Positions 1 through 64,000 of a stretch of DNA of 64,000 bases are shown here, one piece after another. The translations under genes and the position numbers were made by a program. How positions within the stretch are numbered: position 1 is the stretch's first letter; every line of letters begins with the position of its first letter. The stretch spans positions 1,248,001 through 1,312,000 of the forward strand of contig CP084166.1 in the NCBI GenBank assembly GCA_021513695.1. Reading direction: 5' to 3'. The stretch comes from Candidatus Heimdallarchaeum aukensis (GTDB lineage: Archaea; Asgardarchaeota; Heimdallarchaeia; Heimdallarchaeales; Heimdallarchaeaceae). The notes beneath the pieces were generated by a model, which worked only from the letters and a program-made list of their open reading frames with translations, did no database searches and was not told where the DNA came from.

Positions 1-1377
1 CTTCATAATTTGAATTACCTGGATTTCCAGTGTTATCATATACTATTACAGTCATTGAATAATTACCGTCTGCTAACTGATAAGTATTGAACTCTAATGT
101 CCATTTTTTAGTATCTGTGTTATATGTAGCGTCTATATCTCCATCTATTAGTTCAAATGAGAAAGTATGACCAGTTAGATTCATAAATACTAAGTCAAAG
201 TATTTCTCATTTATTCCTGATGGGTCTGAAGCATATACTTCAATTGTAATAGTTGCAGACAAATCCCAAGATTCATTTGCGGGAGTAATTATGGTGACTG
301 TTGGCCCATTATTATCTTCTAAATTAAATGATCTTCCAGCGATGTTTACATTACCTGCTTCATCCACAACACGTAAAGTGAAAGTATATTGATCTTCAGG
401 AAGAGTGGACGTTTCTGTTCCAGACATAATATACTCTCTTGTAGTTTTTGTTATTCCCTCAATTGTTGAACCTGCAGAAGGATAGATATCTCCTTCTATA
501 ATTAATTCTTGGAGATATAACCCTGCCCCATCGATGGTAAGAACCCAAGACACGTTTACTGCTTGACCTTGATTTACTGTTATAATACCTGATGTTGTAT
601 CATTTAGATATAAAGTTATTCCTATTGCATTGTTATCAATACCAAATAAATAGGTCTGCTCTATTGACTGATTTAGTGTATCATTTGTCTTAAATACTAA
701 TTTATAGTTATTGTCATCTGGATATAGACTAGTATTGATGTTTTGAGTTATATCTTGGTCTAGAGCAATTGCTGTATCATCAGGATAATAGAAATCATAA
801 GTTACTGCAGAAGCTTTAAATCCTCCTGTAGATACTGCTTGAGGATCAAGTATTCCACTTGTCCAACTATTATTTACTGGATTGATAACTGTTAAACTTA
901 ATGGCTCAATAGTATTAACATACTTTAAGTTATCTTCAGCAAGAACAAAAGAACCATCAATTAGTGTTACTCTTATACGGAAAGTATTATCTCCTAATCG
1001 TATTAGAGGAACAGGGTTGAACGATATTGCGATGTCAATACGCTCGGAGACATCTACTTCTAATGGATAAACAGCCCCGACCAGCGTTGAACTATTAACA
1101 TAAGCATTACTATATTCAACATTTTGTATTGTAATGTTTATCTTGGAAATAACCGCTTGAGCTGTTCCAGTATTTTGCAATGTTATATAAGTTATATCTA
1201 CTGCATCATCAGAATCAGTATCAAACCATTGAGCAGTAATGATAGAAATAGATGCGCTTCCTTGTATCATTGGAACTACTAAGAAATAAACTAGAGAACC
1301 AGATACAACTACCAAACTAATAAGTAAAATTGTTGCAATGACAGGGGAAACAGCTTTTCTTCTCTTTAATAATTTTA
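1..1377 (-). CDS. Large surface protein with archaeal class III (type IV pilin-like) signal peptide. Partial: the C-terminus lies beyond the window start.
   Basis: Minus-strand ORF open to position 1. N-terminus reads LKLIKLLKRRKAVSPVIATILLISLVVVSG, matching the K/R-A/G-x-S-P-V-I-A-T prepilin-peptidase (PibD/FlaK) motif. TTG start at 1377-1375, preceded by GGAGGT 7 nt upstream and an in-frame TAA two codons upstream. Downstream is Thr/Asn/Ser-rich with an Ig-like/adhesin flavour. Absent from the ORF track, presumably because of the TTG start and truncation. Confidence 0.6.
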
Positions 1378-1528
1378 TAAGCTTCAATTTTATTTACCTC
1401 TTTCTACACAATATTTTTCTCTACCTATATGATTTATTTTAATCTATATATATTTTAGCCTAATCTAGAAATACTAATAACTAGTTTATTATTAATCCTT
1501 ATAAGGAGTATTTTCGTGCTAGTACACA

Positions 1529-2293
1529 ATGAAAAATGAAAGCTTTTTTCCTACTATTCAATCAGCAATAGACTATGATAATTTTATCAATTGGGAAATT
1601 AGATTGAAAAGAGAAATTCCCTTTCTTTTGCAATATTTAAGAAAGAGAACTATACTAGATATCGCTTGTGGCTCTGGAAGACATGCTATTGCTCTTTCAG
1701 AGAAAGGATTTAGAGTAGTGGGAATAGATTATTCGACTAATATTATCAAAATTGCTAAAGAAATTTCAAGAAATGCAAATAATGTTGCGTTTTTTGTTAT
1801 AGATGCTACAAATCAAAAATTAAAAGAATTTTTTATAAGTAAAGAGTATAAAACCTTTGATAACGCAATAATTTTGGGAAACTCTATTGCGAATATGGGG
1901 AGTTTAGAAAAAGCAAAAAAGGTTATTGAGAATATACATAGTATTTTGGAAAACAAAGGTAGATTTATTGCGCAAACTATAAACAAACCTAAAAAGCCAT
2001 ATTTTTTACCTTTAAGGAAACTTGAAAGAGGTATAATGCAGAGAGTAATGTTTCCTGTTTCAAATAACCAAGATGAGCATAATATTGAGTTACACTTTAA
2101 ACTGATTGATACATCAAACCTTACTTATTTAGAAACAAAGATAGACAAACTGTACATGTTTTCTGCTAAAGAATTCGAAGACTTAGTAATTAAAATAGGG
2201 TTCAAACTTATCAAAAAATTTGGAGGTTTTAATTTCGAGCCTTTCTCTTCTGGTGAAACTAAAACTGTTGTTTGGGTCTTTGAAAAAATTTAG
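1529..2293 (+). CDS. Class I SAM-dependent methyltransferase
   Basis: Motif I ILDIACGSGRHAIALSEKGFRVVGIDYS (GxGxG plus acidic residue), 254 aa. Confidence 0.7.
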   Translation: MKNESFFPTIQSAIDYDNFINWEIRLKREIPFLLQYLRKRTILDIACGSGRHAIALSEKGFRVVGIDYSTNIIKIAKEISRNANNVAFFVIDATNQKLKEFFISKEYKTFDNAIILGNSIANMGSLEKAKKVIENIHSILENKGRFIAQTINKPKKPYFLPLRKLERGIMQRVMFPVSNNQDEHNIELHFKLIDTSNLTYLETKIDKLYMFSAKEFEDLVIKIGFKLIKKFGGFNFEPFSSGETKTVVWVFEKI

Positions 2294-2350
2294 TTAATAG
2301 TCGAATCAATTAACTTAAAAGACCATCTAAATTTATTCAATTGAAAAAAA

Positions 2351-3001
2351 ATGACTCAAGAAAAAAAAGTTTCTGTAAAGAAAAAAGCTTATGTTTTGAA
2401 CGATGAGCTTGCTGATAAAATTCGTCAAGAAATGAAAGCCAAAAATAAGCGATTTTTCAACATAATGGGTTCTATTGGAGCTGGAAAAACAGCTATTCTT
2501 GAACAATTAGCTGAAAAGTTATCTAAAAAATATAGAGTCTTTGTTATTAACGGAGATGTAGCAACCACAATTGATGCAGATAGAATTGCTGAACATGGAG
2601 CAAAAACTGTTCAAATTAACACTGGAGGAGGTTGTCATCTTAACGCTCAACTTATCCAAAATGAACTTTCTAAAATCAATATTGATGATTATGATATTTT
2701 CTTTGCTGAAAATGTGGGCAATCTAATTTGTCCTGCTAATTGGGATGTTGGCGCTGAACTAAATATAGTTGTAGTAAGCATTACAGAAGGACAATATGTT
2801 GTTAAAAAGCACCCTATCATGTTTAAAGGAGCTGATATTGCCCTAATTAACAAATGTGATCTCAACATTCCTGGATTCGATGCTGATGCTCTTGTAAAAG
2901 ACTGTTCAATGATTAAATCAGATATGAAGGTTCTCAAAACTAGCGCTGTGACAGGAGAAGGAATAGAAGAATTAATAGCCACTTTAGGTATAGAATTGTA
3001 A
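2351..3001 (+). CDS. hypB: Hydrogenase nickel-incorporation GTPase HypB
   Basis: GSIGAGKTAILE P-loop, TGGGCHLNA, ENVGNLICPA, INKCDL; full-length HypB architecture. Confidence 0.9.
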   Translation: MTQEKKVSVKKKAYVLNDELADKIRQEMKAKNKRFFNIMGSIGAGKTAILEQLAEKLSKKYRVFVINGDVATTIDADRIAEHGAKTVQINTGGGCHLNAQLIQNELSKINIDDYDIFFAENVGNLICPANWDVGAELNIVVVSITEGQYVVKKHPIMFKGADIALINKCDLNIPGFDADALVKDCSMIKSDMKVLKTSAVTGEGIEELIATLGIEL

Positions 3002-3014
3002 AGGGATAATATAA

Positions 3015-3431
3015 ATGCATGAATATAGTTTAGCTTCAGCAATTGTTGACCAAGTTGAGCAAATAGCTCTAGAACATAAAGCTGTAAGAGTAAAAAAAAT
3101 CATTGTTTCAGCTAGTCCTTACGAGCTTATTATTCCTGAACTTCTGTATGGAGCTTATGAAATCATTATTTCAGAACGTGATATGTTTAAAGGCTCTACT
3201 TTAGAGTACAAAGTACAAAAAGCTGAAATTACTTGTTTAGATTGTGGATACCAAGGAGAACCTGATGAAGAAGGAGACCCTGAATTCGCATATAATTTTA
3301 AATGTCCAAAATGTGGGGGAAGAGATACACACATTAATATGAAGAGTATGGTTATCGAATCCATTGATTTAGAAATTCCCTCTAAAAATGAAGAAGAGAA
3401 GAAGGAAGAAGTTACTAATTTAAATCAATAA
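3015..3431 (+). CDS. hypA: Hydrogenase maturation nickel metallochaperone HypA
   Basis: MHEYSLA N-terminus (His2 Ni site), CxxC...CxxC zinc motif (CLDCG ... CPKCGG); immediately downstream of hypB. Confidence 0.85.
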   Translation: MHEYSLASAIVDQVEQIALEHKAVRVKKIIVSASPYELIIPELLYGAYEIIISERDMFKGSTLEYKVQKAEITCLDCGYQGEPDEEGDPEFAYNFKCPKCGGRDTHINMKSMVIESIDLEIPSKNEEEKKEEVTNLNQ

Positions 3432-4185
3432 AACGCAAAATTGCTTTTGCAGGAGTTGTTACTTCCTCATAAAGTTCAATTTTTTCTTTTTTTATAAAAT
3501 AATCTAAAGATTGCATTACTTTTACGTGAATTTCCAGAGGAACATTCCAAAATCTGGAAAGAGATTGACTTTTTATAATCTTGTAAATTTTTTCTAACTT
3601 TATTTTAGCTCTAATTTCTTTATTTTTTATAACTTGATTTCCCCACTTTTCGAGTTCTTTTTCTACCTTATCGAGAGAATTTGAAGGTGTAAAATAATTA
3701 TTTTTTTCCAATTCATTCACATAATAGGAAACAATAATGTTATCATACAAGCTTGTATAAAGATCTCCAATACATACATTTTTTGAAACTGACTTTAATT
3801 GTGTATAAAACTTCGTGATTGGCTTAACAAACTGGATTGTGTGTATCATTGAAACCAAGTCAAAAGAATGGCTAAAAGGTATTTCTAAAGCATTAGCTAC
3901 ACAAGTATAAACAGATCTATTTCTTTGTTTAGCAACTTTTAGCATTTCTTTATTTATATCAATTCCGTACAATTCTACATTTTTTGACCAAAGAGAAAGT
4001 TCTGCTCTTCCTGTTCCTATTCCAATACTTAACAAAGAATATCTTTTCTTTTCTGCACAATTAGTTCTCAGATAATTAATAACCTCATTTCTAAAAAAAA
4101 GTAAAAGTTCTTCTGGTACAGGACGAGTTTCGTCATACACAGACGCTAGATGACTAAATTTATGTAAATTCATTTCATTTCCCAA
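3415..4185 (-). CDS. SAM-dependent methyltransferase (class I)
   Basis: LLSIGIGTGRAELSL ... YGIDINKEML motif I/II; overlaps the downstream peptidase gene by 16 nt. Confidence 0.6.
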   Translation of the reverse strand: MGNEMNLHKFSHLASVYDETRPVPEELLLFFRNEVINYLRTNCAEKKRYSLLSIGIGTGRAELSLWSKNVELYGIDINKEMLKVAKQRNRSVYTCVANALEIPFSHSFDLVSMIHTIQFVKPITKFYTQLKSVSKNVCIGDLYTSLYDNIIVSYYVNELEKNNYFTPSNSLDKVEKELEKWGNQVIKNKEIRAKIKLEKIYKIIKSQSLSRFWNVPLEIHVKVMQSLDYFIKKEKIELYEEVTTPAKAILRFIDLN

Positions 4186-5264
4186 AAAATACGGTCAAAT
4201 TCGTAGATCCTTTCACTTTTATCCTTTCTCACTATCAAATCATCCTCGATTCTTATACCAAATTTTCCCGGTAAATAAATTCCAGGTTCATCAGTATGTA
4301 CATTCCCTGCAACTAGTGGCTGTTTATTTCCTTTAACAATATATGGATGTTCATGTATTTCTAATCCTAATCCATGCCCAAGCCTATGAGTGAAATATTT
4401 TCCATATCCTTTCTCGTCTATAATTTTTCTTGCTTCAAAATCAACTTGCTCTGCAGGAACCCCTTCTCTGGATGCGTCTAATGCTTTATCATTTGCTTTT
4501 TGAACTATAGCGTATATTTCTAAAAACTTACTAGAAGGCTTAGAAAATGTAGTAGTTATAGTAATATCAGAGAAATATCTATCACAACTTGTTCCAGAAT
4601 CGATTAATATAACTGAATCTTCTCTTAGTCTCTTACTTGATGCACTACTATGAGGAATAGCGCTGTTTTCGTCAAATTGAATCAATGCCCAACTTGGTTC
4701 TCTAGAGATTTCGCTCATTGTTTTTATAAGTTTGTTTTGAACTTCAACTTCTGTCATTCCAGTTTCTATTTCATTTAAAATAACTTTTACAGCTTTAATA
4801 GTAAATTCAGAAGCTCTTCTGATTCTTTCTATCTCTGCCTCAGTTTTTCTTCCTCTCACTTTATTAAATATCGTTGCAGCATTAAGAAAGTCTGAATTTG
4901 GGAATATTTCCTTAAATTTGAGAAAATTCTCAAAACGAGTAGTAGATTCAAGTGAAATCGTCTTTGGAGTGAAATCTAGTGATTCCTTTAATTTCAAATA
5001 TGGATCCTCATCTTCTTTCCAACCCACTACATTCTTTATATTTGTAGAATTTTGCATGCGTTCTACTTCAAATTCAGGTGCAATAAGTAATGGTTCTTCA
5101 TCTAGAAGAATTGCAGCACAGATCAATCTCTCTCGCATATCTAAAAATCCTTTAAACAGATAACCGAAGTTCACAGAAGGCGTTAATAGAATCAAATCAA
5201 CATTTTCCTTTTCCATTAATCTTTTAGTTTGTTCTAATCTTTTTCTATAATTTAGAGGTTGCAC
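4170..5264 (-). CDS. M24 family Xaa-Pro aminopeptidase/dipeptidase
   Basis: Pita-bread fold metal ligands: HRLGHGLGLEIHE, GIRIEDDLIV, DSGTSCDRYFSDITIT; N-terminal creatinase-like domain. Confidence 0.8.
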   Translation of the reverse strand: MQPLNYRKRLEQTKRLMEKENVDLILLTPSVNFGYLFKGFLDMRERLICAAILLDEEPLLIAPEFEVERMQNSTNIKNVVGWKEDEDPYLKLKESLDFTPKTISLESTTRFENFLKFKEIFPNSDFLNAATIFNKVRGRKTEAEIERIRRASEFTIKAVKVILNEIETGMTEVEVQNKLIKTMSEISREPSWALIQFDENSAIPHSSASSKRLREDSVILIDSGTSCDRYFSDITITTTFSKPSSKFLEIYAIVQKANDKALDASREGVPAEQVDFEARKIIDEKGYGKYFTHRLGHGLGLEIHEHPYIVKGNKQPLVAGNVHTDEPGIYLPGKFGIRIEDDLIVRKDKSERIYEFDRIFWEMK

Positions 5265-5347
5265 AATCAGAAATAAAAATTTGTTCTAAAAAATCTTTCC
5301 TCTAACAAACTAGTATCTATTTAACCTAGATCAATTATAATATAGAA

Positions 5348-5932
5348 TCAAAAAATTTCTCCTTTTTCTTTCAAAAAAGATTCCACCTCATTTAAGAATG
5401 ACTCTAGTTTATCACTAACACTCATTTCCTTGGCTTTTTCTTTAAGTTCTTCTTTATTTATAATCTCCATGTTTCTTATATAAACGGCGAGAGCATCCTC
5501 ATAATCTTGCTCGGAACCATACTTTAATTTAAAGAGAACGATATTTTGTGGATTGTCAATTTTAATACTAATCCCGTCATATAGTCCAACAATAGATTTA
5601 TCAATGCTTTCTCTCTCCAAAGCTGTGTATACACCCTTAATATCTATTCTAAACATACCATCTTTGTAAAAAATACTACAATGAGTCTGTTCATCAAATC
5701 CCTCAAAATCTTTCAATGTTGCATCGAAATTATTGCTTTTCAAAAAATTGACGAAATCTTCTCTGTCTAGTTTTGTATGATCGACAATAATATCAATATC
5801 CATTGTTAATCGGGATCTTCCAAGAATCAAAACAGAGACACCGCCTACTATTACATATGGAACATTACGTGAGTTGAAATACTCAACTAAGACTTTCAAA
5901 CTTTCTGATATTGGATCATTCAATCTAATCAT
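5348..5932 (-). CDS. Nucleotidyltransferase-fold protein (minimal NTase)
   Basis: VIVGGVSVLILGRSRLTMDIDIIV resembles the GG...G..R.T.DxD signature of pol-beta-superfamily minimal nucleotidyltransferases. Confidence 0.4.
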   Translation of the reverse strand: MIRLNDPISESLKVLVEYFNSRNVPYVIVGGVSVLILGRSRLTMDIDIIVDHTKLDREDFVNFLKSNNFDATLKDFEGFDEQTHCSIFYKDGMFRIDIKGVYTALERESIDKSIVGLYDGISIKIDNPQNIVLFKLKYGSEQDYEDALAVYIRNMEIINKEELKEKAKEMSVSDKLESFLNEVESFLKEKGEIF

Positions 5933-6110
5933 CCTTTGAATTGTTTTCTATAATTTTGGTTTTCTTTAAAGATAAGGCAAATTTAATGAAATTCGATGCT
6001 TCTTTAGTAAGCTGTTCTACTGTAAAATTTCTAGCACGATAAGCTGCTTCCATTACTTCTTTTCTTCGTTGCTTTACTCTTTTTTCATTTGGTTTTAGCG
6101 AAGTTTTCAT
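5925..6110 (-). CDS. Small basic protein overlapping the NTase gene; possible antitoxin/regulator partner
   Basis: 61-aa ORF whose stop overlaps the start of the 5348-5932 gene by 8 nt (translational coupling geometry). No recognisable motif. Confidence 0.25.
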   Translation of the reverse strand: MKTSLKPNEKRVKQRRKEVMEAAYRARNFTVEQLTKEASNFIKFALSLKKTKIIENNSKDD

Positions 6111-6222
6111 TAATTACAAATAGTTTTTTCACTAAATAAATGTTCGTTTGTTTATACCCACTAATTAAATTTTTATATCTAACTAGCAAAAAATTTATTG
6201 AGTTCTAAACCAAATTTAAATT

Positions 6223-8523
6223 ATGTATCTATCATTTTTTTATTCGCAACAAAAAACTAGGCCTTTCACAAAGTTCGTAGAGATAGAACTTGAGAGAGAT
6301 GAGCTGTATAAAGCATTCACTGAACTGGATGAACCTGAAGAGATAAGTAAAAAGTGGATTGTTTTTGCTGAAGATTGTTCAAAACATTTGGCATCAATAA
6401 ACAGTTTAGCTTCCATGGCTTTTGAAAGATTATCAGAAGCTTATTCAGTTGATGAAGATGAAGACGAATCTGTTCTTCCTTTACATAGATTGCTTTATGG
6501 TTCAATTGCCAATCAAATGCTTTCTTTAACCCAATTTCAGCTAAAACTTGGAGTTCTTATATACATTTACTCTCAAGTAAGAAATCGTGGAGTTTTCTCA
6601 TATGCGCCTGAGGATTATCAATACTATTATTATATTCAAGCAAAGGAAACTTTGGACGATGTATTGTATAGAATTATGGAAAAGAAACTTCCTGAGCCCG
6701 CAGAAGAAGGATTTACCCCCACTCCTACAGTAAATGATATGATGAATATAATGTTTCCCTTACTAAAACTAGAGCAGAGAAAAAGGTTAATTCCAATTCT
6801 AAAACAAATCCCTGATCATGACAAAAATCCATTAATTATTAAAAAAATAGGTGACTATGACAGATTACAAGGTATAACTTTAATGTCAAACATTATAGAA
6901 ATTATGGAAAATTCTGCTGTTGATTTCTGGTGGAAAGACCCTATTTCCACCCTTTCAATATTAGATCATGCTTTAGAGCATTTTAATTTAGTAGTAGAGC
7001 TCTGGAAGGAACAACCAGGAGAACTCACTGCTCTAGCTTCAAGAATAGAACAGGATTATATCCCAATTGTTTACGGTTCTCGTTTTATTACACAATCACA
7101 GCATTTTGTTTCGTTAGCAGAAAGTGCGCTGGAGTCATTTGATATCGACTATGCATCCAAATATTATGACCAAGCAATGAAAAAACTTGAAGAAGCTAAA
7201 GAATATTTATTTAAATCTAATAACATTTTAGCAAACCAGCTTTATGAAACAATAAAAAATCAAGAACAAGAAGTTCAAATAATTAGTACGTTAACTAAAC
7301 TTTCTAATTTATTCTCTTTAATTATGAATGATTTAGTTATAGAAAACAAGGAAAAAGCAATTGAATTATGCGATAAAATTAACCAACTAATAAAACTACT
7401 AGAATCTTCTATTCCTATTCCTTATCTATATGGAATTTCAGTTAGTTATGCAGCAGCAGCTTCAGCACTAGTTAAAGTGGTTGAACAAGATGTTTCTTAC
7501 TTAAATATCATAGATCGTTTTATGAGTCAATTTTCTTTTCCTCTCAATTCAATGAAAGAAGCAATTGCAAATATTAACTTGAATTCAATTCGCATAAATG
7601 ACAACAATCCCAGATTAAGCTACTCCTTTCTTCGTGAAATCGAAGAAAATCTCAAATACCTGAAGAAAGCTGTAGAAATGCTTCCTAAATTTCTTAATGA
7701 AAAAGTACTTCAACAAAAGAAAATCAGTGCGATATTATATTATGTAAGATCATACATTGCAGAAAACAAGATTTACATTTATGCTGATAATAACATCGTA
7801 TTAGATTTAATTCTAAGAGCTAGAGCTCATTACTTTGCAAAGAAAGCAGAGCAGCAAATTGCAGATACTGATGAAAAAGAGCTTCTAAGTCTAATTAAAA
7901 ACAGAATCTTAGAAACAAAATCTTCTGGAATTGTTACTGAAACAAATCTTTTGTCTTTAGGATTACAAACAGCTTATAGTAAAACAGTTAGAGATGTTAT
8001 TGAACAAATTCTTTTGTTTTATGACCAAATTGAAAAGCCACCTGAATTCATCTTAGAATCCGTGAAAAACCAGTTTGAAAGTATGACAGAGTTTAAAGAG
8101 TTACTTAACTTAATGGAGCTTGACAACAAGGAACTACTTGCTTTACGTCAAGAAATCACCCTTAAAGGACACGAGATCAATTGGGTTTTTGTTGAGAGAA
8201 GAGAAAGTTTTATTCCAGCAACCAAAAAAATGTTTACAACCATAGAATCTGTGCTTTTAGGAGAACTAGCTGCAGATATGGGAAAGAGAGATGATGCAAT
8301 TAATTACTATACAAAAGCAAAAAAGAATCTATATGAGATAAGTGATATATTAAGCAAAGTAGCGAAATACATTGAAGATAACAAAGAATTACCTAGCTTG
8401 ATCTATACTTTAGCTTTATTCACCCAAGAGAATTTAAATGCTATAAGAGACAGAAGAAAGAGAAATGAAGTTCCTTACAAAGAAATTGTAGGAATACTAG
8501 ATTATCTAATCCTTAACCTCTAA
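6223..8523 (+). CDS. Large all-alpha hypothetical protein (766 aa), first gene of an operon with a GTPase-roadblock gene
   Basis: Long ORF with uniform coding composition and no recognisable catalytic motif; ends 21 nt before the 8545 GTPase gene on the same strand. Confidence 0.5.
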   Translation: MYLSFFYSQQKTRPFTKFVEIELERDELYKAFTELDEPEEISKKWIVFAEDCSKHLASINSLASMAFERLSEAYSVDEDEDESVLPLHRLLYGSIANQMLSLTQFQLKLGVLIYIYSQVRNRGVFSYAPEDYQYYYYIQAKETLDDVLYRIMEKKLPEPAEEGFTPTPTVNDMMNIMFPLLKLEQRKRLIPILKQIPDHDKNPLIIKKIGDYDRLQGITLMSNIIEIMENSAVDFWWKDPISTLSILDHALEHFNLVVELWKEQPGELTALASRIEQDYIPIVYGSRFITQSQHFVSLAESALESFDIDYASKYYDQAMKKLEEAKEYLFKSNNILANQLYETIKNQEQEVQIISTLTKLSNLFSLIMNDLVIENKEKAIELCDKINQLIKLLESSIPIPYLYGISVSYAAAASALVKVVEQDVSYLNIIDRFMSQFSFPLNSMKEAIANINLNSIRINDNNPRLSYSFLREIEENLKYLKKAVEMLPKFLNEKVLQQKKISAILYYVRSYIAENKIYIYADNNIVLDLILRARAHYFAKKAEQQIADTDEKELLSLIKNRILETKSSGIVTETNLLSLGLQTAYSKTVRDVIEQILLFYDQIEKPPEFILESVKNQFESMTEFKELLNLMELDNKELLALRQEITLKGHEINWVFVERRESFIPATKKMFTTIESVLLGELAADMGKRDDAINYYTKAKKNLYEISDILSKVAKYIEDNKELPSLIYTLALFTQENLNAIRDRRKRNEVPYKEIVGILDYLILNL

Positions 8524-8544
8524 AATTTCGATGAATGTGATACT

Positions 8545-9456
8545 ATGAACAAAGAGCTGATCGTCAAAAGAAAAAATGTTCCAGTAAGTATTATTGGCTT
8601 AGAATATTCTGGTAAAACGACATTCCTTAACTGGCTGATTAAACAGCGATTTACTAGACCTAAACCTACTGTAGGTTATAACTTTGAAGTTCTTGAAGTT
8701 GCCAACATGCACATTAACATTTTTGATCTTTCTGGTCATGAAAAGTTTAGAGAAAATATTTGGAAAAACTTTGTTCAATCAAGTGTGGGTATAATCTTTT
8801 TTGTTGATTCTTCTGATAAAAATAAGCTTAAAAAATCAGCAGAGTGGTTCTGGAAAGTTATTAATGAGTGGTTACAAGAGATATATTCTGAATATGCTGT
8901 CTTGTTCATAGCCAACAAAGCAGATCTAAAAAATTCTTTGGATTTGGAAACAATAATAAAAACTTTTGACTTGTATAAAATGTCAAAGTATTCTAATATT
9001 TCTTTTCAAGTTTTTAAGACTTCAATAAAAGAAGAACTTAATATACAGATAGCTTTTCAATGGTTGGTAAACAAACTAAATTCCATTACAAAAAACCAAC
9101 ATGTAGACATTCATGCCTTAATTATCTCTGATAAATTTGCAAACACTTTATACTCATATGATCCTCATAACATTTCCTCTGACCATGAGTTATTATCTGG
9201 CTTTGTCAATGCAATTAGTAGTTTTAGCAACGAATTATTGGGTTATGAAAATCTCAAACTAGTTAGAATTGGTAAATATTATGTCCTTATTTCTCAAGAA
9301 CCTGATTATTCAGTTGCTATTTTTTCACAAAGTGAATCAAATCTCCCTGAAGCAAGAAGAGTAATCTATAACATACACAGAAAAATAAAAGAGGTACAAA
9401 AGAAGATACTTACTACAAAAGATTATCAAGAGATTGTCGAACAATTTATTTCTTAA
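8545..9456 (+). CDS. Arf/Sar1-family small GTPase fused to a C-terminal roadblock/longin-like domain
   Basis: G1 GLEYSGKTT, switch I PTVGYNFE, G3 FDLSGHEKFR (His in place of the catalytic Gln, as in Sar1/SR-beta), G4 ANKADL. The C-terminal ~120 aa show an alternating hydrophobic alpha/beta pattern (HALIISDKFANTLYSY ... KLVRIGKYYVLISQEPDYSVAIF) typical of roadblock/LC7. Confidence 0.75.
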   Translation: MNKELIVKRKNVPVSIIGLEYSGKTTFLNWLIKQRFTRPKPTVGYNFEVLEVANMHINIFDLSGHEKFRENIWKNFVQSSVGIIFFVDSSDKNKLKKSAEWFWKVINEWLQEIYSEYAVLFIANKADLKNSLDLETIIKTFDLYKMSKYSNISFQVFKTSIKEELNIQIAFQWLVNKLNSITKNQHVDIHALIISDKFANTLYSYDPHNISSDHELLSGFVNAISSFSNELLGYENLKLVRIGKYYVLISQEPDYSVAIFSQSESNLPEARRVIYNIHRKIKEVQKKILTTKDYQEIVEQFIS

Positions 9457-9531
9457 AGAAGTTTCTTCCAAAAGAATTATAAAGACTTTTAGAAATGAAA
9501 GATTAAAGTATATTGTATATCAAATGAGAGT

Positions 9532-10119
9532 GTGACGATTATGGAATGTAGATTTTGTAAACTACGAGATATAGAAAACGTTGAAAAAAATGTTTATCAC
9601 TGCAGTCATTGTGGTTACTCTTTTGAAGCGAGTAAGTGGGATATTTTCTACGATACACTTCTTCATATGCCTTTGTCTTCTTGGTTAGTTGCTAGTTTAC
9701 TCTGGGGAAGTGCAATGTTAACTGGAATTGTTTTTGGTGTTGGATTCAACAGTAAATCATTATCAATTACAACGTTGTTTTTGTATTTATATGGTATAAC
9801 AGCAGTTTTATATGGTGGGTCAAAGTCAGCTGACTATTTCCAAGCTTTATGGTTGTACTTCACTCAATGGATTAGAAGAAAAGATCCCCAATGGAATGAA
9901 ATCCTTGAAGAGATAAGAAAAAGAAGAAAAGAGAAGATGGCTAAAAAATCTACAGCATCAGTAGTAGCTACTTCTGGAACACACATAGAAACAGATATTA
10001 GGCCATCAGAGATGAGAATTCCTTACTTATCTGCTTCATTTAAAGCAGGACTTATCACTACGTTATTTGGTGTAATCTTTTCTATTGTTTACGGAGTCAT
10101 TTTTGCTTCTTCAATATAA
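9532..10119 (+). CDS. Membrane protein with N-terminal zinc ribbon
   Basis: CRFC ... CSHCGY zinc ribbon followed by about four predicted TM helices; 75 nt downstream of the GTPase gene. Confidence 0.45.
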   Translation: MTIMECRFCKLRDIENVEKNVYHCSHCGYSFEASKWDIFYDTLLHMPLSSWLVASLLWGSAMLTGIVFGVGFNSKSLSITTLFLYLYGITAVLYGGSKSADYFQALWLYFTQWIRRKDPQWNEILEEIRKRRKEKMAKKSTASVVATSGTHIETDIRPSEMRIPYLSASFKAGLITTLFGVIFSIVYGVIFASSI

Positions 10120-10184
10120 CTTCTTTAATCCTACTTTCTTTTTTTAACTAATTTTTTAAAAATAATTGAATGGAAAATAGGTTG

Positions 10185-11180
10185 TCAAAATTTGTAAGAT
10201 TTGGCCAACCTAAGATATTGTAAAGAGATATTTCTATACTCATTCCGAATTTTTTGTTCAGCACTATTTAAGGAGTGTAAATACATTGAATAATATACCT
10301 TTGACCTCACATAAGCTCTGTAGGATTTGTAGAAATTAACAAAATCTTTTACTTTTGAAGGGCTTTCATTCATCAAAACCAAGTATTTTTCTAATAAATA
10401 ATTAGCTTCTTTTCTTTTATTGTGATAATCTAGATCCATAGCTAGAAATGAAATTTCTTCTAAAATGTCTTGAATTCTTAAACTTTCATTAAATTCAATA
10501 CAATCAAAAATTACTACTTTTCCACTATCTATGAAAATATTTCTTAATTGCAGATCCCCATGTCCATCAATAATTTTACCTTTTTCTAGCCTTGTATCCC
10601 AAAAAAATCTGTTTTTTTCCATAAAATTATACACTCTATCTGCAAATTTTTTGTTAAAAGGAAAATCCTCATAATTCTGTGTAGTTCGAAAATTCTCGTC
10701 CCATTTCTCAAAGATGTTGGAAAAAACGTCTAATTCTTTTCTATAAATATTGTTCTTATGAAATTCAGATATAATCTCAACAATTTTTTCAATTATTACT
10801 TTATCTATGGAATTTTTTTGTATTAGATTGATTAAGAGTTTTTCTTGTGGTATTTCCTTCATTTTCACTAGATACTCAATAACATCACCCTCACCATCAA
10901 TCTTTTTATCTGAAGTAAAAGATACTAAACCCACATATAATTCAGGAGCTAATCTCTTGTTCAGCTCGACTTCTTGTTTACTTGCATTATATCTTTTTTG
11001 TAAAGTTGAAAAATCAAGAACATCTCCAAATTTAATTGTTTTTTTCATTTTATAAGCGAATTGTCCTGTTAAAAAAACCCAACTAACGTTTGTTTCAATA
11101 ACTCTAATTGGTTCTTGAACAGCATGGTTATATGTTACAGGTTTTTTTAACTCATTAACTATAGCCTTTTCTGATAACAT
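10185..11180 (-). CDS. Phosphotransferase (APH/choline-kinase-like protein kinase fold)
   Basis: Catalytic loop HGDLQLRNIFI and metal-binding IFDCIEF (the HGDxxxxN ... D motif of the APH family); overlaps the upstream P-loop kinase gene by 26 nt. Confidence 0.6.
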   Translation of the reverse strand: MLSEKAIVNELKKPVTYNHAVQEPIRVIETNVSWVFLTGQFAYKMKKTIKFGDVLDFSTLQKRYNASKQEVELNKRLAPELYVGLVSFTSDKKIDGEGDVIEYLVKMKEIPQEKLLINLIQKNSIDKVIIEKIVEIISEFHKNNIYRKELDVFSNIFEKWDENFRTTQNYEDFPFNKKFADRVYNFMEKNRFFWDTRLEKGKIIDGHGDLQLRNIFIDSGKVVIFDCIEFNESLRIQDILEEISFLAMDLDYHNKRKEANYLLEKYLVLMNESPSKVKDFVNFYKSYRAYVRSKVYYSMYLHSLNSAEQKIRNEYRNISLQYLRLAKSYKF

Positions 11181-11715
11181 TTTCGATCTTTTCCATTATA
11201 GAGTTTTTATCATAAACAATATTTACTTTTATATGAGGTAATCTTGTAGGTTGAAACCTCTCTTTTAATTTCAAGTAAATCTCATAATTTGCATCGCTTA
11301 GAGTTCTACCTGTACGTTTTTCTCTTTGCTCAAATCTTTGTTTTATTAATGATTCTGGGCATTCTACAAATACAAGAATAAATTTTGCATCGAATTTTTC
11401 AGCAATTCTCTTTATTTTTATCCTAAATGATTCTTTGTAGAAAGTACCATCTATGACGCAACCTATATTCCATCTCAATAGTGTATAGAGAAGATAATAA
11501 ATTATATTATAAACTACTACTCTGTTTTCAAAACTATAAGAACCTGCACCAAAGCTATTTTTTCTTACAGTAGGAAAAACTCTTTTTCTCACTGAATCTG
11601 TACTTATACGTTCTAATCTATATTTTTTTGACAGCCTTCTAGCTAATGTGCTTTTTCCTGTTCCAGGTAGCCCTGACAAAAGGATAACAAGAGGTTGTTT
11701 TTTTTTCATCCCCAC
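11155..11715 (-). CDS. P-loop nucleotide/nucleoside kinase-like protein (AAA_33-like)
   Basis: Walker A LLSGLPGTGKSTLARRL, 186 aa; gene order HerA-like, P-loop kinase, APH-like with start/stop overlaps. Confidence 0.65.
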   Translation of the reverse strand: MGMKKKQPLVILLSGLPGTGKSTLARRLSKKYRLERISTDSVRKRVFPTVRKNSFGAGSYSFENRVVVYNIIYYLLYTLLRWNIGCVIDGTFYKESFRIKIKRIAEKFDAKFILVFVECPESLIKQRFEQREKRTGRTLSDANYEIYLKLKERFQPTRLPHIKVNIVYDKNSIMEKIENVIRKGYS

Positions 11716-11721
11716 CCATAC

Positions 11722-14700
11722 TCACCTTTTTTTCTTGTGATCTGGGCAAACGAAAACCTCTTCTGTTTTAAATAATCCTTTTTTGGTCACTTTAATAGCA
11801 TGTTTAGAACAAATGACTTTTCCACAGACATCACAATAGATGATATCATTGTCGCAAACTACATTGTTACAGAACGAACATTGTTTAACATGCTCTGTTG
11901 ACACAACCTCTTTACAGACAGAACATACTGCTGCATGTTTATTACATATCACATCTCCGCTAATTGAACAATATATAGTATGATTTGCACAAAGTGTTCG
12001 ACCACAAACTTCACAATCGTTTGATATTGACACTAATTGCATTTTAGGGGTTTTCTTTTCATAACAAGAATCACATAAGATGCTTATACTGGTTCCCAAA
12101 GTTGATTCAGCTATTCCTCTGATAAGTAATTCGTGACCTTTTTCATTAACTATATTTATTTCTGCTATAGAAACAGGAATGTATATTATTGCCGCATAGA
12201 TGTCTTGGATTTCATTTTGATTCGGAATGCTAAATGATTTTTTCTTGACCAATTTATCAAGATCGTCAAGTACCTCGACTTTTGTTTGAGATTTAATTTT
12301 TCTGTCTAGTTCTTTAACAATTTCCACATCTTTTTCTATTTCAGAAGTATAATTTTTTATAACTTGAGGTCCATATTGTAAAGTTTCAACTGCCTTTTTG
12401 TAACGCTTCACATCTGCGTCTCTTTTATATTTGTACTTATTTGTTACAATTGGTTTTAGTGTTGCATAAATGCTCTTTGCTTCCTCAATCTGAGCTTGAA
12501 ACTTTCTTACTTTGTCTCTTTTTTCAATCATCTTTGCAAAGTATTCATCTCTTTGTTTAGTTAGCTGTTTAATCCATGAATCGATTTTGTCCTTATATTT
12601 CTCTTCTATTTTTACTAACGAATCTTCGATATCTCGCTTCCATTCATCTTCATACATGCTTTTATCCATCCATAGTACATCCTGGAATGATTCAAGAATG
12701 GCTCTTGGTTTTCGTTGAACTTCTATAGTCTGGATGTTCGCAGATGGAGGTGCTATCAAGCTTCCAAGGTTTTTAAGAGGAAGAATAGAAAGGAGTTCTT
12801 CAAAAACATCTTCTGCTTGAAAAGGTATACTTTCTAGTCCCCATATTTTATCTTTTGAATCAAATTCTAATTTGTCCACTAGTGGAAAAATTCTTTTGAT
12901 TGGAAAATCTAAAGTAATTTCTTCCTTAACTACTTCTTCTCCAACCTTGACTTCTATTTCTCTTTTTGCATTTATATTAAAGTCTAACAACAAAAATGGA
13001 ACATAAGCAAGTTGAAGATAGTTTGTTCCTAGGTAGCTGAATTTTTTATCACCAAAAAACTTTGATAAAAGTTCTTTCAAATCAATCTTATCATATTTAA
13101 GATATTGTTTTTTGATTGTTTTAATAGACTTACTAAGATCTATTTTCTTAAGTTTATATTCTTCTTCATATTCTAATTTTTGTTCAGTAAAATCACTTGG
13201 AGTAATGTCTGTACCTATATCAAGTGTTTCTGAAGGGACTTCTGGAAAATCATCAAGTTCTTGCAGTCTTACTTCTGTATCTAAAAGACTTTCAACTTCT
13301 GAAAATTCTTGCAATTTAGACATCTCTTTTTCGATATCATCTAAACTTAATTCTTTTTCAATATCGGAGAAGTCCAAACTATCAATATCATAGCTGTAAC
13401 CATTTACCTCTTTACAAATTGATGGTGGAGGGTTCTTGTAGAGTTTAGACACATCATCATCAGATAAAGCTTTGTGCACTGAATATAACCATCTGGTCTT
13501 GAAACGAATAGGCTTTGGATAATTATCTGGTGAGAGTAGATAAAATTCTCCTGGTTCAAAATTTGGAAGATCATCAAGAATAAATCTTGCTGTTGGATGT
13601 GATTGTATCATTTTTTCTACTGTTCTTAAATCCTGTGGAGCCATGAAACGACCAAAAAAGAATGTGGAGACCTGACCAAAAGCTTTGTAATCTACATCAC
13701 TGATATTTTGTGTCGCAACTAACATTGACACTCCATATTTTCGACCTTGCTTAAATAATAGTTGTAACCATTTTTTCGTTGGAGGATTACGAGGATAAGG
13801 TGGAATTAATCCAGCTAATTCGTCAATATAGAAAATCAGTTGTGGTTCATGGGAAGGGTTAGAAAGCATATAAGTGTATAATCTTTGAGAGATAGTAGAG
13901 ATATAGAGATTTTTCAATTTCTGCGTATTAAGTGTATTAAGATAAATAATTGAGATTCTACATTTTCCTTCATGAGAAGATGTTTTAAGCATTTGAATAT
14001 TCAATTTCGGCCCTAAATTAAAAACTAAAGACTGAGCACCAACGGTTAAGAATTTTATATTCTTCACTAAAGTTTCTTTTTCTTTCTTTTCAAGAAGAGA
14101 GCGGTAAGATTCTGGCAAATAAGCTTCATCTGTATTGATAAGGTCCATTAACATCTTAAAATCTTGAACTAAGATATTTCTTTTCATAAACTCTTCGAAG
14201 AGAGCAGTAAGATAGGCTTTTACTGCTTTACCTTTATTTGAACTTAATTTATATCCAAGTACATCAACTAAATTGGTAGCCATTCCGTCTATAGCTAGTA
14301 TTTTTTCTTCTCTATCCAGCTGAGTTGGAGGAGGAATCAATGGATTTATTGAGAGAGGAATACCCTTTTCTGAAGCTGGAGTAAAAATAACAACTTCAAT
14401 TTTTTCTTTATATTCTTCGTAAAAATCTCTATTTACACCATATTTTTCAAGAGCTTCCCATTCAGCAACCATAGAAAGGCTACTTATATCTCCTTGAGGA
14501 TCGATAATTATAGCAGGAATATTATTTCTAATTGCTTCTTCAATTACAACCTTACAGGCAACAGTTTTTCCACTTCCTGATTGACCAAAAATTGCAACAT
14601 GTTTTTTCAAAGCTTTAGTTGGTAGAGTAACTTCTTCACCTGTTTCCTTACTTTTTCCTAAAGATAATATTGGTGCACTTTTTTCGTCATTCATATTCTT

Positions 14701-14739
14701 CAATATCAATGTGTGGTTGTTATCCTTAAACCTTTCCAA
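11722..14739 (-). CDS. HerA/FtsK-superfamily (DUF87-like) ATPase with a coiled-coil middle region and a C-terminal array of Cys/His zinc-ribbon repeats
   Basis: Walker A HVAIFGQSGSGKTVA followed by AIIIDPQGD (HerA-type), Walker B IFYIDELAGL, VATQNISDV. The C-terminus carries five or more CxxC(x4-5)CxxH units (CEVCGRTLCANH, CSVCKEV, CSFCNNVVCDND, CDVCGKVICSKH). Confidence 0.65.
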   Translation of the reverse strand: MERFKDNNHTLILKNMNDEKSAPILSLGKSKETGEEVTLPTKALKKHVAIFGQSGSGKTVACKVVIEEAIRNNIPAIIIDPQGDISSLSMVAEWEALEKYGVNRDFYEEYKEKIEVVIFTPASEKGIPLSINPLIPPPTQLDREEKILAIDGMATNLVDVLGYKLSSNKGKAVKAYLTALFEEFMKRNILVQDFKMLMDLINTDEAYLPESYRSLLEKKEKETLVKNIKFLTVGAQSLVFNLGPKLNIQMLKTSSHEGKCRISIIYLNTLNTQKLKNLYISTISQRLYTYMLSNPSHEPQLIFYIDELAGLIPPYPRNPPTKKWLQLLFKQGRKYGVSMLVATQNISDVDYKAFGQVSTFFFGRFMAPQDLRTVEKMIQSHPTARFILDDLPNFEPGEFYLLSPDNYPKPIRFKTRWLYSVHKALSDDDVSKLYKNPPPSICKEVNGYSYDIDSLDFSDIEKELSLDDIEKEMSKLQEFSEVESLLDTEVRLQELDDFPEVPSETLDIGTDITPSDFTEQKLEYEEEYKLKKIDLSKSIKTIKKQYLKYDKIDLKELLSKFFGDKKFSYLGTNYLQLAYVPFLLLDFNINAKREIEVKVGEEVVKEEITLDFPIKRIFPLVDKLEFDSKDKIWGLESIPFQAEDVFEELLSILPLKNLGSLIAPPSANIQTIEVQRKPRAILESFQDVLWMDKSMYEDEWKRDIEDSLVKIEEKYKDKIDSWIKQLTKQRDEYFAKMIEKRDKVRKFQAQIEEAKSIYATLKPIVTNKYKYKRDADVKRYKKAVETLQYGPQVIKNYTSEIEKDVEIVKELDRKIKSQTKVEVLDDLDKLVKKKSFSIPNQNEIQDIYAAIIYIPVSIAEINIVNEKGHELLIRGIAESTLGTSISILCDSCYEKKTPKMQLVSISNDCEVCGRTLCANHTIYCSISGDVICNKHAAVCSVCKEVVSTEHVKQCSFCNNVVCDNDIIYCDVCGKVICSKHAIKVTKKGLFKTEEVFVCPDHKKKR

Positions 14740-14821
14740 AGAGTTAACATAGATGAAGTTAACTTCAAAACAGATAACTACAAAATAAGTAAATTAAATA
14801 AAAAATTAGAAATAAGAAAAA

Positions 14822-15547
14822 TTATTTTACAATTACTTTTGATTGTACAATATGAGGGCTCACACTTTTGTTAAAACGTACAACAACGTTATTTTCTCTT
14901 GATTTACGTTTTCCATGTATGCGAGTAATTTTTCCGATTATTTCTAGATTATTTTCAGGATTAGTTACTATAGCCTTCCTACCAATATAATTTGCTAAAG
15001 GCATTTCAATGTTCAGTAATTTTACAATTATTGAATTATTTGATGATCTCCCTACTTTATCATGAACTATAGTCTGTACAACACCATATGTTTGAGAAAC
15101 AACTTTCTCTTTTTTAGGCTTTCTAGTCTTTGGTTTTTTAGTTTTAGGTTTTACTTTTGGAATAATTGGTTCCTTTTTCTTAACAGGAGTTATCTTTTCT
15201 TTCTTAGGTTTGGGCTCAGCTTTCTTCTTGGGCTCAGCTTTTGGTTCAGCTTTTGGTTTAGCTTTTGGTTTAGCTTTTGGTTTAGCTTTTGGTTCAGCTT
15301 TTGGTTTAGGTTCGGCTTTCTTCTTGGGTTCAACTTTTGCAGGAGTAGCTTTTTCACCAGCTGATTCTAGAATCTCTTTAGCTGCTCTTCTCATTTTATC
15401 AGCAGTTACTTTACCTACACCTGGGATTTCTGTTAACTCCTCAAGAGAAGCATTAGCAATTTTTTCTACAGTGTCAAATCCTCTCTTTTTTAGATCCTCT
15501 GCTTTTTTAGCACCAATCCCCGGAATATCAGTAATTTTTAGTTCCAT
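14822..15547 (-). CDS. Ribosomal protein L35Ae domain protein with an N-terminal HhH domain and K/P/A/E-rich repeat linker
   Basis: The C-terminal ~85 aa align to archaeal L35Ae (YGVV..NN.IIVK....IGRK.....IIGKITRIHG....VVVRF). The N-terminus DIPGIGAKKAEDLKKRGFDTVEKIANASLEELTEIPGVG is an HhH motif. The middle is (KPKAEP)n, encoded by 18-nt tandem DNA repeats. Confidence 0.7.
   Translation of the reverse strand: MELKITDIPGIGAKKAEDLKKRGFDTVEKIANASLEELTEIPGVGKVTADKMRRAAKEILESAGEKATPAKVEPKKKAEPKPKAEPKAKPKAKPKAKPKAEPKAEPKKKAEPKPKKEKITPVKKKEPIIPKVKPKTKKPKTRKPKKEKVVSQTYGVVQTIVHDKVGRSSNNSIIVKLLNIEMPLANYIGRKAIVTNPENNLEIIGKITRIHGKRKSRENNVVVRFNKSVSPHIVQSKVIVK
15195..15330. repeat. Coding tandem repeat (about seven 12-18-nt units, gcttttggtttagcttttggttcagc...) encoding the K/P/A/E low-complexity linker
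   Basis: Direct reading of the DNA; the repeat lies inside the 14822-15547 CDS. Confidence 0.8.
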
Positions 15548-15699
15548 TCTCTACACCTTACTAACTCAGAACTCAATCATTGTTTTAAAAATTTTTAGAT
15601 TGATTTCAGAAAAGATAATAATAAAAAAGATAGAAGATTTTTAAAGAAACAATATTAACCTAAAAATAGTTTTTAATTAGAAACTTTTTCTTAACTATA

Positions 15700-16332
15700 A
15701 TGAGTGAAAAAGAAATAATTTTAACTGGATTTGAACCTTTTGGAGAATCAAAAACCAATCCTACTTCGAAGTTATGTGAAAAAATAAATAATAAGATGTT
15801 TAGAGGTTATAAAATTATTTCATACATCATCCCTTTACATTTTAACAAAATAAATGAATTTATAGAAAAAATCTTTGAATCTCATATACCTTCTGCTTTT
15901 ATTGCTACTGGTCAATCAAATAGAGATAGAATATCTATTGAACGAGTAGCAATTAACTTTGCTGATGCAAGAATCCCTTATAATTGTGGAACAAAACCAC
16001 AAGAACAAAAGCTCTTCTCTGATGGTCCTGTGGCATATTGGTCTACTCTTCCTGTAAGAAAAATCAAAGAAAAAATGATTGAAAATAACATCCCTACAGA
16101 ACTATCCTATTCAGCAGGAACATATGGATGTAATCAACTATTTTATTCTTTAATGCATTACATTACAAGAAAGAGAATCAATATTCCAGCAGGATTTATT
16201 CATGTTCCCTCTCTACCAGAGCAAGCTTTGAACAAAAAACTTCCCTCAATGTCATTAGAATTAATTGAAAAAGGGATAAAAGTAGCTATTGAAACTGTTA
16301 TTATAGATTTAGAAGAAAAAAATGAAGGATGA
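15700..16332 (+). CDS. pcp: Pyrrolidone-carboxylate peptidase (pyroglutamyl peptidase I, C15)
   Basis: IILTGFEPFGESKTNPT N-terminus and overall PCP length (210 aa). Confidence 0.8.
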   Translation: MSEKEIILTGFEPFGESKTNPTSKLCEKINNKMFRGYKIISYIIPLHFNKINEFIEKIFESHIPSAFIATGQSNRDRISIERVAINFADARIPYNCGTKPQEQKLFSDGPVAYWSTLPVRKIKEKMIENNIPTELSYSAGTYGCNQLFYSLMHYITRKRINIPAGFIHVPSLPEQALNKKLPSMSLELIEKGIKVAIETVIIDLEEKNEG

Positions 16333-16760
16333 CAATGAAAGAACAGACTTTCCTTGCTATTAATTCAAAGGAATTTATAGAAGCAATAGCTAAAATTGAA
16401 AAAGAAGATTTAAATCTGAAAGTTTATAAGAAAGATGAAAAGAAAATCGTTCTTTTATTTTCCATTTTATTTCCAATAGCCTATTTTTCATTTCAAATAT
16501 CTAAAGAGGAAAAAAATCAAATTTCTGTTAAAAAAAAGATAAATTACTTACCCTTGTTTATTATGTCAATTTTTTTACTTTCTTTTTTTGAGATTATTTT
16601 ATATTTGACTTTATTTATAGTAGAAAAACAGAATGTTATCAGTTATTTGCTAATAGTTATATTCTGGTTTTTTATTACATGGTACTTTATGGTTAAGGCA
16701 ATAGAAAAATTTGATAAAGTAATTTTTCTTGCTTTTAACATTAAAATAGAAAATTCTTGA
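16329..16760 (+). CDS. Small membrane protein
   Basis: Three or four hydrophobic helices; overlaps the pcp stop by 4 nt. Confidence 0.4.
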   Translation: MTMKEQTFLAINSKEFIEAIAKIEKEDLNLKVYKKDEKKIVLLFSILFPIAYFSFQISKEEKNQISVKKKINYLPLFIMSIFLLSFFEIILYLTLFIVEKQNVISYLLIVIFWFFITWYFMVKAIEKFDKVIFLAFNIKIENS

Positions 16761-16768
16761 GAAACTAC

Positions 16769-17842
16769 TTATTCAATCGGATAATGAATATTTCTATCTT
16801 CATTTATTTCTTTTAAAATAATAGACATTTCATTTTTTACCCAATCGTTTTCCAGTGTAAGTAAATTGTAGTTTACCAAGTCTCTAAATGAGAAGTATCT
16901 AAGTCTTTCTATTTTATTAGCTGCATACTCTTGAGCCTCATTGACGAGTGATTTTCTGGCAGATTTCTTTATTCTTTTGATTGACCATGTTTCAGGAAGT
17001 ATAGTTTTTTCGTCCAAGTTTTTAACTAGTTCCAATAATTTAATCGAAACTTGAAAAACCAAGAACCATCTTCTTTGATTCATTAAAATAGACATTAAGT
17101 TTACCAATTGTTGAATCTTAAACTTCAATATTTTTGCAGGATTTACTTGGTAATCTCTGATCCCTTGAAACAAAGCAACAAGTTTTATGACTTCATTTTC
17201 TGATTGCTCATTTTTTCTTTGTATTATCCTAAAAAAAATTGAATTTTTTTTCACTTGTAAAAAATCAATATTCTTTGTTTCAGTTATTACATCAAACTTG
17301 GATATTTTTAAAAAACAACAGCTAGGAGAAATACGAAAGAGATTTTCAATTGGTTTTTGTTTGTTTTCAACTAAAATCCTAATTAACCACTTTGTAACCC
17401 ATCTATCAAAGTAGAAAATCTCACTTAATATATTACCTGTATTATCCGAAAATGTGATAGTGGAACAATTATTTGTTTCAGATATCAAAGCTTTATATTG
17501 TGAACGAGTTATAAAGAATTTACCAGAAGTGACAAGAATATTATCATTAATAGCATGCTTCATAATTTTGTTTAAAGTCTCAACATCTATTCTCTTCTCA
17601 ATAGGAGAAATAACCTTAATCGGTGCAAAATCAGTTTTTTTATCAAATATTTGTCTTTCTTTGTCATTCATAAAAAAGTCAGTTATCAAGTCATTTGATA
17701 AGGATTTTAGTTTTTGAACATGTGAAATTAATTGCTCTACATTTTCGCAATTTAAGATAAATGTTGAAACATTAGTCTTATCTTTCTTTTTGGAATCAAA
17801 ATGTTGAACAGTTCGTTCTAATAATTTAACAATATTACTCAA
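16769..17842 (-). CDS. Hypothetical protein (357 aa)
   Basis: Long ORF with no motif recognised; its start overlaps the mobB-like stop by 4 nt. Confidence 0.4.
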   Translation of the reverse strand: MSNIVKLLERTVQHFDSKKKDKTNVSTFILNCENVEQLISHVQKLKSLSNDLITDFFMNDKERQIFDKKTDFAPIKVISPIEKRIDVETLNKIMKHAINDNILVTSGKFFITRSQYKALISETNNCSTITFSDNTGNILSEIFYFDRWVTKWLIRILVENKQKPIENLFRISPSCCFLKISKFDVITETKNIDFLQVKKNSIFFRIIQRKNEQSENEVIKLVALFQGIRDYQVNPAKILKFKIQQLVNLMSILMNQRRWFLVFQVSIKLLELVKNLDEKTILPETWSIKRIKKSARKSLVNEAQEYAANKIERLRYFSFRDLVNYNLLTLENDWVKNEMSIILKEINEDRNIHYPIE

Positions 17843-18369
17843 TGCTTTAATTCCTCCAATAAGATTTTAATTATCTGCTCAACTGATATAAATAAATCAA
17901 AACCATATTTTTCTACAAATAATTCAACATCTGTTCTGTTTTCTCTGTAAATATTTTTGGGACAATAAACACCAACTACATTATCTAAATTAAATAATGA
18001 CAAATCAATATCTTTTGTCCAAACAATTATTTTTGGAAAATTTCTTTTTTTGAAACCTTCAATTATTATAAGTTCAGAATCACTATAATCACCAATAAGT
18101 TTTATCGTTTTTTCCAGCGATAATTCATTAAAAGTAATCTGTGTTCCGTTAGAAAAAAGAACTGCAGTAGAGATAGCTCCACTAAAGAAGTTTTTATCTG
18201 AATCTTTACCATGATCAACTATTTGATGAGTAGGAGCCGATTTAATCGTTGACACTTTAATTTTTTTTTCACTAAGTTTTCTAATTATGCTTGTAACTAA
18301 AGTCGTCTTTCCAGTATTAGAAAAACCAACAATTTGGATAATTCTTTGTCTTTCAACTGAAATATTCAT
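17839..18369 (-). CDS. mobB: MobB-like P-loop GTPase (molybdopterin-guanine dinucleotide biosynthesis protein B family)
   Basis: IVGFSNTGKTTLV Walker A; KVSTIKSAPTHQIVDHGKDSDK matches MobB HxxDxD-GKDS. Confidence 0.7.
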   Translation of the reverse strand: MNISVERQRIIQIVGFSNTGKTTLVTSIIRKLSEKKIKVSTIKSAPTHQIVDHGKDSDKNFFSGAISTAVLFSNGTQITFNELSLEKTIKLIGDYSDSELIIIEGFKKRNFPKIIVWTKDIDLSLFNLDNVVGVYCPKNIYRENRTDVELFVEKYGFDLFISVEQIIKILLEELKH

Positions 18370-18403
18370 TATTATGAGAAAAAAAAATTAATAAAATTTA
18401 AAC

Positions 18404-19900
18404 TTACTTACCTAATAATTTTTTTGCATTAGTAATATATTTTTCTGCAGTTGCTGGGCCGATACCTTTGATTTTTACTAATTCATCTATAGATGCATTA
18501 GCAAGTTTATCTACAGTTTCAAATCCTGCTTCTTTTAACAATTCAGCTTTTGACTCTCCGATTCCGGGGACATCCACAAGAGAAAACTGTGATACTTCAT
18601 TTGATTCTTCATCAATTTTCATTGGAGTTGGAATTTCTGAATCAATGGTTTGTTTAGGTTTTGATACTTTATCTAGTTGATTTTGAGTAGGCTTTTTAAT
18701 TGTAAGAATCTTTTCTTGGTGTGGTGGAGTTTCTTTAGTTAGTAACTTCTCTTTTGTTTCGTCTTTTTTCTTTTTGAGCACTTCACTTGGTCTTAGCAAT
18801 GTATGTTCTTTCTTTTCATCTTGAGCAACACCTACAGTTCTTGAGACTACAGGAATTGTTTCTCTTTTTCTTAAATACTCTGAAGGCTTAAGTAATCTTT
18901 CTGAAGGAGCATCATCTTCTCTTACGTCGATTTCAAACATTTTACGTTCTTTATCAAAAATTGTCTCTTTCTCTTTTACTACTTCACTTGGTTTCAAAAG
19001 ATTTTTATCTGGAGGAACACGTTTACTTTCTTCTCTTTTTAATGGGGGTAACACTTGAACTTTTGGAGATTTTGTAGGTCCTCTATCAAGAATCTCACTG
19101 GGTTTGGTTAATTTATCGACTTGTGGTTCAAATCTTTTTTTTGGTAGGGGTAGAACGTTTTCATGAACAACAGGTTCAACTTTTTTGTCTTTAGGTTCAG
19201 AACTAGTTTCAATTTTTCTAATATCCTTAAAACTTCCAGCAGGCTGCAACTTCCTTACGGGGGCAGTTTCTTTTTGTTCAATAGGAGTGGGAATAACTTT
19301 TGCTTCACGGATTGGAACACCAGTAGACTTTAACCTCGCTCGGACATCAGCAGCAGTTTCTCCTAAAGAGTAATCTTTTTCTTTTCTAATTACAGATGGT
19401 TCAGACTTTGATTCAACAACAGGCTCATGATAAACAACTTTAGCTTCCCTAACAGGAACACCAGGAGATGACAATAGACTTCTATAGCTTGAAGGCTTTT
19501 CAGCAAGAGAAGGTTTTACTGGTTCATCATAAACTACTTTGGCCTCTCTTATTTTATGACCAGTCCGTTTTAGAGCAACACCTGTATTTAGAGGAAGTAA
19601 TTCTTCTTCTAATTTATCCTCATTTATATCTTGAATCCCAAAATCACTTAAGAATTCTGAAAACCAAAAGGAAAATCTTCTGAAATTTAGTTGACCAGCA
19701 ATAGTTCCTTCCCAAAAATTATAACACATCTTTGCTAATTGATCCAATGAACTAAATGGACGAGTTTCTATTGCATGTTTCCCATCGAAAAAATAAACAG
19801 TCCCACTTATTGTGGGTGAAAAAGTTGTTGATTTTGGTTCTAGAGCTACACCATATCTTGTAGAACCAATCAATCTTTTAGGTCTTTGCGGAATAGACAT
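18404..19900 (-). CDS. Repetitive Lys/Glu/Pro-rich protein with C-terminal HhH domain
   Basis: Three G(V/H)(P/K)IREAKVVY repeats and four L(L/T)KPSE(V/I/Y)L repeats. C-terminus VDVPGIGESKAELLKEAGFETVDKLANASIDELVKIKGIGPATAEK is HhH2. Confidence 0.5.
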   Translation of the reverse strand: MSIPQRPKRLIGSTRYGVALEPKSTTFSPTISGTVYFFDGKHAIETRPFSSLDQLAKMCYNFWEGTIAGQLNFRRFSFWFSEFLSDFGIQDINEDKLEEELLPLNTGVALKRTGHKIREAKVVYDEPVKPSLAEKPSSYRSLLSSPGVPVREAKVVYHEPVVESKSEPSVIRKEKDYSLGETAADVRARLKSTGVPIREAKVIPTPIEQKETAPVRKLQPAGSFKDIRKIETSSEPKDKKVEPVVHENVLPLPKKRFEPQVDKLTKPSEILDRGPTKSPKVQVLPPLKREESKRVPPDKNLLKPSEVVKEKETIFDKERKMFEIDVREDDAPSERLLKPSEYLRKRETIPVVSRTVGVAQDEKKEHTLLRPSEVLKKKKDETKEKLLTKETPPHQEKILTIKKPTQNQLDKVSKPKQTIDSEIPTPMKIDEESNEVSQFSLVDVPGIGESKAELLKEAGFETVDKLANASIDELVKIKGIGPATAEKYITNAKKLLGK

Positions 19901-20035
19901 TTCTTATCACATAATTAAATTAAATCAAGTTATAAAAAATTTACCTATTGTATTAATCATTAAATTAAGTTATGCTTCAACTGAAAAAAAGTAACAATAA
20001 AAGATAAAAGATAAAGAAAAAAGAATGGAAGAATT

Positions 20036-21538
20036 TTAGGAAGTTTCAACAGGTTCTTCTTTTACCTTTGCAGTCCAAGATTCTCTTGATTCTTTATCGT
20101 AATCTTCCAAGACTCTCTCTTTCACTCTGGTAATGTCTCTCTGTATGTCTTCAGACAATTGTGTTCTTCTTCCGCTTTTACCTCTAAATGGATCAGTTAG
20201 GTAGAAGAAAAGGATGGTCTTATAGGCTGTAGAAATAGGACGTAGAACAGCTGTCATTGGTAGATAACCAAAGAAGAAAAACATTATTGAAACTGCGATA
20301 CTGAATATTGCAATATTGGTTACGCTACCTAAGATTTGATAACCTAGCCAGTAATATCCGATGAAGAATCCGCCTATAGTGAAAATACTGAATGTCATAA
20401 AAATAAATAATCCTTTAGCTATATTAACTCCTGTCTTTCCTATAATAATGTCTGCTCCAGAATCTAATGCCAGTTCAGATGATCGAGCTATACTTCGTAT
20501 AAACCCTTGTTTTTCTACTACAATGATTGTTAATGTATAGTAGTTTAAGAATTTCAAGATCTTATAGAGCCATTTTATTAGAATTACGAATATAAAGAAT
20601 ATCACTGTTAGAATCTTCTTAGTAATATTCCAAGCTTTGTAAAACTTTGAAGTTTCTTTTATCTTCTTCGCCGCAAAGTATTGAACAATAACAACTATCC
20701 AGTGGAAGAAAGCCATAAATGTACCAAAAAGAACAATACTTCCTTTAACTTTCATGATTTCACGGAAAGCTTTTCTTATACTGGCATCTTTATAATTATT
20801 CCATCGCTTGAAGATACAAATATTGATTGCATCAGTGAAATATAACATCGTCCAATAAATATTTAGGTAAACATAAATAACTAAGAAGAAGACTAAAGTT
20901 TGCACCCATGAACTCTTGTCAGTCAATATATCACTAATATTGAACGCTGTCCATACAGAAGCTGCTGAACCGAGAATAAAGAGTACAATGCTAAAGAGGG
21001 CAAAGAAAATAATTGGAACAATTGTTCTCCTATTTTCGTTAACTGCTTCACAACTTGTTTCGAATATTTTTGCTCCGAGGATAATTCTCCTTGACACGAG
21101 TAAAACAATTACAATAAGAAAAGCTGTTGGAGCTAGAATTACTAGACCAATCCACATTGGATCTATATAAATAACTGAGTATATTCCTCCGCCTAATAAG
21201 AGCAAGGGGACACCAAAAATTGTTCCAATAACTATTTCTGCACCAAGGTAACTCATAAACCAGACTTCAATATATGCTAAGATAATTCCGAACAAAAAAA
21301 GTGCTCCTATAGTTCCAAGTACCCAATATTTGGTAGCAGAATCAACTGTGTATCCTGATAGATCACTAATAGAAAGTCCTTGAAGTTTTCCAATGATCCA
21401 GTCAATAATTCCTTGATTGCTTTGATATAAGTCATATATAGCAAAAACTCCGAAAGCTAATGCACCTAAAGCAACAAGGAACCAAATGTAAAAAATTAAT
21501 CCAAAATCTCTAACTTTTTCTTTGTTTTCTTTATTCAT
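20036..21538 (-). CDS. Polytopic integral membrane protein (500 aa)
   Basis: More than ten hydrophobic segments; acidic C-terminal tail. Confidence 0.5.
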   Translation of the reverse strand: MNKENKEKVRDFGLIFYIWFLVALGALAFGVFAIYDLYQSNQGIIDWIIGKLQGLSISDLSGYTVDSATKYWVLGTIGALFLFGIILAYIEVWFMSYLGAEIVIGTIFGVPLLLLGGGIYSVIYIDPMWIGLVILAPTAFLIVIVLLVSRRIILGAKIFETSCEAVNENRRTIVPIIFFALFSIVLFILGSAASVWTAFNISDILTDKSSWVQTLVFFLVIYVYLNIYWTMLYFTDAINICIFKRWNNYKDASIRKAFREIMKVKGSIVLFGTFMAFFHWIVVIVQYFAAKKIKETSKFYKAWNITKKILTVIFFIFVILIKWLYKILKFLNYYTLTIIVVEKQGFIRSIARSSELALDSGADIIIGKTGVNIAKGLFIFMTFSIFTIGGFFIGYYWLGYQILGSVTNIAIFSIAVSIMFFFFGYLPMTAVLRPISTAYKTILFFYLTDPFRGKSGRRTQLSEDIQRDITRVKERVLEDYDKESRESWTAKVKEEPVETS

Positions 21539-21631
21539 AAGTTAAATACCAAGTTGTTATTGAAAAATGTTTTCCAAAAGGTTAATAGAATTTACTAAAA
21601 ACAATTATTCTGAAAACCTTATTAAGACATT

Positions 21632-22552
21632 TTGTTTCAGAAATACAGTCAAATGAAATATGAAATTACTCTTATCAGTCATCTTGTTCTTGATGACAAG
21701 ATATTTTACAGAGAAAATAAGGTAATAGAAGAATATAATCAACTTGGTGGCCCTGCAACTTATGGGCTTTTAGTTAAACCATTCATAAACCATGAAATAA
21801 AGTTATTAACTTCTTGTGCTAAAGATTTTCCTATTTCTGAAATAAAAACTGAAGCTAAAAACATAACTATTATACCTTCAGAAACTACAACACGATTTAA
21901 GCATGAAATTTTCAATGACCATAGAAAATTATATTTGTTAAATACTGCCAAAAAATTAGATACAAAAATTCAAACAATTGATGAGGGAAAAGCATGTCTT
22001 TGTTCTCCAGTCTTCAAGGAAATAAGTACTGATTCTGTAAAATATCTTACAAAAAATCATGAAATTACAGTTGTAGATATTCAAGGTTTCTTGAGATTTA
22101 GAGAAAAAAATAATTTGATTACTTATAAATTCTCACAAGATGAAATAATAGATATTTTGAAAATGGCAGATTTTGTAAAAATTTCCTATGATGAAGCTAC
22201 AATAATAACTCAAGAAAGAAGTTTATCTCGAATATTCACAAAACTTGGAGGAAAATCTCCTATTATTACACTAGGTAAGGAAGGAGTAGCATATAAGAAA
22301 GAAGATAGAATCTTTAGGATTCAAGCTCCTTTAGTTAAGGAAGTAGATCCTACTGGAGCAGGAGATGTATTTATTACTGCTTTCCTTGCTAAAATGATTG
22401 AAACTGAAAATATAGATTATTCAATAGCTTTTGGAATCGCTCTTTCATCTCACGCAGTAACAACAAGAGGAGCAGCCCCCTTACCAAAGGTTAATTATGA
22501 AAAGATTACTGACCAATTGTTAGATACAAAAAGTGAAATAAAGATCAATTAA
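21632..22552 (+). CDS. PfkB-family carbohydrate/nucleoside kinase
   Basis: DPTGAGDVFITAFLA (PfkB signature 2) and N-terminal GG-containing motif. Confidence 0.8.
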   Translation: MFQKYSQMKYEITLISHLVLDDKIFYRENKVIEEYNQLGGPATYGLLVKPFINHEIKLLTSCAKDFPISEIKTEAKNITIIPSETTTRFKHEIFNDHRKLYLLNTAKKLDTKIQTIDEGKACLCSPVFKEISTDSVKYLTKNHEITVVDIQGFLRFREKNNLITYKFSQDEIIDILKMADFVKISYDEATIITQERSLSRIFTKLGGKSPIITLGKEGVAYKKEDRIFRIQAPLVKEVDPTGAGDVFITAFLAKMIETENIDYSIAFGIALSSHAVTTRGAAPLPKVNYEKITDQLLDTKSEIKIN

Positions 22553-23171
22553 CCTCTATTACTTTAAGAGTGGCAATACATTGATTAATTAATTGGGAGT
22601 AATTGATTTTATCCTCCTCGTTTTTCACTTTTTCTTCATTAGCTTGAGTAACAGGATGTTTAGGTCCTAGTATATCACAAACTTCTGGTCCTGAAGAAAT
22701 CTCAAAAGTCCCAATCTGTTTGGAATAACCAATTATTGTTTCTTTATCCATTGCTATTAATGGCTTTAGAACCCTAAATTTAGTTGCTTTTTCTATAACA
22801 TTTATGTTTAACAGTGTTTGACTTGAAACCTGACCTAGACTTTCACCAGTTACAATATAGCTAGCATTTTCTCTTTTAGCTAGTTCTGAAGCAAGAACAA
22901 GTAATAGTCGTTTCATAAAGACAAAAAAATAAGAGTGAGTGCATTCATTTACGAATGTCTGCAAAGAATTAGCTATGTCCATAACATACAATTTTGACCA
23001 ATTGAACTTTTTTGCAATTTCTATACATTTTTCTATTGTCCACTCTCCTACAAAATCTACATTTGATAAATGAAGAGGGATTATCTCAAATCCTTCTTTC
23101 TCCAATAAGTAACCTGCTACTCCGCTATCAAAACCTCCGCTTAACAGCAGTACTGCTCTTTCTTTTTTCAT
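22545..23171 (-). CDS. ThiI-like PP-loop ATP pyrophosphatase (THUMP-less; tRNA s4U / thiamine sulfur-transfer family)
   Basis: LLSGGFDSGVAGYLL PP-loop; TGESLGQVSSQTL, KPLIAMDKETII, IGTFEIS all match the ThiI C-terminal domain. Confidence 0.65.
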   Translation of the reverse strand: MKKERAVLLLSGGFDSGVAGYLLEKEGFEIIPLHLSNVDFVGEWTIEKCIEIAKKFNWSKLYVMDIANSLQTFVNECTHSYFFVFMKRLLLVLASELAKRENASYIVTGESLGQVSSQTLLNINVIEKATKFRVLKPLIAMDKETIIGYSKQIGTFEISSGPEVCDILGPKHPVTQANEEKVKNEEDKINYSQLINQCIATLKVIEVN

Positions 23172-23286
23172 TCAATTTGACATTTGTTTGTCGTTTTTTT
23201 AACCTTTGGATTTTTGAAAAATTTTATTAACGTGACCTTAATGTAGAAATAGAAATACACACATTATTAATTAAAATGGTGGTAAA

Positions 23287-23724
23287 ATGGAAATAAAAAA
23301 CTTTTCTATGGATTATTACGATGAAGTTTATGAATTATGGAAAAAAACGGGGCTAACTGTTACAAAATCTGACTCTAGAGAAGGAGTTAAGATAATGCTT
23401 GAACGCAATCCTGATCTTTTCTTGATTGGAATTGAAAACGACAAATTAGTTTCTGTTGTTTATGGTGGATTTGATGGAAGAAGAGGATTCGTACATCATC
23501 TAGCTGTTGATCCAAGTTTCCAAAGAAAAGGATTAGGAAAAATGATGATGGAAGAACTAGTAAAAAGATTCAAAAGAATGAATGTTGAAAAAATACATCT
23601 TTTTATCGAAAAAAGGAATTTAGGTGTAATAGAATTTTATAAAAGATTAGGTTGGTATTTAAGAGACGATTTAGTTATGATGTCTTTTGTACCAGAAGAA
23701 GAACTAGAAAAAGAAAAAGAATAA
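23287..23724 (+). CDS. GNAT family N-acetyltransferase
   Basis: HLAVDPSFQRKGLGKMMMEE (acetyl-CoA-binding motif A). Confidence 0.8.
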   Translation: MEIKNFSMDYYDEVYELWKKTGLTVTKSDSREGVKIMLERNPDLFLIGIENDKLVSVVYGGFDGRRGFVHHLAVDPSFQRKGLGKMMMEELVKRFKRMNVEKIHLFIEKRNLGVIEFYKRLGWYLRDDLVMMSFVPEEELEKEKE

Positions 23725-25497
23725 TTATTCTTCTTTTTTCTCCTCTTGAAACAGTGGTGGTGAAAGAATAGCAGTCGATTCTATACTTAATATTCCTTTA
23801 TCCATTGCTTTTTTGACATATCCAAAATAGTCCAGTTCATAGATATATTTCATCAATATTTCTTTACGAATATTTAGTATTTTAGACAATTCTTCGACTG
23901 TTAGAGCCCTTGAGAAGTCGTTTAAGATATAAAGTATCCTGTATTTTGGATCTGTATTGAGGAATCCTTCAAGATTCTTCAAGGTTATGCTTAGAGTATC
24001 TATTTTCTTTCTTAATTTTTGAATATCCAGCTCATATTGATATTTTTCTTCACTACTTATTGTTCCTTGTTTCTCTATTTTATCTAGTGTTACTTTAGTA
24101 CTTAGCAACTCTTTTTCAGTTTCTTCAAGTTTTGAAGTTAACTCTTTAATTTTTGCTTGTTGAGCTTCTAATTCCTTCTGTATTCTTTCTTTTTCTTCAG
24201 AGAGACTATTAGCTCGTTCTTGAAGTTCTCTTGATTCCGCATCTTTTTCTGCAATCTGAAGCATAAATTCGTCAATTTGTGTTTGTACTTCATGAAGTTC
24301 TCTTTCTTTTCCGCTTATTTCTTGTTGAAGTTCAATCATTGTTTCTGCTAAGCGTTCAATATCTGAATCTTTCTCCTTTAATTGAATTTGAAGTTCTGTT
24401 ACTTGATTTTCGAGACTCTCAATCTTTGATTGTTGTTCAACAATTGTTCTATCTTTTTCTTCAATTTGTTGCTTTAACTCCTTCTCGAGTTCTCCTAATT
24501 CAGATATCTTTGAAGTTTCACTTTCTTGTTCTTTCATTTTTTCTTGTATTAATTTTAATTCATTCTTTAAGTGTGTATTTTCCTCTTTTAACTTGTTTAT
24601 TTCCTCTTTTGCATGGTCTAAATCTATTTTTAGAGCCTCGATTTGATTAGCTTTCTGAGATATGTCTATTTTCTGATTTCTAATAGTATCCTCATTTTCA
24701 GCTATTTGATTTCGAAGATTAAAAATAGTCAATCTAGCTTTTTCTAGTTGTTTTTGAAGTTCTTCAAAAAACTGATCTTCTTTTGATACACTCTCTGAAC
24801 GAATAACTCTAAGTTTACTTTCTAATTCCTCCATTTGCTTTGCATAAGAATCTCGTTCAATTTTTATTCTATTAAGTTCAGATTGTAGATTAGTTTTTTC
24901 AAGGGTTAACTTCTGGATTTCTCTATCTTTGTCTCTGATTACCTCATCTCTTTCTTTTATTAAACTTTCATCGATTTTTGGAATTGCTGCTGTTTCTGCC
25001 AATTCAGTTATTTTTCCTTCTATGTTTTGAATATATGCTTGTGCTTCTGCAAGTTCTTTCTGTAAAAGAGCATTTTCTTTATTTAACTGCTTTACTTTAT
25101 TGTTTAATTCATCTCTCTCTTTTTCCAAAGAAGGAACTCTTTCTGACTCTTTCTTGTATCTTGCAAGTTGATCCAACATTTCTTCTTTTATAAAACCACC
25201 ATTTACAAATCCTTGTTCGATTGCAGTCCTAATCTTTGTTGTTCCCTCTGTTACAATCATTAAATGCACGTCATTTAAAACTTGAGAATAGCTTGACTTG
25301 AAACTTTTTATTATAGCATCAACTTCACTTACTGTATATTGAGATTTTCCAGGAGCTAAAGATTGGCTCTTGATTTCTTCAGCTTTAGCTTTAACTTGCT
25401 CTTGAGCACTTACTCTTAAAACTCTCATCTCGTTTAAAAACTTTTGAAGTTGATCCCTTACAATTTTAAAAGGACTATCGGCCACTGCTGATGCCAT
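23725..25497 (-). CDS. Long coiled-coil protein with C-terminal winged-helix domain
   Basis: About 370 aa of heptad-rich E/K/L/Q sequence; C-terminal ILYILNDFSRALTVEELSKILNIRKEILMKYIYELDYFGYVKK resembles a wHTH. Confidence 0.5.
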   Translation of the reverse strand: MASAVADSPFKIVRDQLQKFLNEMRVLRVSAQEQVKAKAEEIKSQSLAPGKSQYTVSEVDAIIKSFKSSYSQVLNDVHLMIVTEGTTKIRTAIEQGFVNGGFIKEEMLDQLARYKKESERVPSLEKERDELNNKVKQLNKENALLQKELAEAQAYIQNIEGKITELAETAAIPKIDESLIKERDEVIRDKDREIQKLTLEKTNLQSELNRIKIERDSYAKQMEELESKLRVIRSESVSKEDQFFEELQKQLEKARLTIFNLRNQIAENEDTIRNQKIDISQKANQIEALKIDLDHAKEEINKLKEENTHLKNELKLIQEKMKEQESETSKISELGELEKELKQQIEEKDRTIVEQQSKIESLENQVTELQIQLKEKDSDIERLAETMIELQQEISGKERELHEVQTQIDEFMLQIAEKDAESRELQERANSLSEEKERIQKELEAQQAKIKELTSKLEETEKELLSTKVTLDKIEKQGTISSEEKYQYELDIQKLRKKIDTLSITLKNLEGFLNTDPKYRILYILNDFSRALTVEELSKILNIRKEILMKYIYELDYFGYVKKAMDKGILSIESTAILSPPLFQEEKKEE

Positions 25498-25565
25498 ATT
25501 TATTTCCCTTAACTTTTTTTATAGAATAAGATATATTCTACATATAAATAAGTTTCTTCTAAGAA

Positions 25566-25675
25566 TAGTACTTCCGAATTATCTCAAAAAGTATGAATTG
25601 AGAACACGCCAATGATAGTATGAACTCCTATAATTTTAACCTATAGAAATCAGTCAACTTATTGCGGAAGTACTA
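25566..25675. mobile_element. MITE-like element, copy 1 (110 bp, perfect 11-bp TIRs TAGTACTTCCG/CGGAAGTACTA, flanked by TAAGAA direct repeats)
   Basis: Matches the copy at 41225-41334 (109/110 identical; the single difference is at element position 76, 25641 c vs 41300 t); terminal inverted repeats and 6-bp flanking duplications read directly. Confidence 0.75.
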
Positions 25676-26361
25676 TAAGAAATAGAAAAAGAGAATTTGT
25701 AAATCTTATCCTCAAACTCGTCGATTTCTCTTAAAAAACCAGGCAATTTAAACAGAGGAACAATAGGTACACCATTAAAAATCTTAACAGAAACATTTTT
25801 CCAAGAAACAACGAGTGCAATTAATTTTACCTTATTTCTAATGGGTAATCCTAGTTTAGTCATCAAATCAGAATATATTTCAGGAAATACTTCAATTAGA
25901 GAATCTAATCTTTCTTTCTGCAGTAAAGCAGCTTTAGAATAGTAACTTGGTGGGCTCTTTTTGTGGTATTTACAATCAATTAAAAAAAGGAAAGGAAATT
26001 TAAAAGCTATTATATCTATTTCATTGGTACTTTTAGACTCTGTCTTTATTCTGTAACTATGTAGAGTAGAGTACCCACTTTGATCAAATGCACTAGAAAC
26101 TATCAATTCAAAATCTTTCCAATTTATATGCTTAAGTATCAAATCAGGAACCGAAGAACAAACCAGTAAATTAAAAAGAAGAGAACCGCGCTCTTTTTCA
26201 CTAAAATTAGTATTAGAGTAGAATCGCTCTAATGAGATATTACTTCTTGATAATATAATGTTAAACTTATTTTTGTCAAGTTCATAAATTAACTTATCAT
26301 CATTTGTTAATTCATTTTTTATCCGGTGTAAGATAAATTTTGATACTTTATCAATTTCCAA
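25654..26361 (-). CDS. Hypothetical protein, possible PD-(D/E)xK nuclease fold
   Basis: EIDIIAF ... FLIDCKYHKK resembles a D ... (D/E)xK motif; the last 7 codons and the stop codon lie inside the MITE copy. Confidence 0.35.
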   Translation of the reverse strand: MEIDKVSKFILHRIKNELTNDDKLIYELDKNKFNIILSRSNISLERFYSNTNFSEKERGSLLFNLLVCSSVPDLILKHINWKDFELIVSSAFDQSGYSTLHSYRIKTESKSTNEIDIIAFKFPFLFLIDCKYHKKSPPSYYSKAALLQKERLDSLIEVFPEIYSDLMTKLGLPIRNKVKLIALVVSWKNVSVKIFNGVPIVPLFKLPGFLREIDEFEDKIYKFSFSISYSTSAIS

Positions 26362-26378
26362 AAATTACACCATTTAGA

Positions 26379-27146
26379 TTAAGCTGAACCTTTTGCAACT
26401 TTTATTCTATGAATAATTATCTCTCTTGTTAGTTGTTCTATCGGTTGTGCTACTTTTTGAACATTAGGTGGTCTTTCTCCTTTTTTCAATCTTCCATATT
26501 CATCAAGTTTTTCTTTTACGTTTGGACTTCGAAGAAGTGACATTAGCTCATTTCTAGCATTTAAACAAGAGATTTCCATTACTCGCATATATGCTTCTCC
26601 TTTATTTTGAGCCAAACCTTTTTCTACCACTAAATCGAGAAAATCATCTGTAGGTCTTCTTTTTTCTGCAGGAAGATCTATTTTGTTTAGTACAATCAAG
26701 AAAGGTAAAGAATTTCCGAGTTCATCCCCTTTAAGTTCAATTAGCTCATCAAGGCTTTCAACATTATCTTGCCACATTTCTTTAGATGGATCAAACATAA
26801 AAATTAGTCCATCTGCTCCTTCAAGGACTACCTTTCTTTGTATATGATGTCTTTTCTGTCCTGCAACTGTCCAAACTTGATATCTTAATTTAGGGACGCT
26901 TACTCCTTGACCTTTAGGCAATTCAAAAGTACTCTGGTCATAAAATATTGTTCTTCCAGAAGGGTCATCAATTTTCTTTAGTGATGAATAGATTGTTTCT
27001 GGATCTTCTACTTTTCTTAACACATTATATACTGTTAACATACTAGTTTTTCCTGCTAAAGAAGGTCCAAAAATAACGATTTTAAGGTAAGGAACACCCG
27101 AAGCATCCACTTTGAAGATATCGCTAATTGATAATTTACTTGACAT
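26379..27146 (-). CDS. MglA-like Ras-superfamily small GTPase
   Basis: KIVIFGPSLAGKTSML, GRTIFYD (switch I Thr), RYQVWTVAGQKRH (switch II), NKIDLP; close to bacterial MglA (KIVYYGPGLCGKTT ... LYTVPGQ ... NKRDL). Confidence 0.75.
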   Translation of the reverse strand: MSSKLSISDIFKVDASGVPYLKIVIFGPSLAGKTSMLTVYNVLRKVEDPETIYSSLKKIDDPSGRTIFYDQSTFELPKGQGVSVPKLRYQVWTVAGQKRHHIQRKVVLEGADGLIFMFDPSKEMWQDNVESLDELIELKGDELGNSLPFLIVLNKIDLPAEKRRPTDDFLDLVVEKGLAQNKGEAYMRVMEISCLNARNELMSLLRSPNVKEKLDEYGRLKKGERPPNVQKVAQPIEQLTREIIIHRIKVAKGSA

Positions 27147-27620
27147 ACTAACCTTTCCGTTAACTGTTCTTTTCTTTTAATTCGTTATTAGAGTTATAAA
27201 AATTTTGTTGGTTAGTTTTCTATAAATTTTTCTTTCTTATTAAGTTATCGGCTGTTTTAGCCAAAATTAAAATGAAATTTAAAAATCCTCATAGCAAAAG
27301 GAATAGACATATATTTTTAATGAGATGAAATATTAAGTAACTAACAAAAGCCTATATTTTTTAAATGAATTTTAAATAATGATTATTCCAAAAAATTCTT
27401 ATTCTTTTCTCGTTATGAGAACAAGTAATACAGTCAAGAGCAATTTCTAGTGTGATAGACTTACGAAATGATGACCATGAAAAATTTATATACCAAAATG
27501 TAAATATGTACGAAATATAGATATAGTTCAAAACGAAAAAGATAAAACCCATTATGCTGTATCTAGATAGAATAAATAAAGAGCAATAAAATTGTTGATG
27601 AATATAGTTAAGGTGAATTA
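27147..27620. promoter_or_regulatory. AT-rich divergent intergenic region between a MglA-like gene (-) and a GTPase-roadblock operon (+); likely holds both promoters
   Basis: 474-bp non-coding gap with multiple TATA-like tracts; the 88-aa ORF inside has non-coding composition. Confidence 0.3.
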
Positions 27621-28640
27621 ATGTCATTTTACGAATTTAGACGTCGAATATTAGAAGAAAAGAAACGACAACAAAAACAACAAAGTAAAATTGGAGAAAA
27701 AATATCTGCGTCATTTTCACAACCTGAACTAGAGACAGGTAGAACAAAATACAGTGTTGCTTTATTAGGATTGGAAAGAGCAGGAAAAACTTCTTTAGTT
27801 AAGAAGTTATTAAAACAAGACGACATAGTTACACGACCAACCTATGGAGTAAACATTGAATCATATCATTATCGAGATTTAAATTTCACATGTTTTGATC
27901 TTGGAGGCCATGCGCCTTTTAGATTAAGTTTATGGAAAAAGTTTATTGAAAGAGCAGATGGAATTCTATATTTAGTTGATTCTGCAGATAACTCAAAATT
28001 TGAAGAGTCAAAACAAACCTTTTGGCATTATATTAATTTCGCGAAACCTAATAGTCCAGTATTATTCTTAGCAAATAAAAGTGATTTACCTAATTCAAAA
28101 GAATTAGCTGAAATAAATGAATACTTCGAGCTAGATAAATTTCTAAGAAACCTTAGACCTTTTAATGTTAAAAAAATCTCTGCTAAAACTGGACAAGGAG
28201 TTTATGAGGCTTGGGATTGGATGGTCGAGATTCTTTGTGGAGCTCAGCAATGGAAAGTTAAAATTGCTGCAGCAGTATTAACTGATGTTTCTGGAAACAT
28301 TCTTTCAGAAGCTATGTTTGGTAGACCAGATGAACAAGCCCATTTAGCTTCTGATTTTAGAAAACTCAAAGAATTAGCCAAACTGTTTGCTATTGAAGCA
28401 AAAGATAGTATTCAAAGTGTAAAACTTGAAAGCTTATTTAAAAAACACGTCAGCCACGTTAAGCGAGGAGCTTATGCATTATCTGTAATGATAGACCCAA
28501 TTGATCCAGTTACTCGGGCACAACAAATTCAACTTCGGATTTTGGAATATTTCAGCAGAAATGCAAATATAACTCAAGATTCATTAGAAGATGTATTCAT
28601 CAGCAAGTTTCCTCTCGAAGTTGAGAAAGGAATTAGATAA
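27621..28640 (+). CDS. Sar1/Arf-family GTPase fused to a C-terminal roadblock-like domain (first of a tandem pair)
   Basis: ALLGLERAGKTS, TYGVNIE, FDLGGHAPFR (Sar1-type His), LANKSDLP, SAKTGQGVYEAWDWM (Arf-like G5), then a roadblock-like tail KIAAAVLTDVSGNILSE ... AYALSVMIDP. Confidence 0.75.
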   Translation: MSFYEFRRRILEEKKRQQKQQSKIGEKISASFSQPELETGRTKYSVALLGLERAGKTSLVKKLLKQDDIVTRPTYGVNIESYHYRDLNFTCFDLGGHAPFRLSLWKKFIERADGILYLVDSADNSKFEESKQTFWHYINFAKPNSPVLFLANKSDLPNSKELAEINEYFELDKFLRNLRPFNVKKISAKTGQGVYEAWDWMVEILCGAQQWKVKIAAAVLTDVSGNILSEAMFGRPDEQAHLASDFRKLKELAKLFAIEAKDSIQSVKLESLFKKHVSHVKRGAYALSVMIDPIDPVTRAQQIQLRILEYFSRNANITQDSLEDVFISKFPLEVEKGIR

Positions 28641-28643
28641 AAA

Positions 28644-29645
28644 GTGAGAAAAATGAGTAGTTACCTATCATTCCTTAGAGATAAAGTTATCTCCCAAAAA
28701 GGAGAAAAAATACCGCATATAGCAATTTTAGGCCTAGATAAATCTGGAAAGTCTACAACAGTTAATAGATTACTTTTTGGAACTGTGTCGGACGCTAATC
28801 CTCCTCAATCTACTTGCTTCATCAACATTTATTATGGTAAATCTCTGATTAGTGTTTTAGAAGCAGATGAGGAGACAGCAAGAGAAAGCCCCTATTTCCA
28901 AGATATCCTTTCTCAAATTGATGGGGTAATTTTTATTATTGATACTGAAACAAAACGTCATGTAGAAGCTTCTTTTGAATATATTTACAGTTTATTAGAT
29001 AAAATCCCCCAACAAACACCAATGTTATTCTTAGCGAATAAAATGGATATTGAAAATGCTATTCCCTTCGAAGAAATATTATTAGATCCTGCATTTCAAG
29101 TAATAACAGATGACATTAACCGTTCTGTCTCGATCTATGATATTAGTGCAAAAACGGGAGAGAACTTCTACACAGCTTTTGATTGGATAATATCTCGAAT
29201 TACAGGAAGAACACCTTTGAGAGAAGAAGTAACTTTGAAAAGAGTAATTATTTTACAAGAAGGAGGTGTTCCAGCATTTGATCACACATTTGATACAAAG
29301 ATTGAAGAACATGATAGCACTTTACTCGGGGGGTTAATTAGTGCTTTAAACATCATGGCTACAACAATTTTTGAGAGTGAGTCTGTAATGGACATAGTTA
29401 AACTTGGCCATTTCAAGCTAGTTATCAGAAAAATGCAAGGGTGGACAGGGGTTTTATTCGTAAATAGAGATGACAGTGAATCAAAAGCTCAATCTCTCGC
29501 TGAAGAAATATTAAAAGCATTTATTGAAGAAAAAAATAGAAAACCAGATCAAGAACTAGCAAGAGAAACAAAATATGAATTATTGCATAAAATACCAGAA
29601 ATTGCAATATTATTAGATCAAGAATTAGATCAAGAAATTAATTAA
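28644..29645 (+). CDS. Divergent small GTPase-roadblock fusion with degenerate switch II (second of the tandem pair; possible pseudo-GTPase)
   Basis: G1 ILGLDKSGKST and G4 LANKMD are retained, but the DxxG(Q/H) position reads LEADEETARE. C-terminal roadblock-like VIILQEGGVPAF ... FKLVIRKMQGWTGVLFV. Separated from the previous gene by 3 nt. Confidence 0.7.
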   Translation: MRKMSSYLSFLRDKVISQKGEKIPHIAILGLDKSGKSTTVNRLLFGTVSDANPPQSTCFINIYYGKSLISVLEADEETARESPYFQDILSQIDGVIFIIDTETKRHVEASFEYIYSLLDKIPQQTPMLFLANKMDIENAIPFEEILLDPAFQVITDDINRSVSIYDISAKTGENFYTAFDWIISRITGRTPLREEVTLKRVIILQEGGVPAFDHTFDTKIEEHDSTLLGGLISALNIMATTIFESESVMDIVKLGHFKLVIRKMQGWTGVLFVNRDDSESKAQSLAEEILKAFIEEKNRKPDQELARETKYELLHKIPEIAILLDQELDQEIN

Positions 29646-29657
29646 GGAGTTAAAAAA

Positions 29658-30425
29658 ATGATAAATCCAAGTCAAATGAGAGCACCAAAAATGGTCTTTA
29701 GCATTTTTAAAGATTATGGACCAGAAATAGAATTCAACAACACAAGCCTTACAGAAGAGCAAGCTTTAGCACTAGTTATGAGTGGTTTTACACTTGTGGA
29801 AATGAATAGAGATTATAAAGGAAGGTTAGATGGATCAAAGATGCCAAGAATGTTAGGACCCATTCCAGTTCCAGACACAACAATGAAAGCTATCGCGATT
29901 CCTTTCGAAACCAAAATAACTTCCTCTGAAGATGAAAGGATTGCAGAAGCAGGATATAGAGATTGTGTTGTTTTCTTCATTTTTGAGGGTAGTAAATTAA
30001 GAGAAGTATTAGATAGTTATGGAATTGTTGAACCCTATTTCTCTATGATTGCCCGAAGTTTAAGCGAAGAGAAATCTATCACACCAAGCAACTTGAAAAA
30101 GGTCTATGAACGTATGGTTGATATGTTTACAGGCCGAATTCCGCGTATTTTCAAGGTTAATGACGATAACACAGTTAAAGAGATTATTGGTAAAAGGCTT
30201 GAACATGCAGATGCATATCTAATATGTGATTTAGAAAGAAAAAATATGTACATACTATTGTATAACAGTGATATAGATATCTGGAGAAAAAGAGAAATAG
30301 AAAAAGTTTCTTCTGAAGTAAATTCAAAGATGTTTAGAAGTGCATTGAGAAGAAAGTTTGTTACAGATATTGGAGAAATATCACAAATTTTGAATTTACT
30401 AAATATTGAAATTGCTCCTGTATAA
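29658..30425 (+). CDS. Hypothetical protein, third gene of the GTPase-roadblock operon (possible longin/roadblock-like N-terminus)
   Basis: Starts 12 nt after the previous gene; AAGGAG Shine-Dalgarno-like motif upstream; no catalytic motif. Confidence 0.45.
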   Translation: MINPSQMRAPKMVFSIFKDYGPEIEFNNTSLTEEQALALVMSGFTLVEMNRDYKGRLDGSKMPRMLGPIPVPDTTMKAIAIPFETKITSSEDERIAEAGYRDCVVFFIFEGSKLREVLDSYGIVEPYFSMIARSLSEEKSITPSNLKKVYERMVDMFTGRIPRIFKVNDDNTVKEIIGKRLEHADAYLICDLERKNMYILLYNSDIDIWRKREIEKVSSEVNSKMFRSALRRKFVTDIGEISQILNLLNIEIAPV

Positions 30426-30545
30426 TTTTGTTTTTCTTGATTTGTTTAACTTCTTTTTTTATTTCCTTAGAAACATTATTTTTTTCATACGATTTTATGT
30501 AAAAAGTTAAAAACTATATAATAAAGTGAAAACAATGTGAATTAG

Positions 30546-31079
30546 ATGAGTGAACTAAACAATGAATTAGAAATGCATGACGAACGTAGTAAGTTAGAAA
30601 AAATTGCAAATAGAATCAGTTCAATCTCATATATACAGTCTGTAAGATCATTTTTGTCAAGAGAAAAAAAAATAGCAGTAATAGTTGATGGACCTAATTT
30701 CTTAAGAAAAGTAAAAAACAAACAGGTAAAACTTGACGATATTGAAGAAAAAATTAAGGATGAAGGAAAAATCGTTATCAGAAAAGTATTGTTAAATGAG
30801 TTTGCTGGCGAAAGTTTGCTACAAGCAGTTTTCAATAGTGGATATGAGCCAATTGTAACAGCACATGATATATACATTCAGATGGCTATAGAGGTAACAA
30901 AATTACTATCAGAAAAAATAGATTCTATATTCTTTGCTACACGTCATGCAAGAGCAGTGCCTATTGTCCAAAAATTGAAAGAAAAGGGAGTTGAAGTGGC
31001 ATTGATAACTTATGAAAGTGGTTTAAGCATTGCTCTAAAAAAGACAATAGATAAAATATTCTATATAGAAATTGATTAG
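30546..31079 (+). CDS. NYN/LabA-like domain protein (tentative)
   Basis: KIAVIVDGPNFLRK start and overall pattern resemble LabA/NYN, but the acidic active-site residues are not all evident. Confidence 0.3.
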   Translation: MSELNNELEMHDERSKLEKIANRISSISYIQSVRSFLSREKKIAVIVDGPNFLRKVKNKQVKLDDIEEKIKDEGKIVIRKVLLNEFAGESLLQAVFNSGYEPIVTAHDIYIQMAIEVTKLLSEKIDSIFFATRHARAVPIVQKLKEKGVEVALITYESGLSIALKKTIDKIFYIEID

Positions 31080-31104
31080 TGAACAAATTAATCAATTGAA
31101 AAAC

Positions 31105-32367
31105 TTATAATCCCTCATTCTGCCTTGTAGAAGAACTTAGTTTAACTCTTCTCTCTTTTTTACTAAATTCTGTTATAAGATATAAATCTGCAATTGTATT
31201 TAGGGCTGAATTCAATTTGTAATATGCTTTTCTATTTAAAGTTCTTTTAACAATTATATTCTTTTTTAACAGTTGAGACAAATGATAGGATATAGTTGTT
31301 TTTTGAATATTCAAATTTGATACTAGTTCTTCATAGCTTATACCAATATCTAAACCAATTGATTTTAGTGTAATTAGTGTTAATAAAAATACACGAGAGC
31401 TGTCTTCTTCATTAGAATAATTATAAAACTCATTAAAGGAATTATAATCTAAGAGAGAAGAAATATCATTAACAAGTTCAATGTAAGCTTTATCATAACC
31501 GTTATAGAAACATTCCTTACAGATTAAAGAAGTTAAATGTATTGCATTATGTAAATTAAGTAAAGAATTTTCAGATATCGCTTCAACAATTTCTGGACTA
31601 AATGGTTGTTGAATTTGGCCATTAATAGATAATCTTACTGATAAGATTTCGTAGATACTTTTCTCATCTAAAGGACTCAATTCAATTGCAGGTAAGGTTG
31701 AATTGTAAAATTGATCGGTATAATTTATTGTTGTAATTAAACTTTTTAATCTAATCCATGCGGGATAAGAAAAAACAAATAGAACTGAGGTTTTAGGAAA
31801 ACGAAATTTAAAAGATTCTAAAAATGTAACAAAGAAGTCAATTAGATAATCAGCATGATCAATTATTACTAAAGGAATCTCTTCATCATGAATATCATAT
31901 TTAGCAATTTCATTAATAATATTACGTGAAGAGAATGTAGGTTGGTAGTTTAAGTCTTTAGAGGACACAATTTCTTTTGCATCTATAATTATTGAGTTTT
32001 GCATTTCTTCTATTTCATTTTTTACGAGGATATGTGCTTTTTCAACTAAAGTGGATACACCACTACCCCTGTATCCAAATAATACTGCGTCAAGAAAGAG
32101 ATTATTTTGTCTGCTTTTATCTATATCAGCAATTAGAGTAATTATTTTACTTAGATTTGTATTGATTACCCCCTTTTCTATAAGAATGTTTATCTCATCA
32201 AAACTCACACTTTGTTCAAAAGGATTTTTCTGAAAACCAAATGCTCTGAAAGGGTCTTGAGAGGAAAATTCTATAGCCTTCGCTCTATCTATTGTTTCTT
32301 TCACAAATTTGCGAAGGTTTTCTGGAATTTCCATAATTTTTCCTCTATTGTAATATCTAGAAAACAT
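31105..32367 (-). CDS. Archaeal ATPase family protein (Arch_ATPase-like P-loop plus C-terminal wHTH)
   Basis: LFGYRGSGVSTLVEK P-loop-like; C-terminal ISYHLSQLLKKNIIVKR winged helix. Confidence 0.4.
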   Translation of the reverse strand: MFSRYYNRGKIMEIPENLRKFVKETIDRAKAIEFSSQDPFRAFGFQKNPFEQSVSFDEINILIEKGVINTNLSKIITLIADIDKSRQNNLFLDAVLFGYRGSGVSTLVEKAHILVKNEIEEMQNSIIIDAKEIVSSKDLNYQPTFSSRNIINEIAKYDIHDEEIPLVIIDHADYLIDFFVTFLESFKFRFPKTSVLFVFSYPAWIRLKSLITTINYTDQFYNSTLPAIELSPLDEKSIYEILSVRLSINGQIQQPFSPEIVEAISENSLLNLHNAIHLTSLICKECFYNGYDKAYIELVNDISSLLDYNSFNEFYNYSNEEDSSRVFLLTLITLKSIGLDIGISYEELVSNLNIQKTTISYHLSQLLKKNIIVKRTLNRKAYYKLNSALNTIADLYLITEFSKKERRVKLSSSTRQNEGL

Positions 32368-32617
32368 CTAACCTTTAAACTTTTTCGAATTATTCAAATT
32401 ATTCGAAATTTCGACAAAAAAACTAAATATTACGACAAAAAAGGGAACAATAAAAAAAACTATTTTGTTCAAACAGAAAGTATATAGTTATTTTCAAGTT
32501 TATTATTATTTGAAGAAATAATCTGAGAAAATTTATAAGTGCATCAATAAAGTAAAAATCAGAGAATGAAAAAATTTATAAGTGGGTGAATAAGTCCTGA
32601 GCTTTCGAGACCGAGAA

Positions 32618-33160
32618 ATGGATGAATGGCAGGTAAGAGCTAGAATTGATCAAGCACTTAACAATTCTACAAAAGTATATGCCATGGAAAATGGGCGGTT
32701 AGTAAGATTACATGATGTTATAAAAGTAAGAGAGCTCAACGCATTTCTTGGCTTAATTATTGCTTATTCTGCAGGAAGTTTTATGACAATTGATCGCTTT
32801 TATTTAGATAGTTTTCACCCAGTGAGACAAAAAAGAATAATAAATAGATTAAACAGCCACAGTGGTCAAATAAATACTGCATTATTATTGGAATTACTGC
32901 GGTTACGGGATAAAACAAAACTTAGTAAATATGATATTATCAGAAAAGTTCAACACAAATATTTCATTAATCAACCCATAGGTACAAGAGACATTACAGA
33001 ATCTCTCAACAGAATGCTAAGAAAAACAATGGTAGATTACTTCTGGTTTGAAGGAAAATACTTTAGAAGATCAAATTTTGACTTGCGTTTAATCGAACTA
33101 CCAAATAATGCAAACTATGATTTTATTAAAATAAATATCGACAATATAATACAATTCTGA
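32618..33160 (+). CDS. Hypothetical protein
   Basis: 180-aa ORF, no motif. Confidence 0.35.
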   Translation: MDEWQVRARIDQALNNSTKVYAMENGRLVRLHDVIKVRELNAFLGLIIAYSAGSFMTIDRFYLDSFHPVRQKRIINRLNSHSGQINTALLLELLRLRDKTKLSKYDIIRKVQHKYFINQPIGTRDITESLNRMLRKTMVDYFWFEGKYFRRSNFDLRLIELPNNANYDFIKINIDNIIQF

Positions 33161-33213
33161 GTTTTTTGTCTATCTTTTTGTTTTAAAAAGAAAAAAGAAA
33201 AGATGATTTTTTT

Positions 33214-33675
33214 TTAATCACTAGTTTCTTGTTTTATAGAAGGAGCAATTATGTTTACAGATTGCCAAATATCCTCTTTGTCCAAAAGTAAAACAGGTAG
33301 TCCTCTTATCAAGTCTGGTTCTTTTTTTAGTTCATTCTGTAAAAATGGTGGATAAAATCCTACAAATTTAAAATCATGTTCTTCCAATTCACCTAATAAT
33401 ATTCCTAGTAACATATTATTTGTATCTAAACCTAATATTAAGAAAAAACTATGTTTTGAGAAATCTTCTCCTTCAGGGCTAGATAATTTCACTAATCCCC
33501 CTGAAAGGTGATAATTTTCTTTATTTTTCGATTTTTCTATTATGCTTTGAAAATACTCTGTTTTCAAGATTATATTTGTATTTGTAGCATCATAATAATC
33601 TACAAATTCGAGATCAATTATCGCTTCCTTCCCTTCCTTATCCTTACTTGCTACTGAAGCTTTCCATACTTTCAT
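33214..33675 (-). CDS. Hypothetical protein
   Basis: 153-aa ORF, no motif. Confidence 0.35.
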   Translation of the reverse strand: MKVWKASVASKDKEGKEAIIDLEFVDYYDATNTNIILKTEYFQSIIEKSKNKENYHLSGGLVKLSSPEGEDFSKHSFFLILGLDTNNMLLGILLGELEEHDFKFVGFYPPFLQNELKKEPDLIRGLPVLLLDKEDIWQSVNIIAPSIKQETSD

Positions 33676-33836
33676 TGATTCAATTTCTCTAACACCAATA
33701 AATACTTTTAGAAAGAAACGATTTTGGAGGAATATGTTAGATTCACATTTACTTTTTCGAGTCTTTAGAATGCTATAAACATAGGTTAAACGCAGAATCT
33801 GGATAATTTTATGTTTATCAATGATAATCCTTATGA

Positions 33837-36800
33837 ATGCTTAACCATTCGCACTATTTGATGATAAATCCAATAGATGAAACCAAAGCAAGAAAAGTCT
33901 TTCTCAAATCGCTATTTATTATCACAAGAACATTCTACTATAAAATATTTCAATATTCAAAAATTAAACAGAAGATTGAAACAAGAAAAAACAATATTAA
34001 GTATATCATTGGGGTTCTTATTTCATTAGTATTCATATGGCTAATTCCTTTCTTGCTTCTATTGGATTTCCTTTTAATTCTGTTCCTCCCTAGTCTTCAT
34101 ATTTTTAAACCAATGTTCAAAGCTGGATGGAAGTTTAATCTCATCACTACTGTAGGTGTTGTTTTAGCTGTTTCAATTATTTCTCAGTATGTATTTTTTA
34201 TTTATTCATACCAGTATCAGGCTTTTGAATTATATCTTGAAGATGAACCACGCACATTCATTCAAGCACAAATAGACTCTGTTTATATTCAACCATCTTA
34301 TACTCAGACATATCTCATTGATAGAATAGCAGATATAACTATCCAGGAGATGAATCTTACTAATAACATTCTCCAAAGAGATCTTTTCTTCAAACGAGGA
34401 ACATTTACTTCTACTTATGATCCAATAGCTAAGCAAACATATTTACCAAACTTACCATTAGTTGGATTAACAGATAGATTGAGCCTGTTTTTGTCTAATC
34501 ACCTAACCCAAGGGAGATTCCCAGAGAATAATGGTGAAGTTTTAGCCTTCCTTACTAGTAATTCTTATAATCATTCAACAATAAGAGTAAATAGCACAAT
34601 TAGTTTATACATTCCAATCTCATTGCTAAAACAAGCTTCACTATCTGCACCTCAAGCTCAAACCGAGGTTACAGTTACAGGAATAGTTATTGCTGATAAT
34701 TTAACAGATTTTTCAGTAATTGGAAGTAACAAAGGTATTCCTTTTGATGTTTTTCTAAACTTGTACGAGGGAAATGCGGTTCTCGCACCTTGGATAATTG
34801 CAGCTAGAATTCTTTCTTCAATCCAACTCACCTATGGATTTGCATCTATTTATGAAAATTTATTTTATGATATCGGTACCATTGACACTTTTAATTTAGA
34901 CGGCGAAATTTCAAAGCTTAAAGAGTTAGCTATCAATCTCAAAGATTCTTATCTACAGATGGGAGGATATACTGGAGTAGATATTAATTCTTATCTTCTT
35001 ACAGCATTAGAAGAGTTCAAGGCTGAATATAATTTATATCAAATATTCATGTTTGCTTTTCTTGCACCAATTATAGTTTTAACTTTAATATTAACTATTT
35101 ATGCTGCAAACCTTGTGCGTAAAAAAAGAGAAAGACAGCTTACAATTCTTACTGAAAGAGGAACAACAAAAATAGAAATCGGAAGTTATCTAGCGCTAGA
35201 ATCTCTTATATTTGGAATTATCGCACTATTTTTAGGAATAGCTCTTGGAATACCCATTTCTGCTCTTCTTACAAAGAGTACGGGATTCCTTTCATTTAGT
35301 AATCAGACATCCAGTCTTCAACTAAAAATTCCTTCATTATCTCAAGCATTATTTGGTAGTTTATTAGTTATATTCATTATTCAAACATTTAATGTAATTA
35401 CTTTACTTAAAACTAGAAGCATTGAGGACTATGGTAAAGTGGAGAAAACATTACCTAACTTTTATCGCTACTATGTTGATATTATATTTATTAGTACTGG
35501 AGCCATATTATGGTTTATTTATCAACTTCCTGTGTTGAGTGGTTTCAGGGATAAAACTACTAAAAGCATCGGAATTCCAGCTATGATTGTTCTACTATTT
35601 GGTGTTGTTTTACTCATTCAAAGATTACTTCCCTTATTCTCTAAATTCATATTAAAAATCACACAGTTTCCTAATGATAAAGTAAGAAAAAAGCTTCGAC
35701 TAGATATTTTCTCTTTAGGAATAAAAGAGATAACTCGATATCAATCTAGTTTTGTTAGATCCTCTGTTATTCTTAGTCTTTCATTTGCAATTGTAGTTAG
35801 CGCAATCATCGTCCCTGCTTCTTATCAGAGATTTAACACTGACGGAGCTTATTATGATTTAGGAGCAGATATTGTTATTGAAAATTTTCCATTAGAAAAT
35901 AAATTCTTAATTGGAGAAATAGAAAACCTTACTGAAATTCAATCAACATGTGTAGTAAAATATGCTGCTCTCTCCGATGTTTCGGGTGATTATGCAATTA
36001 CACACGCTATACTAGGAATAGAAGTTAATAAATTCGCCCAAACAGCTTTTTTCAGAGAAGATTTTTCGGATTACTCCCTGGAGGAACTACTGTCACTACT
36101 AAGTGATGACACAACACTACTTGCACAAGAAGATGAGATAAAAATAATAAACAAAGGAGTTGGAGACTCTCTAATACTGGGTTATCGTGCATACAACGAG
36201 ACAAGAAGGGAAACAGATGGTTCACCATTTTATAGATCAAATATAACAGTTGAGATTGCAGGGTTATTCAAATACTGGCCCGTATTAGTTAAAGAAATTT
36301 CAACTACTAATGTTTTATCAATCTTGAACCATTTTGTTGCAAACATCTCAATCTTCAACAAACTTGAATTATCTCCTTTTGAAATTACAGACTACTTATT
36401 GATTAAAGTAAATCAGGGAGAGGATATTGAAGAAGTTACAAAGAAAATAAAAACAGTCGCAGGTTCAAATGTTGATAATGTTTATTCAAAGATTTTTGTT
36501 AGAGAAGGAAGTGCTAGATCATCAATTTTGTACTCTGCGATAAACTCTACTCTAATAATGTCGTTTACAATTAATTCTTTAATTATAGCACTCTACGCTT
36601 CTGTACAATTAATTGAAAGATCGAGAGAGATAGCAACTATGAAAGCAATTGGAGTTTCTAAAACACAGCTATTATTGCTTTTTCTATCTGAGTACGCAAC
36701 ATTACTAATTTTCTCAACTATTATGGGATTGCTAAGTGGTCTATTTTCTTCGTGGATGTTGATGAACATTATTACAATAAATCGTTCTATTCCTCCATTT

Positions 36801-36935
36801 ATCATGAAGTTTCCTGCATTCTATATTGCCTTAGTAGCTATTATTTTGTTTTTAACCGCATTTATTGGAGCACTTATCCCCTCTTTAACTGCAACTAACA
36901 AAAACATTGGAACAGATTTAAGGCAGTCAAGTTAA
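33837..36935 (+). CDS. ABC transporter permease, FtsX/MacB-like with large extracytoplasmic domains (1032 aa)
   Basis: Two four-TM FtsX-like modules separated by large soluble loops; followed directly by an ABC ATPase gene. Confidence 0.65.
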   Translation: MLNHSHYLMINPIDETKARKVFLKSLFIITRTFYYKIFQYSKIKQKIETRKNNIKYIIGVLISLVFIWLIPFLLLLDFLLILFLPSLHIFKPMFKAGWKFNLITTVGVVLAVSIISQYVFFIYSYQYQAFELYLEDEPRTFIQAQIDSVYIQPSYTQTYLIDRIADITIQEMNLTNNILQRDLFFKRGTFTSTYDPIAKQTYLPNLPLVGLTDRLSLFLSNHLTQGRFPENNGEVLAFLTSNSYNHSTIRVNSTISLYIPISLLKQASLSAPQAQTEVTVTGIVIADNLTDFSVIGSNKGIPFDVFLNLYEGNAVLAPWIIAARILSSIQLTYGFASIYENLFYDIGTIDTFNLDGEISKLKELAINLKDSYLQMGGYTGVDINSYLLTALEEFKAEYNLYQIFMFAFLAPIIVLTLILTIYAANLVRKKRERQLTILTERGTTKIEIGSYLALESLIFGIIALFLGIALGIPISALLTKSTGFLSFSNQTSSLQLKIPSLSQALFGSLLVIFIIQTFNVITLLKTRSIEDYGKVEKTLPNFYRYYVDIIFISTGAILWFIYQLPVLSGFRDKTTKSIGIPAMIVLLFGVVLLIQRLLPLFSKFILKITQFPNDKVRKKLRLDIFSLGIKEITRYQSSFVRSSVILSLSFAIVVSAIIVPASYQRFNTDGAYYDLGADIVIENFPLENKFLIGEIENLTEIQSTCVVKYAALSDVSGDYAITHAILGIEVNKFAQTAFFREDFSDYSLEELLSLLSDDTTLLAQEDEIKIINKGVGDSLILGYRAYNETRRETDGSPFYRSNITVEIAGLFKYWPVLVKEISTTNVLSILNHFVANISIFNKLELSPFEITDYLLIKVNQGEDIEEVTKKIKTVAGSNVDNVYSKIFVREGSARSSILYSAINSTLIMSFTINSLIIALYASVQLIERSREIATMKAIGVSKTQLLLLFLSEYATLLIFSTIMGLLSGLFSSWMLMNIITINRSIPPFIMKFPAFYIALVAIILFLTAFIGALIPSLTATNKNIGTDLRQSS

Positions 36936-36947
36936 GAAGGTGAAAAA

Positions 36948-37796
36948 ATGTCATTCATTGAAATTCAAGATCTAATCAAAATTTATGAAAGTAAAGAAAC
37001 ATTCATTCGAGTTCCTGCTCTCCGAGGAATAGAACTACAAGTAAAAAAAGGAGAATTTATATCTATAATAGGCCCTTCAGGGAGTGGAAAAACAACTCTA
37101 CTTTTAATTCTTGCAGGAATGACAGAACCTTCAGCTGGTTATGTAAGAGTAGATGATATCCAAATTGACAAGTTAGATGATACTCAAAGAGCATATTATA
37201 GAAGAAATCATGTTGGTACACTATGGCAACTTCCAACTAGAAATTTGATTTGGGAGTTACCTATTATTGAAAATGTTGAACTACCTATGAGACTATTAGG
37301 AGTAACAAGAGAAGAGAGAAAAAAACGAGCAAAAGAACTTTTAAAGGAAGTGGGCCTAGAACATAGAATAGAACACAAACCTCCACAACTAAGTGGAGGA
37401 GAAGTGCAAAGAGCAGGCTTAGCTACAGCACTCGCTCATCAACCAAAGCTTCTACTTGCTGATGAACCAACTGGAGAATTAGATTCACACACAGCAGAAG
37501 AGTTGCTTATCTACTTTAGAGATCTCAATAAGAGTTATGGAATCACTGCTATCATGGTTACACATGACTATTTCGTAGCATCAAAGACAAACAAAATTGT
37601 TCAAATTGTTGATGGAAGAATTTCGGGATATAACCCTGCAAGAGAACTAGAATCACTTATTGATATGGATAAGGTTTATATTGATAGATATGGTTGTATT
37701 CAACTTCCCAGACATATTGTTGAACAAATAGAAACACAAAAAGAGATTAAAGTATCAATGGAAAATGGTAAAATAATTCTAGAACAAAATAATTAA
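36948..37796 (+). CDS. ABC transporter ATP-binding protein (MacB/LolD-like)
   Basis: Walker A GPSGSGKTT, signature LSGGEVQR, Walker B LLLADEPTGELD, H-loop VTHD. Confidence 0.9.
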   Translation: MSFIEIQDLIKIYESKETFIRVPALRGIELQVKKGEFISIIGPSGSGKTTLLLILAGMTEPSAGYVRVDDIQIDKLDDTQRAYYRRNHVGTLWQLPTRNLIWELPIIENVELPMRLLGVTREERKKRAKELLKEVGLEHRIEHKPPQLSGGEVQRAGLATALAHQPKLLLADEPTGELDSHTAEELLIYFRDLNKSYGITAIMVTHDYFVASKTNKIVQIVDGRISGYNPARELESLIDMDKVYIDRYGCIQLPRHIVEQIETQKEIKVSMENGKIILEQNN

Positions 37797-37831
37797 ATTA
37801 TCAATGAGAAAACAGACACAAGCTGATAAAT

Positions 37832-38101
37832 ATGAAGCTTAAAAAGGGCAATAAAAAAGAAAAAGATGAAAAAGAAAAACCTGACAGGTTACTTGACCTA
37901 ATTATCATCAAAATGATGCTTGCTCTAACTTTAAGTGTCGTATTTTTATTTGGAGGGGGGACAATGTTTATTTATGCTTCTTTTAACAACATTGAAATTG
38001 AGGGATATAGTTCCATCTTTGGCTCAATTTTTGGAGTTCATATAGCAATTTTAATGCTTTATTATTCTGTTTCACTTTTCAAGTATATAGTTTCTGATTA
38101 G
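37832..38101 (+). CDS. Small membrane protein
   Basis: 89 aa, two hydrophobic helices after a K/E-rich N-terminus. Confidence 0.3.
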   Translation: MKLKKGNKKEKDEKEKPDRLLDLIIIKMMLALTLSVVFLFGGGTMFIYASFNNIEIEGYSSIFGSIFGVHIAILMLYYSVSLFKYIVSD

Positions 38102-38113
38102 GAGAATAAAATA

Positions 38114-38845
38114 ATGTTTGGGAAAAGAGAGAAAGACAAAAAAAAGAAAAAAAAAGAAATCGATTACATACACTTAACAAGAAATGAAAAAATAAAAAAG
38201 ATAATTATTTTCACAATAAAATCCGGTTTAGGAACTATTGGAACAATTGTTGTAATAAGCGTTATTTTATATTTATTCCATTACGACCCATTTTTCTTTT
38301 TTGAAAGATCGATTCTAATTATTTCTGCATTTATTCTTTTAACAGGAGGATGTATCGGAGGTCTAGGTCGGTACCACCCATCTCCTAAATTGAGAATAAT
38401 TGAACCAGAAGACCAAGGAGTTATTCCTCCTTCTTTTAGAATCAAAGTAAAGTATGACAAAGACCTAATCCAAAAAGAAACAATTACAATTAAAGTAAAT
38501 GAAAAAGAGATGCCTAAAAAAGAAGAAAAAGATGATGTAATTTCTGTTCCGAAAATATTCAAGACAGAACCAAAGAAGGCAATTCCTCTAGATATTAATG
38601 TTGTTGCTCTCAATAATAAAGGAAAGGAAATTAAAGACCAAATTAAAGTTATATGCGATCCTGATGAAGACCCTGAAGACTATGAAGATTACTGGGAATT
38701 CAAAAAAGATAATTATTGGACTAAAGAAACAAAATCAGCAAACAGATCTGCAAAACAAGGATTACGAGCTTTAAAATTAATATCACTCTCTATAACTTTA
38801 CTACTCATTAATGCTCTAGTTACAGCTATTAGAGGATGGGTATAA
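38114..38845 (+). CDS. Membrane-anchored protein with extracytoplasmic domain
   Basis: Lys-rich N-terminus, two TM helices, C-terminal TM. Confidence 0.4.
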   Translation: MFGKREKDKKKKKKEIDYIHLTRNEKIKKIIIFTIKSGLGTIGTIVVISVILYLFHYDPFFFFERSILIISAFILLTGGCIGGLGRYHPSPKLRIIEPEDQGVIPPSFRIKVKYDKDLIQKETITIKVNEKEMPKKEEKDDVISVPKIFKTEPKKAIPLDINVVALNNKGKEIKDQIKVICDPDEDPEDYEDYWEFKKDNYWTKETKSANRSAKQGLRALKLISLSITLLLINALVTAIRGWV

Positions 38846-38963
38846 AATTCTAATTAAGGAGGGAGATTTTAAAATTTCTATTTGCATTCTAGTGCACACA
38901 CGTAATAACCAACACTTTAAATATTTATTTTGAGGATATAAATTTAAGAATTAATTTTTATAA

Positions 38964-41198
38964 ATGTTAAGAGGTCGAAAATTGAATAAAAAAACAGTAT
39001 ACATTATAATTTGGAATATACTATCTATTTACATTTTGGTTTCTAGTTTATCATACCATAATGTAATTGCTGAAGATATAACAATAAATGAAAATAGTGG
39101 TGTTTCACCAAAAGATTTGTTTTTGAAAGACCCTACTAATCCTACTCAAGTATTGAAAGCAGAAATAAATCAGAAAAAAGATCAACTTGTTAGCTTTTCT
39201 CCAAGAGTATCGAATGACAAAGAATTTTCTGATGCATTAGATGATGAGAGGAGTTTCTGGACAATTCAGAGTTTTAATAGCTATCCTTATACATATGTTC
39301 AAATTACGGCAACATTATTGGCTATTGGAGACCACACTTATGTCTATGTTGCAAATAGTGTAATTAATAATGTAGGAAAATCTACTGCACAATCAAAAGC
39401 TGAAACTTACAGAGATGAATTTGATGATGTTATTTATCCATCAGATACGTTATACTTTGGCTCTCCTGATGGATATCTAGGAGATATTGATGGTGACCCA
39501 AAAGTAACCATGTTATTACTATCTCTTGATGGGGGTGTTGCTGGTTATTTTGATCCTATTAACGAGTACGTTGACTCGAATTCGAATCAAAGAGAAATGA
39601 TTTATGTCAATTATGATATGTCAGATATTCAATATAGCTTTGCTGTTATTGCCCATGAATTTCAGCATTTAATACATTTTAATCATGATCAAGATGAACT
39701 ATGGTTTATTGATGAAGGGTGTTCTGAATTTGCAACTTATGCCGCTGGATATTGGGCTGGAAATGACAATCTGACTTATTTTGCTGAAGATAATTTTGCA
39801 AATAATCCCATAGATTCTTTGCTTTATTGGAATTACGATAGTGAAGGAGGATACGATGTTAGAATCGATTATGGTGGAGCATATTTGTTTATATTTTATC
39901 TGGCAGAGAAATATGGCTTTCAAATAATTGAAACTTTAGTTGCTGAAACAGCAAACGGAGCTCAAGGAGTTGAAAATGCTCTCATTGATGAAGAGATTCC
40001 TCTCACATTCAACGATTTATATCTAAATTGGATCACTGCATTGACTATCGATGCACCGAATATTGAAGGCGGATTATATGGGTTCGTGAATTTAGACATT
40101 CAAATAAAAGTTAAGACTGAAATTTCAAATGTTCCTACAGAAAGTAATAATGAATTGCATAGATATTATGGTATCCATGTAACTAAAATTACATCCGGAA
40201 GCGATAATATATTCTTTGAAATTTCAGGTTCTGACCAATATGCAATAGGCTTTTCAATTGCAGTTTTGGATTCTGAGGGCTGGCATATTAATCAGTCAAT
40301 AAGTGACATTTCAACTGAATCTAAATTGGAGATAATACAAGGAAAAGACATTTTGCGCATTTATGTTATTACAAGTTTATTAGATCCTGACACACCTTTT
40401 GTTGACAGTAATGATCAATTTGGATTAGGTCCTTACGAATATCTGGACTTGAACATATATGTAGGCAATCCATTATCTATCCAAAATGTACATTCAACTT
40501 ATGAAGAATCAACATGGACATACATTATTTCTGGAGTACGTATTTATGATGTAAACAATACAGAACTCGATAACACTTCTCAAATTGATGTTTTCGTAGA
40601 ATTTAAGGGAAGCGAAGGATTTCAAATGATAAAATCGCTAAATTATTCAGATACAGATTATTGGAATGGTCAATTTTCATTACAAAGTTTTTCAGAAGAT
40701 ACTTATTCAGTAAAACTTTTTGCTAAAAATAGTTCAGCTTTTGGAAGAATCAATCTAGCCGACATTATTGTTGAACACATCATTACTGTAGAAAAACCAT
40801 CTATTGAAATTTCAGGAGATTACTTAGTTATAACTGTTGGAGCTTCTTACACTCAACTTAATGGTTGGGAAAATTTCACTAAATATGCCGAGGTAAAAGC
40901 AGTTATCTATGACATTTCTTCAAGTACTCCTGCAGATGTAATTGATTTATCTTATGACTCTGGATTAGATAAATGGACTAGTGGAAGCTACTATTATGCA
41001 AATCTTACTTATGGTGATTATTACGTGTCTGTAACTTTTAAATATGGTTACCGAACTGTCACATCAAATAATTCAGATATTTTTTCAATCGAGACAGAAG
41101 ACACTACACCTCCAAGCTTTACTCCTTTCCCATTAATATCGACAACTTTAGCAATTGCCACCCTTGTTGCTGTTTTAACCCTGAAAAAGCGAAAATAA
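38964..41198 (+). CDS. Secreted zinc metallopeptidase-like protein (HExxH) with C-terminal TM anchor
   Basis: N-terminal signal/anchor helix, HEFQHLIHF ... DEG (zincin-like motif), C-terminus PPSFTPFPLISTTLAIATLVAVLTLKKRK (TM plus basic tail). Confidence 0.55.
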   Translation: MLRGRKLNKKTVYIIIWNILSIYILVSSLSYHNVIAEDITINENSGVSPKDLFLKDPTNPTQVLKAEINQKKDQLVSFSPRVSNDKEFSDALDDERSFWTIQSFNSYPYTYVQITATLLAIGDHTYVYVANSVINNVGKSTAQSKAETYRDEFDDVIYPSDTLYFGSPDGYLGDIDGDPKVTMLLLSLDGGVAGYFDPINEYVDSNSNQREMIYVNYDMSDIQYSFAVIAHEFQHLIHFNHDQDELWFIDEGCSEFATYAAGYWAGNDNLTYFAEDNFANNPIDSLLYWNYDSEGGYDVRIDYGGAYLFIFYLAEKYGFQIIETLVAETANGAQGVENALIDEEIPLTFNDLYLNWITALTIDAPNIEGGLYGFVNLDIQIKVKTEISNVPTESNNELHRYYGIHVTKITSGSDNIFFEISGSDQYAIGFSIAVLDSEGWHINQSISDISTESKLEIIQGKDILRIYVITSLLDPDTPFVDSNDQFGLGPYEYLDLNIYVGNPLSIQNVHSTYEESTWTYIISGVRIYDVNNTELDNTSQIDVFVEFKGSEGFQMIKSLNYSDTDYWNGQFSLQSFSEDTYSVKLFAKNSSAFGRINLADIIVEHIITVEKPSIEISGDYLVITVGASYTQLNGWENFTKYAEVKAVIYDISSSTPADVIDLSYDSGLDKWTSGSYYYANLTYGDYYVSVTFKYGYRTVTSNNSDIFSIETEDTTPPSFTPFPLISTTLAIATLVAVLTLKKRK

Positions 41199-41224
41199 CT
41201 CTTTTTTCTTTTTTTTAAAAAAAT

Positions 41225-41334
41225 TAGTACTTCCGAATTATCTCAAAAAGTATGAATTGAGAACACGCCAATGATAGTATGAACTCCTATAATTTTAACT
41301 TATAGAAATCAGTCAACTTATTGCGGAAGTACTA
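41225..41334. mobile_element. MITE-like element, copy 2 (110 bp, same 11-bp TIRs, flanked by AAAAAT direct repeats)
   Basis: 109/110 identical to 25566-25675 (single difference at element position 76: 41300 t vs 25641 c); sits 44 bp upstream of the MglA-like gene start. Confidence 0.75.
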
Positions 41335-41378
41335 AAAAATCTAATAATGTTTAAATATATCGAAACCAATTTTTTATT

Positions 41379-42137
41379 ATGAGTCAATCAGAGCTCCAGT
41401 TATCAGATATTTTTAGCGTAGATAAAGATGGAAAGCCCACAATCAAAATTGTTCTTTTTGGTCCCACCTTAGCTGGAAAAACCAGTATGCTTACCGTTTT
41501 TAATGCTTTAAGAAGAATGGAAGATCCAGATCTTATTGTAAGTTCTCTTACCAAAATCCAAGAATATGGTCGAACAGTTTTCTTTGATCACTCTGTTTTT
41601 CAAACACCACCTTTCAAAGGTAAGAAATTTGATCGTCTTCGTTATCATCTATGGACAGTTCCTGGGGAAGAGAGACATAAGGCCCAAAGAGATATTGTTA
41701 TGAGAGGTGTAGATGCTGTTTTACTATTTTTAAATTTTGAAAAAACTGCTTGGGATTCAAATGTTAAAACAGTGAAAGAAGCAAAAGCAAAAATAGGAGA
41801 AAAATTCGGGAAAAAGATTCCAGTTGTTGCGTATATTAATAAATCAGACCTTCCTCCTGAAGAGCGTACAGATAAGCGTGCGTTTATTACATTTTTACAA
41901 GATATTGAAGCTATTCCAAAAGAGAATGTTGCAAACTATATTATGACTGGTAGTTGTCTTAATGCTCGTAATGACTTATTAACCATCTTAAAATCAGAAA
42001 ATCGTGATGAATACCTTGAAAATGAAAGATTGAAAACTAGTAAGCGTCCTGATTCAGTTTGGTTAGTGGTACGACCTATTCAAAAGCTTACACAATTAGT
42101 CGTACAGCAAAGAATGGAAGTTCTACAAGGCATATAA
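41379..42137 (+). CDS. MglA-like Ras-superfamily small GTPase (paralog of 26379-27146)
   Basis: KIVLFGPTLAGKTSML, GRTVFFDH, RYHLWTVPGEERH, YINKSDLPPE; matches MglA motif by motif. Confidence 0.75.
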   Translation: MSQSELQLSDIFSVDKDGKPTIKIVLFGPTLAGKTSMLTVFNALRRMEDPDLIVSSLTKIQEYGRTVFFDHSVFQTPPFKGKKFDRLRYHLWTVPGEERHKAQRDIVMRGVDAVLLFLNFEKTAWDSNVKTVKEAKAKIGEKFGKKIPVVAYINKSDLPPEERTDKRAFITFLQDIEAIPKENVANYIMTGSCLNARNDLLTILKSENRDEYLENERLKTSKRPDSVWLVVRPIQKLTQLVVQQRMEVLQGI

Positions 42138-42254
42138 CCTTTTTTTATCTTTTTTTCACGATGTTTATATAGTATTTTCTAGATTATTGTTTAAAGTAAA
42201 TCAAGTGTCTAATTCGATACTTATAATGTAGTAAATATAAAAGGAGTAGATAAA

Positions 42255-43301
42255 ATGCCAATAGAACCAATGACTAAGGCAGTTGGAGTAGATCTCGGTA
42301 CATCAACAATAAAACTAGTGAGTGGGAATCATTCTTATCGGATTCCCTCAGTAATTGGATCACCAAATCCTGGATGGTCAGGAATGGTGCAAGACAAAAG
42401 TTGGTTAAACAACTTAATAATTGAGGATGCAAATGGAAATGACGTTTATATCGGAGAACTCGCTAGATTACAAAGTGAAATACGTAAGTCTTTAGCTAGC
42501 GAGGGTAAAATGAAGTCTATTGAAAATAGTATATTAGCCTTAAAAGCAATTTTAAGTTTAATTATGAAATCCAATTACGAGCAATTTGTTGTTGCAACTG
42601 GAGTTCCTATTGCTACTGGAGTTGAAGAAAGTAAAGAACTAATTAGAGGACTTAAGGGAACCCACGAAATTAAGGTAAAAAATGATGCTACCGGAGAAAC
42701 AAAGCAAATGAAAATACTCGTGGAACAAGCTTTAGTTATGCCTGAGCCTTATGGAACCTATTACAATATATTAAAAACATCTGGAGTTACTACAGCTGTC
42801 GATTCAGTCATTGTAGACATAGGACATGGTACTACGGACATTTTATGTATGTATAATGGGCGTATAATGAGAGCCGCTTCAGGCTCATTAGAGGAAGCAA
42901 CAGATAGCTTAACAAGTGCCCTTTCAAGAGCAATTCAAGAAAAAAGTGGAAAAATCATTCGACCTTTTGATCTTATGAAAACTATAGAACAAGGCAAGAG
43001 GACAATTCTTGCGGGAGGAAAAGTATTAGACATCGGAAGTGCAGTAGATCAATCTATTGAAACTATCTCAGAAGTAATTATTGACGAGACAAATCGATTA
43101 CTAAATAACCTTCCACCTGATGCATGGATAGAAAAAGTTATGGTTACTGGTGGAGGAGCCTACATTTTTGGTAAATACTTAAAACAAGCTTTCTTTGAAG
43201 CAGACATTGTAAAATCGCCAGATGAAGTAATTGTTCCTAAAGATGCAGTAATGTCTAATGCTATTGGTTTTGAAATGATTGCAAAAACAAAAATGAAGTA
43301 A
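42255..43301 (+). CDS. Actin-fold ATPase (MreB/ParM-like actin homolog)
   Basis: Phosphate-1 VGVDLGTSTIKLV, phosphate-2 VDIGHGTTDI, adenosine motif VTGGGAYIFG; AAGGAG Shine-Dalgarno-like motif upstream. Confidence 0.75.
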   Translation: MPIEPMTKAVGVDLGTSTIKLVSGNHSYRIPSVIGSPNPGWSGMVQDKSWLNNLIIEDANGNDVYIGELARLQSEIRKSLASEGKMKSIENSILALKAILSLIMKSNYEQFVVATGVPIATGVEESKELIRGLKGTHEIKVKNDATGETKQMKILVEQALVMPEPYGTYYNILKTSGVTTAVDSVIVDIGHGTTDILCMYNGRIMRAASGSLEEATDSLTSALSRAIQEKSGKIIRPFDLMKTIEQGKRTILAGGKVLDIGSAVDQSIETISEVIIDETNRLLNNLPPDAWIEKVMVTGGGAYIFGKYLKQAFFEADIVKSPDEVIVPKDAVMSNAIGFEMIAKTKMK

Positions 43302-43332
43302 AAAAATAATTAAATTAACAAAATTAACAGAA

Positions 43333-44085
43333 TTAGCTATTTTTTTTATTGTTTCTTTTTTCTTCAAGCTTTAGCGCGTATTCTGGACTAAAAATAAGAT
43401 AAATAACCATGTAGGTTGCTAAGAAGTAAGCGGGATATACCATTATTGAAAAAGGAAAGAAGATGAAGCATAGTATAATAACAGTTGTACTTATAATCCA
43501 AAACAAGTCAAATTTACTAGGAACACCTTTAAAAGATGGAAAAGGTGTTTTTGAGATCATAAAACCAGAAATGACTAATGTAGCGATAATAAATTCCCAA
43601 GCAGGTGTTTCATGAAACACAACAAGACAAGATAAGACTAAAGCAGCAAATGGACTAGGAAGACCAGTAAAGTATAAGGTATAAAGAGGGTCTCTTTTAA
43701 CAAATCTATATAATCTGTACCATACTGAAGATAAATAAACTAGTCCTGTTAATACACCTACAGCAATGTGGATTGATGAAACTTCATAAGCTAGAAATAT
43801 TGCTGGTAAAATACCAAAAGCTATAGCATCAACTATGGTATCAATATCAACTGCTAGTTTCTTACTCCCACCTATCCTTGCTAATTTTCCATCTGTAAAA
43901 TCTAGGACTCCACAAATAGCAAGTATTTTTGCAAACCAAAGGATATAGTTATTCACTTCCAAGAATATGAAAACTATAGCAAGAATTGCTAATGAGATAT
44001 TTCCTAAAGTCATCAAATTTGCAAGTATAATTGCTGTTTTCTTAATCCAACCTTTTTGAAGAAATTCAATATCACTCCAACTCAA
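43333..44085 (-). CDS. pssA: CDP-alcohol phosphatidyltransferase (archaetidylserine synthase-like)
   Basis: DFTDGKLARIGGSKKLAVDIDTIVDAIAF matches D-G-x2-A-R-x8-G-x3-D-x3-D. Confidence 0.75.
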   Translation of the reverse strand: MSWSDIEFLQKGWIKKTAIILANLMTLGNISLAILAIVFIFLEVNNYILWFAKILAICGVLDFTDGKLARIGGSKKLAVDIDTIVDAIAFGILPAIFLAYEVSSIHIAVGVLTGLVYLSSVWYRLYRFVKRDPLYTLYFTGLPSPFAALVLSCLVVFHETPAWEFIIATLVISGFMISKTPFPSFKGVPSKFDLFWIISTTVIILCFIFFPFSIMVYPAYFLATYMVIYLIFSPEYALKLEEKRNNKKNS

Positions 44086-44095
44086 TTAAATCCAC

Positions 44096-44749
44096 TCAGT
44101 TATCTTTTAATTGTGCTAGAACACTTAATCCCGCACGAACACTTGTTGAAACAGAAACAGTTGTTAAAAAGTTTTTTCCGCCCACAATTTTCAAATGTGT
44201 AATTGAGCCAAACCTTATAGTTCCAATTTTTTGTCCTTGGGTTATTACATCTCCAGGTTTAACATATGATATTGTTCTTCTTGCAAAAATCCCTGAAACT
44301 TGAACTACATAAGCAATAATATCTAATTCTTTGTTAACTATTTTTATTGTATTTCTTTGATTTCTTTTTGCATAATTAGGAAAATAAACAGGCCAATGAG
44401 ATCCTTTTTTAAATTCTACACTTTCAACAGTTCCACTTATTGGTGCTCTATTCATATGAACATCGAAGGGAGACATACGTATTGTAAAATAAAGTTCATT
44501 TTCCTTTTTACTTACTTCTGATAATATCCCATCTGCAGGAGCTAATATTTGCTCTTCATTTAAACTAATCTCTCTTTCTGGATCTCTAAATGTCCAAATC
44601 AAAAATAAACAAATGAAGATTATTATTGAGGGAAACAAAGTAATCCAATAGTATTTAGTAATAATCAAAATAATGGAAACTACTATTGATAATGAGCTTA
44701 AAATTAAGCATAAACCGACTATTTTTTCCGAACTTTTGGCAACTTTCAT
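44096..44749 (-). CDS. psd: Archaeal-type phosphatidylserine decarboxylase proenzyme
   Basis: LAPADG, SPFDVHMNRAPISG, and IRFGSIT (the FGS self-cleavage/pyruvoyl site); adjacent to pssA. Confidence 0.7.
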   Translation of the reverse strand: MKVAKSSEKIVGLCLILSSLSIVVSIILIITKYYWITLFPSIIIFICLFLIWTFRDPEREISLNEEQILAPADGILSEVSKKENELYFTIRMSPFDVHMNRAPISGTVESVEFKKGSHWPVYFPNYAKRNQRNTIKIVNKELDIIAYVVQVSGIFARRTISYVKPGDVITQGQKIGTIRFGSITHLKIVGGKNFLTTVSVSTSVRAGLSVLAQLKDN

Positions 44750-44869
44750 TTTAACCGATTAATAAATTTGATAAAGGAATTTATTTAATTCTTTGAGTTT
44801 AAGCATTTTTTCAGAAATAAAAACATTCTGTTATTATATTCTAAAAAAGAAAAAAGAAAAGAAATTAGT

Positions 44870-47800
44870 TTAAAACTGTCTTTTTCTTAAAATATAGACT
44901 AAAGACATTAAGGTTACAAGCCCAACAAATATTGATGTATAAGGTGTTTTTGTTGGCTCAGTCTCTGTTGGTTCAGTAGGAGCAGTCTTATACAGTATAT
45001 AGTCTGCATCTAGAACATTTCCAAAATCATCTACTGCATATACATGAATAATATTCTTCTCTTGTGTTAAATGATATGGATATATTCTAAATGAAGCAGA
45101 TTTTGCACCAACAGAAAGTTGAACCTCTTCACCATTTAATGTTACTGAAATGTTATTTGCTGAACTCAATTCATCTTTAACAGTAAAGTCGATATAAGCA
45201 CCAGTCATAGCAGAACCGTTTGTCCAACCTCCACTTCCTATCAGAATAGGAGGTGTGCTATCTAGAATAAATTGACCTATGTATTTATCATCAGTAGTTA
45301 ATATTGTAAAAGTATACTTTCCATCTTCTTCAAGTGTCATTGAATATGAATAAGTTCCAGTTCCAGTGCTAGTAAGAGTAACATCTGTTTTTGTTTCTGT
45401 ACCGTTTACATCAACATATGTCACAGAAGCACTTAATGATGTAGAAGCGGGTATGGCTGTAATATCAAAATCAACTTTGTTGTCTGCTCTTGTAGCATAA
45501 ACAACTACTTTATTGTCTGCAAGTAACCACTTAATAAGATTGTCTGCAAAAACAGCATTTGTAGTTCCGTCATTATAATTTTCGACAAAACCTTCTGTAT
45601 CTATAAAGAAGTTAGTTGTACAAACTACTACTCTTCCTCCGTTCTCATTCTCAAAAGCTGCTGCTGTTGCTTCTCCTTCAAATTCTAATAATTCAACAGC
45701 TTTTCCTGTTGTTGTTAAGGAGGTTCCATAATGATCAACTTTGGCTACATTTTCAGTTATTCTGTGAAGATTTTTTACATTTGCAGTAAGAGGTTCTTCA
45801 AAACTATAAAATCCTTCATCTACTTGAATGTCATAAGGCTCAATGAGTTTGTTTACCATTGTAACATTGTTTCCAATAACCAACCCATAATCTGGATCCT
45901 TTGATGCTCCAAGAAGATCAATAAACAATGATCCTCCATTCGCCACATAGTCTTGTATAGCTGTTATTTCATCTGCTGTTAATGCGCCATAAGTTTGAGC
46001 TTTAGTGGATGGAAAATTTGGATAGATGGTATTAAATGGATCAGCGAACCAAATTGCATCGTAATCAGCTAGCAATTCTGAAGTTATTTCTCCTTTAGTT
46101 ATTTCGTTTACTGCTATTCCCTTACTGTTTAGATCTTCAATAAAGTAAATATATTGGCCTAATAAATGGTCCATTCCCCAGTTTGTATGCATCTTTGCTA
46201 GTAAAATTCTCTTTTCTCCAGGTACAACTTTAACTTTTATTATTGTCTCTGCTGTAACTCCTTTAGCTGTTTCAAAAGTTATTTTTCCTTCATAATCTCC
46301 TACAGCAGCATCTAGAGGGACATCAAAGATAAGTTCATAGTTTTTGTCCCAAGGATCTGTTGCTGGGGTGGTATTTAATGTGGCAATTTGAGTAATTGTT
46401 CCTGATAAGACTGGTGTTTTATCTTCCCAAGGAGTAGAAGATACAGATTTAACATAAATAGAAGCATAGAAACCTTGGTTTATCTCTTGATAGAATGGCA
46501 CATCAAGTTCTGGAATAGCCCATAATAGAACTGGAAAACCGCTATCGTTTTTAGGAGCGGCTTTAATTAAGTCTAATGCTTTTCCTAAATCTGGAACTCC
46601 TGCACCAAATTTCAAATAATCTAATCCTTGATCATCAGCTGAAAGCATCATTGCAGTCTTAATCATACCTGCATCATAAGGAATGCTCAATCCTTTTAAG
46701 ACATCAATAAGTACAGCTGCTGCTCCAGTAATTGCAGGAGTAGACATTGAAGTTCCTTGCATAGAAACATAATCAGTAGAACTTGCGATACCACAGCTCA
46801 TAATACCCATACCAGGAGCTGCTAGATCAGGTTTTACATATCCATCAGCAGTAGGACCGACAGAACTGAAATAAGCTTGTCCTTGACCGGTTTGTTTAGT
46901 TGCAGCTACAGAAATACTTTGAGCTTCTGCCCCAGGAGACTCAACTGTATAATAGTTTGTTCCACTATTTCCAGCTGCGACTGCAACAAGAATATTATTT
47001 AGGTAAAGTTCTCTAATCATTGCTTCTTCAGCATCTTGTCCTTCAGTATCTGTTCCACCCCAACTGAGGTTTATTACATTCACAATAGTTCCATTCTCTT
47101 TTAATTCTAGAGCATACTCAAAAGCAGCAATAAAAGCCTCAGGAGGAGCAGGACTTCCTAAGCGTCCTACAAGGATTTTTGCTTCAGGAGCCATTCCTAT
47201 ATATTCAGCATTTCCTACTCCAGCTCCAGCCATAATTCCAGCTGTGTGAGTACCATGTCCATTTTCATCTTCAATACTAGGATCATTAATATCATAACCG
47301 TTTTCCTTGGTAATGAAAGACTTACTTTCTTCCATTATTCTTCCTTGGAAATCAACATGTTGAGTATTAATTCCTGAGTCAATATCATATGCGATAATAG
47401 AGCTTCCCTTATATCCTAAATCCCATAAGAAACTTACATTTAGAATATCAGCTGTCTGCTTAGTCAATTTAATTTTTTCAGCATTAGATACAAGATAGAC
47501 TGGATCTTCTGGTTGCTTAATTTGAGTATATTTAGTATCAGTTAAATCGAAAACATTCTTTACTCCGTCAATTGATTTCAAGTTATCTTTTTCACTTAAC
47601 ATGTCTTCAACAATTACCATTTTTAAATAAGGATAGACTCGTTTTACATCATGTTGAGAGACAAAATTCTCTAATGCTTCAGGATTAGAGAAGTGAATAA
47701 GATATTTTCGCATCGAATCGACAAATGGTTGTTGAATTTCAACTTCTCTGGGTTCAATTGAAACTTCAGAACTTACTTGTTCTGTATTCGCGTGAATTAT

Positions 47801-47911
47801 TGAACCAGATTGTAATAAAATAAGCAATATTGTTATTGTACTGAACACATACATAATCTTTCTGCGGTTCATAATACAAGCTTTTTTGAGATATTCATAA
47901 AGTTTACTCAA
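44870..47911 (-). CDS. Secreted subtilisin-like serine protease (S8) with C-terminal domains and TM anchor (1013 aa)
   Basis: Signal peptide; Asp YDIDSGI, His HGTHTAGIMAG, Ser GTSMSTPAITG; C-terminal TEPTETEPTKTPYTSIFVGLVTLMSLVYILRKRQF. Confidence 0.85.
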   Translation of the reverse strand: MSKLYEYLKKACIMNRRKIMYVFSTITILLILLQSGSIIHANTEQVSSEVSIEPREVEIQQPFVDSMRKYLIHFSNPEALENFVSQHDVKRVYPYLKMVIVEDMLSEKDNLKSIDGVKNVFDLTDTKYTQIKQPEDPVYLVSNAEKIKLTKQTADILNVSFLWDLGYKGSSIIAYDIDSGINTQHVDFQGRIMEESKSFITKENGYDINDPSIEDENGHGTHTAGIMAGAGVGNAEYIGMAPEAKILVGRLGSPAPPEAFIAAFEYALELKENGTIVNVINLSWGGTDTEGQDAEEAMIRELYLNNILVAVAAGNSGTNYYTVESPGAEAQSISVAATKQTGQGQAYFSSVGPTADGYVKPDLAAPGMGIMSCGIASSTDYVSMQGTSMSTPAITGAAAVLIDVLKGLSIPYDAGMIKTAMMLSADDQGLDYLKFGAGVPDLGKALDLIKAAPKNDSGFPVLLWAIPELDVPFYQEINQGFYASIYVKSVSSTPWEDKTPVLSGTITQIATLNTTPATDPWDKNYELIFDVPLDAAVGDYEGKITFETAKGVTAETIIKVKVVPGEKRILLAKMHTNWGMDHLLGQYIYFIEDLNSKGIAVNEITKGEITSELLADYDAIWFADPFNTIYPNFPSTKAQTYGALTADEITAIQDYVANGGSLFIDLLGASKDPDYGLVIGNNVTMVNKLIEPYDIQVDEGFYSFEEPLTANVKNLHRITENVAKVDHYGTSLTTTGKAVELLEFEGEATAAAFENENGGRVVVCTTNFFIDTEGFVENYNDGTTNAVFADNLIKWLLADNKVVVYATRADNKVDFDITAIPASTSLSASVTYVDVNGTETKTDVTLTSTGTGTYSYSMTLEEDGKYTFTILTTDDKYIGQFILDSTPPILIGSGGWTNGSAMTGAYIDFTVKDELSSANNISVTLNGEEVQLSVGAKSASFRIYPYHLTQEKNIIHVYAVDDFGNVLDADYILYKTAPTEPTETEPTKTPYTSIFVGLVTLMSLVYILRKRQF

Positions 47912-50285
47912 AAAAGTGCTTTTAATTATCTAAATAAATTATTAAGTAAATTATTATGCAAAAAGTCGTACCAAAATTTTAAAAAATACCACTCAAACCT
48001 AAATATTAGCAGTTAGTAACTATTGTATCTATTATTTGAGAGATTCAACTATTAAATTAACAATAAGAATTCAACAGAAGTGGAAAAATGAGTGAAAAAG
48101 TAGGTATCATTGCATATGGAATATATATTCCGCGAAATAGAATTACTGTCGATGAGATCGCCAGTATATGGGGAGAAGATGCTAACGAAATAAAATCTCA
48201 ACTGCAAATTTTTGAAAAATCTGTTCCTTTTCCAGATGAAGATGTAGCAACCATGGCTGTCGAAGCAGCGCGTAATGCAATGAAACAATGGGGAGGAGAA
48301 GCAGAAAAAATAGGTGCAATATATGTTGGAAGTGAATCTCATCCATACGCCGTTAAACCAACTGCAACGATTGTTGCAGCTGCAATAGGCGCAGAAGGAG
48401 AAACGACGGCAGCAGATTTGGAATTTGCATGTAAAGCAGGAACTGCAGGCATGCAAATGTGTTTTGGATTAATTCAGTCAAACATGATCAAGGTTGGTCT
48501 AGCTATAGGTTCTGATAGTAGTCAAGCTAAACCAAAAGACCCATTAGAGTACACTGCGGGTGCAGGAAGTGCCGCATTTTTAATTGGTAAGCAGGATATT
48601 ATCGCAGAGCTTGAGGGTACATATTCTTACACTTCTGATACTCCAGATTTCTGGAGAAGAGAAGGAGCAACTTTTCCCTCTCATGGTCAAAGGTTTACTG
48701 GTATGCCTGCTTATTTTGATCATATTATAAAAGCAACAAAAGGATTATTAGAAAAAATCGATAGAAAGCCTGAAGACTATGATTACGTAACATTTCACCA
48801 ACCTAACACAAAATTTCCTTTAAGAGTAGCTAAAATGTTAGGTTTTTCTAAAGAGCAAATCGAAAATAGTTTGGCGTGTAAGTACGTAGGAAACACATAT
48901 TCTGCTTCATCTATGATTGGATTTGCAAAAATTTTGGATGAAGCACAACCAGGCGATAAAGTTCTTGTAACTTCATATGGAAGTGGAGCAGGAAGTGATG
49001 CTTTTTCTTTTAAAATTACAGAAAACATCGAAAAAATAAGGAGTAGATCTAAAACTGTTCAATATTATATTGAAAATAAAAGAAATATCAGCTATGGTCT
49101 CTATTCCCGCTATAAAGGAATTTTAAAGGTGTAAGTATGAGTAATGAAGTATATATAATTGGTACTGGACAAACAAAATTTGGTGAATTTTTTAATTTAA
49201 ACATTGGTGATCTTGCTTCTGAAGCAGTTAACAAAGCTATTGAAAACGCGGGAATAGGAAAAGATGAGATAAGAACGCTATTTATTGGGTCAACAGTTTC
49301 TAACTCTCTTTCTCAATCATCAATAGGCGGAATTTGTACTAGAAGTTGTAGTTTATCTTCTAACGCTTACAGGATTGAATCTGGAAATGCTAGTGGTGCA
49401 GCTGCATTCCACCACGCTTTTTTAAGCATAAAAAGTGGGTTATATGACGTTGTTGCTGTATTAGGAATTGATAAATTATCAGATTATATCCAAAATGGAA
49501 CAATTGAAAAAATTTTAGCTTCATCCATTGATTACCAATGGGAATACGAAATGGGAGCTACCCTCACAGGATTATACTCTTTTCTGACTCAAGCTCATAT
49601 GGAAGAATATGGAACAACATTAGAACAGCTAGCTTATATTCCAACGAAAAACCATCAAAATGGAGTTCTAAACCCAAAAGCTCAATATAGGTATGCTATC
49701 CCACTAGAAAAATTTCTTAATGCAAAAAGAATTGCTGACCCTATTGGAAGGTTTGATGTGGCTACACCTTGTGACGGTGCAGCAGTAGTAATATTAGCTT
49801 CTGAAAGATATATTGAAAATAAAAAACCACATTCTTACAAGGTAAAAATTCTCTCCTCATCAGCTGGTTCAGACACTTTAGCTTTGCAACACAGAGAAAA
49901 ACTAACAGAGTTAAAAGCAACTAGACTGGCTGTTAACGATGCTTACAATAAAGCCAAAATTTCAGCAAATGATATTAATGTTGCAGAAGTACATGATTCA
50001 CACCCAATTGGAGAGATATTAGCAATAGAAGATCTTGGTTTGGTACCTAAAGGTGAAGGAGGAAAAGCAACTGTAGAAGGGTTGACTGCGCTAAACGGAA
50101 AGATAACTGTTAACCCAAGTGGAGGATTAAAAGCTAGGGGTGATCCTTTCGGAGCAACAGGAATTGCACAGTTAATAGAAATCGTTGAACAAATAAGAGG
50201 AAATGCTGGAAAAAGACAAGTCGAGGATGTAAAATATGGGTTAACACAAAATGTCATGGGAACAGGGGTTATGTCCTATGTTTCT
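46101..50285. repeat. Unit A of a perfect 4185-bp tandem direct duplication
   Basis: All ORFs in 46101-50285 recur with identical translations at +4185 (48088/52273, 49137/53322, protease N-terminus 47911/52096). The junction near 50285-50288 shares a tatt microhomology. Confidence 0.85.
48088..49134 (+). CDS. Archaeal hydroxymethylglutaryl-CoA synthase (copy A)
   Basis: MSEKVGIIAYGIYIPRNRI N-terminus, catalytic Cys context EFACKAG, 348 aa; precedes a thiolase gene (HMGCS/thiolase/DUF35 operon). Confidence 0.85.
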   Translation: MSEKVGIIAYGIYIPRNRITVDEIASIWGEDANEIKSQLQIFEKSVPFPDEDVATMAVEAARNAMKQWGGEAEKIGAIYVGSESHPYAVKPTATIVAAAIGAEGETTAADLEFACKAGTAGMQMCFGLIQSNMIKVGLAIGSDSSQAKPKDPLEYTAGAGSAAFLIGKQDIIAELEGTYSYTSDTPDFWRREGATFPSHGQRFTGMPAYFDHIIKATKGLLEKIDRKPEDYDYVTFHQPNTKFPLRVAKMLGFSKEQIENSLACKYVGNTYSASSMIGFAKILDEAQPGDKVLVTSYGSGAGSDAFSFKITENIEKIRSRSKTVQYYIENKRNISYGLYSRYKGILKV

Positions 50286-50333
50286 ATTTCGTTTACTGCT
50301 ATTCCCTTACTGTTTAGATCTTCAATAAAGTAA
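49137..50333 (+). CDS. Thiolase (acetyl-CoA acetyltransferase), copy A, with a junction-derived C-terminal tail
   Basis: Identical to copy B for 382 aa, then reads SFTAIPLLFRSSIK across the duplication junction instead of LGRGDN. Confidence 0.7.
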   Translation: MSNEVYIIGTGQTKFGEFFNLNIGDLASEAVNKAIENAGIGKDEIRTLFIGSTVSNSLSQSSIGGICTRSCSLSSNAYRIESGNASGAAAFHHAFLSIKSGLYDVVAVLGIDKLSDYIQNGTIEKILASSIDYQWEYEMGATLTGLYSFLTQAHMEEYGTTLEQLAYIPTKNHQNGVLNPKAQYRYAIPLEKFLNAKRIADPIGRFDVATPCDGAAVVILASERYIENKKPHSYKVKILSSSAGSDTLALQHREKLTELKATRLAVNDAYNKAKISANDINVAEVHDSHPIGEILAIEDLGLVPKGEGGKATVEGLTALNGKITVNPSGGLKARGDPFGATGIAQLIEIVEQIRGNAGKRQVEDVKYGLTQNVMGTGVMSYVSISFTAIPLLFRSSIK

Positions 50334-52096
50334 ATATATTGGCCTAATAAATGGTCCATTCCCCAGTTTGTATGCATCTTTGCTAGTAAAATTCTCTTTT
50401 CTCCAGGTACAACTTTAACTTTTATTATTGTCTCTGCTGTAACTCCTTTAGCTGTTTCAAAAGTTATTTTTCCTTCATAATCTCCTACAGCAGCATCTAG
50501 AGGGACATCAAAGATAAGTTCATAGTTTTTGTCCCAAGGATCTGTTGCTGGGGTGGTATTTAATGTGGCAATTTGAGTAATTGTTCCTGATAAGACTGGT
50601 GTTTTATCTTCCCAAGGAGTAGAAGATACAGATTTAACATAAATAGAAGCATAGAAACCTTGGTTTATCTCTTGATAGAATGGCACATCAAGTTCTGGAA
50701 TAGCCCATAATAGAACTGGAAAACCGCTATCGTTTTTAGGAGCGGCTTTAATTAAGTCTAATGCTTTTCCTAAATCTGGAACTCCTGCACCAAATTTCAA
50801 ATAATCTAATCCTTGATCATCAGCTGAAAGCATCATTGCAGTCTTAATCATACCTGCATCATAAGGAATGCTCAATCCTTTTAAGACATCAATAAGTACA
50901 GCTGCTGCTCCAGTAATTGCAGGAGTAGACATTGAAGTTCCTTGCATAGAAACATAATCAGTAGAACTTGCGATACCACAGCTCATAATACCCATACCAG
51001 GAGCTGCTAGATCAGGTTTTACATATCCATCAGCAGTAGGACCGACAGAACTGAAATAAGCTTGTCCTTGACCGGTTTGTTTAGTTGCAGCTACAGAAAT
51101 ACTTTGAGCTTCTGCCCCAGGAGACTCAACTGTATAATAGTTTGTTCCACTATTTCCAGCTGCGACTGCAACAAGAATATTATTTAGGTAAAGTTCTCTA
51201 ATCATTGCTTCTTCAGCATCTTGTCCTTCAGTATCTGTTCCACCCCAACTGAGGTTTATTACATTCACAATAGTTCCATTCTCTTTTAATTCTAGAGCAT
51301 ACTCAAAAGCAGCAATAAAAGCCTCAGGAGGAGCAGGACTTCCTAAGCGTCCTACAAGGATTTTTGCTTCAGGAGCCATTCCTATATATTCAGCATTTCC
51401 TACTCCAGCTCCAGCCATAATTCCAGCTGTGTGAGTACCATGTCCATTTTCATCTTCAATACTAGGATCATTAATATCATAACCGTTTTCCTTGGTAATG
51501 AAAGACTTACTTTCTTCCATTATTCTTCCTTGGAAATCAACATGTTGAGTATTAATTCCTGAGTCAATATCATATGCGATAATAGAGCTTCCCTTATATC
51601 CTAAATCCCATAAGAAACTTACATTTAGAATATCAGCTGTCTGCTTAGTCAATTTAATTTTTTCAGCATTAGATACAAGATAGACTGGATCTTCTGGTTG
51701 CTTAATTTGAGTATATTTAGTATCAGTTAAATCGAAAACATTCTTTACTCCGTCAATTGATTTCAAGTTATCTTTTTCACTTAACATGTCTTCAACAATT
51801 ACCATTTTTAAATAAGGATAGACTCGTTTTACATCATGTTGAGAGACAAAATTCTCTAATGCTTCAGGATTAGAGAAGTGAATAAGATATTTTCGCATCG
51901 AATCGACAAATGGTTGTTGAATTTCAACTTCTCTGGGTTCAATTGAAACTTCAGAACTTACTTGTTCTGTATTCGCGTGAATTATTGAACCAGATTGTAA
52001 TAAAATAAGCAATATTGTTATTGTACTGAACACATACATAATCTTTCTGCGGTTCATAATACAAGCTTTTTTGAGATATTCATAAAGTTTACTCAA
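50276..52096 (-). pseudogene. Truncated duplicate of the S8 protease (N-terminal 606 codons only, no C-terminal domains or anchor)
   Basis: Identical to the first 606 aa of 44870-47911, then diverges at the duplication junction and terminates. Confidence 0.6.
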
Positions 52097-54470
52097 AAAA
52101 GTGCTTTTAATTATCTAAATAAATTATTAAGTAAATTATTATGCAAAAAGTCGTACCAAAATTTTAAAAAATACCACTCAAACCTAAATATTAGCAGTTA
52201 GTAACTATTGTATCTATTATTTGAGAGATTCAACTATTAAATTAACAATAAGAATTCAACAGAAGTGGAAAAATGAGTGAAAAAGTAGGTATCATTGCAT
52301 ATGGAATATATATTCCGCGAAATAGAATTACTGTCGATGAGATCGCCAGTATATGGGGAGAAGATGCTAACGAAATAAAATCTCAACTGCAAATTTTTGA
52401 AAAATCTGTTCCTTTTCCAGATGAAGATGTAGCAACCATGGCTGTCGAAGCAGCGCGTAATGCAATGAAACAATGGGGAGGAGAAGCAGAAAAAATAGGT
52501 GCAATATATGTTGGAAGTGAATCTCATCCATACGCCGTTAAACCAACTGCAACGATTGTTGCAGCTGCAATAGGCGCAGAAGGAGAAACGACGGCAGCAG
52601 ATTTGGAATTTGCATGTAAAGCAGGAACTGCAGGCATGCAAATGTGTTTTGGATTAATTCAGTCAAACATGATCAAGGTTGGTCTAGCTATAGGTTCTGA
52701 TAGTAGTCAAGCTAAACCAAAAGACCCATTAGAGTACACTGCGGGTGCAGGAAGTGCCGCATTTTTAATTGGTAAGCAGGATATTATCGCAGAGCTTGAG
52801 GGTACATATTCTTACACTTCTGATACTCCAGATTTCTGGAGAAGAGAAGGAGCAACTTTTCCCTCTCATGGTCAAAGGTTTACTGGTATGCCTGCTTATT
52901 TTGATCATATTATAAAAGCAACAAAAGGATTATTAGAAAAAATCGATAGAAAGCCTGAAGACTATGATTACGTAACATTTCACCAACCTAACACAAAATT
53001 TCCTTTAAGAGTAGCTAAAATGTTAGGTTTTTCTAAAGAGCAAATCGAAAATAGTTTGGCGTGTAAGTACGTAGGAAACACATATTCTGCTTCATCTATG
53101 ATTGGATTTGCAAAAATTTTGGATGAAGCACAACCAGGCGATAAAGTTCTTGTAACTTCATATGGAAGTGGAGCAGGAAGTGATGCTTTTTCTTTTAAAA
53201 TTACAGAAAACATCGAAAAAATAAGGAGTAGATCTAAAACTGTTCAATATTATATTGAAAATAAAAGAAATATCAGCTATGGTCTCTATTCCCGCTATAA
53301 AGGAATTTTAAAGGTGTAAGTATGAGTAATGAAGTATATATAATTGGTACTGGACAAACAAAATTTGGTGAATTTTTTAATTTAAACATTGGTGATCTTG
53401 CTTCTGAAGCAGTTAACAAAGCTATTGAAAACGCGGGAATAGGAAAAGATGAGATAAGAACGCTATTTATTGGGTCAACAGTTTCTAACTCTCTTTCTCA
53501 ATCATCAATAGGCGGAATTTGTACTAGAAGTTGTAGTTTATCTTCTAACGCTTACAGGATTGAATCTGGAAATGCTAGTGGTGCAGCTGCATTCCACCAC
53601 GCTTTTTTAAGCATAAAAAGTGGGTTATATGACGTTGTTGCTGTATTAGGAATTGATAAATTATCAGATTATATCCAAAATGGAACAATTGAAAAAATTT
53701 TAGCTTCATCCATTGATTACCAATGGGAATACGAAATGGGAGCTACCCTCACAGGATTATACTCTTTTCTGACTCAAGCTCATATGGAAGAATATGGAAC
53801 AACATTAGAACAGCTAGCTTATATTCCAACGAAAAACCATCAAAATGGAGTTCTAAACCCAAAAGCTCAATATAGGTATGCTATCCCACTAGAAAAATTT
53901 CTTAATGCAAAAAGAATTGCTGACCCTATTGGAAGGTTTGATGTGGCTACACCTTGTGACGGTGCAGCAGTAGTAATATTAGCTTCTGAAAGATATATTG
54001 AAAATAAAAAACCACATTCTTACAAGGTAAAAATTCTCTCCTCATCAGCTGGTTCAGACACTTTAGCTTTGCAACACAGAGAAAAACTAACAGAGTTAAA
54101 AGCAACTAGACTGGCTGTTAACGATGCTTACAATAAAGCCAAAATTTCAGCAAATGATATTAATGTTGCAGAAGTACATGATTCACACCCAATTGGAGAG
54201 ATATTAGCAATAGAAGATCTTGGTTTGGTACCTAAAGGTGAAGGAGGAAAAGCAACTGTAGAAGGGTTGACTGCGCTAAACGGAAAGATAACTGTTAACC
54301 CAAGTGGAGGATTAAAAGCTAGGGGTGATCCTTTCGGAGCAACAGGAATTGCACAGTTAATAGAAATCGTTGAACAAATAAGAGGAAATGCTGGAAAAAG
54401 ACAAGTCGAGGATGTAAAATATGGGTTAACACAAAATGTCATGGGAACAGGGGTTATGTCCTATGTTTCT
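50286..54470. repeat. Unit B of the 4185-bp tandem direct duplication
   Basis: See unit A. Confidence 0.85.
52273..53319 (+). CDS. Archaeal hydroxymethylglutaryl-CoA synthase (copy B)
   Basis: Identical translation to copy A. Confidence 0.85.
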   Translation: MSEKVGIIAYGIYIPRNRITVDEIASIWGEDANEIKSQLQIFEKSVPFPDEDVATMAVEAARNAMKQWGGEAEKIGAIYVGSESHPYAVKPTATIVAAAIGAEGETTAADLEFACKAGTAGMQMCFGLIQSNMIKVGLAIGSDSSQAKPKDPLEYTAGAGSAAFLIGKQDIIAELEGTYSYTSDTPDFWRREGATFPSHGQRFTGMPAYFDHIIKATKGLLEKIDRKPEDYDYVTFHQPNTKFPLRVAKMLGFSKEQIENSLACKYVGNTYSASSMIGFAKILDEAQPGDKVLVTSYGSGAGSDAFSFKITENIEKIRSRSKTVQYYIENKRNISYGLYSRYKGILKV

Positions 54471-54494
54471 ATTCTAGGGAGAGGTGATAATTAA
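53322..54494 (+). CDS. Thiolase (acetyl-CoA acetyltransferase), intact copy B
   Basis: 390 aa, thiolase fold motifs (GSGAGS ... CDG), native C-terminus; stop overlaps the DUF35 start. Confidence 0.85.
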   Translation: MSNEVYIIGTGQTKFGEFFNLNIGDLASEAVNKAIENAGIGKDEIRTLFIGSTVSNSLSQSSIGGICTRSCSLSSNAYRIESGNASGAAAFHHAFLSIKSGLYDVVAVLGIDKLSDYIQNGTIEKILASSIDYQWEYEMGATLTGLYSFLTQAHMEEYGTTLEQLAYIPTKNHQNGVLNPKAQYRYAIPLEKFLNAKRIADPIGRFDVATPCDGAAVVILASERYIENKKPHSYKVKILSSSAGSDTLALQHREKLTELKATRLAVNDAYNKAKISANDINVAEVHDSHPIGEILAIEDLGLVPKGEGGKATVEGLTALNGKITVNPSGGLKARGDPFGATGIAQLIEIVEQIRGNAGKRQVEDVKYGLTQNVMGTGVMSYVSILGRGDN

Positions 54495-54883
54495 TGGAAC
54501 CGCCAAAAATTTGGAGAGAACGCAGAGAGCGATACCTAGGAATAGGAATTATTTGCGAAGATTGTCAAAAAAAGAATTTTCCAAAAACAAGAATATGTCC
54601 TGATTGTGGAAGTGAAAACGTAAAACCTTACAAAATAGCAGAGAGAGGTACATTAAAGTATTTTACTCAGATCATGAATACTGGAGATGAATTAATATTC
54701 AACACACCTTATATTGTTGGTCTAGTCGAGTTAGAGGATGGTATTAAGGTTACAGCGCAAATTGTAGATTGTGATTTTAAAGAGCTAAGAAAAGGAATGA
54801 AATTAGAAAAAACATTCAGAGTACTAGCAAGAAATGGAAAAGAAGGATTAATTAAATATGGATTTAAGTTTAGACCAATCTAA
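54494..54883 (+). CDS. DUF35 zinc-ribbon/OB-fold protein, scaffold partner of archaeal thiolase/HMGCS
   Basis: CEDCQKK ... CPDCGS rubredoxin-like ribbon plus OB-fold; canonical third gene of the archaeal thiolase/HMGCS complex operon. Confidence 0.8.
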   Translation: MEPPKIWRERRERYLGIGIICEDCQKKNFPKTRICPDCGSENVKPYKIAERGTLKYFTQIMNTGDELIFNTPYIVGLVELEDGIKVTAQIVDCDFKELRKGMKLEKTFRVLARNGKEGLIKYGFKFRPI

Positions 54884-54894
54884 ACTTCTTTTTT

Positions 54895-56244
54895 TTACAT
54901 ATCTATGTGTATAAAAGAATGAATCTTTAGGTTTTTTTCTTTTAGTTTCTCTATTGTTTTATTGTAATCATGTGTATAAGTGTGTATATCTCCTGTATGG
55001 AAACCGTGTATTCCCCCTTGTATTAAATCATGAACAACTACAAAGCCAATTCCACACCCTCCTTTTTCTTTAGGACAATAGAAAGCTGAAGAATTTTCAA
55101 AAGATAGTTCAATCGATATCTTAAGATTGTTAACAATAGAACTATGTATAGCATTTTCTACTTTCTCAAAACCACAAATTGGGCACTTTGGAGAAAAAAG
55201 TTGTGTTAATATTTCTATACATTTGTTATATATTGACTCAAAAAAGTATCCTGAAGACAAAAGTAGAAGGTTTTGCTCATCAAATTTCTTTATTTCAGGA
55301 AGCTTATGTACAGATAAGAGTTCTTCGAGTTTAGCAATTTCAAATAAGTGTTTAAAGCCTTCTACTGTAGTTTTAATTACACCAATTTCAGAGGAATTAT
55401 CCTTAATTGAAAAAGGTTTCATATATGAATCTTCTTCAACAGAAGAAATATTAAAAATAATAAAGTCTGTATTTTTGGGAAAAGAAGTTGTTTTTGGTCC
55501 ATAATGATAAATTAAGAAGTCCATCAATACTGGTTTTACCTCATTATCATGGGTATCAACTAGAAAAATAAACATCAAATTTCTATCACGAAATTGAATA
55601 ATTAATGGTGGAAGAGAAGATTTGTCCAGATGTAAAGTCTTCATTATCCCTAATCTACGTTTGGAAAGAATATTTTCAATGGACTTTACTGTTAAAAGTG
55701 TAGATTCAGGAACACTATAAGGAACAGGTTTAGAAACTGATACTCCTTGATCTATTAACGATTTTTCAAAATCTTCTCCCCAATTCTCCTTCATCCATTG
55801 CCATGGAATAAAAACGACATTCTTCCTCTTATACCATGCCTTTGAAGTCCTTGTTTCTCCATCGTAATAATAAAATAATGGGTGATTTTTTGAAGATTTT
55901 TCATTAATAATTATAGGTACAGCTACTAAATCTGCATATTTAGAACAATTTTCATGATCAATTCCTAAGCTTAAAGCACGAATGCAGCTTAGCAATTTCA
56001 ACGCAGGCTCTTGAAGCTTTAATTCTACTTCATCTTCAGTCCCTTGAAATGGGTCTTCTGCATCTCCACTTCTAGCCTTTATACAAAGAAGAAGATCTCC
56101 TTTTTGAGCACAGAGTACAACTCTTTTGTAACTTTGATAGTAGTCTACGTCCTTTGTATAAATTGTACAAATTTCAGTCCTAAATCCATTATCATTAAGA
56201 AAAGCTTCTATTAGTTTCATGAAATTTGTTTTAAATATCGACAT
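54895..56244 (-). CDS. Hypothetical protein (449 aa) with C-terminal CPICG ... C..C zinc motif
   Basis: Long ORF with coding composition, no confident family assignment. Confidence 0.4.
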   Translation of the reverse strand: MSIFKTNFMKLIEAFLNDNGFRTEICTIYTKDVDYYQSYKRVVLCAQKGDLLLCIKARSGDAEDPFQGTEDEVELKLQEPALKLLSCIRALSLGIDHENCSKYADLVAVPIIINEKSSKNHPLFYYYDGETRTSKAWYKRKNVVFIPWQWMKENWGEDFEKSLIDQGVSVSKPVPYSVPESTLLTVKSIENILSKRRLGIMKTLHLDKSSLPPLIIQFRDRNLMFIFLVDTHDNEVKPVLMDFLIYHYGPKTTSFPKNTDFIIFNISSVEEDSYMKPFSIKDNSSEIGVIKTTVEGFKHLFEIAKLEELLSVHKLPEIKKFDEQNLLLLSSGYFFESIYNKCIEILTQLFSPKCPICGFEKVENAIHSSIVNNLKISIELSFENSSAFYCPKEKGGCGIGFVVVHDLIQGGIHGFHTGDIHTYTHDYNKTIEKLKEKNLKIHSFIHIDM

Positions 56245-56562
56245 TATCTTATTTGAGTGACAATCCTATAAAAGGATAATGGAGTACATAGAAGCAGAGA
56301 AAAAGCTTTTTCCTTTCCATATGGTGTAAAGGATTAAGAGACTAAGAAATAAGATTTGATAAATCAAATTTTTTACTTAACTGATTTCATTCTCTTCTTT
56401 TACTCGATACATATTGCCAAAGTTATAAAAGTTTAATAATAACATAATTCTATGCGTTTTGTAACCCTTTAATTGCTTGTATTCATAGAAAGGTTAATTA
56501 CAAATTTTTATAATTGCATTTATAAAAAAGAAATATGAAATAATATAAATAGGCTTTTTAGT

Positions 56563-57447
56563 TTGAAAACGAGAATGATGAGTATTAAGTTATTAACAGA
56601 TTCTACAACATCCATACCAAAAAGTTTCCTTGATGAGAAGAATATAGCTATGTTAGAGTTATTAATTGAGATAGATGGCGAGCTAAAAAAGGAGATTTCA
56701 GATATTGATATTGACAAATTTATTGAACAAATAGAAAAAGCAGAGAAGCCGTATACTACTAGTATGAGTTCTCCTCAACATGTTATTGAAACTTTTAATT
56801 CAATAATTAAAGAAGGATACTCTACTATATTATATCCATATATGACTTCTCAAACATCTAGCCAAATTAATGCTGTTAACATAGCTAAAAAACATATTGA
56901 TGGAAAACTAGATATAAAATTTTATGACACACAACTAGCGGGGCCTGCAGTTGCACCATTTATTCTTTACGGAGAAAAAATGATTAAAGAGGAATTAAGT
57001 ATTGACGAAATTATAAAAGTTTTTGATAAACTAAAAGAAAAAATTTACACAATAGGTTTCTCTGAGAATTTCAATGCTTTATTCAGAACAGGAAAAGTCA
57101 AAAAGAATCTCAAAACACAAGTAGTTACAAACATGTTAAATCTCAAGCCCTTATTCCAAATTAGAGTTGGAAAAGGTGTTGAAGGATTTGGAGGAGGAAT
57201 AGGATTTAATGGAGCTGTAAAGAAGATTAAAGAAAAAATATTGGATGAAACTGATGAAAAAATAATCTACAATCTTATTCTAACACACTCTTATGCAAAG
57301 GAAAATGCTAAAATGTTAGAGAAGGAAATCAAGAAAATCAGGAAGATCAAAGAAGTAAACTATTTCACTATCCCTCCAGTAATTGTAAATACTGTAGGTA
57401 AAGGAGCAATAATAGCTACTTTATACCCAATCTATGAAAACATATAA
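56563..57447 (+). CDS. DegV family fatty-acid-binding protein
   Basis: IKLLTDSTTSIP N-terminal motif and length typical of DegV. Confidence 0.65.
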   Translation: MKTRMMSIKLLTDSTTSIPKSFLDEKNIAMLELLIEIDGELKKEISDIDIDKFIEQIEKAEKPYTTSMSSPQHVIETFNSIIKEGYSTILYPYMTSQTSSQINAVNIAKKHIDGKLDIKFYDTQLAGPAVAPFILYGEKMIKEELSIDEIIKVFDKLKEKIYTIGFSENFNALFRTGKVKKNLKTQVVTNMLNLKPLFQIRVGKGVEGFGGGIGFNGAVKKIKEKILDETDEKIIYNLILTHSYAKENAKMLEKEIKKIRKIKEVNYFTIPPVIVNTVGKGAIIATLYPIYENI

Positions 57448-57482
57448 AATAGATTTTTCTTCTTTTTTTGGTGATTACTTAA

Positions 57483-58343
57483 ATGAAAAAAAAAGGAAAA
57501 ACAAAGTTTGATTTACTAGGCATTTCAGAATTTGAAAAAATTAGTGAAGAGATATTTATTGAAATGTCTGATCACTCAATACTCAGAATTTTACATGTTT
57601 CAAGTGAAAAAGAAACTTCCTACACTCTTCTAGTTATTGCAGGTTGGGCATCCATCCCCTTGGGTTGGAATGACTTCTTACTGGAAGCAAAGAAGAACTT
57701 TGAAATTTTTTATTTAGAATCTAGAGAAAAGAAATCTAGCATCCTTCCGCAAGATTCAATAAATGATATTGAGAGAATGGCATTAGATATTTGTGAAACT
57801 GTTGAAAAACTTAATTTAAGGCAAGATAAATTAATACTGTTTAGTTCATCCTTTGGAACACTTCTAACAGCACATGCGCTCTCTTATAAAATGATTAATC
57901 CTTTGCTTACTGTTCTAATCGGCCCAATTGCGAAAGTTGAAATGCCACCGCTAATTGGCTATCTTATAAAATTTCTTCCAATTCCAATTTTACGCTTGTA
58001 TAAACCTTTTGGAAAATTATGGGTAAAGCTATTTAAGAGTGAATCAGAAGAACAAGCAGCAAAGTATCTTCGCGTATTGAAGGAAGCTGATGAAGTTAAA
58101 TGGAAGAAAATTGGAAAAGCAATCGCCCAAAAAGAATATTGGAATATTTATGAAAACATAAGCCGATATCCCACATTAGTAATCGATGAAAGTAACGATA
58201 AAATGCATAACACAGAAGTTACTAAAAAAATAACTTCATTGATCAAAACTGCTAAGTATGTTGACCTTCATACAAATTATTTTACACATTCCGCAGATAT
58301 GGCTCACTTTCTGCAAGATTTCTTAAAAAACCTAGAATTGTGA
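57483..58343 (+). CDS. Alpha/beta-hydrolase fold protein (putative esterase)
   Basis: LILFSSSFGTLL nucleophile-elbow-like GxSxG context. Confidence 0.45.
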   Translation: MKKKGKTKFDLLGISEFEKISEEIFIEMSDHSILRILHVSSEKETSYTLLVIAGWASIPLGWNDFLLEAKKNFEIFYLESREKKSSILPQDSINDIERMALDICETVEKLNLRQDKLILFSSSFGTLLTAHALSYKMINPLLTVLIGPIAKVEMPPLIGYLIKFLPIPILRLYKPFGKLWVKLFKSESEEQAAKYLRVLKEADEVKWKKIGKAIAQKEYWNIYENISRYPTLVIDESNDKMHNTEVTKKITSLIKTAKYVDLHTNYFTHSADMAHFLQDFLKNLEL

Positions 58344-58544
58344 TACATTTTATGTGTTAGCTTAATTCTTTTTTCTTATTTGTCTGTCTCATTTGATAAT
58401 AAACACAAGCTTTTCTGGTTATAGTTATCGTTCATTTACTAGAAAACAAGATTAATATGCAAAGAGCTACAAAAAAATCAATTTGATTAAAATGGAAATG
58501 CTTATATTTAAATCTATTAGAGGAAACTTAAAGGTGAATAATCT

Positions 58545-58940
58545 ATGCCCTATCAATGGTTAAAAAGAAGCCGCAGAAAATTGTCAGGTGGATTAATTAA
58601 GAAAGCAGCATCAAAGAAAAAGCGAGACATGGGTCGATATCCAGCTGAAACACAAATAGGTGAAAGAAAGCTCAAGATTATAAGGACAAGAGGAGGAAAC
58701 ATAAAACAACGCCTATTACGTGATAATTACGCAAATATTTTCGATCCAGAAGAAAAGATCTCAAGAAAAGTTAAGATTACCAACGTTTTAGAGAACAAAG
58801 CAAACAGAGAGTATGCAAGAAGAAGAATCATTACAAAAGGTTGTATCATTGAAACTGAAATAGGTAATGCTAGAGTAACAAGCAGACCTGGACAAGATGG
58901 ACAAATTAACGCTGTTTTGATTGAAAAGAAAACAGATTAG
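58545..58940 (+). CDS. rps8e: 30S ribosomal protein S8e
   Basis: Characteristic S8e sequence [16 protein letters not shown] ... and 131-aa length. Confidence 0.85.
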
Positions 58941-59005
58941 TTCTCAACCATTTTTAATTTATTTTTCTAAAAGCATTAATATTATTTCTATTATTAATTT
59001 GGATA

Positions 59006-59290
59006 TTATTTGAATCTCTTTTTCTTTTGCTTTCTTTTTTTCTTAGGCTGAAGAGAATATAATATTGTTTCAGGAGATAGATACTCTTGAGCTCCTTCTT
59101 TTAATTTTACGCTTACGTAAGGAGCTTTTACAGGACCAAAAATATCATTTACAACCCCTATATGGACCATTTTCTCTGTTACTACTGCGCTACCTATTTT
59201 AGGAAGTTTATCTGGAGATTTAATAATCAAATTTCCAAGATCACTAATGTGAAGGAATCTTCCTAATTTTTTGATTGGAGGGGCACTCAT
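59006..59290 (-). CDS. gar1: H/ACA ribonucleoprotein complex subunit Gar1
   Basis: KLGRFLHIS ... IGSAVVTEKMVHIGVVNDIFGPVKAPYVSVK matches the Gar1 core. Confidence 0.75.
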   Translation of the reverse strand: MSAPPIKKLGRFLHISDLGNLIIKSPDKLPKIGSAVVTEKMVHIGVVNDIFGPVKAPYVSVKLKEGAQEYLSPETILYSLQPKKKRKQKKKRFK

Positions 59291-59296
59291 CTGTAA

Positions 59297-59623
59297 TCAC
59301 TTTTTCTTTTTTGGTTTTCCAGTTTGTTGTTTTTTCTTTAGTTTTCTTGCTATACTTGCAACATTATTAATTAATTCAGATTTATTTTTTACAGATTCTG
59401 GGTTTATTAGTATTCTTCCTTCACTATTCCACCAATTCTTAGAATATTTTTTTTCTTTTTCAACTATATGATCATAATTAAGATGTTTACATGCGAAAGC
59501 TATTTTTGCTAGAGAACAATCATCTACTGCCTTGTTTTTTGGTACTTTTCTTCCTTGATTTCGCGTAAGTTTCTTGTCAAAATATTCAGGATATAGGACG
59601 AAATACCTCTTTCTACGAAGCAT
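59297..59623 (-). CDS. srp19: Signal recognition particle protein SRP19
   Basis: YFVLYPEYFDKKLTRNQGRKVPK matches the SRP19 (Sec65) signature. Confidence 0.8.
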   Translation of the reverse strand: MLRRKRYFVLYPEYFDKKLTRNQGRKVPKNKAVDDCSLAKIAFACKHLNYDHIVEKEKKYSKNWWNSEGRILINPESVKNKSELINNVASIARKLKKKQQTGKPKKKK

Positions 59624-59743
59624 GATAAAAGTTTTGAAACTTTGCTAATAATCTTTTGGGTACTGAACCTAACCTTATTCACTAACAAAAAATCACAAAA
59701 AAGTTAATTCAATTAAAAAAGAAGAGAATAACATAGTTGGTAA

Positions 59744-60211
59744 TCATTTGATAAATTGTATTTCTTCTTCGATATAGTCAAATTCCTCAAATTTGAACTT
59801 CATTTTTTCTTGTTCTTCATGATTTATATCTTCAGAATAGATTAGCCATTCATTAAAAGCTTTGCATAATATTGGGTTGACGGGATTATTAATGCTGCAT
59901 TCGTGAATACGCTCACAAGTAAAGCATCTACAAACCATTGTGTCCCATCCTGTTTCTTCTTTACGAGGAATTGTGAGTAAATAATCTTTAACATTACCAA
60001 TTTCAACTGGGATTTTTAGGATTTTATTGTTATAAAGGAGTTCATCAATTTTCAATTTAATTGTTGAATGATCACCCAGTAAATCAAGTACTTCACTATG
60101 GAGCAATTTTTTCTCTTTTGTTAATTCGATTAGCTCAATAATTTCTTCTCCCAAAGCATTACTATAGCTTTGTTCTACCTTAATTCTTTGTTTAGGAATC
60201 ATAATTCTCAC
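59744..60211 (-). CDS. Hypothetical winged-helix protein with Cys cluster (CRCFTCERIHEC)
   Basis: 155 aa; wH-like N-terminus and a C-terminal Cys cluster (cluster/metal-binding). Lies among translation/transcription genes and could be TFE-beta-like, but this is unsupported. Confidence 0.35.
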   Translation of the reverse strand: MRIMIPKQRIKVEQSYSNALGEEIIELIELTKEKKLLHSEVLDLLGDHSTIKLKIDELLYNNKILKIPVEIGNVKDYLLTIPRKEETGWDTMVCRCFTCERIHECSINNPVNPILCKAFNEWLIYSEDINHEEQEKMKFKFEEFDYIEEEIQFIK

Positions 60212-60395
60212 TCACAATGTTTTTAGATCACATTCTATGGACTATACTGTCACATAACTACGTTATCTCTTCAAAAGTTACTATGTAATTTACTATATTT
60301 AAATCTTCATACAGATTCAAAAAACGTATGTGTGTTTTATATGCACAGTATTTTGAAACTGCTCAAAAAATATATTTAAAATATTTAGAATAGAA

Positions 60396-61061
60396 ATGAA
60401 CCCTATTTCAATTTATCATTTTAAGCAAAATTTATCATTTAATAATTTAACAACAACAAAAGGGAAAGTGACCAAAGTGCCACATGATGCAGATTACTTC
60501 TATGATAAAGCAAAAAAACAAGGTTATCGTTCAAGAGCTTCTTATAAACTCTTGCAAATACATGAGAAATTTCATATTTTCAAAAAAAATCAGATAGTTG
60601 TCGATCTTGGCGCATCTCCAGGAGGATGGACTCAAGTTGCATCAGAAAAAGTAGGCAATAATGGTTTAGTTATTGCAATAGATAAAGCCTATATTCCTCC
60701 TTTAAATCTAAAAAACGTGGAAATTTTACAGATGGATATAATGAATGAAATAATAAGTGAATACTTGAAAGACAGATATGGGTTGGTAGATGTTTTATTA
60801 AGTGATTGTGCGCCTAATGTAAGCGGAAAATGGTCTCTTGACCATTCAATTCAAATTATGCTCGCAGAAAGAGCACTAAGAATAGCTGAAGATATCCTGA
60901 AAGACGAAGGTTGGATAGTTGTCAAAGTTTTTCAAGGAGATCAATTTGCTAATTTTATCTCTTATGCAAAAAAAGTCTTCACTACAGTAAAATTATTCAA
61001 ACCACAAGCTTCAAGAAAGAAAAGCGCAGAAATTTATCTGGTTGCAAATACTAAAAGCTAA
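60396..61061 (+). CDS. rlmE: Ribosomal RNA large subunit methyltransferase E (FtsJ/RlmE)
   Basis: GYRSRASYKL, VVDLGASPGGWTQVA, LSDCAPNVSG. Confidence 0.85.
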   Translation: MNPISIYHFKQNLSFNNLTTTKGKVTKVPHDADYFYDKAKKQGYRSRASYKLLQIHEKFHIFKKNQIVVDLGASPGGWTQVASEKVGNNGLVIAIDKAYIPPLNLKNVEILQMDIMNEIISEYLKDRYGLVDVLLSDCAPNVSGKWSLDHSIQIMLAERALRIAEDILKDEGWIVVKVFQGDQFANFISYAKKVFTTVKLFKPQASRKKSAEIYLVANTKS

Positions 61062-61081
61062 AGACAAAGAGAGATATAAAT

Positions 61082-62263
61082 ATGAATAAGGAATTATGGG
61101 TTGAAATTAAAGAGGGAAAAACATCTTTCTTTCTAAAGAAAGATTCTGAAACTATCTATGATGCTTCTGTTTTTTACAACCCTAAAATGTCTATAAATAG
61201 AGATTTAGCTCTTTTGCATCTTTATACGATTGGAAATATAACAAAAAAAGGATTAATCATTATTGACCCTTTTGCAGGCTCAGGAATTAGAAGCTTTAGG
61301 ATAATTAATGAGCTTCCTAAAGAATATGTTAAGAAAATAATAATTTCAGATATAAGCGACAGAGCAATTAAGAATGTGAAATTAAATATTGAAAAGTTAT
61401 TCAATGACAAAAGAATTGTTGTTCATCGTGAAGATGCATTTAACATTATAGCTAAACAAATTTTAGATAAAGAAAATATTGATGTTATTGATCTTGACCC
61501 ATTTGGGACACCTATTTCATTTATTGATATAGCTGTTAGAGCTTTGGTAAAAAAAAGCGGATATTTGTTTTTAACTGCAACAGATCATCAAGTTTTGTGC
61601 GGTAAAGAGAAATCTACTTGTTTAAGAGAATATAACAGCAATTCAACAAATAATTATCTGTGTCATGAAATAGCTTTAAGGATTCTAATTTACAATATTT
61701 TGACAAGTTCTGGACGAATTGGTGCGTATGCTGAACCTATACTAGCTCTGCAATTTGAACATTTTTTCAGAATTCACGTAAGAATTGAAAAAGGAAAAAA
61801 AAGAGCAAATGAACAACATAAGGAGATAGGTTTTGTTTATGTTTGTGCTTATTGTAGTTTTTTTGAAACAGAGAGATTAAAAGAAAAAAAGAATTTACAA
61901 AAATGTCCAACATGTAACAAAGAGCTAGAAAAAGTAGGGCCTTTATGGCTAGGGCCTTTAGGAAATAAGAAAAAGGTAGGGGATCTTCTCAACTTTTTAG
62001 ATGAAATTGAATTTGAGCATAATAACAAGAAAAAAATTAATTTAATGTTATCAACATTCAAAGAAGAGATTGAACTCCCTCCAATGTTCTACAACTTACC
62101 TTTTTTATACAAAAAATATAAGAAAAATGGTGTTTCTCCTAATGAAATGATAAACAGATTAGAAAAAAGAGGATATAAGACCACAAGAACAATCTTCGAT
62201 TTTCAATCAATAAGAACAGAGGCACCATATTACGTTGTACATAATGAAATAAAGAAATTATAA
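61082..62263 (+). CDS. trm1: tRNA (guanine26-N2)-dimethyltransferase Trm1
   Basis: FYNPKMSINRDLALL, IIDPFAGSGIRSFR, C-terminal CAYC ... CPTC zinc finger. Confidence 0.85.
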   Translation: MNKELWVEIKEGKTSFFLKKDSETIYDASVFYNPKMSINRDLALLHLYTIGNITKKGLIIIDPFAGSGIRSFRIINELPKEYVKKIIISDISDRAIKNVKLNIEKLFNDKRIVVHREDAFNIIAKQILDKENIDVIDLDPFGTPISFIDIAVRALVKKSGYLFLTATDHQVLCGKEKSTCLREYNSNSTNNYLCHEIALRILIYNILTSSGRIGAYAEPILALQFEHFFRIHVRIEKGKKRANEQHKEIGFVYVCAYCSFFETERLKEKKNLQKCPTCNKELEKVGPLWLGPLGNKKKVGDLLNFLDEIEFEHNNKKKINLMLSTFKEEIELPPMFYNLPFLYKKYKKNGVSPNEMINRLEKRGYKTTRTIFDFQSIRTEAPYYVVHNEIKKL

Positions 62264-62265
62264 GG

Positions 62266-62943
62266 GTGATATTAATTCAAAAAATAATAGTAGGAATAGA
62301 TGAAGCTGGACGAGGACCAGTGCTAGGACCACTAGTCATTTGCGCCTATGCAATTGAAAAAAAAGATTTAGATCAATTACAAATTTTAGGGGCAAAAGAT
62401 TCAAAGATGCTATCTAAAAGCAAGAGAACAGATCTATATCAGAAATTAATTGATATTGCTGTTGATTATAAGACTATCCACCTATCTGCATCGGAAATTG
62501 ATGAAATGAGAAAAAATACAAGTTTAAATGATATTGAACAAAAAATTATGATAAAAGCTGTATTAGGATTAAAGGTTAAACCTTCAGAAATATACATTGA
62601 TGCAGCAGATGTAAAAGAAGAAAGGTTTGGTCTACTATTTAAGAACTATTTTCCAAAAGCTAAAATAGTCTCAAAACATGGAGCAGATAAAACCTTTCCT
62701 GTTGTTTCTGCCGCATCTATTATAGCTAAAGTAGAACGAGATAGAGAAATTGAAAAAATAAAAGAAGAAACAGGAGTTAACATTGGTTCAGGCTATCCTT
62801 CGGATCCTAAAACAAAGAAATTCTTAAATGAATATTATAAGAAACATAAAAAATTCCCTTCTTTTGCTAGAGAATCATGGGATACATGCAAAAAAATAAA
62901 AGAAAAGGATGTACAACAAGCTAAAATAAACGAATACCTTTAG
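62266..62943 (+). CDS. rnhB: Ribonuclease HII
   Basis: IVGIDEAGRGPVLGPLVICA N-terminal catalytic motif. Confidence 0.85.
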   Translation: MILIQKIIVGIDEAGRGPVLGPLVICAYAIEKKDLDQLQILGAKDSKMLSKSKRTDLYQKLIDIAVDYKTIHLSASEIDEMRKNTSLNDIEQKIMIKAVLGLKVKPSEIYIDAADVKEERFGLLFKNYFPKAKIVSKHGADKTFPVVSAASIIAKVERDREIEKIKEETGVNIGSGYPSDPKTKKFLNEYYKKHKKFPSFARESWDTCKKIKEKDVQQAKINEYL

Positions 62944-62954
62944 AGATGTGATTA

Positions 62955-63590
62955 ATGGACGAAAAAAATTTAGAAGAATCCTCTATTGAAGATTTTTGGA
63001 AGAAAAGTTCTCCGACCAGAGATTTAATAATTGTTTTCACTGTTATTTACCTGATTCTTACAATATTATCACTAACTTTTTTTGTAGACACAGGATATAC
63101 TGGCATTGTCAAAGTAATTTCAATTAGTCGAATCGTCTTAGAATGGACAGGACAGTATAATTTGTTAGTATTTAAAGGGTACATTTACGAGCTATTTAGC
63201 GCAATTTTTGTTCATGCGAATTTATTACATTTATTATCTAATCTCTTATTCTTCCTAATTTATGGATTAAGAGCAGATGAGAGACTATATACAAAACATT
63301 TTTACATCATATTTATTTTCTCTGCATTATTAGGAAATCTATTTACTCTAGTAGTTTATCCAGTAAATACTGTTTCTTGTGGAGCTTCAGGAGGTGTTTT
63401 TGGGTTACTTGGAGCTGACTTGATTCTGGCTTATGAAGAGGATGAAAACAGATCAATTTGGACTTATCTGGCTTCAGGTGCTATATTTTTATTTATATCT
63501 GCAGGAGTAAATGTGAATAGTTTAGCGCACGGTATTGGACTAGTTTCTGGAATAATATTAACCCTTTTTATTATTAAAAAGAGAAAGTGA
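62955..63590 (+). CDS. Rhomboid family intramembrane serine protease
   Basis: GASGGVFGLLGA (GxSG in TM4) and AHGIGLVSG (His in TM6); six TM helices. Confidence 0.75.
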   Translation: MDEKNLEESSIEDFWKKSSPTRDLIIVFTVIYLILTILSLTFFVDTGYTGIVKVISISRIVLEWTGQYNLLVFKGYIYELFSAIFVHANLLHLLSNLLFFLIYGLRADERLYTKHFYIIFIFSALLGNLFTLVVYPVNTVSCGASGGVFGLLGADLILAYEEDENRSIWTYLASGAIFLFISAGVNVNSLAHGIGLVSGIILTLFIIKKRK

Positions 63591-63695
63591 AAGAAAGCAG
63601 TTTAATTTTAAATAAACAAGCCAAAGTAGATTTAAATAGCCTAGTACAAACAGAAGATTTATTTGTTTAAATTGGATTAGAAACTAAGATTCAAG

Positions 63696-64000
63696 ATGAT
63701 TCCGTACCATGTACAAGTTTTGTTAACTAATGTACCAAACATCGAAGAAGTGTCAATCAAAGAACTTATCGAATTAGATGTGAAAAAAATTAAAGGTATT
63801 GGTGACAAATATGCAAAGGTCTTGTACAGAAAAGGAATCAAGAAAGTAAAAGATTTAGCAAAGTTAGATTCTCAAGAAATAGATTTACCCGAAAAAATAG
63901 TTACTAAATGGATAGTTGCTGCAAGAATTATCGTTAATTCACAAAAAGTTCGCAGAACTGGAAAAATTATTTTCTCAGGTCTATCTCAAGCTGGAAAAAC
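63696..64000 (+). CDS. HhH domain fused to an Arf-like small GTPase. Partial: the 3' end lies beyond the window.
   Basis: IKGIGDKYAKVLYRKGIKKVKDLAKLD HhH, then GKIIFSGLSQAGK (start of an Arf-like G1) at the window edge. Confidence 0.5.
   Translation, partial: MIPYHVQVLLTNVPNIEEVSIKELIELDVKKIKGIGDKYAKVLYRKGIKKVKDLAKLDSQEIDLPEKIVTKWIVAARIIVNSQKVRRTGKIIFSGLSQAGK

What the first reader, a model, noticed from the sequence alone, without database searches (positions are those of the whole stretch)
41379..43301. MglA-like GTPase immediately upstream of an actin-fold (MreB/ParM-like) ATPase
The 252-aa GTPase matches bacterial MglA motif by motif (P-loop, switch I Thr, WTVPGE switch II, NKSDLP). Its 3' neighbour has the phosphate-1, phosphate-2 and adenosine motifs of actin-family filament formers. 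In Myxococcus, MglA physically couples to MreB filaments to set polarity. A genomically linked MglA-actin pair in an archaeon suggests an ancestral GTPase-controlled cytoskeletal module. No separate MglB gene is present; the roadblock domains are instead fused to other GTPases in this window.
Basis: partly seen in the sequence, partly recalled or inferred. Interest (0 to 1): 0.75.

Follow-up and report, generated by a model that had tools for sequence, protein, structure and literature searches.

The report
MglA-type GTPase linked to ParM-like actin
A Heimdall-group archaeon encodes an MglA-type small GTPase next to a ParM/Ta0583-type actin-like protein, and relatives of the same two families are also linked, in a different gene order, in a sister lineage, which points to (but does not prove) a GTPase-regulated actin-like filament system.

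Summary
Both genes are real and correctly read. 41379-42137 encodes an MglA group-1-type GTPase (GRT Arg finger, TVPG motif), but the catalytic Gln is Glu in all 33 distinct orthologs with a readable motif. 42255-43301 encodes an actin-fold ATPase of the ParM/Ta0583 type, not MreB, crenactin or lokiactin.

The direct abutment is a derived state. In 21 of 24 informative Heimdallarchaeaceae loci, a winged-helix gene (c2) lies between the two on the opposite strand. Here c2 sits 8 kb upstream (32618-33160). The spacer carries T-runs and TATA-like boxes, so co-transcription is unlikely.

The linkage still looks meaningful. In a sister ALP clade of other Heimdall genomes, a GTPase of the same subfamily sits in an operon-like ALP / ParR-like adaptor / TPR-zinc-ribbon / GTPase / SNF2-helicase cluster. 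ALP and GTPase are the only gene families the two contexts share.

Best reading: a chromosomal ParM-derived filament module with a dedicated small-GTPase switch, possibly DNA-linked. This is a new variant of known kinds. Functional coupling is inferred from gene context only.

The parts
41379..42137 (+). GT_A: MglA group-1-type small GTPase, 252 aa. It has a G domain (about residues 20-200) plus a conserved C-terminal extension of about 50 aa (R223-P224 invariant). The catalytic Gln is replaced by Glu (E97).
   Evidence: The group-1 definition is from PMC4316618.
42255..43301 (+). ALP_A: ParM/Ta0583-type actin-like ATPase, 348 aa.
   Evidence: Pfam ALP_N and MreB-like_C. NCBIfam ParM, MamK and MreB all far below cut-off. 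PDB ParM sequence hits. AF2 model pLDDT 86. Foldseek top hits are ParMs, Ta0583, CorM and Alp7A. PHROG 691 partition protein, E 1e-44.
42138..42254 (+). 117-bp spacer. Two T7 runs (42140-42146, 42150-42156) follow the GTPase stop directly. TATA-like boxes lie at 42164-42171 (TTTATATA) and 42220-42227 (CTTATAAT), and GGAG at 42243-42246. Read as a likely terminator plus the ALP's own promoter.
   Evidence: Read from the sequence. A TATA-like element and Shine-Dalgarno are conserved upstream of the ALP in relatives. This is inference; no transcript data.
41199..41378 (+). Upstream region of the GTPase gene. TTTAAATA at 41350-41357, 21 nt before the ATG (suggests a leaderless mRNA). A 17-nt inverted repeat lies at 41224-41240 / 41319-41335.
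   Evidence: Inference only.
32618..33160 (+). c2: 180-aa protein restricted to Heimdallarchaeaceae. Unassigned N-terminal alpha/beta domain, C-terminal winged helix, and a conserved terminal helix (...K-I-x-[LVI]-D-N-[VI]-I-Q-F). In most relatives it lies between GT_A and the ALP on the opposite strand; here it has been relocated.
33214..33675 (-). c48: 153-aa protein of unknown fold that accompanies c2 and/or GT_A in the window, L001, L006, L022 and L080 (which include the earliest-branching clade-A loci in the NJ tree).
26379..27146 (-). GT_par: paralog of the same GTPase subfamily (42% identity to GT_A) that keeps the catalytic Gln (TVAGQ). It is the first gene of a conserved three-gene operon.
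23725..26361 (-). Partners in the GT_par operon: a 235-aa protein with a weak NERD/Mrr-type nuclease-fold signal (25654-26361) and a 590-aa coiled-coil protein (23725-25497).

Best explanation
The pair belongs to a chromosomal, ParM-derived actin-like filament module of Heimdallarchaeia that carries its own MglA-type small GTPase.

Proposed mechanism (inferred):
- The ALP polymerises with ATP into a cytomotive filament.
- An adaptor tethers the filament to its cargo, probably DNA. In the sister clade this would be the ParR-like c12, whose conserved C-terminal peptide ends DRPSLDDAIGAIVVVE. In Heimdallarchaeaceae it may be the winged-helix protein c2, with c48.
- The GTP-bound GTPase binds the filament or its adaptor and sets where or when the filament is engaged or released, in the way MglA-GTP binds MreB polymers in Myxococcus.
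- In this lineage the ALP-linked copy retains the intrinsic Arg finger but has Glu instead of the catalytic Gln, and no MglB is nearby. I therefore expect altered, GAP-independent hydrolysis: either a slow timer or a long-lived GTP state.

Shown: the family assignments, the motif states, and the gene linkage in two different architectures.

Inferred: any physical interaction, the identity of the cargo, and the kinetic effect of the Gln-to-Glu change.

The two genes in this window are probably transcribed separately.
For: 1. Family assignments.
2. Linkage in clade A. 23 of 24 Heimdallarchaeaceae loci with enough flank have the GTPase within 1.5 kb upstream of the ALP on the same strand. All metagenome GT_A loci with downstream flank beyond the GTPase gene agree.
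3. A second architecture. In 14 genome loci and 12 metagenome loci from other Heimdall lineages, the order is ALP>c12>c13>GTPase>SNF2-type helicase with short same-strand gaps. That GTPase shares the full architecture of the window protein, including the C-terminal extension (E 1e-30 to 1e-47).
4. ALP and GTPase are the only gene clusters shared between the two contexts. In an NJ tree the two GTPase-linked ALP clades fall in one group.
5. Reverse test. Starting from the GTPase subfamily, two of its three branches are always ALP-linked. The third lies 12-15 kb from the ALP locus and heads an operon with a coiled-coil protein.
6. Partner genes downstream of ALPs in Heimdall (c12) and in Loki/Hel (c34) share a conserved C-terminal peptide, RP[SK]LDD...[IV]V.E. 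This is the ParR/CorR logic of binding the filament through a C-terminal helix (bioRxiv 10.1101/2025.06.27.661541).
7. Precedent for a direct MglA-GTP to actin-homolog interaction: PMC4508894.
8. The Glu at the catalytic position is fixed in 33 of 33 distinct ALP-adjacent orthologs. Gln is fixed in the other two branches, 15 of 15 and 18 of 18.
Against: - No experiment or interaction prediction links the two proteins.
- In this window each gene has its own promoter-like element, and T-runs separate them.
- In most relatives an opposite-strand gene lies between them.
- In one relative (L022) an inversion puts the GTPase 7.7 kb away on the other strand.
- The whole 9-gene neighbourhood is syntenic across clade A, so adjacency within that clade is weak evidence on its own.
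- Most Asgard clades of this ALP family (Loki, Hel, Njord and two further Heimdall paralog clades) have no such GTPase within 10 kb.
- The clade-B operon GTPase is closer to the window's other paralog, GT_par, than to the ALP-adjacent gene.
- The RHH fold of c12 and any DNA binding by c2 are unconfirmed.
Confidence: 0.45

Rival explanations
1. Neighbours by synteny only. The GTPase and the ALP work in unrelated processes and sit together because gene order in this region is conserved among closely related Heimdallarchaeaceae.
For: - The whole block c8-c9-c7-c3-GT-(c2)-ALP-PssA-Psd-S8 protease is syntenic across clade A, and it includes plainly unrelated lipid-synthesis genes.
- Separate promoter and terminator signals.
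- An opposite-strand gene lies between the two in 21 loci.
- The L022 inversion separates them.
- Asgard genomes are rich in small GTPases; this window alone has five Ras-superfamily genes.
Against: - The same GTPase subfamily is found in an operon-like cluster with the sister ALP clade, where no other neighbour is shared.
- For roughly two subfamily copies in a 3.3-Mb genome, a chance placement within 2 kb of a given gene is about 0.2-0.3% (my own rough estimate).
- Every GT_A and GT_B locus recovered with downstream flank beyond the GTPase gene is ALP-linked.
Confidence: 0.28
2. The GTPase acts with the winged-helix protein c2 (and c48) as a signalling or transcription module. It regulates expression of the divergently transcribed ALP gene or of other targets, rather than touching the filament.
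For: - In the common arrangement c2 is transcribed divergently from the ALP and convergently with the GTPase.
- c2 and c48 stay next to the GTPase, not next to the ALP, in the L022 inversion.
- Published precedent: group 3 MglA systems are encoded with a protein that has an unassigned N-terminal domain plus a winged HTH (PMC4316618).
Against: - In this window c2 and c48 have moved 8 kb away from both genes, while the GTPase has stayed beside the ALP.
- In clade B there is no c2 at all. The GTPase sits inside the ALP operon with a ParR-like adaptor.
- Winged-helix domains also mediate protein-protein contacts, as in cullin WHB and ScpB, so DNA binding is not implied.
Confidence: 0.2
3. A plasmid- or virus-type ParMRC partition cassette sitting on an integrated mobile element, with the GTPase as a passenger gene.
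For: - The ALP matches PHROG 691 'partition protein' at E 1e-44, and its closest solved structures are plasmid ParMs.
- The sister clade has a ParR-like partner gene.
Against: - Base composition is uniform.
- The flanks are housekeeping genes and are syntenic in more than 20 species-level genomes.
- There are no tRNA genes in the window, and no integrase-family hit among the window ORFs scanned with Pfam.
- No ParR tail motif and no parC-like iterons were found in the window.
- No relative was found in the viral contig collection.
- None of the finding's own proteins (GTPase, ALP, c2, c48) matches a defence-system family.
Confidence: 0.05

Closest known systems
MglA (group 1) / MglB / MreB polarity module of Myxococcus xanthus
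   Same: - The GTPase carries the group-1 signature: Arg next to the G2 Thr, and T-V-P-G in G3.
- MglA is by far its best solved relative.
- MglA-GTP binds an actin homolog directly (PMC4508894).
   Different: - The catalytic Gln is Glu.
- There is a conserved C-terminal extension of about 50 aa.
- No MglB/roadblock gene was found in 64 kb.
- The actin homolog is ParM/Ta0583-type, not MreB.
- The host is archaeal.
- In Myxococcus, mglA and mreB are, to my knowledge, not linked in the genome.
ParMRC type II partition systems (R1, pSK41, pCBH, Bacillus thuringiensis ParM, Alp7A)
   Same: - The ALP fold and sequence are closest to these.
- In the sister clade, the gene just downstream has the ParR layout: an RHH-looking core, a linker, and a conserved C-terminal peptide.
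   Different: - The locus is chromosomal and syntenic, not on a plasmid.
- There is no ParR and no parC in this window.
- A small GTPase is associated, which to my knowledge has not been described for ParMRC.
- NCBIfam ParM scores 68 bits against a cut-off of 417.
CorMR of Anabaena (a chromosomal ParMR repurposed as a cortical cytoskeleton)
   Same: - It is a chromosomal ParM-type filament. CorM is among the top sequence and fold matches.
- Its partner binds through a C-terminal helix.
   Different: - CorR is anchored to the membrane by an N-terminal amphipathic helix and competes with MinC.
- No GTPase is involved.
- It is bacterial.
Ta0583 of Thermoplasma acidophilum (archaeal actin homolog)
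   Same: It gives the best TM-score to the ALP model (0.75/0.81, rmsd 3.5 A). The Pfam C-terminal domain PF21522 ('Archaeal actin homologue MreB-like, C-terminal') matches.
   Different: Only about 19% identity. The function of Ta0583 is not established, and no GTPase partner has been described for it.
Crenactin / arcadin-2 and lokiactin
   Same: Archaeal actin-family filaments. Arcadin-2 regulates crenactin (title of ref. 23 cited in PMC9834061); that it does so through a C-terminal peptide is from my own knowledge. The logic is the same as proposed here for c12 and c34.
   Different: No actin or crenactin structure appears in the top 50 fold matches. Pfam Actin scores 17.8 bits against a cut-off of 27. 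This is a different branch of the actin superfamily.

Membership tests
MglA family, group 1 (Wuichet & Sogaard-Andersen 2014) | Ras-superfamily G domain with G1, G2, G4 and G5 motifs | tested here: met
   GPTLAGKT (28-35), T66, NKSD (154-157) and SCL (192-194).
MglA family, group 1 (Wuichet & Sogaard-Andersen 2014) | Intrinsic arginine finger adjacent to the G2 threonine | tested here: met
   G-R65-T66-VFFD, present in all 34 GT_A sequences. Definition.
MglA family, group 1 (Wuichet & Sogaard-Andersen 2014) | G3 motif TVPGQ (Thr in place of Asp, plus the catalytic Gln) | tested here: not met
   T93-V-P-G96 is present, but the Gln is Glu (E97) in 33 of 33 distinct orthologs. The paralog and the clade-B GTPases keep Gln but read TVAGQ and TTAGQ.
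MglA family, group 1 (Wuichet & Sogaard-Andersen 2014) | Coupled MglB (Roadblock/LC7) GAP gene | tested here: not met
MglA family, group 1 (Wuichet & Sogaard-Andersen 2014) | Closest sequence relationship is to MglA rather than to other Ras-superfamily groups | tested here: met
   phmmer: MglA 1e-14 against 1e-3. Profile: 4e-24 against 6e-10. No ML tree with reference MglA1-5 sets was made.
ParM / type II partition ALP | Actin fold with the five nucleotide-binding motifs, closest to ParM-type structures | tested here: met
ParM / type II partition ALP | Adjacent ParR adaptor gene (RHH plus a C-terminal ParM-binding peptide) | tested here: not met
   There is none next to the ALP in this window, and no tail motif anywhere in the window. 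The sister clade has a ParR-like c12, but its RHH fold is unconfirmed. c2 is a candidate analog and is untested.
ParM / type II partition ALP | parC centromere (an array of iterons) beside the operon | tested here: not met
   Only two-copy short repeats were found.
ParM / type II partition ALP | Carried on a plasmid or other mobile element | tested here: not met
   Conserved chromosomal synteny, uniform GC, and no viral-contig relatives.
ParM / type II partition ALP | NCBIfam ParM equivalog score | tested here: not met
   68 bits against a cut-off of 417.
MreB | Family-level sequence match (NCBIfam or Pfam MreB) | tested here: not met
   PF06723: 21.9 bits against 27. NCBIfam MreB: 21.6 against 293. 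MreB structures rank below the ParM/Ta0583 group.
Crenactin / lokiactin / eukaryotic actin | Family-level match to Actin (PF00022) and fold closest to actin or crenactin | tested here: not met
   17.8 bits against 27. None appears in the top 50 Foldseek matches.
Arco oscillator (ArcoA GTPase with ArcoB and ArcoC) | ArcoA identified by PF01926; partners by PF09846 and PF09845 | tested here: not met
   The finding's GTPase has no PF01926 hit at E<=0.01. No PF09846 or PF09845 hit was found among the scanned window ORFs. Definition from bioRxiv 10.64898/2026.07.23.738820.

The most novel reading that the evidence does not exclude
Heimdallarchaeia, the archaeal group closest to eukaryotes, run a ParM-derived actin-like filament under direct control of a dedicated Ras-superfamily GTPase, with the GTP-bound form binding the filament or its adaptor.

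The ALP-adjacent copy would have evolved a Glu-for-Gln active site that works without any MglB-type GAP.

This would be a prokaryotic, independently evolved case of small-GTPase-controlled actin-family dynamics. It might drive chromosome or DNA-element segregation.
Probability: 0.3. Interest if true: 0.8.

Novelty: new variant of a known kind. Interest (0 to 1): 0.6.

Why it matters
Small GTPases that steer actin-family filaments are a hallmark of eukaryotic cells. In prokaryotes the only well-studied case is MglA-MreB in Myxococcus, and to my knowledge that pair is not linked in the genome.

A conserved gene-level association between an MglA-type GTPase subfamily and a ParM-type filament in Heimdallarchaeia would give a compact, testable system of two to five small soluble proteins. 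It could show how a GTPase switch can be wired to an actin-like polymer.

It would also add a regulatory layer that has not been described for ParMR-type systems.

Finally, it flags a natural Gln-to-Glu active-site variant of an MglA-type GTPase that lacks a nearby GAP.

The full-text library searched here holds no description of this linkage.

Tried and rejected
- **RHH fold of c12.** Tested with Pfam, NCBIfam and a PDB profile search, with no support. It is kept only as an inference from the sequence pattern.
- **Roadblock fusions on the Arf-like GTPases.** Nothing was found with Pfam at E<=1 (two of the three extensions), with PDB phmmer, or with phmmer using Heimdall roadblock probes.
- **parC-like iterons.** None around the ALP, the GTPase or c2, nor in L004 and L037.
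- **Defence-system or phage origin.** PADLOC gives no hit for the GTPase, ALP, c2 or c48; its only hits are coiled-coil-type matches for the 590-aa protein and one marginal hit for c12 (RT_UG22, E 0.0046). PHROGs hits the ALP as a 'partition protein', plus one weak hit for c12 to a family of unknown function (phrog_17095, E 9e-4). The viral-contig scan found no relative.
- **Arco oscillator membership.** Rejected on Pfam criteria.
- **A weak NCBIfam hit of the Loki/Hel partner c34 to arcadin-2** (E 0.07) is not significant and is not used.
- **No structure prediction of the GTPase itself.** Both jobs went to the ALP and c2.
Full report
**What is at the coordinates**

Two ORFs lie on the + strand at 41379-42137 (252 aa) and 42255-43301 (348 aa), separated by 117 bp.

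The window is an AT-rich (about 31% GC, uniform) archaeal chromosome segment. It carries ribosomal protein S8e, Trm1, the HMG-CoA synthase/thiolase/DUF35 trio, PssA, Psd and Arf-family GTPases. The complete genome of Candidatus Heimdallarchaeum endolithica PR6 has the same locus, with 98-99% protein identity (L001). The host is therefore a Heimdallarchaeaceae member.

**The GTPase**

- Pfam gives only sub-threshold Roc, Ras and Gtr1 hits.
- Against solved structures, the four best matches are all MglA (E 1e-14), and the next family is at 1e-3.
- A profile of the subfamily widens this gap to 4e-24 against 6e-10.
- Group 1 MglA is defined by an arginine next to the G2 threonine and a TVPGQ G3 motif (PMC4316618). 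The window protein has G-R65-T66 and T93-V-P-G96, but E97 in place of the catalytic Gln.
- The Glu is fixed in 33 of 33 distinct orthologs.
- The protein also has a conserved C-terminal extension of about 50 residues, with an invariant R223-P224.
- MglA-type GTPases (the MglA1 and MglA2-5 groups) are already known in Asgard archaea (bioRxiv 10.1101/2024.02.28.582541; PMC10933270).

**The actin-fold protein**

- Pfam ALP_N and 'archaeal actin homologue MreB-like C-terminal' both pass their cut-offs. The MreB, FtsA and Actin models do not.
- NCBIfam ParM, PRTRC-D, MamK and MreB are all far below their cut-offs.
- All five actin-superfamily nucleotide motifs are invariant in 16 homologs.
- An AF2 model (pLDDT 86) is closest to pCBH ParM, Bacillus thuringiensis ParM, Ta0583 (best TM-score, 0.75/0.81), Dh-cParM1, CorM, pSK41 ParM and Alp7A. 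MreB ranks lower, and no actin or crenactin is in the top 50.
- PHROG 691 'partition protein' matches full-length at E 1e-44.
- So this is a ParM/Ta0583-type ALP. The family is widespread in Asgard archaea (Heimdall, Thor, Hel, Loki and Njord) at about 45-60% identity, with several paralog clades.

**Is the adjacency conserved?**

I fetched 80 loci encoding this ALP family from species-representative genomes. I located the GTPase in them by tblastn and clustered all neighbouring ORFs.

In clade A (Heimdallarchaeaceae, ALP 78-98% identical), 24 loci have enough upstream sequence:
- 23 have the GTPase within 1.5 kb upstream of the ALP on the same strand.
- In 21 of those, a 180-187-aa gene (c2) lies between the two on the opposite strand. 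One of the 21 (L006) also has a 153-aa gene (c48) there.
- One locus (L080) has only c48 between them.
- Only L001, like the window, shows the direct 117-bp abutment.
- In L022 an inversion places the GTPase 7.7 kb away on the other strand, still next to c2 and c48.

In the window, c2 and c48 are at 32618-33160 (+) and 33214-33675 (-), which is 8 kb upstream. Locus tags and contig lengths suggest that at least two further close relatives share it. A metagenome contig from the same species, L088, shows it directly.

The spacer has two T7 runs directly after the GTPase stop and TATA-like boxes before the ALP start. Relatives conserve a TATA-like GTTTAAATAA about 40 nt upstream of the ALP, plus a GGTGA Shine-Dalgarno. 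Separate transcription is the likelier reading. This is inference only.

**Why the linkage may still be functional**

Clade-A adjacency alone is weak evidence, because the whole nine-gene neighbourhood is syntenic there. The stronger evidence comes from a second ALP clade.

- Clade B (other Heimdall MAGs, ALP about 51% identical) sits in a tight same-strand cluster:
  - the ALP;
  - c12, about 230 aa, with a basic disordered N-terminus, a core that reads like a ribbon-helix-helix, a linker, and an invariant tail DRPSLDDAIGAIVVVE;
  - c13, 372 aa, TPR-like with a C-terminal zinc ribbon;
  - a 223-246-aa GTPase;
  - a 1,400-aa SNF2/DEAD helicase.
- The clade-B GTPase aligns with the window protein over residues 21-246, including the C-terminal extension. 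It has GRT or GKT in G2 and TTAGQ in G3.
- ALP and GTPase are the only gene clusters the two contexts share.
- In an NJ tree, clades A and B fall in one group. That tree is a distance tree with a midpoint root, so it is only indicative.

**Reverse test**

Starting from a GTPase alignment, 37 metagenome loci fell into exactly three contexts:
- **GT_A:** next to c2 and the ALP.
- **GT_B:** inside the ALP operon. All six full-length loci and six partial ones agree.
- **GT_par:** heading an operon with a weak NERD/Mrr-like 235-aa protein and a 590-aa coiled-coil protein.

The window carries GT_par too, at 26379-27146 (-) with its two partners. On one metagenome contig, GT_par and GT_A lie 12.6 kb apart.

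One caveat: GT_B is more similar to GT_par (34%, E 1e-47) than to GT_A (28%, E 1e-33). GT_A therefore looks like a faster-evolving Heimdallarchaeaceae duplicate that acquired the Gln-to-Glu change.

**Adaptors**

- c12 (Heimdall clade B) and c34, the TPR-containing gene downstream of the ALP in Loki/Hel genomes, share a C-terminal peptide, RP[SK]LDD...[IV]V.E. ParR and CorR bind their filaments through a C-terminal helix, so I read these as filament-binding tails. This is inference.
- No such tail exists anywhere in the window.
- No parC-like iterons were found.

**MglB**

No roadblock gene or domain was detectable in the window. Other Heimdall loci do carry Robl_LC7 genes, flanking an Arf-like GTPase.

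The three Arf-family GTPases do have C-terminal extensions of unknown fold, which I could not model.

**Mechanism**

MglA-GTP, but not MglA-GDP, binds MreB polymers (Kd about 1 uM), and Q82A/L variants are GTP-locked (PMC4508894). By analogy, I propose that the GTP-bound GTPase engages the ALP filament or its adaptor.

The retained Arg finger, the Glu substitution and the missing GAP suggest altered, GAP-independent hydrolysis. From memory, and not checked here, Ras Q61E has been reported to hydrolyse GTP faster than wild type, so Glu need not mean a dead enzyme.

The RHH-like and winged-helix partners, the SNF2 helicase and the partition-protein ancestry point to DNA as the likely cargo. The CorMR precedent shows that chromosomal ParM systems can instead become shape-determining cytoskeletons.

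**Comparison and novelty**

The components are known kinds: MglA-type GTPases in Asgard archaea, and ParM-family ALPs annotated in Asgard MAGs. The conserved association of the two, the operon form with a ParR-like adaptor, and the fixed Glu variant were not found in the literature searched.

I class this as a new variant of a known kind. Functional coupling remains unproven. I put it at about 0.45, against 0.28 for synteny only and 0.2 for a GTPase-c2 regulatory module.

Noticed in passing
window 46.1-54.5 kb (47901-50288 = 52086-54473): An exact (100% identity) tandem duplication with a 4,185-bp period. It covers the N-terminal 604 codons of the S8 protease (44870-47911), the HMG-CoA synthase-like gene and most of the thiolase gene. 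The second protease copy (50276-52096) is truncated. The near-identical L001 genome has a single copy. This is either a very recent duplication or an assembly artefact.
   Followed up: partly
window 8545-9456, 27621-28640, 28644-29645: Three Arf-family GTPases (Pfam Arf E 3e-32, 2e-36 and 3e-18), each with a C-terminal extension of 125-150 aa and unknown fold. The last two are in tandem. No roadblock or longin signal was found by sequence.
   Followed up: partly
window 23725-27146 (-): A conserved operon: the Gln-retaining paralog GTPase, a 235-aa protein with a weak NERD/Mrr-type nuclease signal, and a 590-aa coiled-coil protein whose similarity to SMC, Rad50 and JetC looks like coiled-coil composition only. 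It is found in all GT_par loci.
   Followed up: partly
L037 11052-11741; L050 11352-12491; 12 and 7 loci respectively: Genes downstream of ALPs in Heimdall clade B (c12) and in Loki/Hel (c34) end in the same conserved peptide, RP[SK]LDD(A/M)(I/L)..(I/V)(I/V)V.E. This is a candidate filament-binding tail shared across Asgard classes.
   Followed up: partly
L040, L048, L050, L055, L056, L062, L064, L066: Loki/Hel loci carry two divergently oriented ALP paralogs, flanked by a TPR-like gene (c37) and by c34. This could be a two-actin module.
   Followed up: no
window 41224-41240 / 41319-41335 and 32524-32550 / 32567-32593: A 17-nt inverted repeat (88% complementary, 78-nt loop) lies in the region upstream of the GTPase gene. 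A 27-nt direct repeat (85% identical, 43-nt spacing) containing TTTATAA lies just upstream of c2. Both are possible operator or promoter elements.
   Followed up: no
window 38964-41198 (+): A 744-aa predicted secreted or membrane-anchored protein with an HEFQH metalloprotease-like motif and no Pfam family. It lies immediately upstream of the GTPase in the clade-A loci that extend that far (cluster c3).
   Followed up: no
L085 2902-4419: A Robl_LC7 / Arf-like GTPase / Robl_LC7 gene triad in another Heimdall contig, 4 kb from a GT_par-like gene. This shows that roadblock partners exist in the lineage but pair with a different GTPase.
   Followed up: no

Follow-up and report, generated by a model that had tools for sequence, protein, structure and literature searches.

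The published chromosome of Candidatus Heimdallarchaeum aukensis carries two identical copies, in tandem, of a segment that covers part of an S8 protease gene and part of a mevalonate-pathway operon. The question raised by this locus is whether the second copy exists in the cells or was created during amplification, library preparation or assembly. The locus was analyzed within a stretch of 64,000 nucleotides of the published chromosome (the window), in which the entries UJG41905-41911 correspond to the seven genes of the locus in order. Two of them, a chimeric thiolase and a truncated protease, are treated by the NCBI annotation as ordinary genes, and the duplication is mentioned neither in the genome paper nor in other papers naming the organism.

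Geometry and gene content of the duplicated segment

Comparison of the window with itself at a fixed offset (s[i]==s[i+4185]) showed that positions 46100-50288 and 50285-54473 match over 4189 nt with 0 mismatches, so that the perfect 4185-bp tandem duplication reported in the preliminary description is exact to the base. The placement of the units given there was also correct, apart from a left edge 1 nt off and a right edge 3 nt off, which is immaterial. The two copies of the segment are adjacent and head-to-tail, and they are joined by a single new junction with a short microhomology common to both breakpoints, as in a tandem duplication. The 4-nt microhomology described earlier, TATT, was found at all three boundary positions: 46100-46103, 50285-50288, where the units overlap by these 4 nt, and 54470-54473, beyond unit B. 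Microhomology of at least 4 nt is expected by chance at 2.7% (0.027) of random breakpoint pairs in this sequence. Within the 64 kb window no further long repeat was found except a 118-nt element.

Both unit boundaries fall inside coding sequences, those of the protease and of the thiolase. No inverted repeats and no integrase genes were found at the boundaries, no tRNA genes were found in the window, and an Rfam scan of the window gave 0 matches; the domains encoded in the unit are metabolic and protease domains only. An origin through a mobile element or site-specific recombination was rejected on these grounds. The coordinates of all features are listed in Table 1.

Table 1. Position and strand of the duplicated units, their junction and the genes of the locus.
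Feature	Position in window	Strand	Description
Full-length S8 (subtilase) protease	44870..47911	-	1013 codons; Pfam PF00082, E=1.5e-45; UJG41905.1
Duplication unit A	46100..50284	.	4185 bp; identical to 50285-54469
Divergent AT-rich intergenic region, protease/HMG-CoA synthase	47912..48087	.	inside unit; second copy 52097-52272
HMG-CoA synthase copy A	48088..49134	+	348 aa; UJG41906.1
Thiolase copy A, chimeric	49137..50333	+	398 aa; ends in MSYVSI followed by SFTAIPLLFRSSIK; UJG41907.1
Truncated protease copy	50276..52096	-	606 codons: 604 native residues plus ET, then stop; UJG41908.1 (593 aa call)
A/B junction	50281..50288	.	thiolase 3' end (...GTTTC) fused to protease interior via TATT 50285-50288
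Duplication unit B	50285..54469	.	4185 bp; identical to unit A
HMG-CoA synthase copy B	52273..53319	+	identical to copy A; UJG41909.1
Thiolase copy B, native	53322..54494	+	390 aa; ends in MSYVSILGRGDN; UJG41910.1
DUF35 / Zn-ribbon OB-fold protein	54494..54883	+	single copy, outside duplicated unit; Pfam PF01796 and PF12172; UJG41911.1

The unit contains two genes for lipid precursors and the first 60% of the protease gene. The full-length protease, for which the NCBI start is at 47872 (1000 aa), consists of a signal peptide, a catalytic domain (residues 177-432), a Thr/Pro-rich linker and a C-terminal transmembrane anchor. The left breakpoint lies after codon 604 of this gene. The truncated copy still has its signal peptide and the entire S8 domain but not the last 409 residues, to which the membrane anchor belongs.

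The HMG-CoA synthase exceeds the cut-offs of two NCBIfam equivalog models, NF003274 (540 bits; cut-off 244) and TIGR00748 (497 bits; cut-off 353). The thiolase matched chain A of PDB entry 6ESQ (E=1.8e-66) and scored 407 bits against NF004720, slightly below the cut-off of 420; the DUF35 protein matched chain E of the same entry (E=1e-26), and its N-terminus agrees with that of Candidatus Heimdallarchaeum endolithica. All three genes of the archaeal thiolase/HMG-CoA synthase/DUF35 complex, at the entry to the mevalonate pathway, are adjacent here, the physical complex being predicted. In thiolase copy A, residues 1-384 are native, and a tail of 14 residues derived from the junction takes the place of the final 6 (LGRGDN). 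This copy is not followed by a DUF35 gene, and its gene has a 58-nt convergent overlap with that of the truncated protease. The stop codon of thiolase copy B overlaps the DUF35 start codon.

The open reading frames and their translations agree with the preliminary description as to a second HMG-CoA synthase gene, a junction-derived tail on thiolase copy A, and a native thiolase end and DUF35 partner with copy B only; the extra protease, described as the N-terminal 606 codons, is also present, 604 of its residues being native and the last two being ET. Each unit would have its own presumed promoters, since the divergent intergenic region between the protease and HMG-CoA synthase genes falls inside it. 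The suggestion that the dosage of the first two enzymes of the pathway is doubled is too strong, because the DUF35 scaffold is not duplicated and the extra thiolase is without its last 6 residues and without translational coupling to DUF35.

The A/B junction in independent assemblies of the reads

According to the genome paper, the low-yield sample came from an ethane/sulfate enrichment culture, unamplified DNA went into the Illumina library, and multiple displacement amplification (MDA) was used for the Nanopore libraries only; short-read contigs were then scaffolded with short MDA-amplified Nanopore reads. The platforms of the three sequencing runs were tentatively assigned from their error profiles and Table S6 of that paper. 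SRR15988954, the cleanest run, agrees with the Pilon-polished sequence at every homopolymer and is presumably the Illumina library prepared without MDA.

The presence of the junction in the reads was assessed through Logan contigs, which are independent k=31 de Bruijn assemblies of the individual runs, built without recourse to LRScaf or the published assembly. The contigs of SRR15988954, which agree with the window at 100% identity across some 33 kb, span exactly 41305-46129 (4825 nt), 46100-50288 (4189 nt; contig L002) and 54444 onward, and the remaining contig breaks of this run are at the only other repeat of the region. For SRR15988959, one contig begins exactly at 54444. When a k=31 de Bruijn graph was simulated for the duplicated sequence, exactly the unitigs of SRR15988954 resulted, together with a predicted junction unitig at 50259-50314; a simulated single-copy genome gave one unbroken unitig. 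A deletion allele mixed with the single-copy form was rejected as the cause of the breaks: its simulated ends were at 46103, 46074, 50314 and 50285, against observed ends at 46129, 46100, 50288 and 54444. This indirect test largely establishes that the A/B junction is present in the raw reads of SRR15988954 and SRR15988959, because the contigs of both runs stop exactly at the branch points formed by the unit end and the unit start.

A different picture was obtained for SRR15988958, in which a contig of 12,105 nt crosses both boundaries with one unit only, indicating that in this run the junction is absent or under-represented. This contig shows four differences, all of them changes in homopolymer length, and two of these shift the reading frame at N-termini conserved in H. 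endolithica; the first CxxC of the zinc ribbon in DUF35 is among the conserved parts affected. Real strain variation is an unlikely source of such differences. The preliminary description had left the choice between a very recent event and a repeat mis-join. The latter is disfavoured by the junction-type contig ends in SRR15988954 and SRR15988959; the pattern of a mis-join is seen in SRR15988958 only, which is single-copy.

An exact look-up among assembled contigs found neither the chimeric thiolase nor the truncated protease. Since the contigs of graph assemblies are broken at the junction, this absence was to be expected and is no evidence against the duplication. A 42-nt junction pattern gave 0 matches in the GTDB species representatives; a subsequent protein scan likewise failed to recover the source genome, so that this region is apparently not covered by the collection and the result is uninformative. 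A 30-nt junction pattern gave 0 matches in JGI metagenomes, where the control pattern across the native thiolase-DUF35 boundary also gave 0, the strain being absent there, so that nothing follows from the missing junction.

Origin of the second copy

Taken together, we consider it likely that the locus represents a genuine head-to-tail duplication, 4185 bp long and of very recent date, in the PM71 population of Ca. Heimdallarchaeum aukensis growing in the ethane/sulfate enrichment. It may have formed by illegitimate, microhomology-mediated joining, through template switching or unequal joining of sister chromosomes, between one TATT within the S8 protease gene and another located 18 nt upstream from the thiolase stop codon; a mobile element would have had no part in it. 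Because each unit would bring the divergent promoter region with it, the cell would acquire one more HMG-CoA synthase, a second thiolase whose 14-residue tail is foreign, and a protease that is secreted but has no membrane anchor, with the DUF35 scaffold remaining single-copy. Two perfect repeats of 4.2 kb are predicted to be recombinationally unstable. The duplication is possibly polymorphic and carried by a fraction of the chromosomes only, which would account for the graph of SRR15988958.

A further reading of this duplication, that it originated within the 9 months of ethane/sulfate enrichment and became more frequent there because it was beneficial, is considered unlikely. The benefit could lie in a higher flux into the mevalonate/isoprenoid-lipid pathway or in a soluble, anchor-less S8 protease that aids peptide scavenging. 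If true, structural genome evolution under selection would have been observed directly in an Asgard archaeon, with the three runs representing different allele frequencies.

The junction could also have been formed in vitro, through a template switch in MDA or in the library PCR, and have become abundant enough in some libraries to be resolved by the assembler as a duplication. MDA is a known source of chimeras, and these reportedly tend to join nearby segments at short microhomologies. The A/B junction resembles them in its 4-nt microhomology and in connecting sites only a few kb from each other. The low-yield sample was indeed amplified by MDA, and the junction is visible in two runs but not in the third. 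Unlike MDA chimeras, which are mostly inverted, it is in direct orientation. Moreover, single chimeras are rare, one-off products that should not approach genome-like coverage in DNA from a community, and links of low coverage are removed when such graphs are cleaned, whereas the A/B junction is abundant enough to shape the graphs of two runs, one of which, SRR15988954, is apparently an Illumina run from the library described as made without MDA. An in vitro origin is very unlikely on this evidence.

Quite as improbable is a single-copy chromosome accompanied by a DNA circle of 4185 bp that the assembler linearised; the circle would have been excised at the TATT sites or have looped out from a transient duplication. 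A de Bruijn graph is the same for such a circle as for a tandem duplication, the contig of SRR15988958 would be the path through the single-copy chromosome, and the Nanopore reads are short (an N50 below 2 kb is implied), so that perhaps none spans a whole unit. However, the unit consists of metabolic genes and half a protease only; having no replication or integration function, a circle would not be maintained at appreciable copy number, and loop-out itself presupposes a duplication.

An amplification of higher order, with three or more tandem units in some cells and the minimal two shown by the assembly, is hardly probable. Tandem duplications, once formed, amplify readily through homologous recombination, and a de Bruijn graph does not record copy number, being the same for two copies as for more than two. 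Nothing points to more than two copies, however, and the graph of SRR15988958 suggests, if anything, that the junction is under-represented.

Least probable of all is a pure artefact of assembly or scaffolding, in which one unit was duplicated by metaSPAdes, LRScaf or Pilon and the junction occurs in no molecule or read: scaffolding with short amplified reads, the zero divergence expected between such units and the single-copy contig of SRR15988958 would fit, but the independent assemblies of SRR15988954 and SRR15988959 break where only a junction within reads would break them, and the published sequence is otherwise everywhere identical to the SRR15988954 contigs.

These results matter mainly as a note on the annotation and quality of a closed genome, of which few exist for Asgard archaea. 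Reads support the join, and at this locus the enriched population may be heterogeneous. The tail-swapped thiolase UJG41907.1 and the truncated S8 protease UJG41908.1 are by-products, in GenBank and UniProt, of a very recent duplication, and comparative studies of Asgard lipid biosynthesis should not treat the "second" HMG-CoA synthase and thiolase as paralogues.

Comparison with relatives and known systems

In Ca. Heimdallarchaeum endolithica PR6 (CP084167.1, 1400394-1417563) the region is colinear, with 87% nucleotide identity. The same order of genes is found, namely actin-like, CDP-alcohol transferase, PS decarboxylase, S8 protease (1013 codons), HMG-CoA synthase, thiolase (390 aa) and DUF35 (129 aa); PR6 differs in having one copy of each gene, no junction and no MITE-like element upstream. 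The operon is also single-copy in two other Heimdall MAGs, YT1_029 and SRP141376_co2_229. The single-copy arrangement is the ancestral state and the duplication is derived.

The native HMG-CoA synthase-thiolase-DUF35 operon is shared with Methanothermococcus thermolithotrophicus, whose acetoacetyl-CoA thiolase/HMG-CoA synthase/DUF35 complex is represented by PDB entries 6ESQ and 6ET9. Compared with that complex, the gene stoichiometry here is 2 HMG-CoA synthase : 2 thiolase (one with a foreign C-terminal tail) : 1 DUF35, and copy A is uncoupled from DUF35.

RecA-independent, microhomology-mediated tandem duplications, which belong to gene duplication-amplification, have been described in Salmonella and E. 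coli. The locus resembles them in its identical head-to-tail copies, in the one new junction with a microhomology of a few bases, in breakpoints within unrelated genes, in boundaries free of mobile elements and in the changed dosage of the enclosed genes; instability and polymorphism in the population are expected here as well. It differs from them in its host, an uncultured Asgard archaeon in an enrichment metagenome. In kind it is an ordinary, very young segmental duplication, which represents neither a new mechanism nor a new type of system.

The duplicated segment and its genes

Base-by-base comparison of the window showed unbroken identity at an offset of 4185 from 46100 to 50288 (4189 nt), so that the perfect 4185-bp tandem duplication and the 4-nt TATT microhomology of the preliminary description were both recovered: TATT opens each unit and is found a third time after unit B. 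Apart from the duplication, a 118-nt element was the only long repeat found in the 64 kb.

The gene-level claims were all confirmed by an ORF map, a Pfam scan and translations, and the altered genes were found as described: a truncated extra S8 protease, two identical HMG-CoA synthase (HMGCS) genes and a thiolase copy A in which the final six residues, LGRGDN, are replaced by the junction-derived SFTAIPLLFRSSIK. Only thiolase copy B is native, and its stop codon overlaps the start of the sole gene for DUF35, a Zn-ribbon OB-fold protein. The truncated protease retains the signal peptide and the complete catalytic domain and lacks the C-terminal 409 residues. Among these are a linker rich in Thr and Pro and, at the end, a hydrophobic helix with RKRQF after it; from its sequence, this helix with RKRQF may be read as a membrane anchor of the full protease.

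Features of the window
Feature	Position	Strand	Basis or remark
Unit A, 4185 bp	46100-50284		exact identity to unit B
Unit B, 4185 bp	50285-54469		exact identity to unit A
Third TATT	54470-54473
Full S8 protease	44870-47911	minus	ORF map, Pfam, translation
Truncated S8 protease copy	50276-52096	minus	604 native residues, then 'ET-stop'
Homopolymer differences, SRR15988958 contig vs window	54567, 54889, 57486, 58369		A6/A7, T7/T8, A10/A9, T5/T6
118-nt repeat (MITE-like element)	25561-25678, 41220-41337
Arf/Roc/Ras-like small GTPase and actin-like (ALP_N / MreB-like_C) genes	26379-29645, 41379-42137, 42255-43301, ~63696 to window end
CDP-alcohol phosphatidyltransferase and phosphatidylserine decarboxylase genes	43333-44749		lipid head-group synthesis
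Intragenic tandem repeat	15204-15339		within minus-strand ORF 14822-15547

All seven products of the locus were identified by exact-sequence look-up as GenBank UJG41905.1 to UJG41911.1 ('MAG: Candidatus Heimdallarchaeum aukensis', 3,081,793-bp contig), among them a 398-aa chimeric thiolase and a 593-aa truncated protease. The duplication therefore belongs to the deposited closed genome, where it is annotated as ordinary genes. No mention of it was found in the genome paper (PMC8813620) or in other papers naming H. aukensis.

Around the locus lie several small GTPase genes and one actin-like gene, which are typical Asgard 'eukaryotic signature' genes, and the lipid head-group genes adjoin the protease and mevalonate-entry operon, as they do in H. 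endolithica. The intragenic tandem repeat has a 12-nt period (TCAGCTTTTGGT; ~6 copies, 96% matches).

The junction in independent read-derived contigs

The genome derives from a single DNA sample, FW4588, of an ethane/sulfate sediment incubation, from which one Illumina PE150 and two Nanopore runs were obtained, the DNA for both Nanopore runs being amplified by multiple displacement amplification (MDA); the assembly combined metaSPAdes contigs, LRScaf scaffolding and Pilon polishing (PMC8813620). In place of read mapping, we used publicly available k=31 de Bruijn (Logan) contigs, assembled independently from three runs containing this strain.

Contigs of SRR15988954 were 100% identical to the window over ~33 kb and at the locus covered 41305-46129 (4825 nt), 46100-50288 (4189 nt) and 54444 to past the window end. 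The k=31 graph was simulated for a duplicated sequence, a single-copy genome and a mixture of single-copy and deletion alleles. The duplicated sequence yielded unitigs 41305-46129, 46100-50288, a 56-nt junction unitig (50259-50314) and 54444 onward, exactly the pattern of SRR15988954; the single-copy genome yielded a single unitig that ran without a break from 41305 up to the end of the window. The mixture was rejected, its ends (46103, 46074, 50314 and 50285) being unlike those of the run. The flanking contigs extend 30 nt into the unit and the unit contig carries no flank, a pattern that arises only if the unit's first k-mer is preceded, and its last k-mer followed, by a second alternative; some reads must therefore run from the end of the unit into its start. 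The remaining breaks of this run in the region coincide with both copies of the 118-nt repeat, indicating that it breaks at true repeats only. SRR15988959 gave short contigs, one starting at exactly 54444, with other ends unrelated to repeats.

Reads of two runs thus contain the junction, which is not an invention of the scaffolder. The question posed earlier, real event or mis-join, is for the most part decided, and the answer favours a real junction, since the contigs of both runs break at the simulated branch points.

In SRR15988958 the junction is missing or under-represented: a 12,105-nt contig equals the window minus one unit and crosses both boundaries, the sole differences being four homopolymer-length changes. 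For two of the four, the resulting frameshift falls in an N-terminus that is conserved in H. endolithica, and the sequence affected includes the initial zinc-ribbon CxxC of DUF35. The changes are therefore taken as probable technical errors of a homopolymer-prone platform. This suggests that SRR15988958 is a long-read data set; SRR15988959 also showed one homopolymer indel. We infer that SRR15988954 is the Illumina library and the other two are the Nanopore runs, with which Table S6 of the genome paper fits. Speculatively, a duplication carried by part of the chromosomes only would reconcile all three runs; perfect direct repeats of 4.2 kb are readily collapsed by homologous recombination, so that such a mixture would be expected.

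An in-vitro chimera from MDA or PCR has to be considered, short microhomology being typical of such chimeras too. However, in a community sample a single chimera should not be covered as deeply as a genome, the junction orientation is direct, and, according to the genome paper, MDA was not used for the Illumina library, which is presumably the cleanest run. A 4185-bp circle would give a graph identical to that of the tandem duplication, but it would lack a replication function, and its origin by loop-out would presuppose the duplication.

Ancestral state and origin

Three relatives from species-representative genomes were compared. Ca. H. endolithica PR6 is colinear over the whole region (87% nucleotide identity), with a 1013-codon protease, HMGCS, a 390-aa thiolase and a 129-aa DUF35 protein; in each of two less closely related Heimdall MAGs, the HMGCS-thiolase-DUF35 operon is single. 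The tandem duplication is therefore derived and strain-specific. An 864-nt contig of another assembly project (ENA ERZ27247985, k141_13105) matched window positions 54102-54965, across the native thiolase-DUF35 boundary, with 99.07% identity (8 mismatches), so that a second strain of H. aukensis exists elsewhere.

Both breakpoints lie inside coding sequences of two genes unrelated to each other, and no inverted repeats, tRNA genes or recombinase genes were found near them. Together with the 4-nt microhomology, a length attained by random breakpoint pairs in the window sequence in 2.7% of trials, this is the signature of illegitimate, microhomology-mediated joining, by which the duplication may have formed; template switching in replication would be compatible with it, as would unequal sister-chromosome joining. 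Events of this class are well documented in bacteria.

The 118-nt repeat corresponds to a MITE-like element of ~106 nt whose terminal inverted repeats are 11 bp long (TAGTACTTCCG...CGGAAGTACTA). Its copies are 97% identical, each flanked by 6-bp direct repeats (TAAGAA, AAAAAT), and H. endolithica lacks the element at the site of 41225 (sequence L009, about 231-239). Folding gives the element a 12-bp terminal stem (z about -5, both strands); Rfam has no match for it, and SRR15988954 contigs end there.

Expected consequences for mevalonate entry

The duplicated unit includes a 176-bp divergent intergenic region, and transcription of both copies is therefore expected in either direction. HMGCS is clearly an archaeal equivalog; the thiolase (E=1.8e-66) and DUF35 (E=1e-26) match chains of the Methanothermococcus thermolithotrophicus thiolase/HMGCS/DUF35 complex (6ESQ/6ET9). 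The HMGCS:thiolase:DUF35 gene ratio is now 2:2:1, and DUF35 may therefore limit complex formation. The chimeric thiolase would retain its fold up to ...MSYVSI, beyond which the residues vary among relatives (LGRGEN, FGKDEVKK, LGKEEIR); it has gained a hydrophobic 14-residue tail and has presumably lost translational coupling to DUF35. Its gene overlaps that of the truncated protease convergently by 58 nt. For these reasons, a doubling of dosage for the first two enzymes, as proposed in the preliminary description, is possible but not assured.

The practical value of the finding is a caution to users of the H. aukensis reference Asgard proteome; it would be more interesting only if the duplication proved to have been selected during enrichment. 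Not previously described for the H. aukensis genome, the duplication is a new example of an event whose kind is well known.

Follow-up and report, generated by a model that had tools for sequence, protein, structure and literature searches.

A Rag/Gtr1-like GTPase of Asgard archaea with an N-terminal domain of the helix-hairpin-helix class

Eukaryotic Rag GTPases have no N-terminal domain and are obligate heterodimers that dock on Ragulator or EGO and signal to TORC1. Asgard archaea encode Rag-like GTPases as well, and these are under study as potential precursors of the Rag/TORC1 switch by which eukaryotes sense nutrients. In a cultured Lokiarchaeon, Rag-like proteins make up the second largest class of GTPases; they are often annotated as Arf and occur as fusions to roadblock, longin and '?' domains of unknown function (Tran et al.; PMC10933270). 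Neither the binding partners of Asgard Rag-like GTPases nor the processes that they regulate are known (PMC10933270). Separate RagGtr and ArfL groups of Asgard GTPases have been described (bioRxiv 10.1101/2024.02.28.582541; PMC11914678), and an older 'Arf-like' Asgard group has been placed near Rag, outside the Arf clade (PMC11914678). Among proteins of known structure, the closest to the gene considered here are LokiRagO (8yl2), a homotetrameric RagA-like small GTPase of Lokiarchaeota, and LokiRagM (8zla, 9m28); searches of the literature with '8YL2' and 'LokiRagO' returned no paper describing the 8yl2 and 8zla entries. In bacteria, the small GTPase MglA works with the roadblock protein MglB (PMC9481161; PMC10933270).

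Here we show that a partial gene at the end of the window (the whole stretch of DNA that was analysed, 64,000 nucleotides) is one open reading frame (ORF), we assign its domains, and we find its architecture widely distributed in Asgard archaea.

63696..64000, + strand: partial gene, truncated at the window end after 101 codons and 2 nt; when complete, it has 386 codons and encodes a three-domain Rag/Gtr1-like GTPase

In our estimation, this partial ORF is likely to be the 5' third of a Heimdallarchaeum-like Asgard gene for a three-domain GTPase switch of the Rag/Gtr1 type. The layout comprises an N-domain with two helix-hairpin-helix (HhH) units, denoted (HhH)2 (aa ~20-82), a Rag-type G domain (aa ~88-260) and a predicted roadblock domain (aa ~261-386). 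We regard the gene not as a new system but as an ordinary member of the known Asgard Rag-like GTPases to which an ancient HhH-derived N-domain has been added.

How does this protein compare with the described systems? LokiRagO is its best match both in sequence (1.5e-37) and in structure, LokiRagM (8zla) is the second-best match in sequence (5e-22), and the alignment brings out FFHKFDP and T(S/T)IY as shared motifs. LokiRagO, however, aligns only from residue 57 of the window protein and residue 11 of its own, and so has no HhH domain; LokiRagM 8zla aligns from residue 87 of the window protein. With eukaryotic RagA-D and Gtr1/2 (PF04670) the window protein shares a Pfam match, HKxD as G4 motif, TSI(W/Y) and the succession of G domain and roadblock, but identity amounts to just 15-20% and the Rags have no counterpart to its N-terminal domain. 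Moreover, Rag/Gtr proteins work as pairs, whereas the window gene was found without an operon partner (a second Rag-like, roadblock, longin or DENN gene) beside it in five loci. Arf and ArfR proteins resemble the window protein in G1 and G3, and the Pfam Arf family scores over threshold, but there is no amphipathic N-helix and no Gly2, G4 is HKFD and not NKxD, and two domains are extra. As with MglA/MglB, a small GTPase is combined with a roadblock fold; the roadblock of MglB, however, is a separate GAP protein, whereas that of the window protein is fused in cis, and MglA was absent from the top matches in the PDB sequence search and in Foldseek. For the N-domain itself, the closest parallels are the N-terminal domain of RadA/Rad51, the thumb of Y-family polymerases and the N-terminus of haloarchaeal L32e, which are likewise helical with two HhH units. 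Unlike (HhH)2/HHH_5 domains, it has lost the glycines of hairpin 2, and its hairpin 1 is often degenerate across the subfamily. In the accessible literature, a search for Asgard, Rag-like and helix-hairpin-helix found no published description of this N-domain.

One ORF encodes a three-domain Rag-type GTPase

The first-pass annotation, made from the letters of the window, had proposed that an HhH module runs into a P-loop in a single ORF at 63696, and the translation bears this out. The ORF starts at the ATG at 63696, which is the first start codon past an in-frame stop and the start also used by orthologs, and extends over 101 residues (MIPYHVQVLLTNVPNIEEVSIKELIELDVKKIKGIGDKYAKVLYRKGIKKVKDLAKLDSQEIDLPEKIVTKWIVAARIIVNSQKVRRTGKIIFSGLSQAGK) without a stop up to the window end. 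Within it, aa 29-62 read VKKIKGIGDKYAKVLYRKGIKKVKDLAKLDSQEI and aa 89-101 read GKIIFSGLSQAGK; a single frame holds both the HhH hairpin, KGIGDKYAKVL, and the beginning of the P-loop, GLSQAGK. Extension of the contig gave the remainder of the gene. A public contig (L014, 9253-10413), retrieved by exact-protein look-up using the upstream rhomboid, is 100% identical to window positions 63400-64000 and brings the ORF to 386 codons, with no stop before the GTPase domain; the ortholog of Candidatus Heimdallarchaeum endolithica (contig L001) is also a single ORF of 386 codons, and in homologs down to 28% identity, too, the layout is the same and a single ORF of 386-397 aa runs through without interruption. 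The gene is thus a genuine single-ORF fusion of an HhH-class module to a small GTPase. When the 101-aa fragment served as query in a word-indexed search for homologs, nothing matched; this marks a limit of sensitivity and not an absence, because the same database contains orthologs. The window has a G+C content of ~30%. Its RNase HII shares 91% identity with the enzyme of Candidatus Heimdallarchaeum endolithica PR6, which makes the source a near relative of that archaeon within the Asgard family Heimdallarchaeaceae. One public protein (P0003; 357 aa, ENA) equals another homolog (P0002) over ~325 residues and then continues in unrelated sequence; it probably stems from a chimeric or frameshifted public contig and was left out of the analyses.

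63978..63998, + strand: start of the G1/P-loop GLSQAGK(T); G95, G100 and K101 are invariant in 62 relatives

The same annotation had called the GTPase Arf-like, a label that we replace: the GTPase is Rag/Gtr1-like, as judged by scores, motifs and structure. In the full protein, Pfam Gtr1_RagA (PF04670; 76 bits, 3.9e-21, cut-off 22) is the top small-GTPase family and ranks above Arf (PF00025; 59.7 bits, 3.2e-16), which passes its own cut-off of 22.3. This order of Pfam scores recurs in the H. endolithica ortholog, and Gtr1_RagA is matched by all 62 relatives scanned. The full sequence contains the G domain motifs GLSQAGKT (G1), DMGGQ (G3), HKFD (G4) and a G5-like TSIY. We take the first two to be Arf-like, and HKxD as G4 as well as TSI(W/Y) in place of the usual G5 to be hallmarks of Rag. 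HKFD and TSIY align to HKMD and TSIW of human RagA, and HKxD is found in relatives with the N-terminal extension (48/62) and without it (59/73). In the PDB sequence search that was headed by LokiRagO and LokiRagM, RagA reached 1.4e-10, and Arf1 came out at ~1e-7 with the H. endolithica ortholog as query.

The structural predictions point the same way. An AlphaFold2 model of the full-length protein, of moderate confidence (pLDDT 76.5, pTM 0.58), has a helical N-domain followed by a G domain and, at the C-terminus, a domain whose elements come in the order a-b-b-a-b-b-b-a, which is that of a roadblock. In Foldseek, 8yl2 is best (2.9e-20, TMt 0.80, ~305 columns over the G and C-terminal domains), followed by RagA/RagC and Gtr1/Gtr2 at ~1e-14 (TMt 0.70-0.76, again across both domains), whereas Arf proteins align to the G domain only, at ~1e-7. 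A Pfam scan of the C-terminal 127 residues alone gave no match; it is on the model and on the full-length structural alignments that we assign this domain to the roadblock fold. Assignment to the Rag type corrects the routine annotation of such proteins as 'ADP-ribosylation factor-like'. Three Arf-type paralogs in the same window behave in the reverse manner to the 63696 gene, with Arf at 3e-18 to 2e-36 and Gtr1_RagA at best 6e-4:

8545-9456, + strand: Arf-type GTPase gene (Pfam Arf 3e-32), with a C-terminal extension of 120-160 aa
27621-28640, + strand: Arf-type GTPase gene (Pfam Arf 2e-36), with a C-terminal extension of 120-160 aa
28644-29645, + strand: Arf-type GTPase gene (Pfam Arf 3e-18), with a C-terminal extension of 120-160 aa

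The latter two lie on the same strand with 3 nt between them and may form an operon pair.

A diverged (HhH)2 domain at the N-terminus

63753..63941, + strand: (HhH)2-type helical N-domain, aa ~20-82
63780..63824, + strand: first, canonical HhH hairpin VKKIKGIGDKYAKVL, aa 29-43 (from the sequence, by regex match)
63879..63935, + strand: second, degenerate HhH IDLPEKIVTKWIVAARIIV, aa 62-80; no G-h-G, with family-conserved K71, W72 and A76

Residues 1-88 match Pfam HHH_5 (PF14520) over profile positions 3-54 of 57, with 30.8 bits (4e-7) at a gathering score of 27. The 101-aa fragment scores 30.2 bits (6e-7), and within the full-length protein the match, at 26.3 bits, is borderline with respect to the gathering score of 27. 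Hairpin 1 reads GIG, and hairpin 2 reads D-L-P (IDLPEK...) without a glycine, so that the two-hairpin G-h-G signature is lacking. A model of the N-domain only is confident (pLDDT 88, pTM 0.77) and gives a compact helical fold of the SAM-like/HhH class, a class that we take to comprise both nucleic-acid binders and protein-interaction modules. The nearest families and structures are HHH_5, Ribosomal_S13, the fingers of DNA polymerase lambda, the thumb of Y-family polymerases (structural matches to those of Dpo4 and pol iota) and mitoribosomal mL85. When the N-domains of 62 relatives were compared by hhalign with the window's two other (HhH)2 modules, the alignment extended over 54 columns and both hairpins (probability 96.5%, E 7e-10), and IDLPEKIVTKWIVAARIIV fell onto the second hairpin, IPGVGKVTADKMRRAAKEI, of the module in the L35Ae-like protein described below. 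Because this profile comparison spans both hairpins, we consider the N-domain of the GTPase a complete but diverged (HhH)2 domain.

The helix that precedes strand 1, EKIVTKWIVAARIIV, was considered as an amphipathic membrane helix of the Arf kind. We rejected this reading because hhalign places the helix on the last helix of (HhH)2 and the site of W72, which is M or Y in the window's two other modules, would in our view lie in the core.

Conservation within the subfamily is uneven. Hairpin 1 retains G34 in 43/62 relatives and each of G36 and A40 in 20/62, and HHH_5 reaches E<=0.01 in only 12/62. The positions that are best conserved in the 62 relatives, L43, L54, W72 and A76, are hydrophobic or small, and we interpret them as belonging to the core. 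For the N-domain, net charge is +7 in the window protein, +8 in H. endolithica and +2 in an ortholog with 88% identity; across the 62 relatives it ranges from -13 to +11 with a mean of 0.3, and 17/62 are at -3 or lower. A basic N-domain, looked for in the net charge of these 62 relatives, was thus not found as a family trait.

Relation to the other HhH modules and distribution of the fusion

Two other genes of the window carry HhH modules:

14822..15547, - strand: 241-aa protein with (HhH)2 at aa 1-62 (15362-15547), a K/P/E-rich linker and an L35Ae/eL33-like domain at aa ~154-241 (14825-15088)
18404..19900, - strand: protein of 498 aa that has short repeats in its interior and ends in an (HhH)2 module at aa 437-498 (18407-18592)

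It had been noted earlier that an HhH motif occurs at three places, at the N-terminus of the 14822 protein, at the C-terminus of the 18404 protein and in the 63696 GTPase, and all three are indeed present. All 766 six-frame segments of the window were scanned with a hairpin regex, by phmmer with the individual modules as queries, and with an HMM built from the L35Ae-like and repeat-protein copies; exactly these three proteins emerged, and no further one. The earlier account had gone on to propose a module shuffled among three partners. Of this, the occurrence of HhH-class modules in three otherwise unrelated proteins stands, but only two of the copies are close. The modules of the L35Ae-like and the repeat protein align locally with a score of 160 (z 25.7, 2000 shuffles) and find each other by phmmer at 2e-16 to 6e-16, whereas the GTPase copy reaches scores of 58 and 45 against these two (z 6.1 and 4.1, 2000 shuffles), aligns in the first hairpin only and gives phmmer E values of 0.008-0.1. 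At the 17 fixed positions of the earlier consensus, counted by eye, the L35Ae-like copy has 16 matches, the repeat-protein copy 15 and the GTPase copy 12, the last fitting mainly in the first half; Pfam HHH_5 gives 6e-16, 1e-13 and, for the 101-aa GTPase fragment, 6e-7. Judged by these comparisons, the three modules have only superfamily ancestry in common, and the GTPase copy appears to represent a separate, old lineage.

For the subtype of the 14822 and 18404 proteins, the notion of a promiscuous module seems right. Both modules match RadA/Rad51 (~1e-6) and L32e of Haloarcula marismortui (2e-8), and the closest relatives of the 14822 module are those on L32e and S4 of Thorarchaeota and at the N-terminus of H. 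marismortui L32e. An (HhH)2 module joined through a lysine/proline-rich linker to a ribosomal protein recurs in archaea, with L35Ae-like (here), L32e and S4 as partners. The Thorarchaeota fusions (P0168, P0171) are an L32e with two tandem copies of HhH2 and an S4 with a C-terminal HhH2, and H. marismortui L32e (PDB 1jj2_X) shares the HhH2-ribosomal-protein layout. The L35Ae-like domain of the 14822 protein is itself only weakly matched, by Pfam L35Ae with 16.3 bits (0.011; cut-off 27) and by NCBIfam L35ae with 25.9 bits (7.7e-6; cut-off 85); with a profile of five orthologs, the region aa ~154-243 matched five eL33/L35Ae sequences of the PDB (E 1e-3 to 6e-3). The combination of (HhH)2, linker and L35Ae-like domain was seen in Heimdallarchaeaceae only. 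Beside this gene lies an ORF of 1005 aa (11722-14739, - strand) with a Walker A motif, GQSGSGKT, near its N-terminus and a cysteine-rich, zinc-ribbon-like C-terminus. In the 18404 protein, HhH is the sole family match. The protein has a unique N-terminal region of ~100 aa and a K/E/P-rich middle part with three copies of the repeat (I/V)REAKV(V/I) and four of L(L/T)(K/R)PSE(I/V/Y)L.

The fusion of HhH to GTPase had been thought particularly unusual. We find, on the contrary, that it is common. We built a profile from eight homologs; among 1.84 billion cluster representatives it matched 6484 at E<=0.001 and 324 at E<=1e-30. Among the best 157 of the 6484 (representatives of 50%-identity clusters), 65 have the P-loop at residue 85-125, preceded by a homologous N-terminal extension of ~90-120 aa, 76 have no extension and 16 have a different, longer one. 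The named carriers of the extension belong to five Asgard lineages, Promethearchaeota (Loki), Thor-, Odin- and Hodarchaeota and Heimdallarchaeaceae, and all are labelled 'ADP-ribosylation factor-like protein'. On a crude neighbour-joining tree of the G and roadblock parts, from which the N-domain was left out, presence of the extension requires 9 Fitch changes against 48 (minimum 38) under shuffled labels, and the N-domain has therefore mostly been inherited with the core. Thus the HhH-GTPase fusion is widespread and appears to be old, neither a rarity nor a recent shuffle, and we infer that the N-domain marks a subfamily of Rag-like GTPases as an old HhH-derived accessory domain.

Genomic context, alternative readings and possible roles

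In the window (60396-63590) and in three further contigs (L014, L016, L018), the gene belongs to the string (S8e, SRP19, Gar1) - FtsJ/RlmE - Trm1 - RNase HII - rhomboid protease - HhH-Rag-like GTPase. The order FtsJ - Trm1 - RNase HII - rhomboid - GTPase is kept in Heimdallarchaeaceae down to 42% identity, and the rhomboid gene, even where it is inverted (L018), still adjoins the GTPase gene; the order is lost in one Thorarchaeote and in a relative with 28% identity. We treat the synteny with FtsJ, Trm1, RNase HII and rhomboid as a sign of shared ancestry and not of a functional link.

Three alternatives concern the nature of the gene. That two neighbouring genes, or one gene and a frameshift, have been taken for one ORF is practically excluded: the gene is cut at the window end, and the window by itself could not rule such an artefact out, but an identical contig, and likewise homologs with as little as 28% identity, contain the ORF uninterrupted over 386-397 codons. 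An Arf-family GTPase, which would act by nucleotide-dependent insertion of an N-terminal amphipathic helix into membranes, is highly improbable. It would account for the 59.7 bits of Pfam Arf, over the gathering score, for the Arf-like appearance that we ascribe to GLSQAGKT and DMGGQ, and for the name under which the relatives are deposited. It conflicts, however, with the higher score of Gtr1_RagA and with HKFD in the place of NKxD; the protein begins MIPYH and has no Gly2, strand 1 is preceded by a folded domain of 88 residues and not by an amphipathic helix, a length of 386 aa with a roadblock after the G domain compares with a single Arf domain of ~180 aa, and Arf structures cover the G domain only (~1e-7). 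That the older 'Arf-like' Asgard group has been put beside Rag and not within the Arf clade (PMC11914678) speaks against it as well. We likewise give very little credit to a recent copying of one HhH cassette among three genes of this genome by shuffling of domains inside the lineage. In its favour, the modules of the L35Ae-like and the repeat protein are similar (score 160, z 25.7) and are separated by 3 kb on one strand, and their subtype is also fused to L32e and S4 in Thorarchaeota; the GTPase copy, however, is distant from both (z 4-6; phmmer E 0.008-0.1). The N-domains to which this copy is orthologous belong to Rag-like proteins from five Asgard lineages, and their presence follows the tree of the core; the GTPase fusion would therefore seem to be ancient.

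What might the N-domain do in the ancient Rag-type fusion that we favour? The most exciting reading is that HhH tethers the GTPase to nucleic acid, either DNA or rRNA on the ribosome, and that the switch thereby acts on chromatin or translation. We consider this doubtful. The canonical first hairpin (GIG plus A40) and the charges of +7 and +8 in the window protein and in H. endolithica would suit a tether, as would the fact that the nearest families and structures of the N-domain all bind nucleic acid; fusions to ribosomal proteins recur in the sister (HhH)2 subtype, and in Heimdallarchaeaceae the gene adjoins genes for RNA processing and translation. Yet hairpin 2 is without glycines, only 20/62 relatives retain the second glycine of hairpin 1, mean charge is 0.3 with 17/62 at -3 or lower, an ortholog at 88% identity has just +2, and the synteny is gone outside Heimdallarchaeaceae. 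Because neither the hairpin glycines nor the net charge is conserved across the subfamily, a conserved role of the N-domain in DNA tethering is unlikely, and the conservation pattern speaks against it. Binding of nucleic acid in the Heimdallarchaeum lineage itself also seems improbable to us, and still less do we expect that (HhH)2 is a working nucleic-acid- or ribosome-binding module throughout the Asgard-wide subfamily, by which a Rag-type growth or nutrient switch is coupled to chromatin or the translation apparatus. If it were true, such coupling might represent a pre-eukaryotic mode of Rag signalling in cells without lysosome, Ragulator and TORC1.

A role of the N-domain in protein contact, assembly or intramolecular regulation is more likely than conserved binding of backbone phosphates. 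We envision that the three-domain protein, by analogy with Rag/Gtr and LokiRagO, would cycle between GTP and GDP states and would pair or oligomerise via its roadblock domain, and that the N-domain is most likely there for contact with proteins or for regulation, and not as a general DNA clamp. The conservation of an HhH-derived N-domain in a large subfamily with members in at least five Asgard lineages offers a handle for binding assays, truncations and pull-downs.

Upstream of the gene, the sequence may also hold a signal for its expression.

63591..63695, + strand: intergenic region of 105 nt, putative promoter of the 63696 gene

The gene probably has a promoter of its own, because this spacer contains a block (63627-63668) that is almost invariant in the alignment with H. 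endolithica and includes TTTAAATA at 63631-63638.
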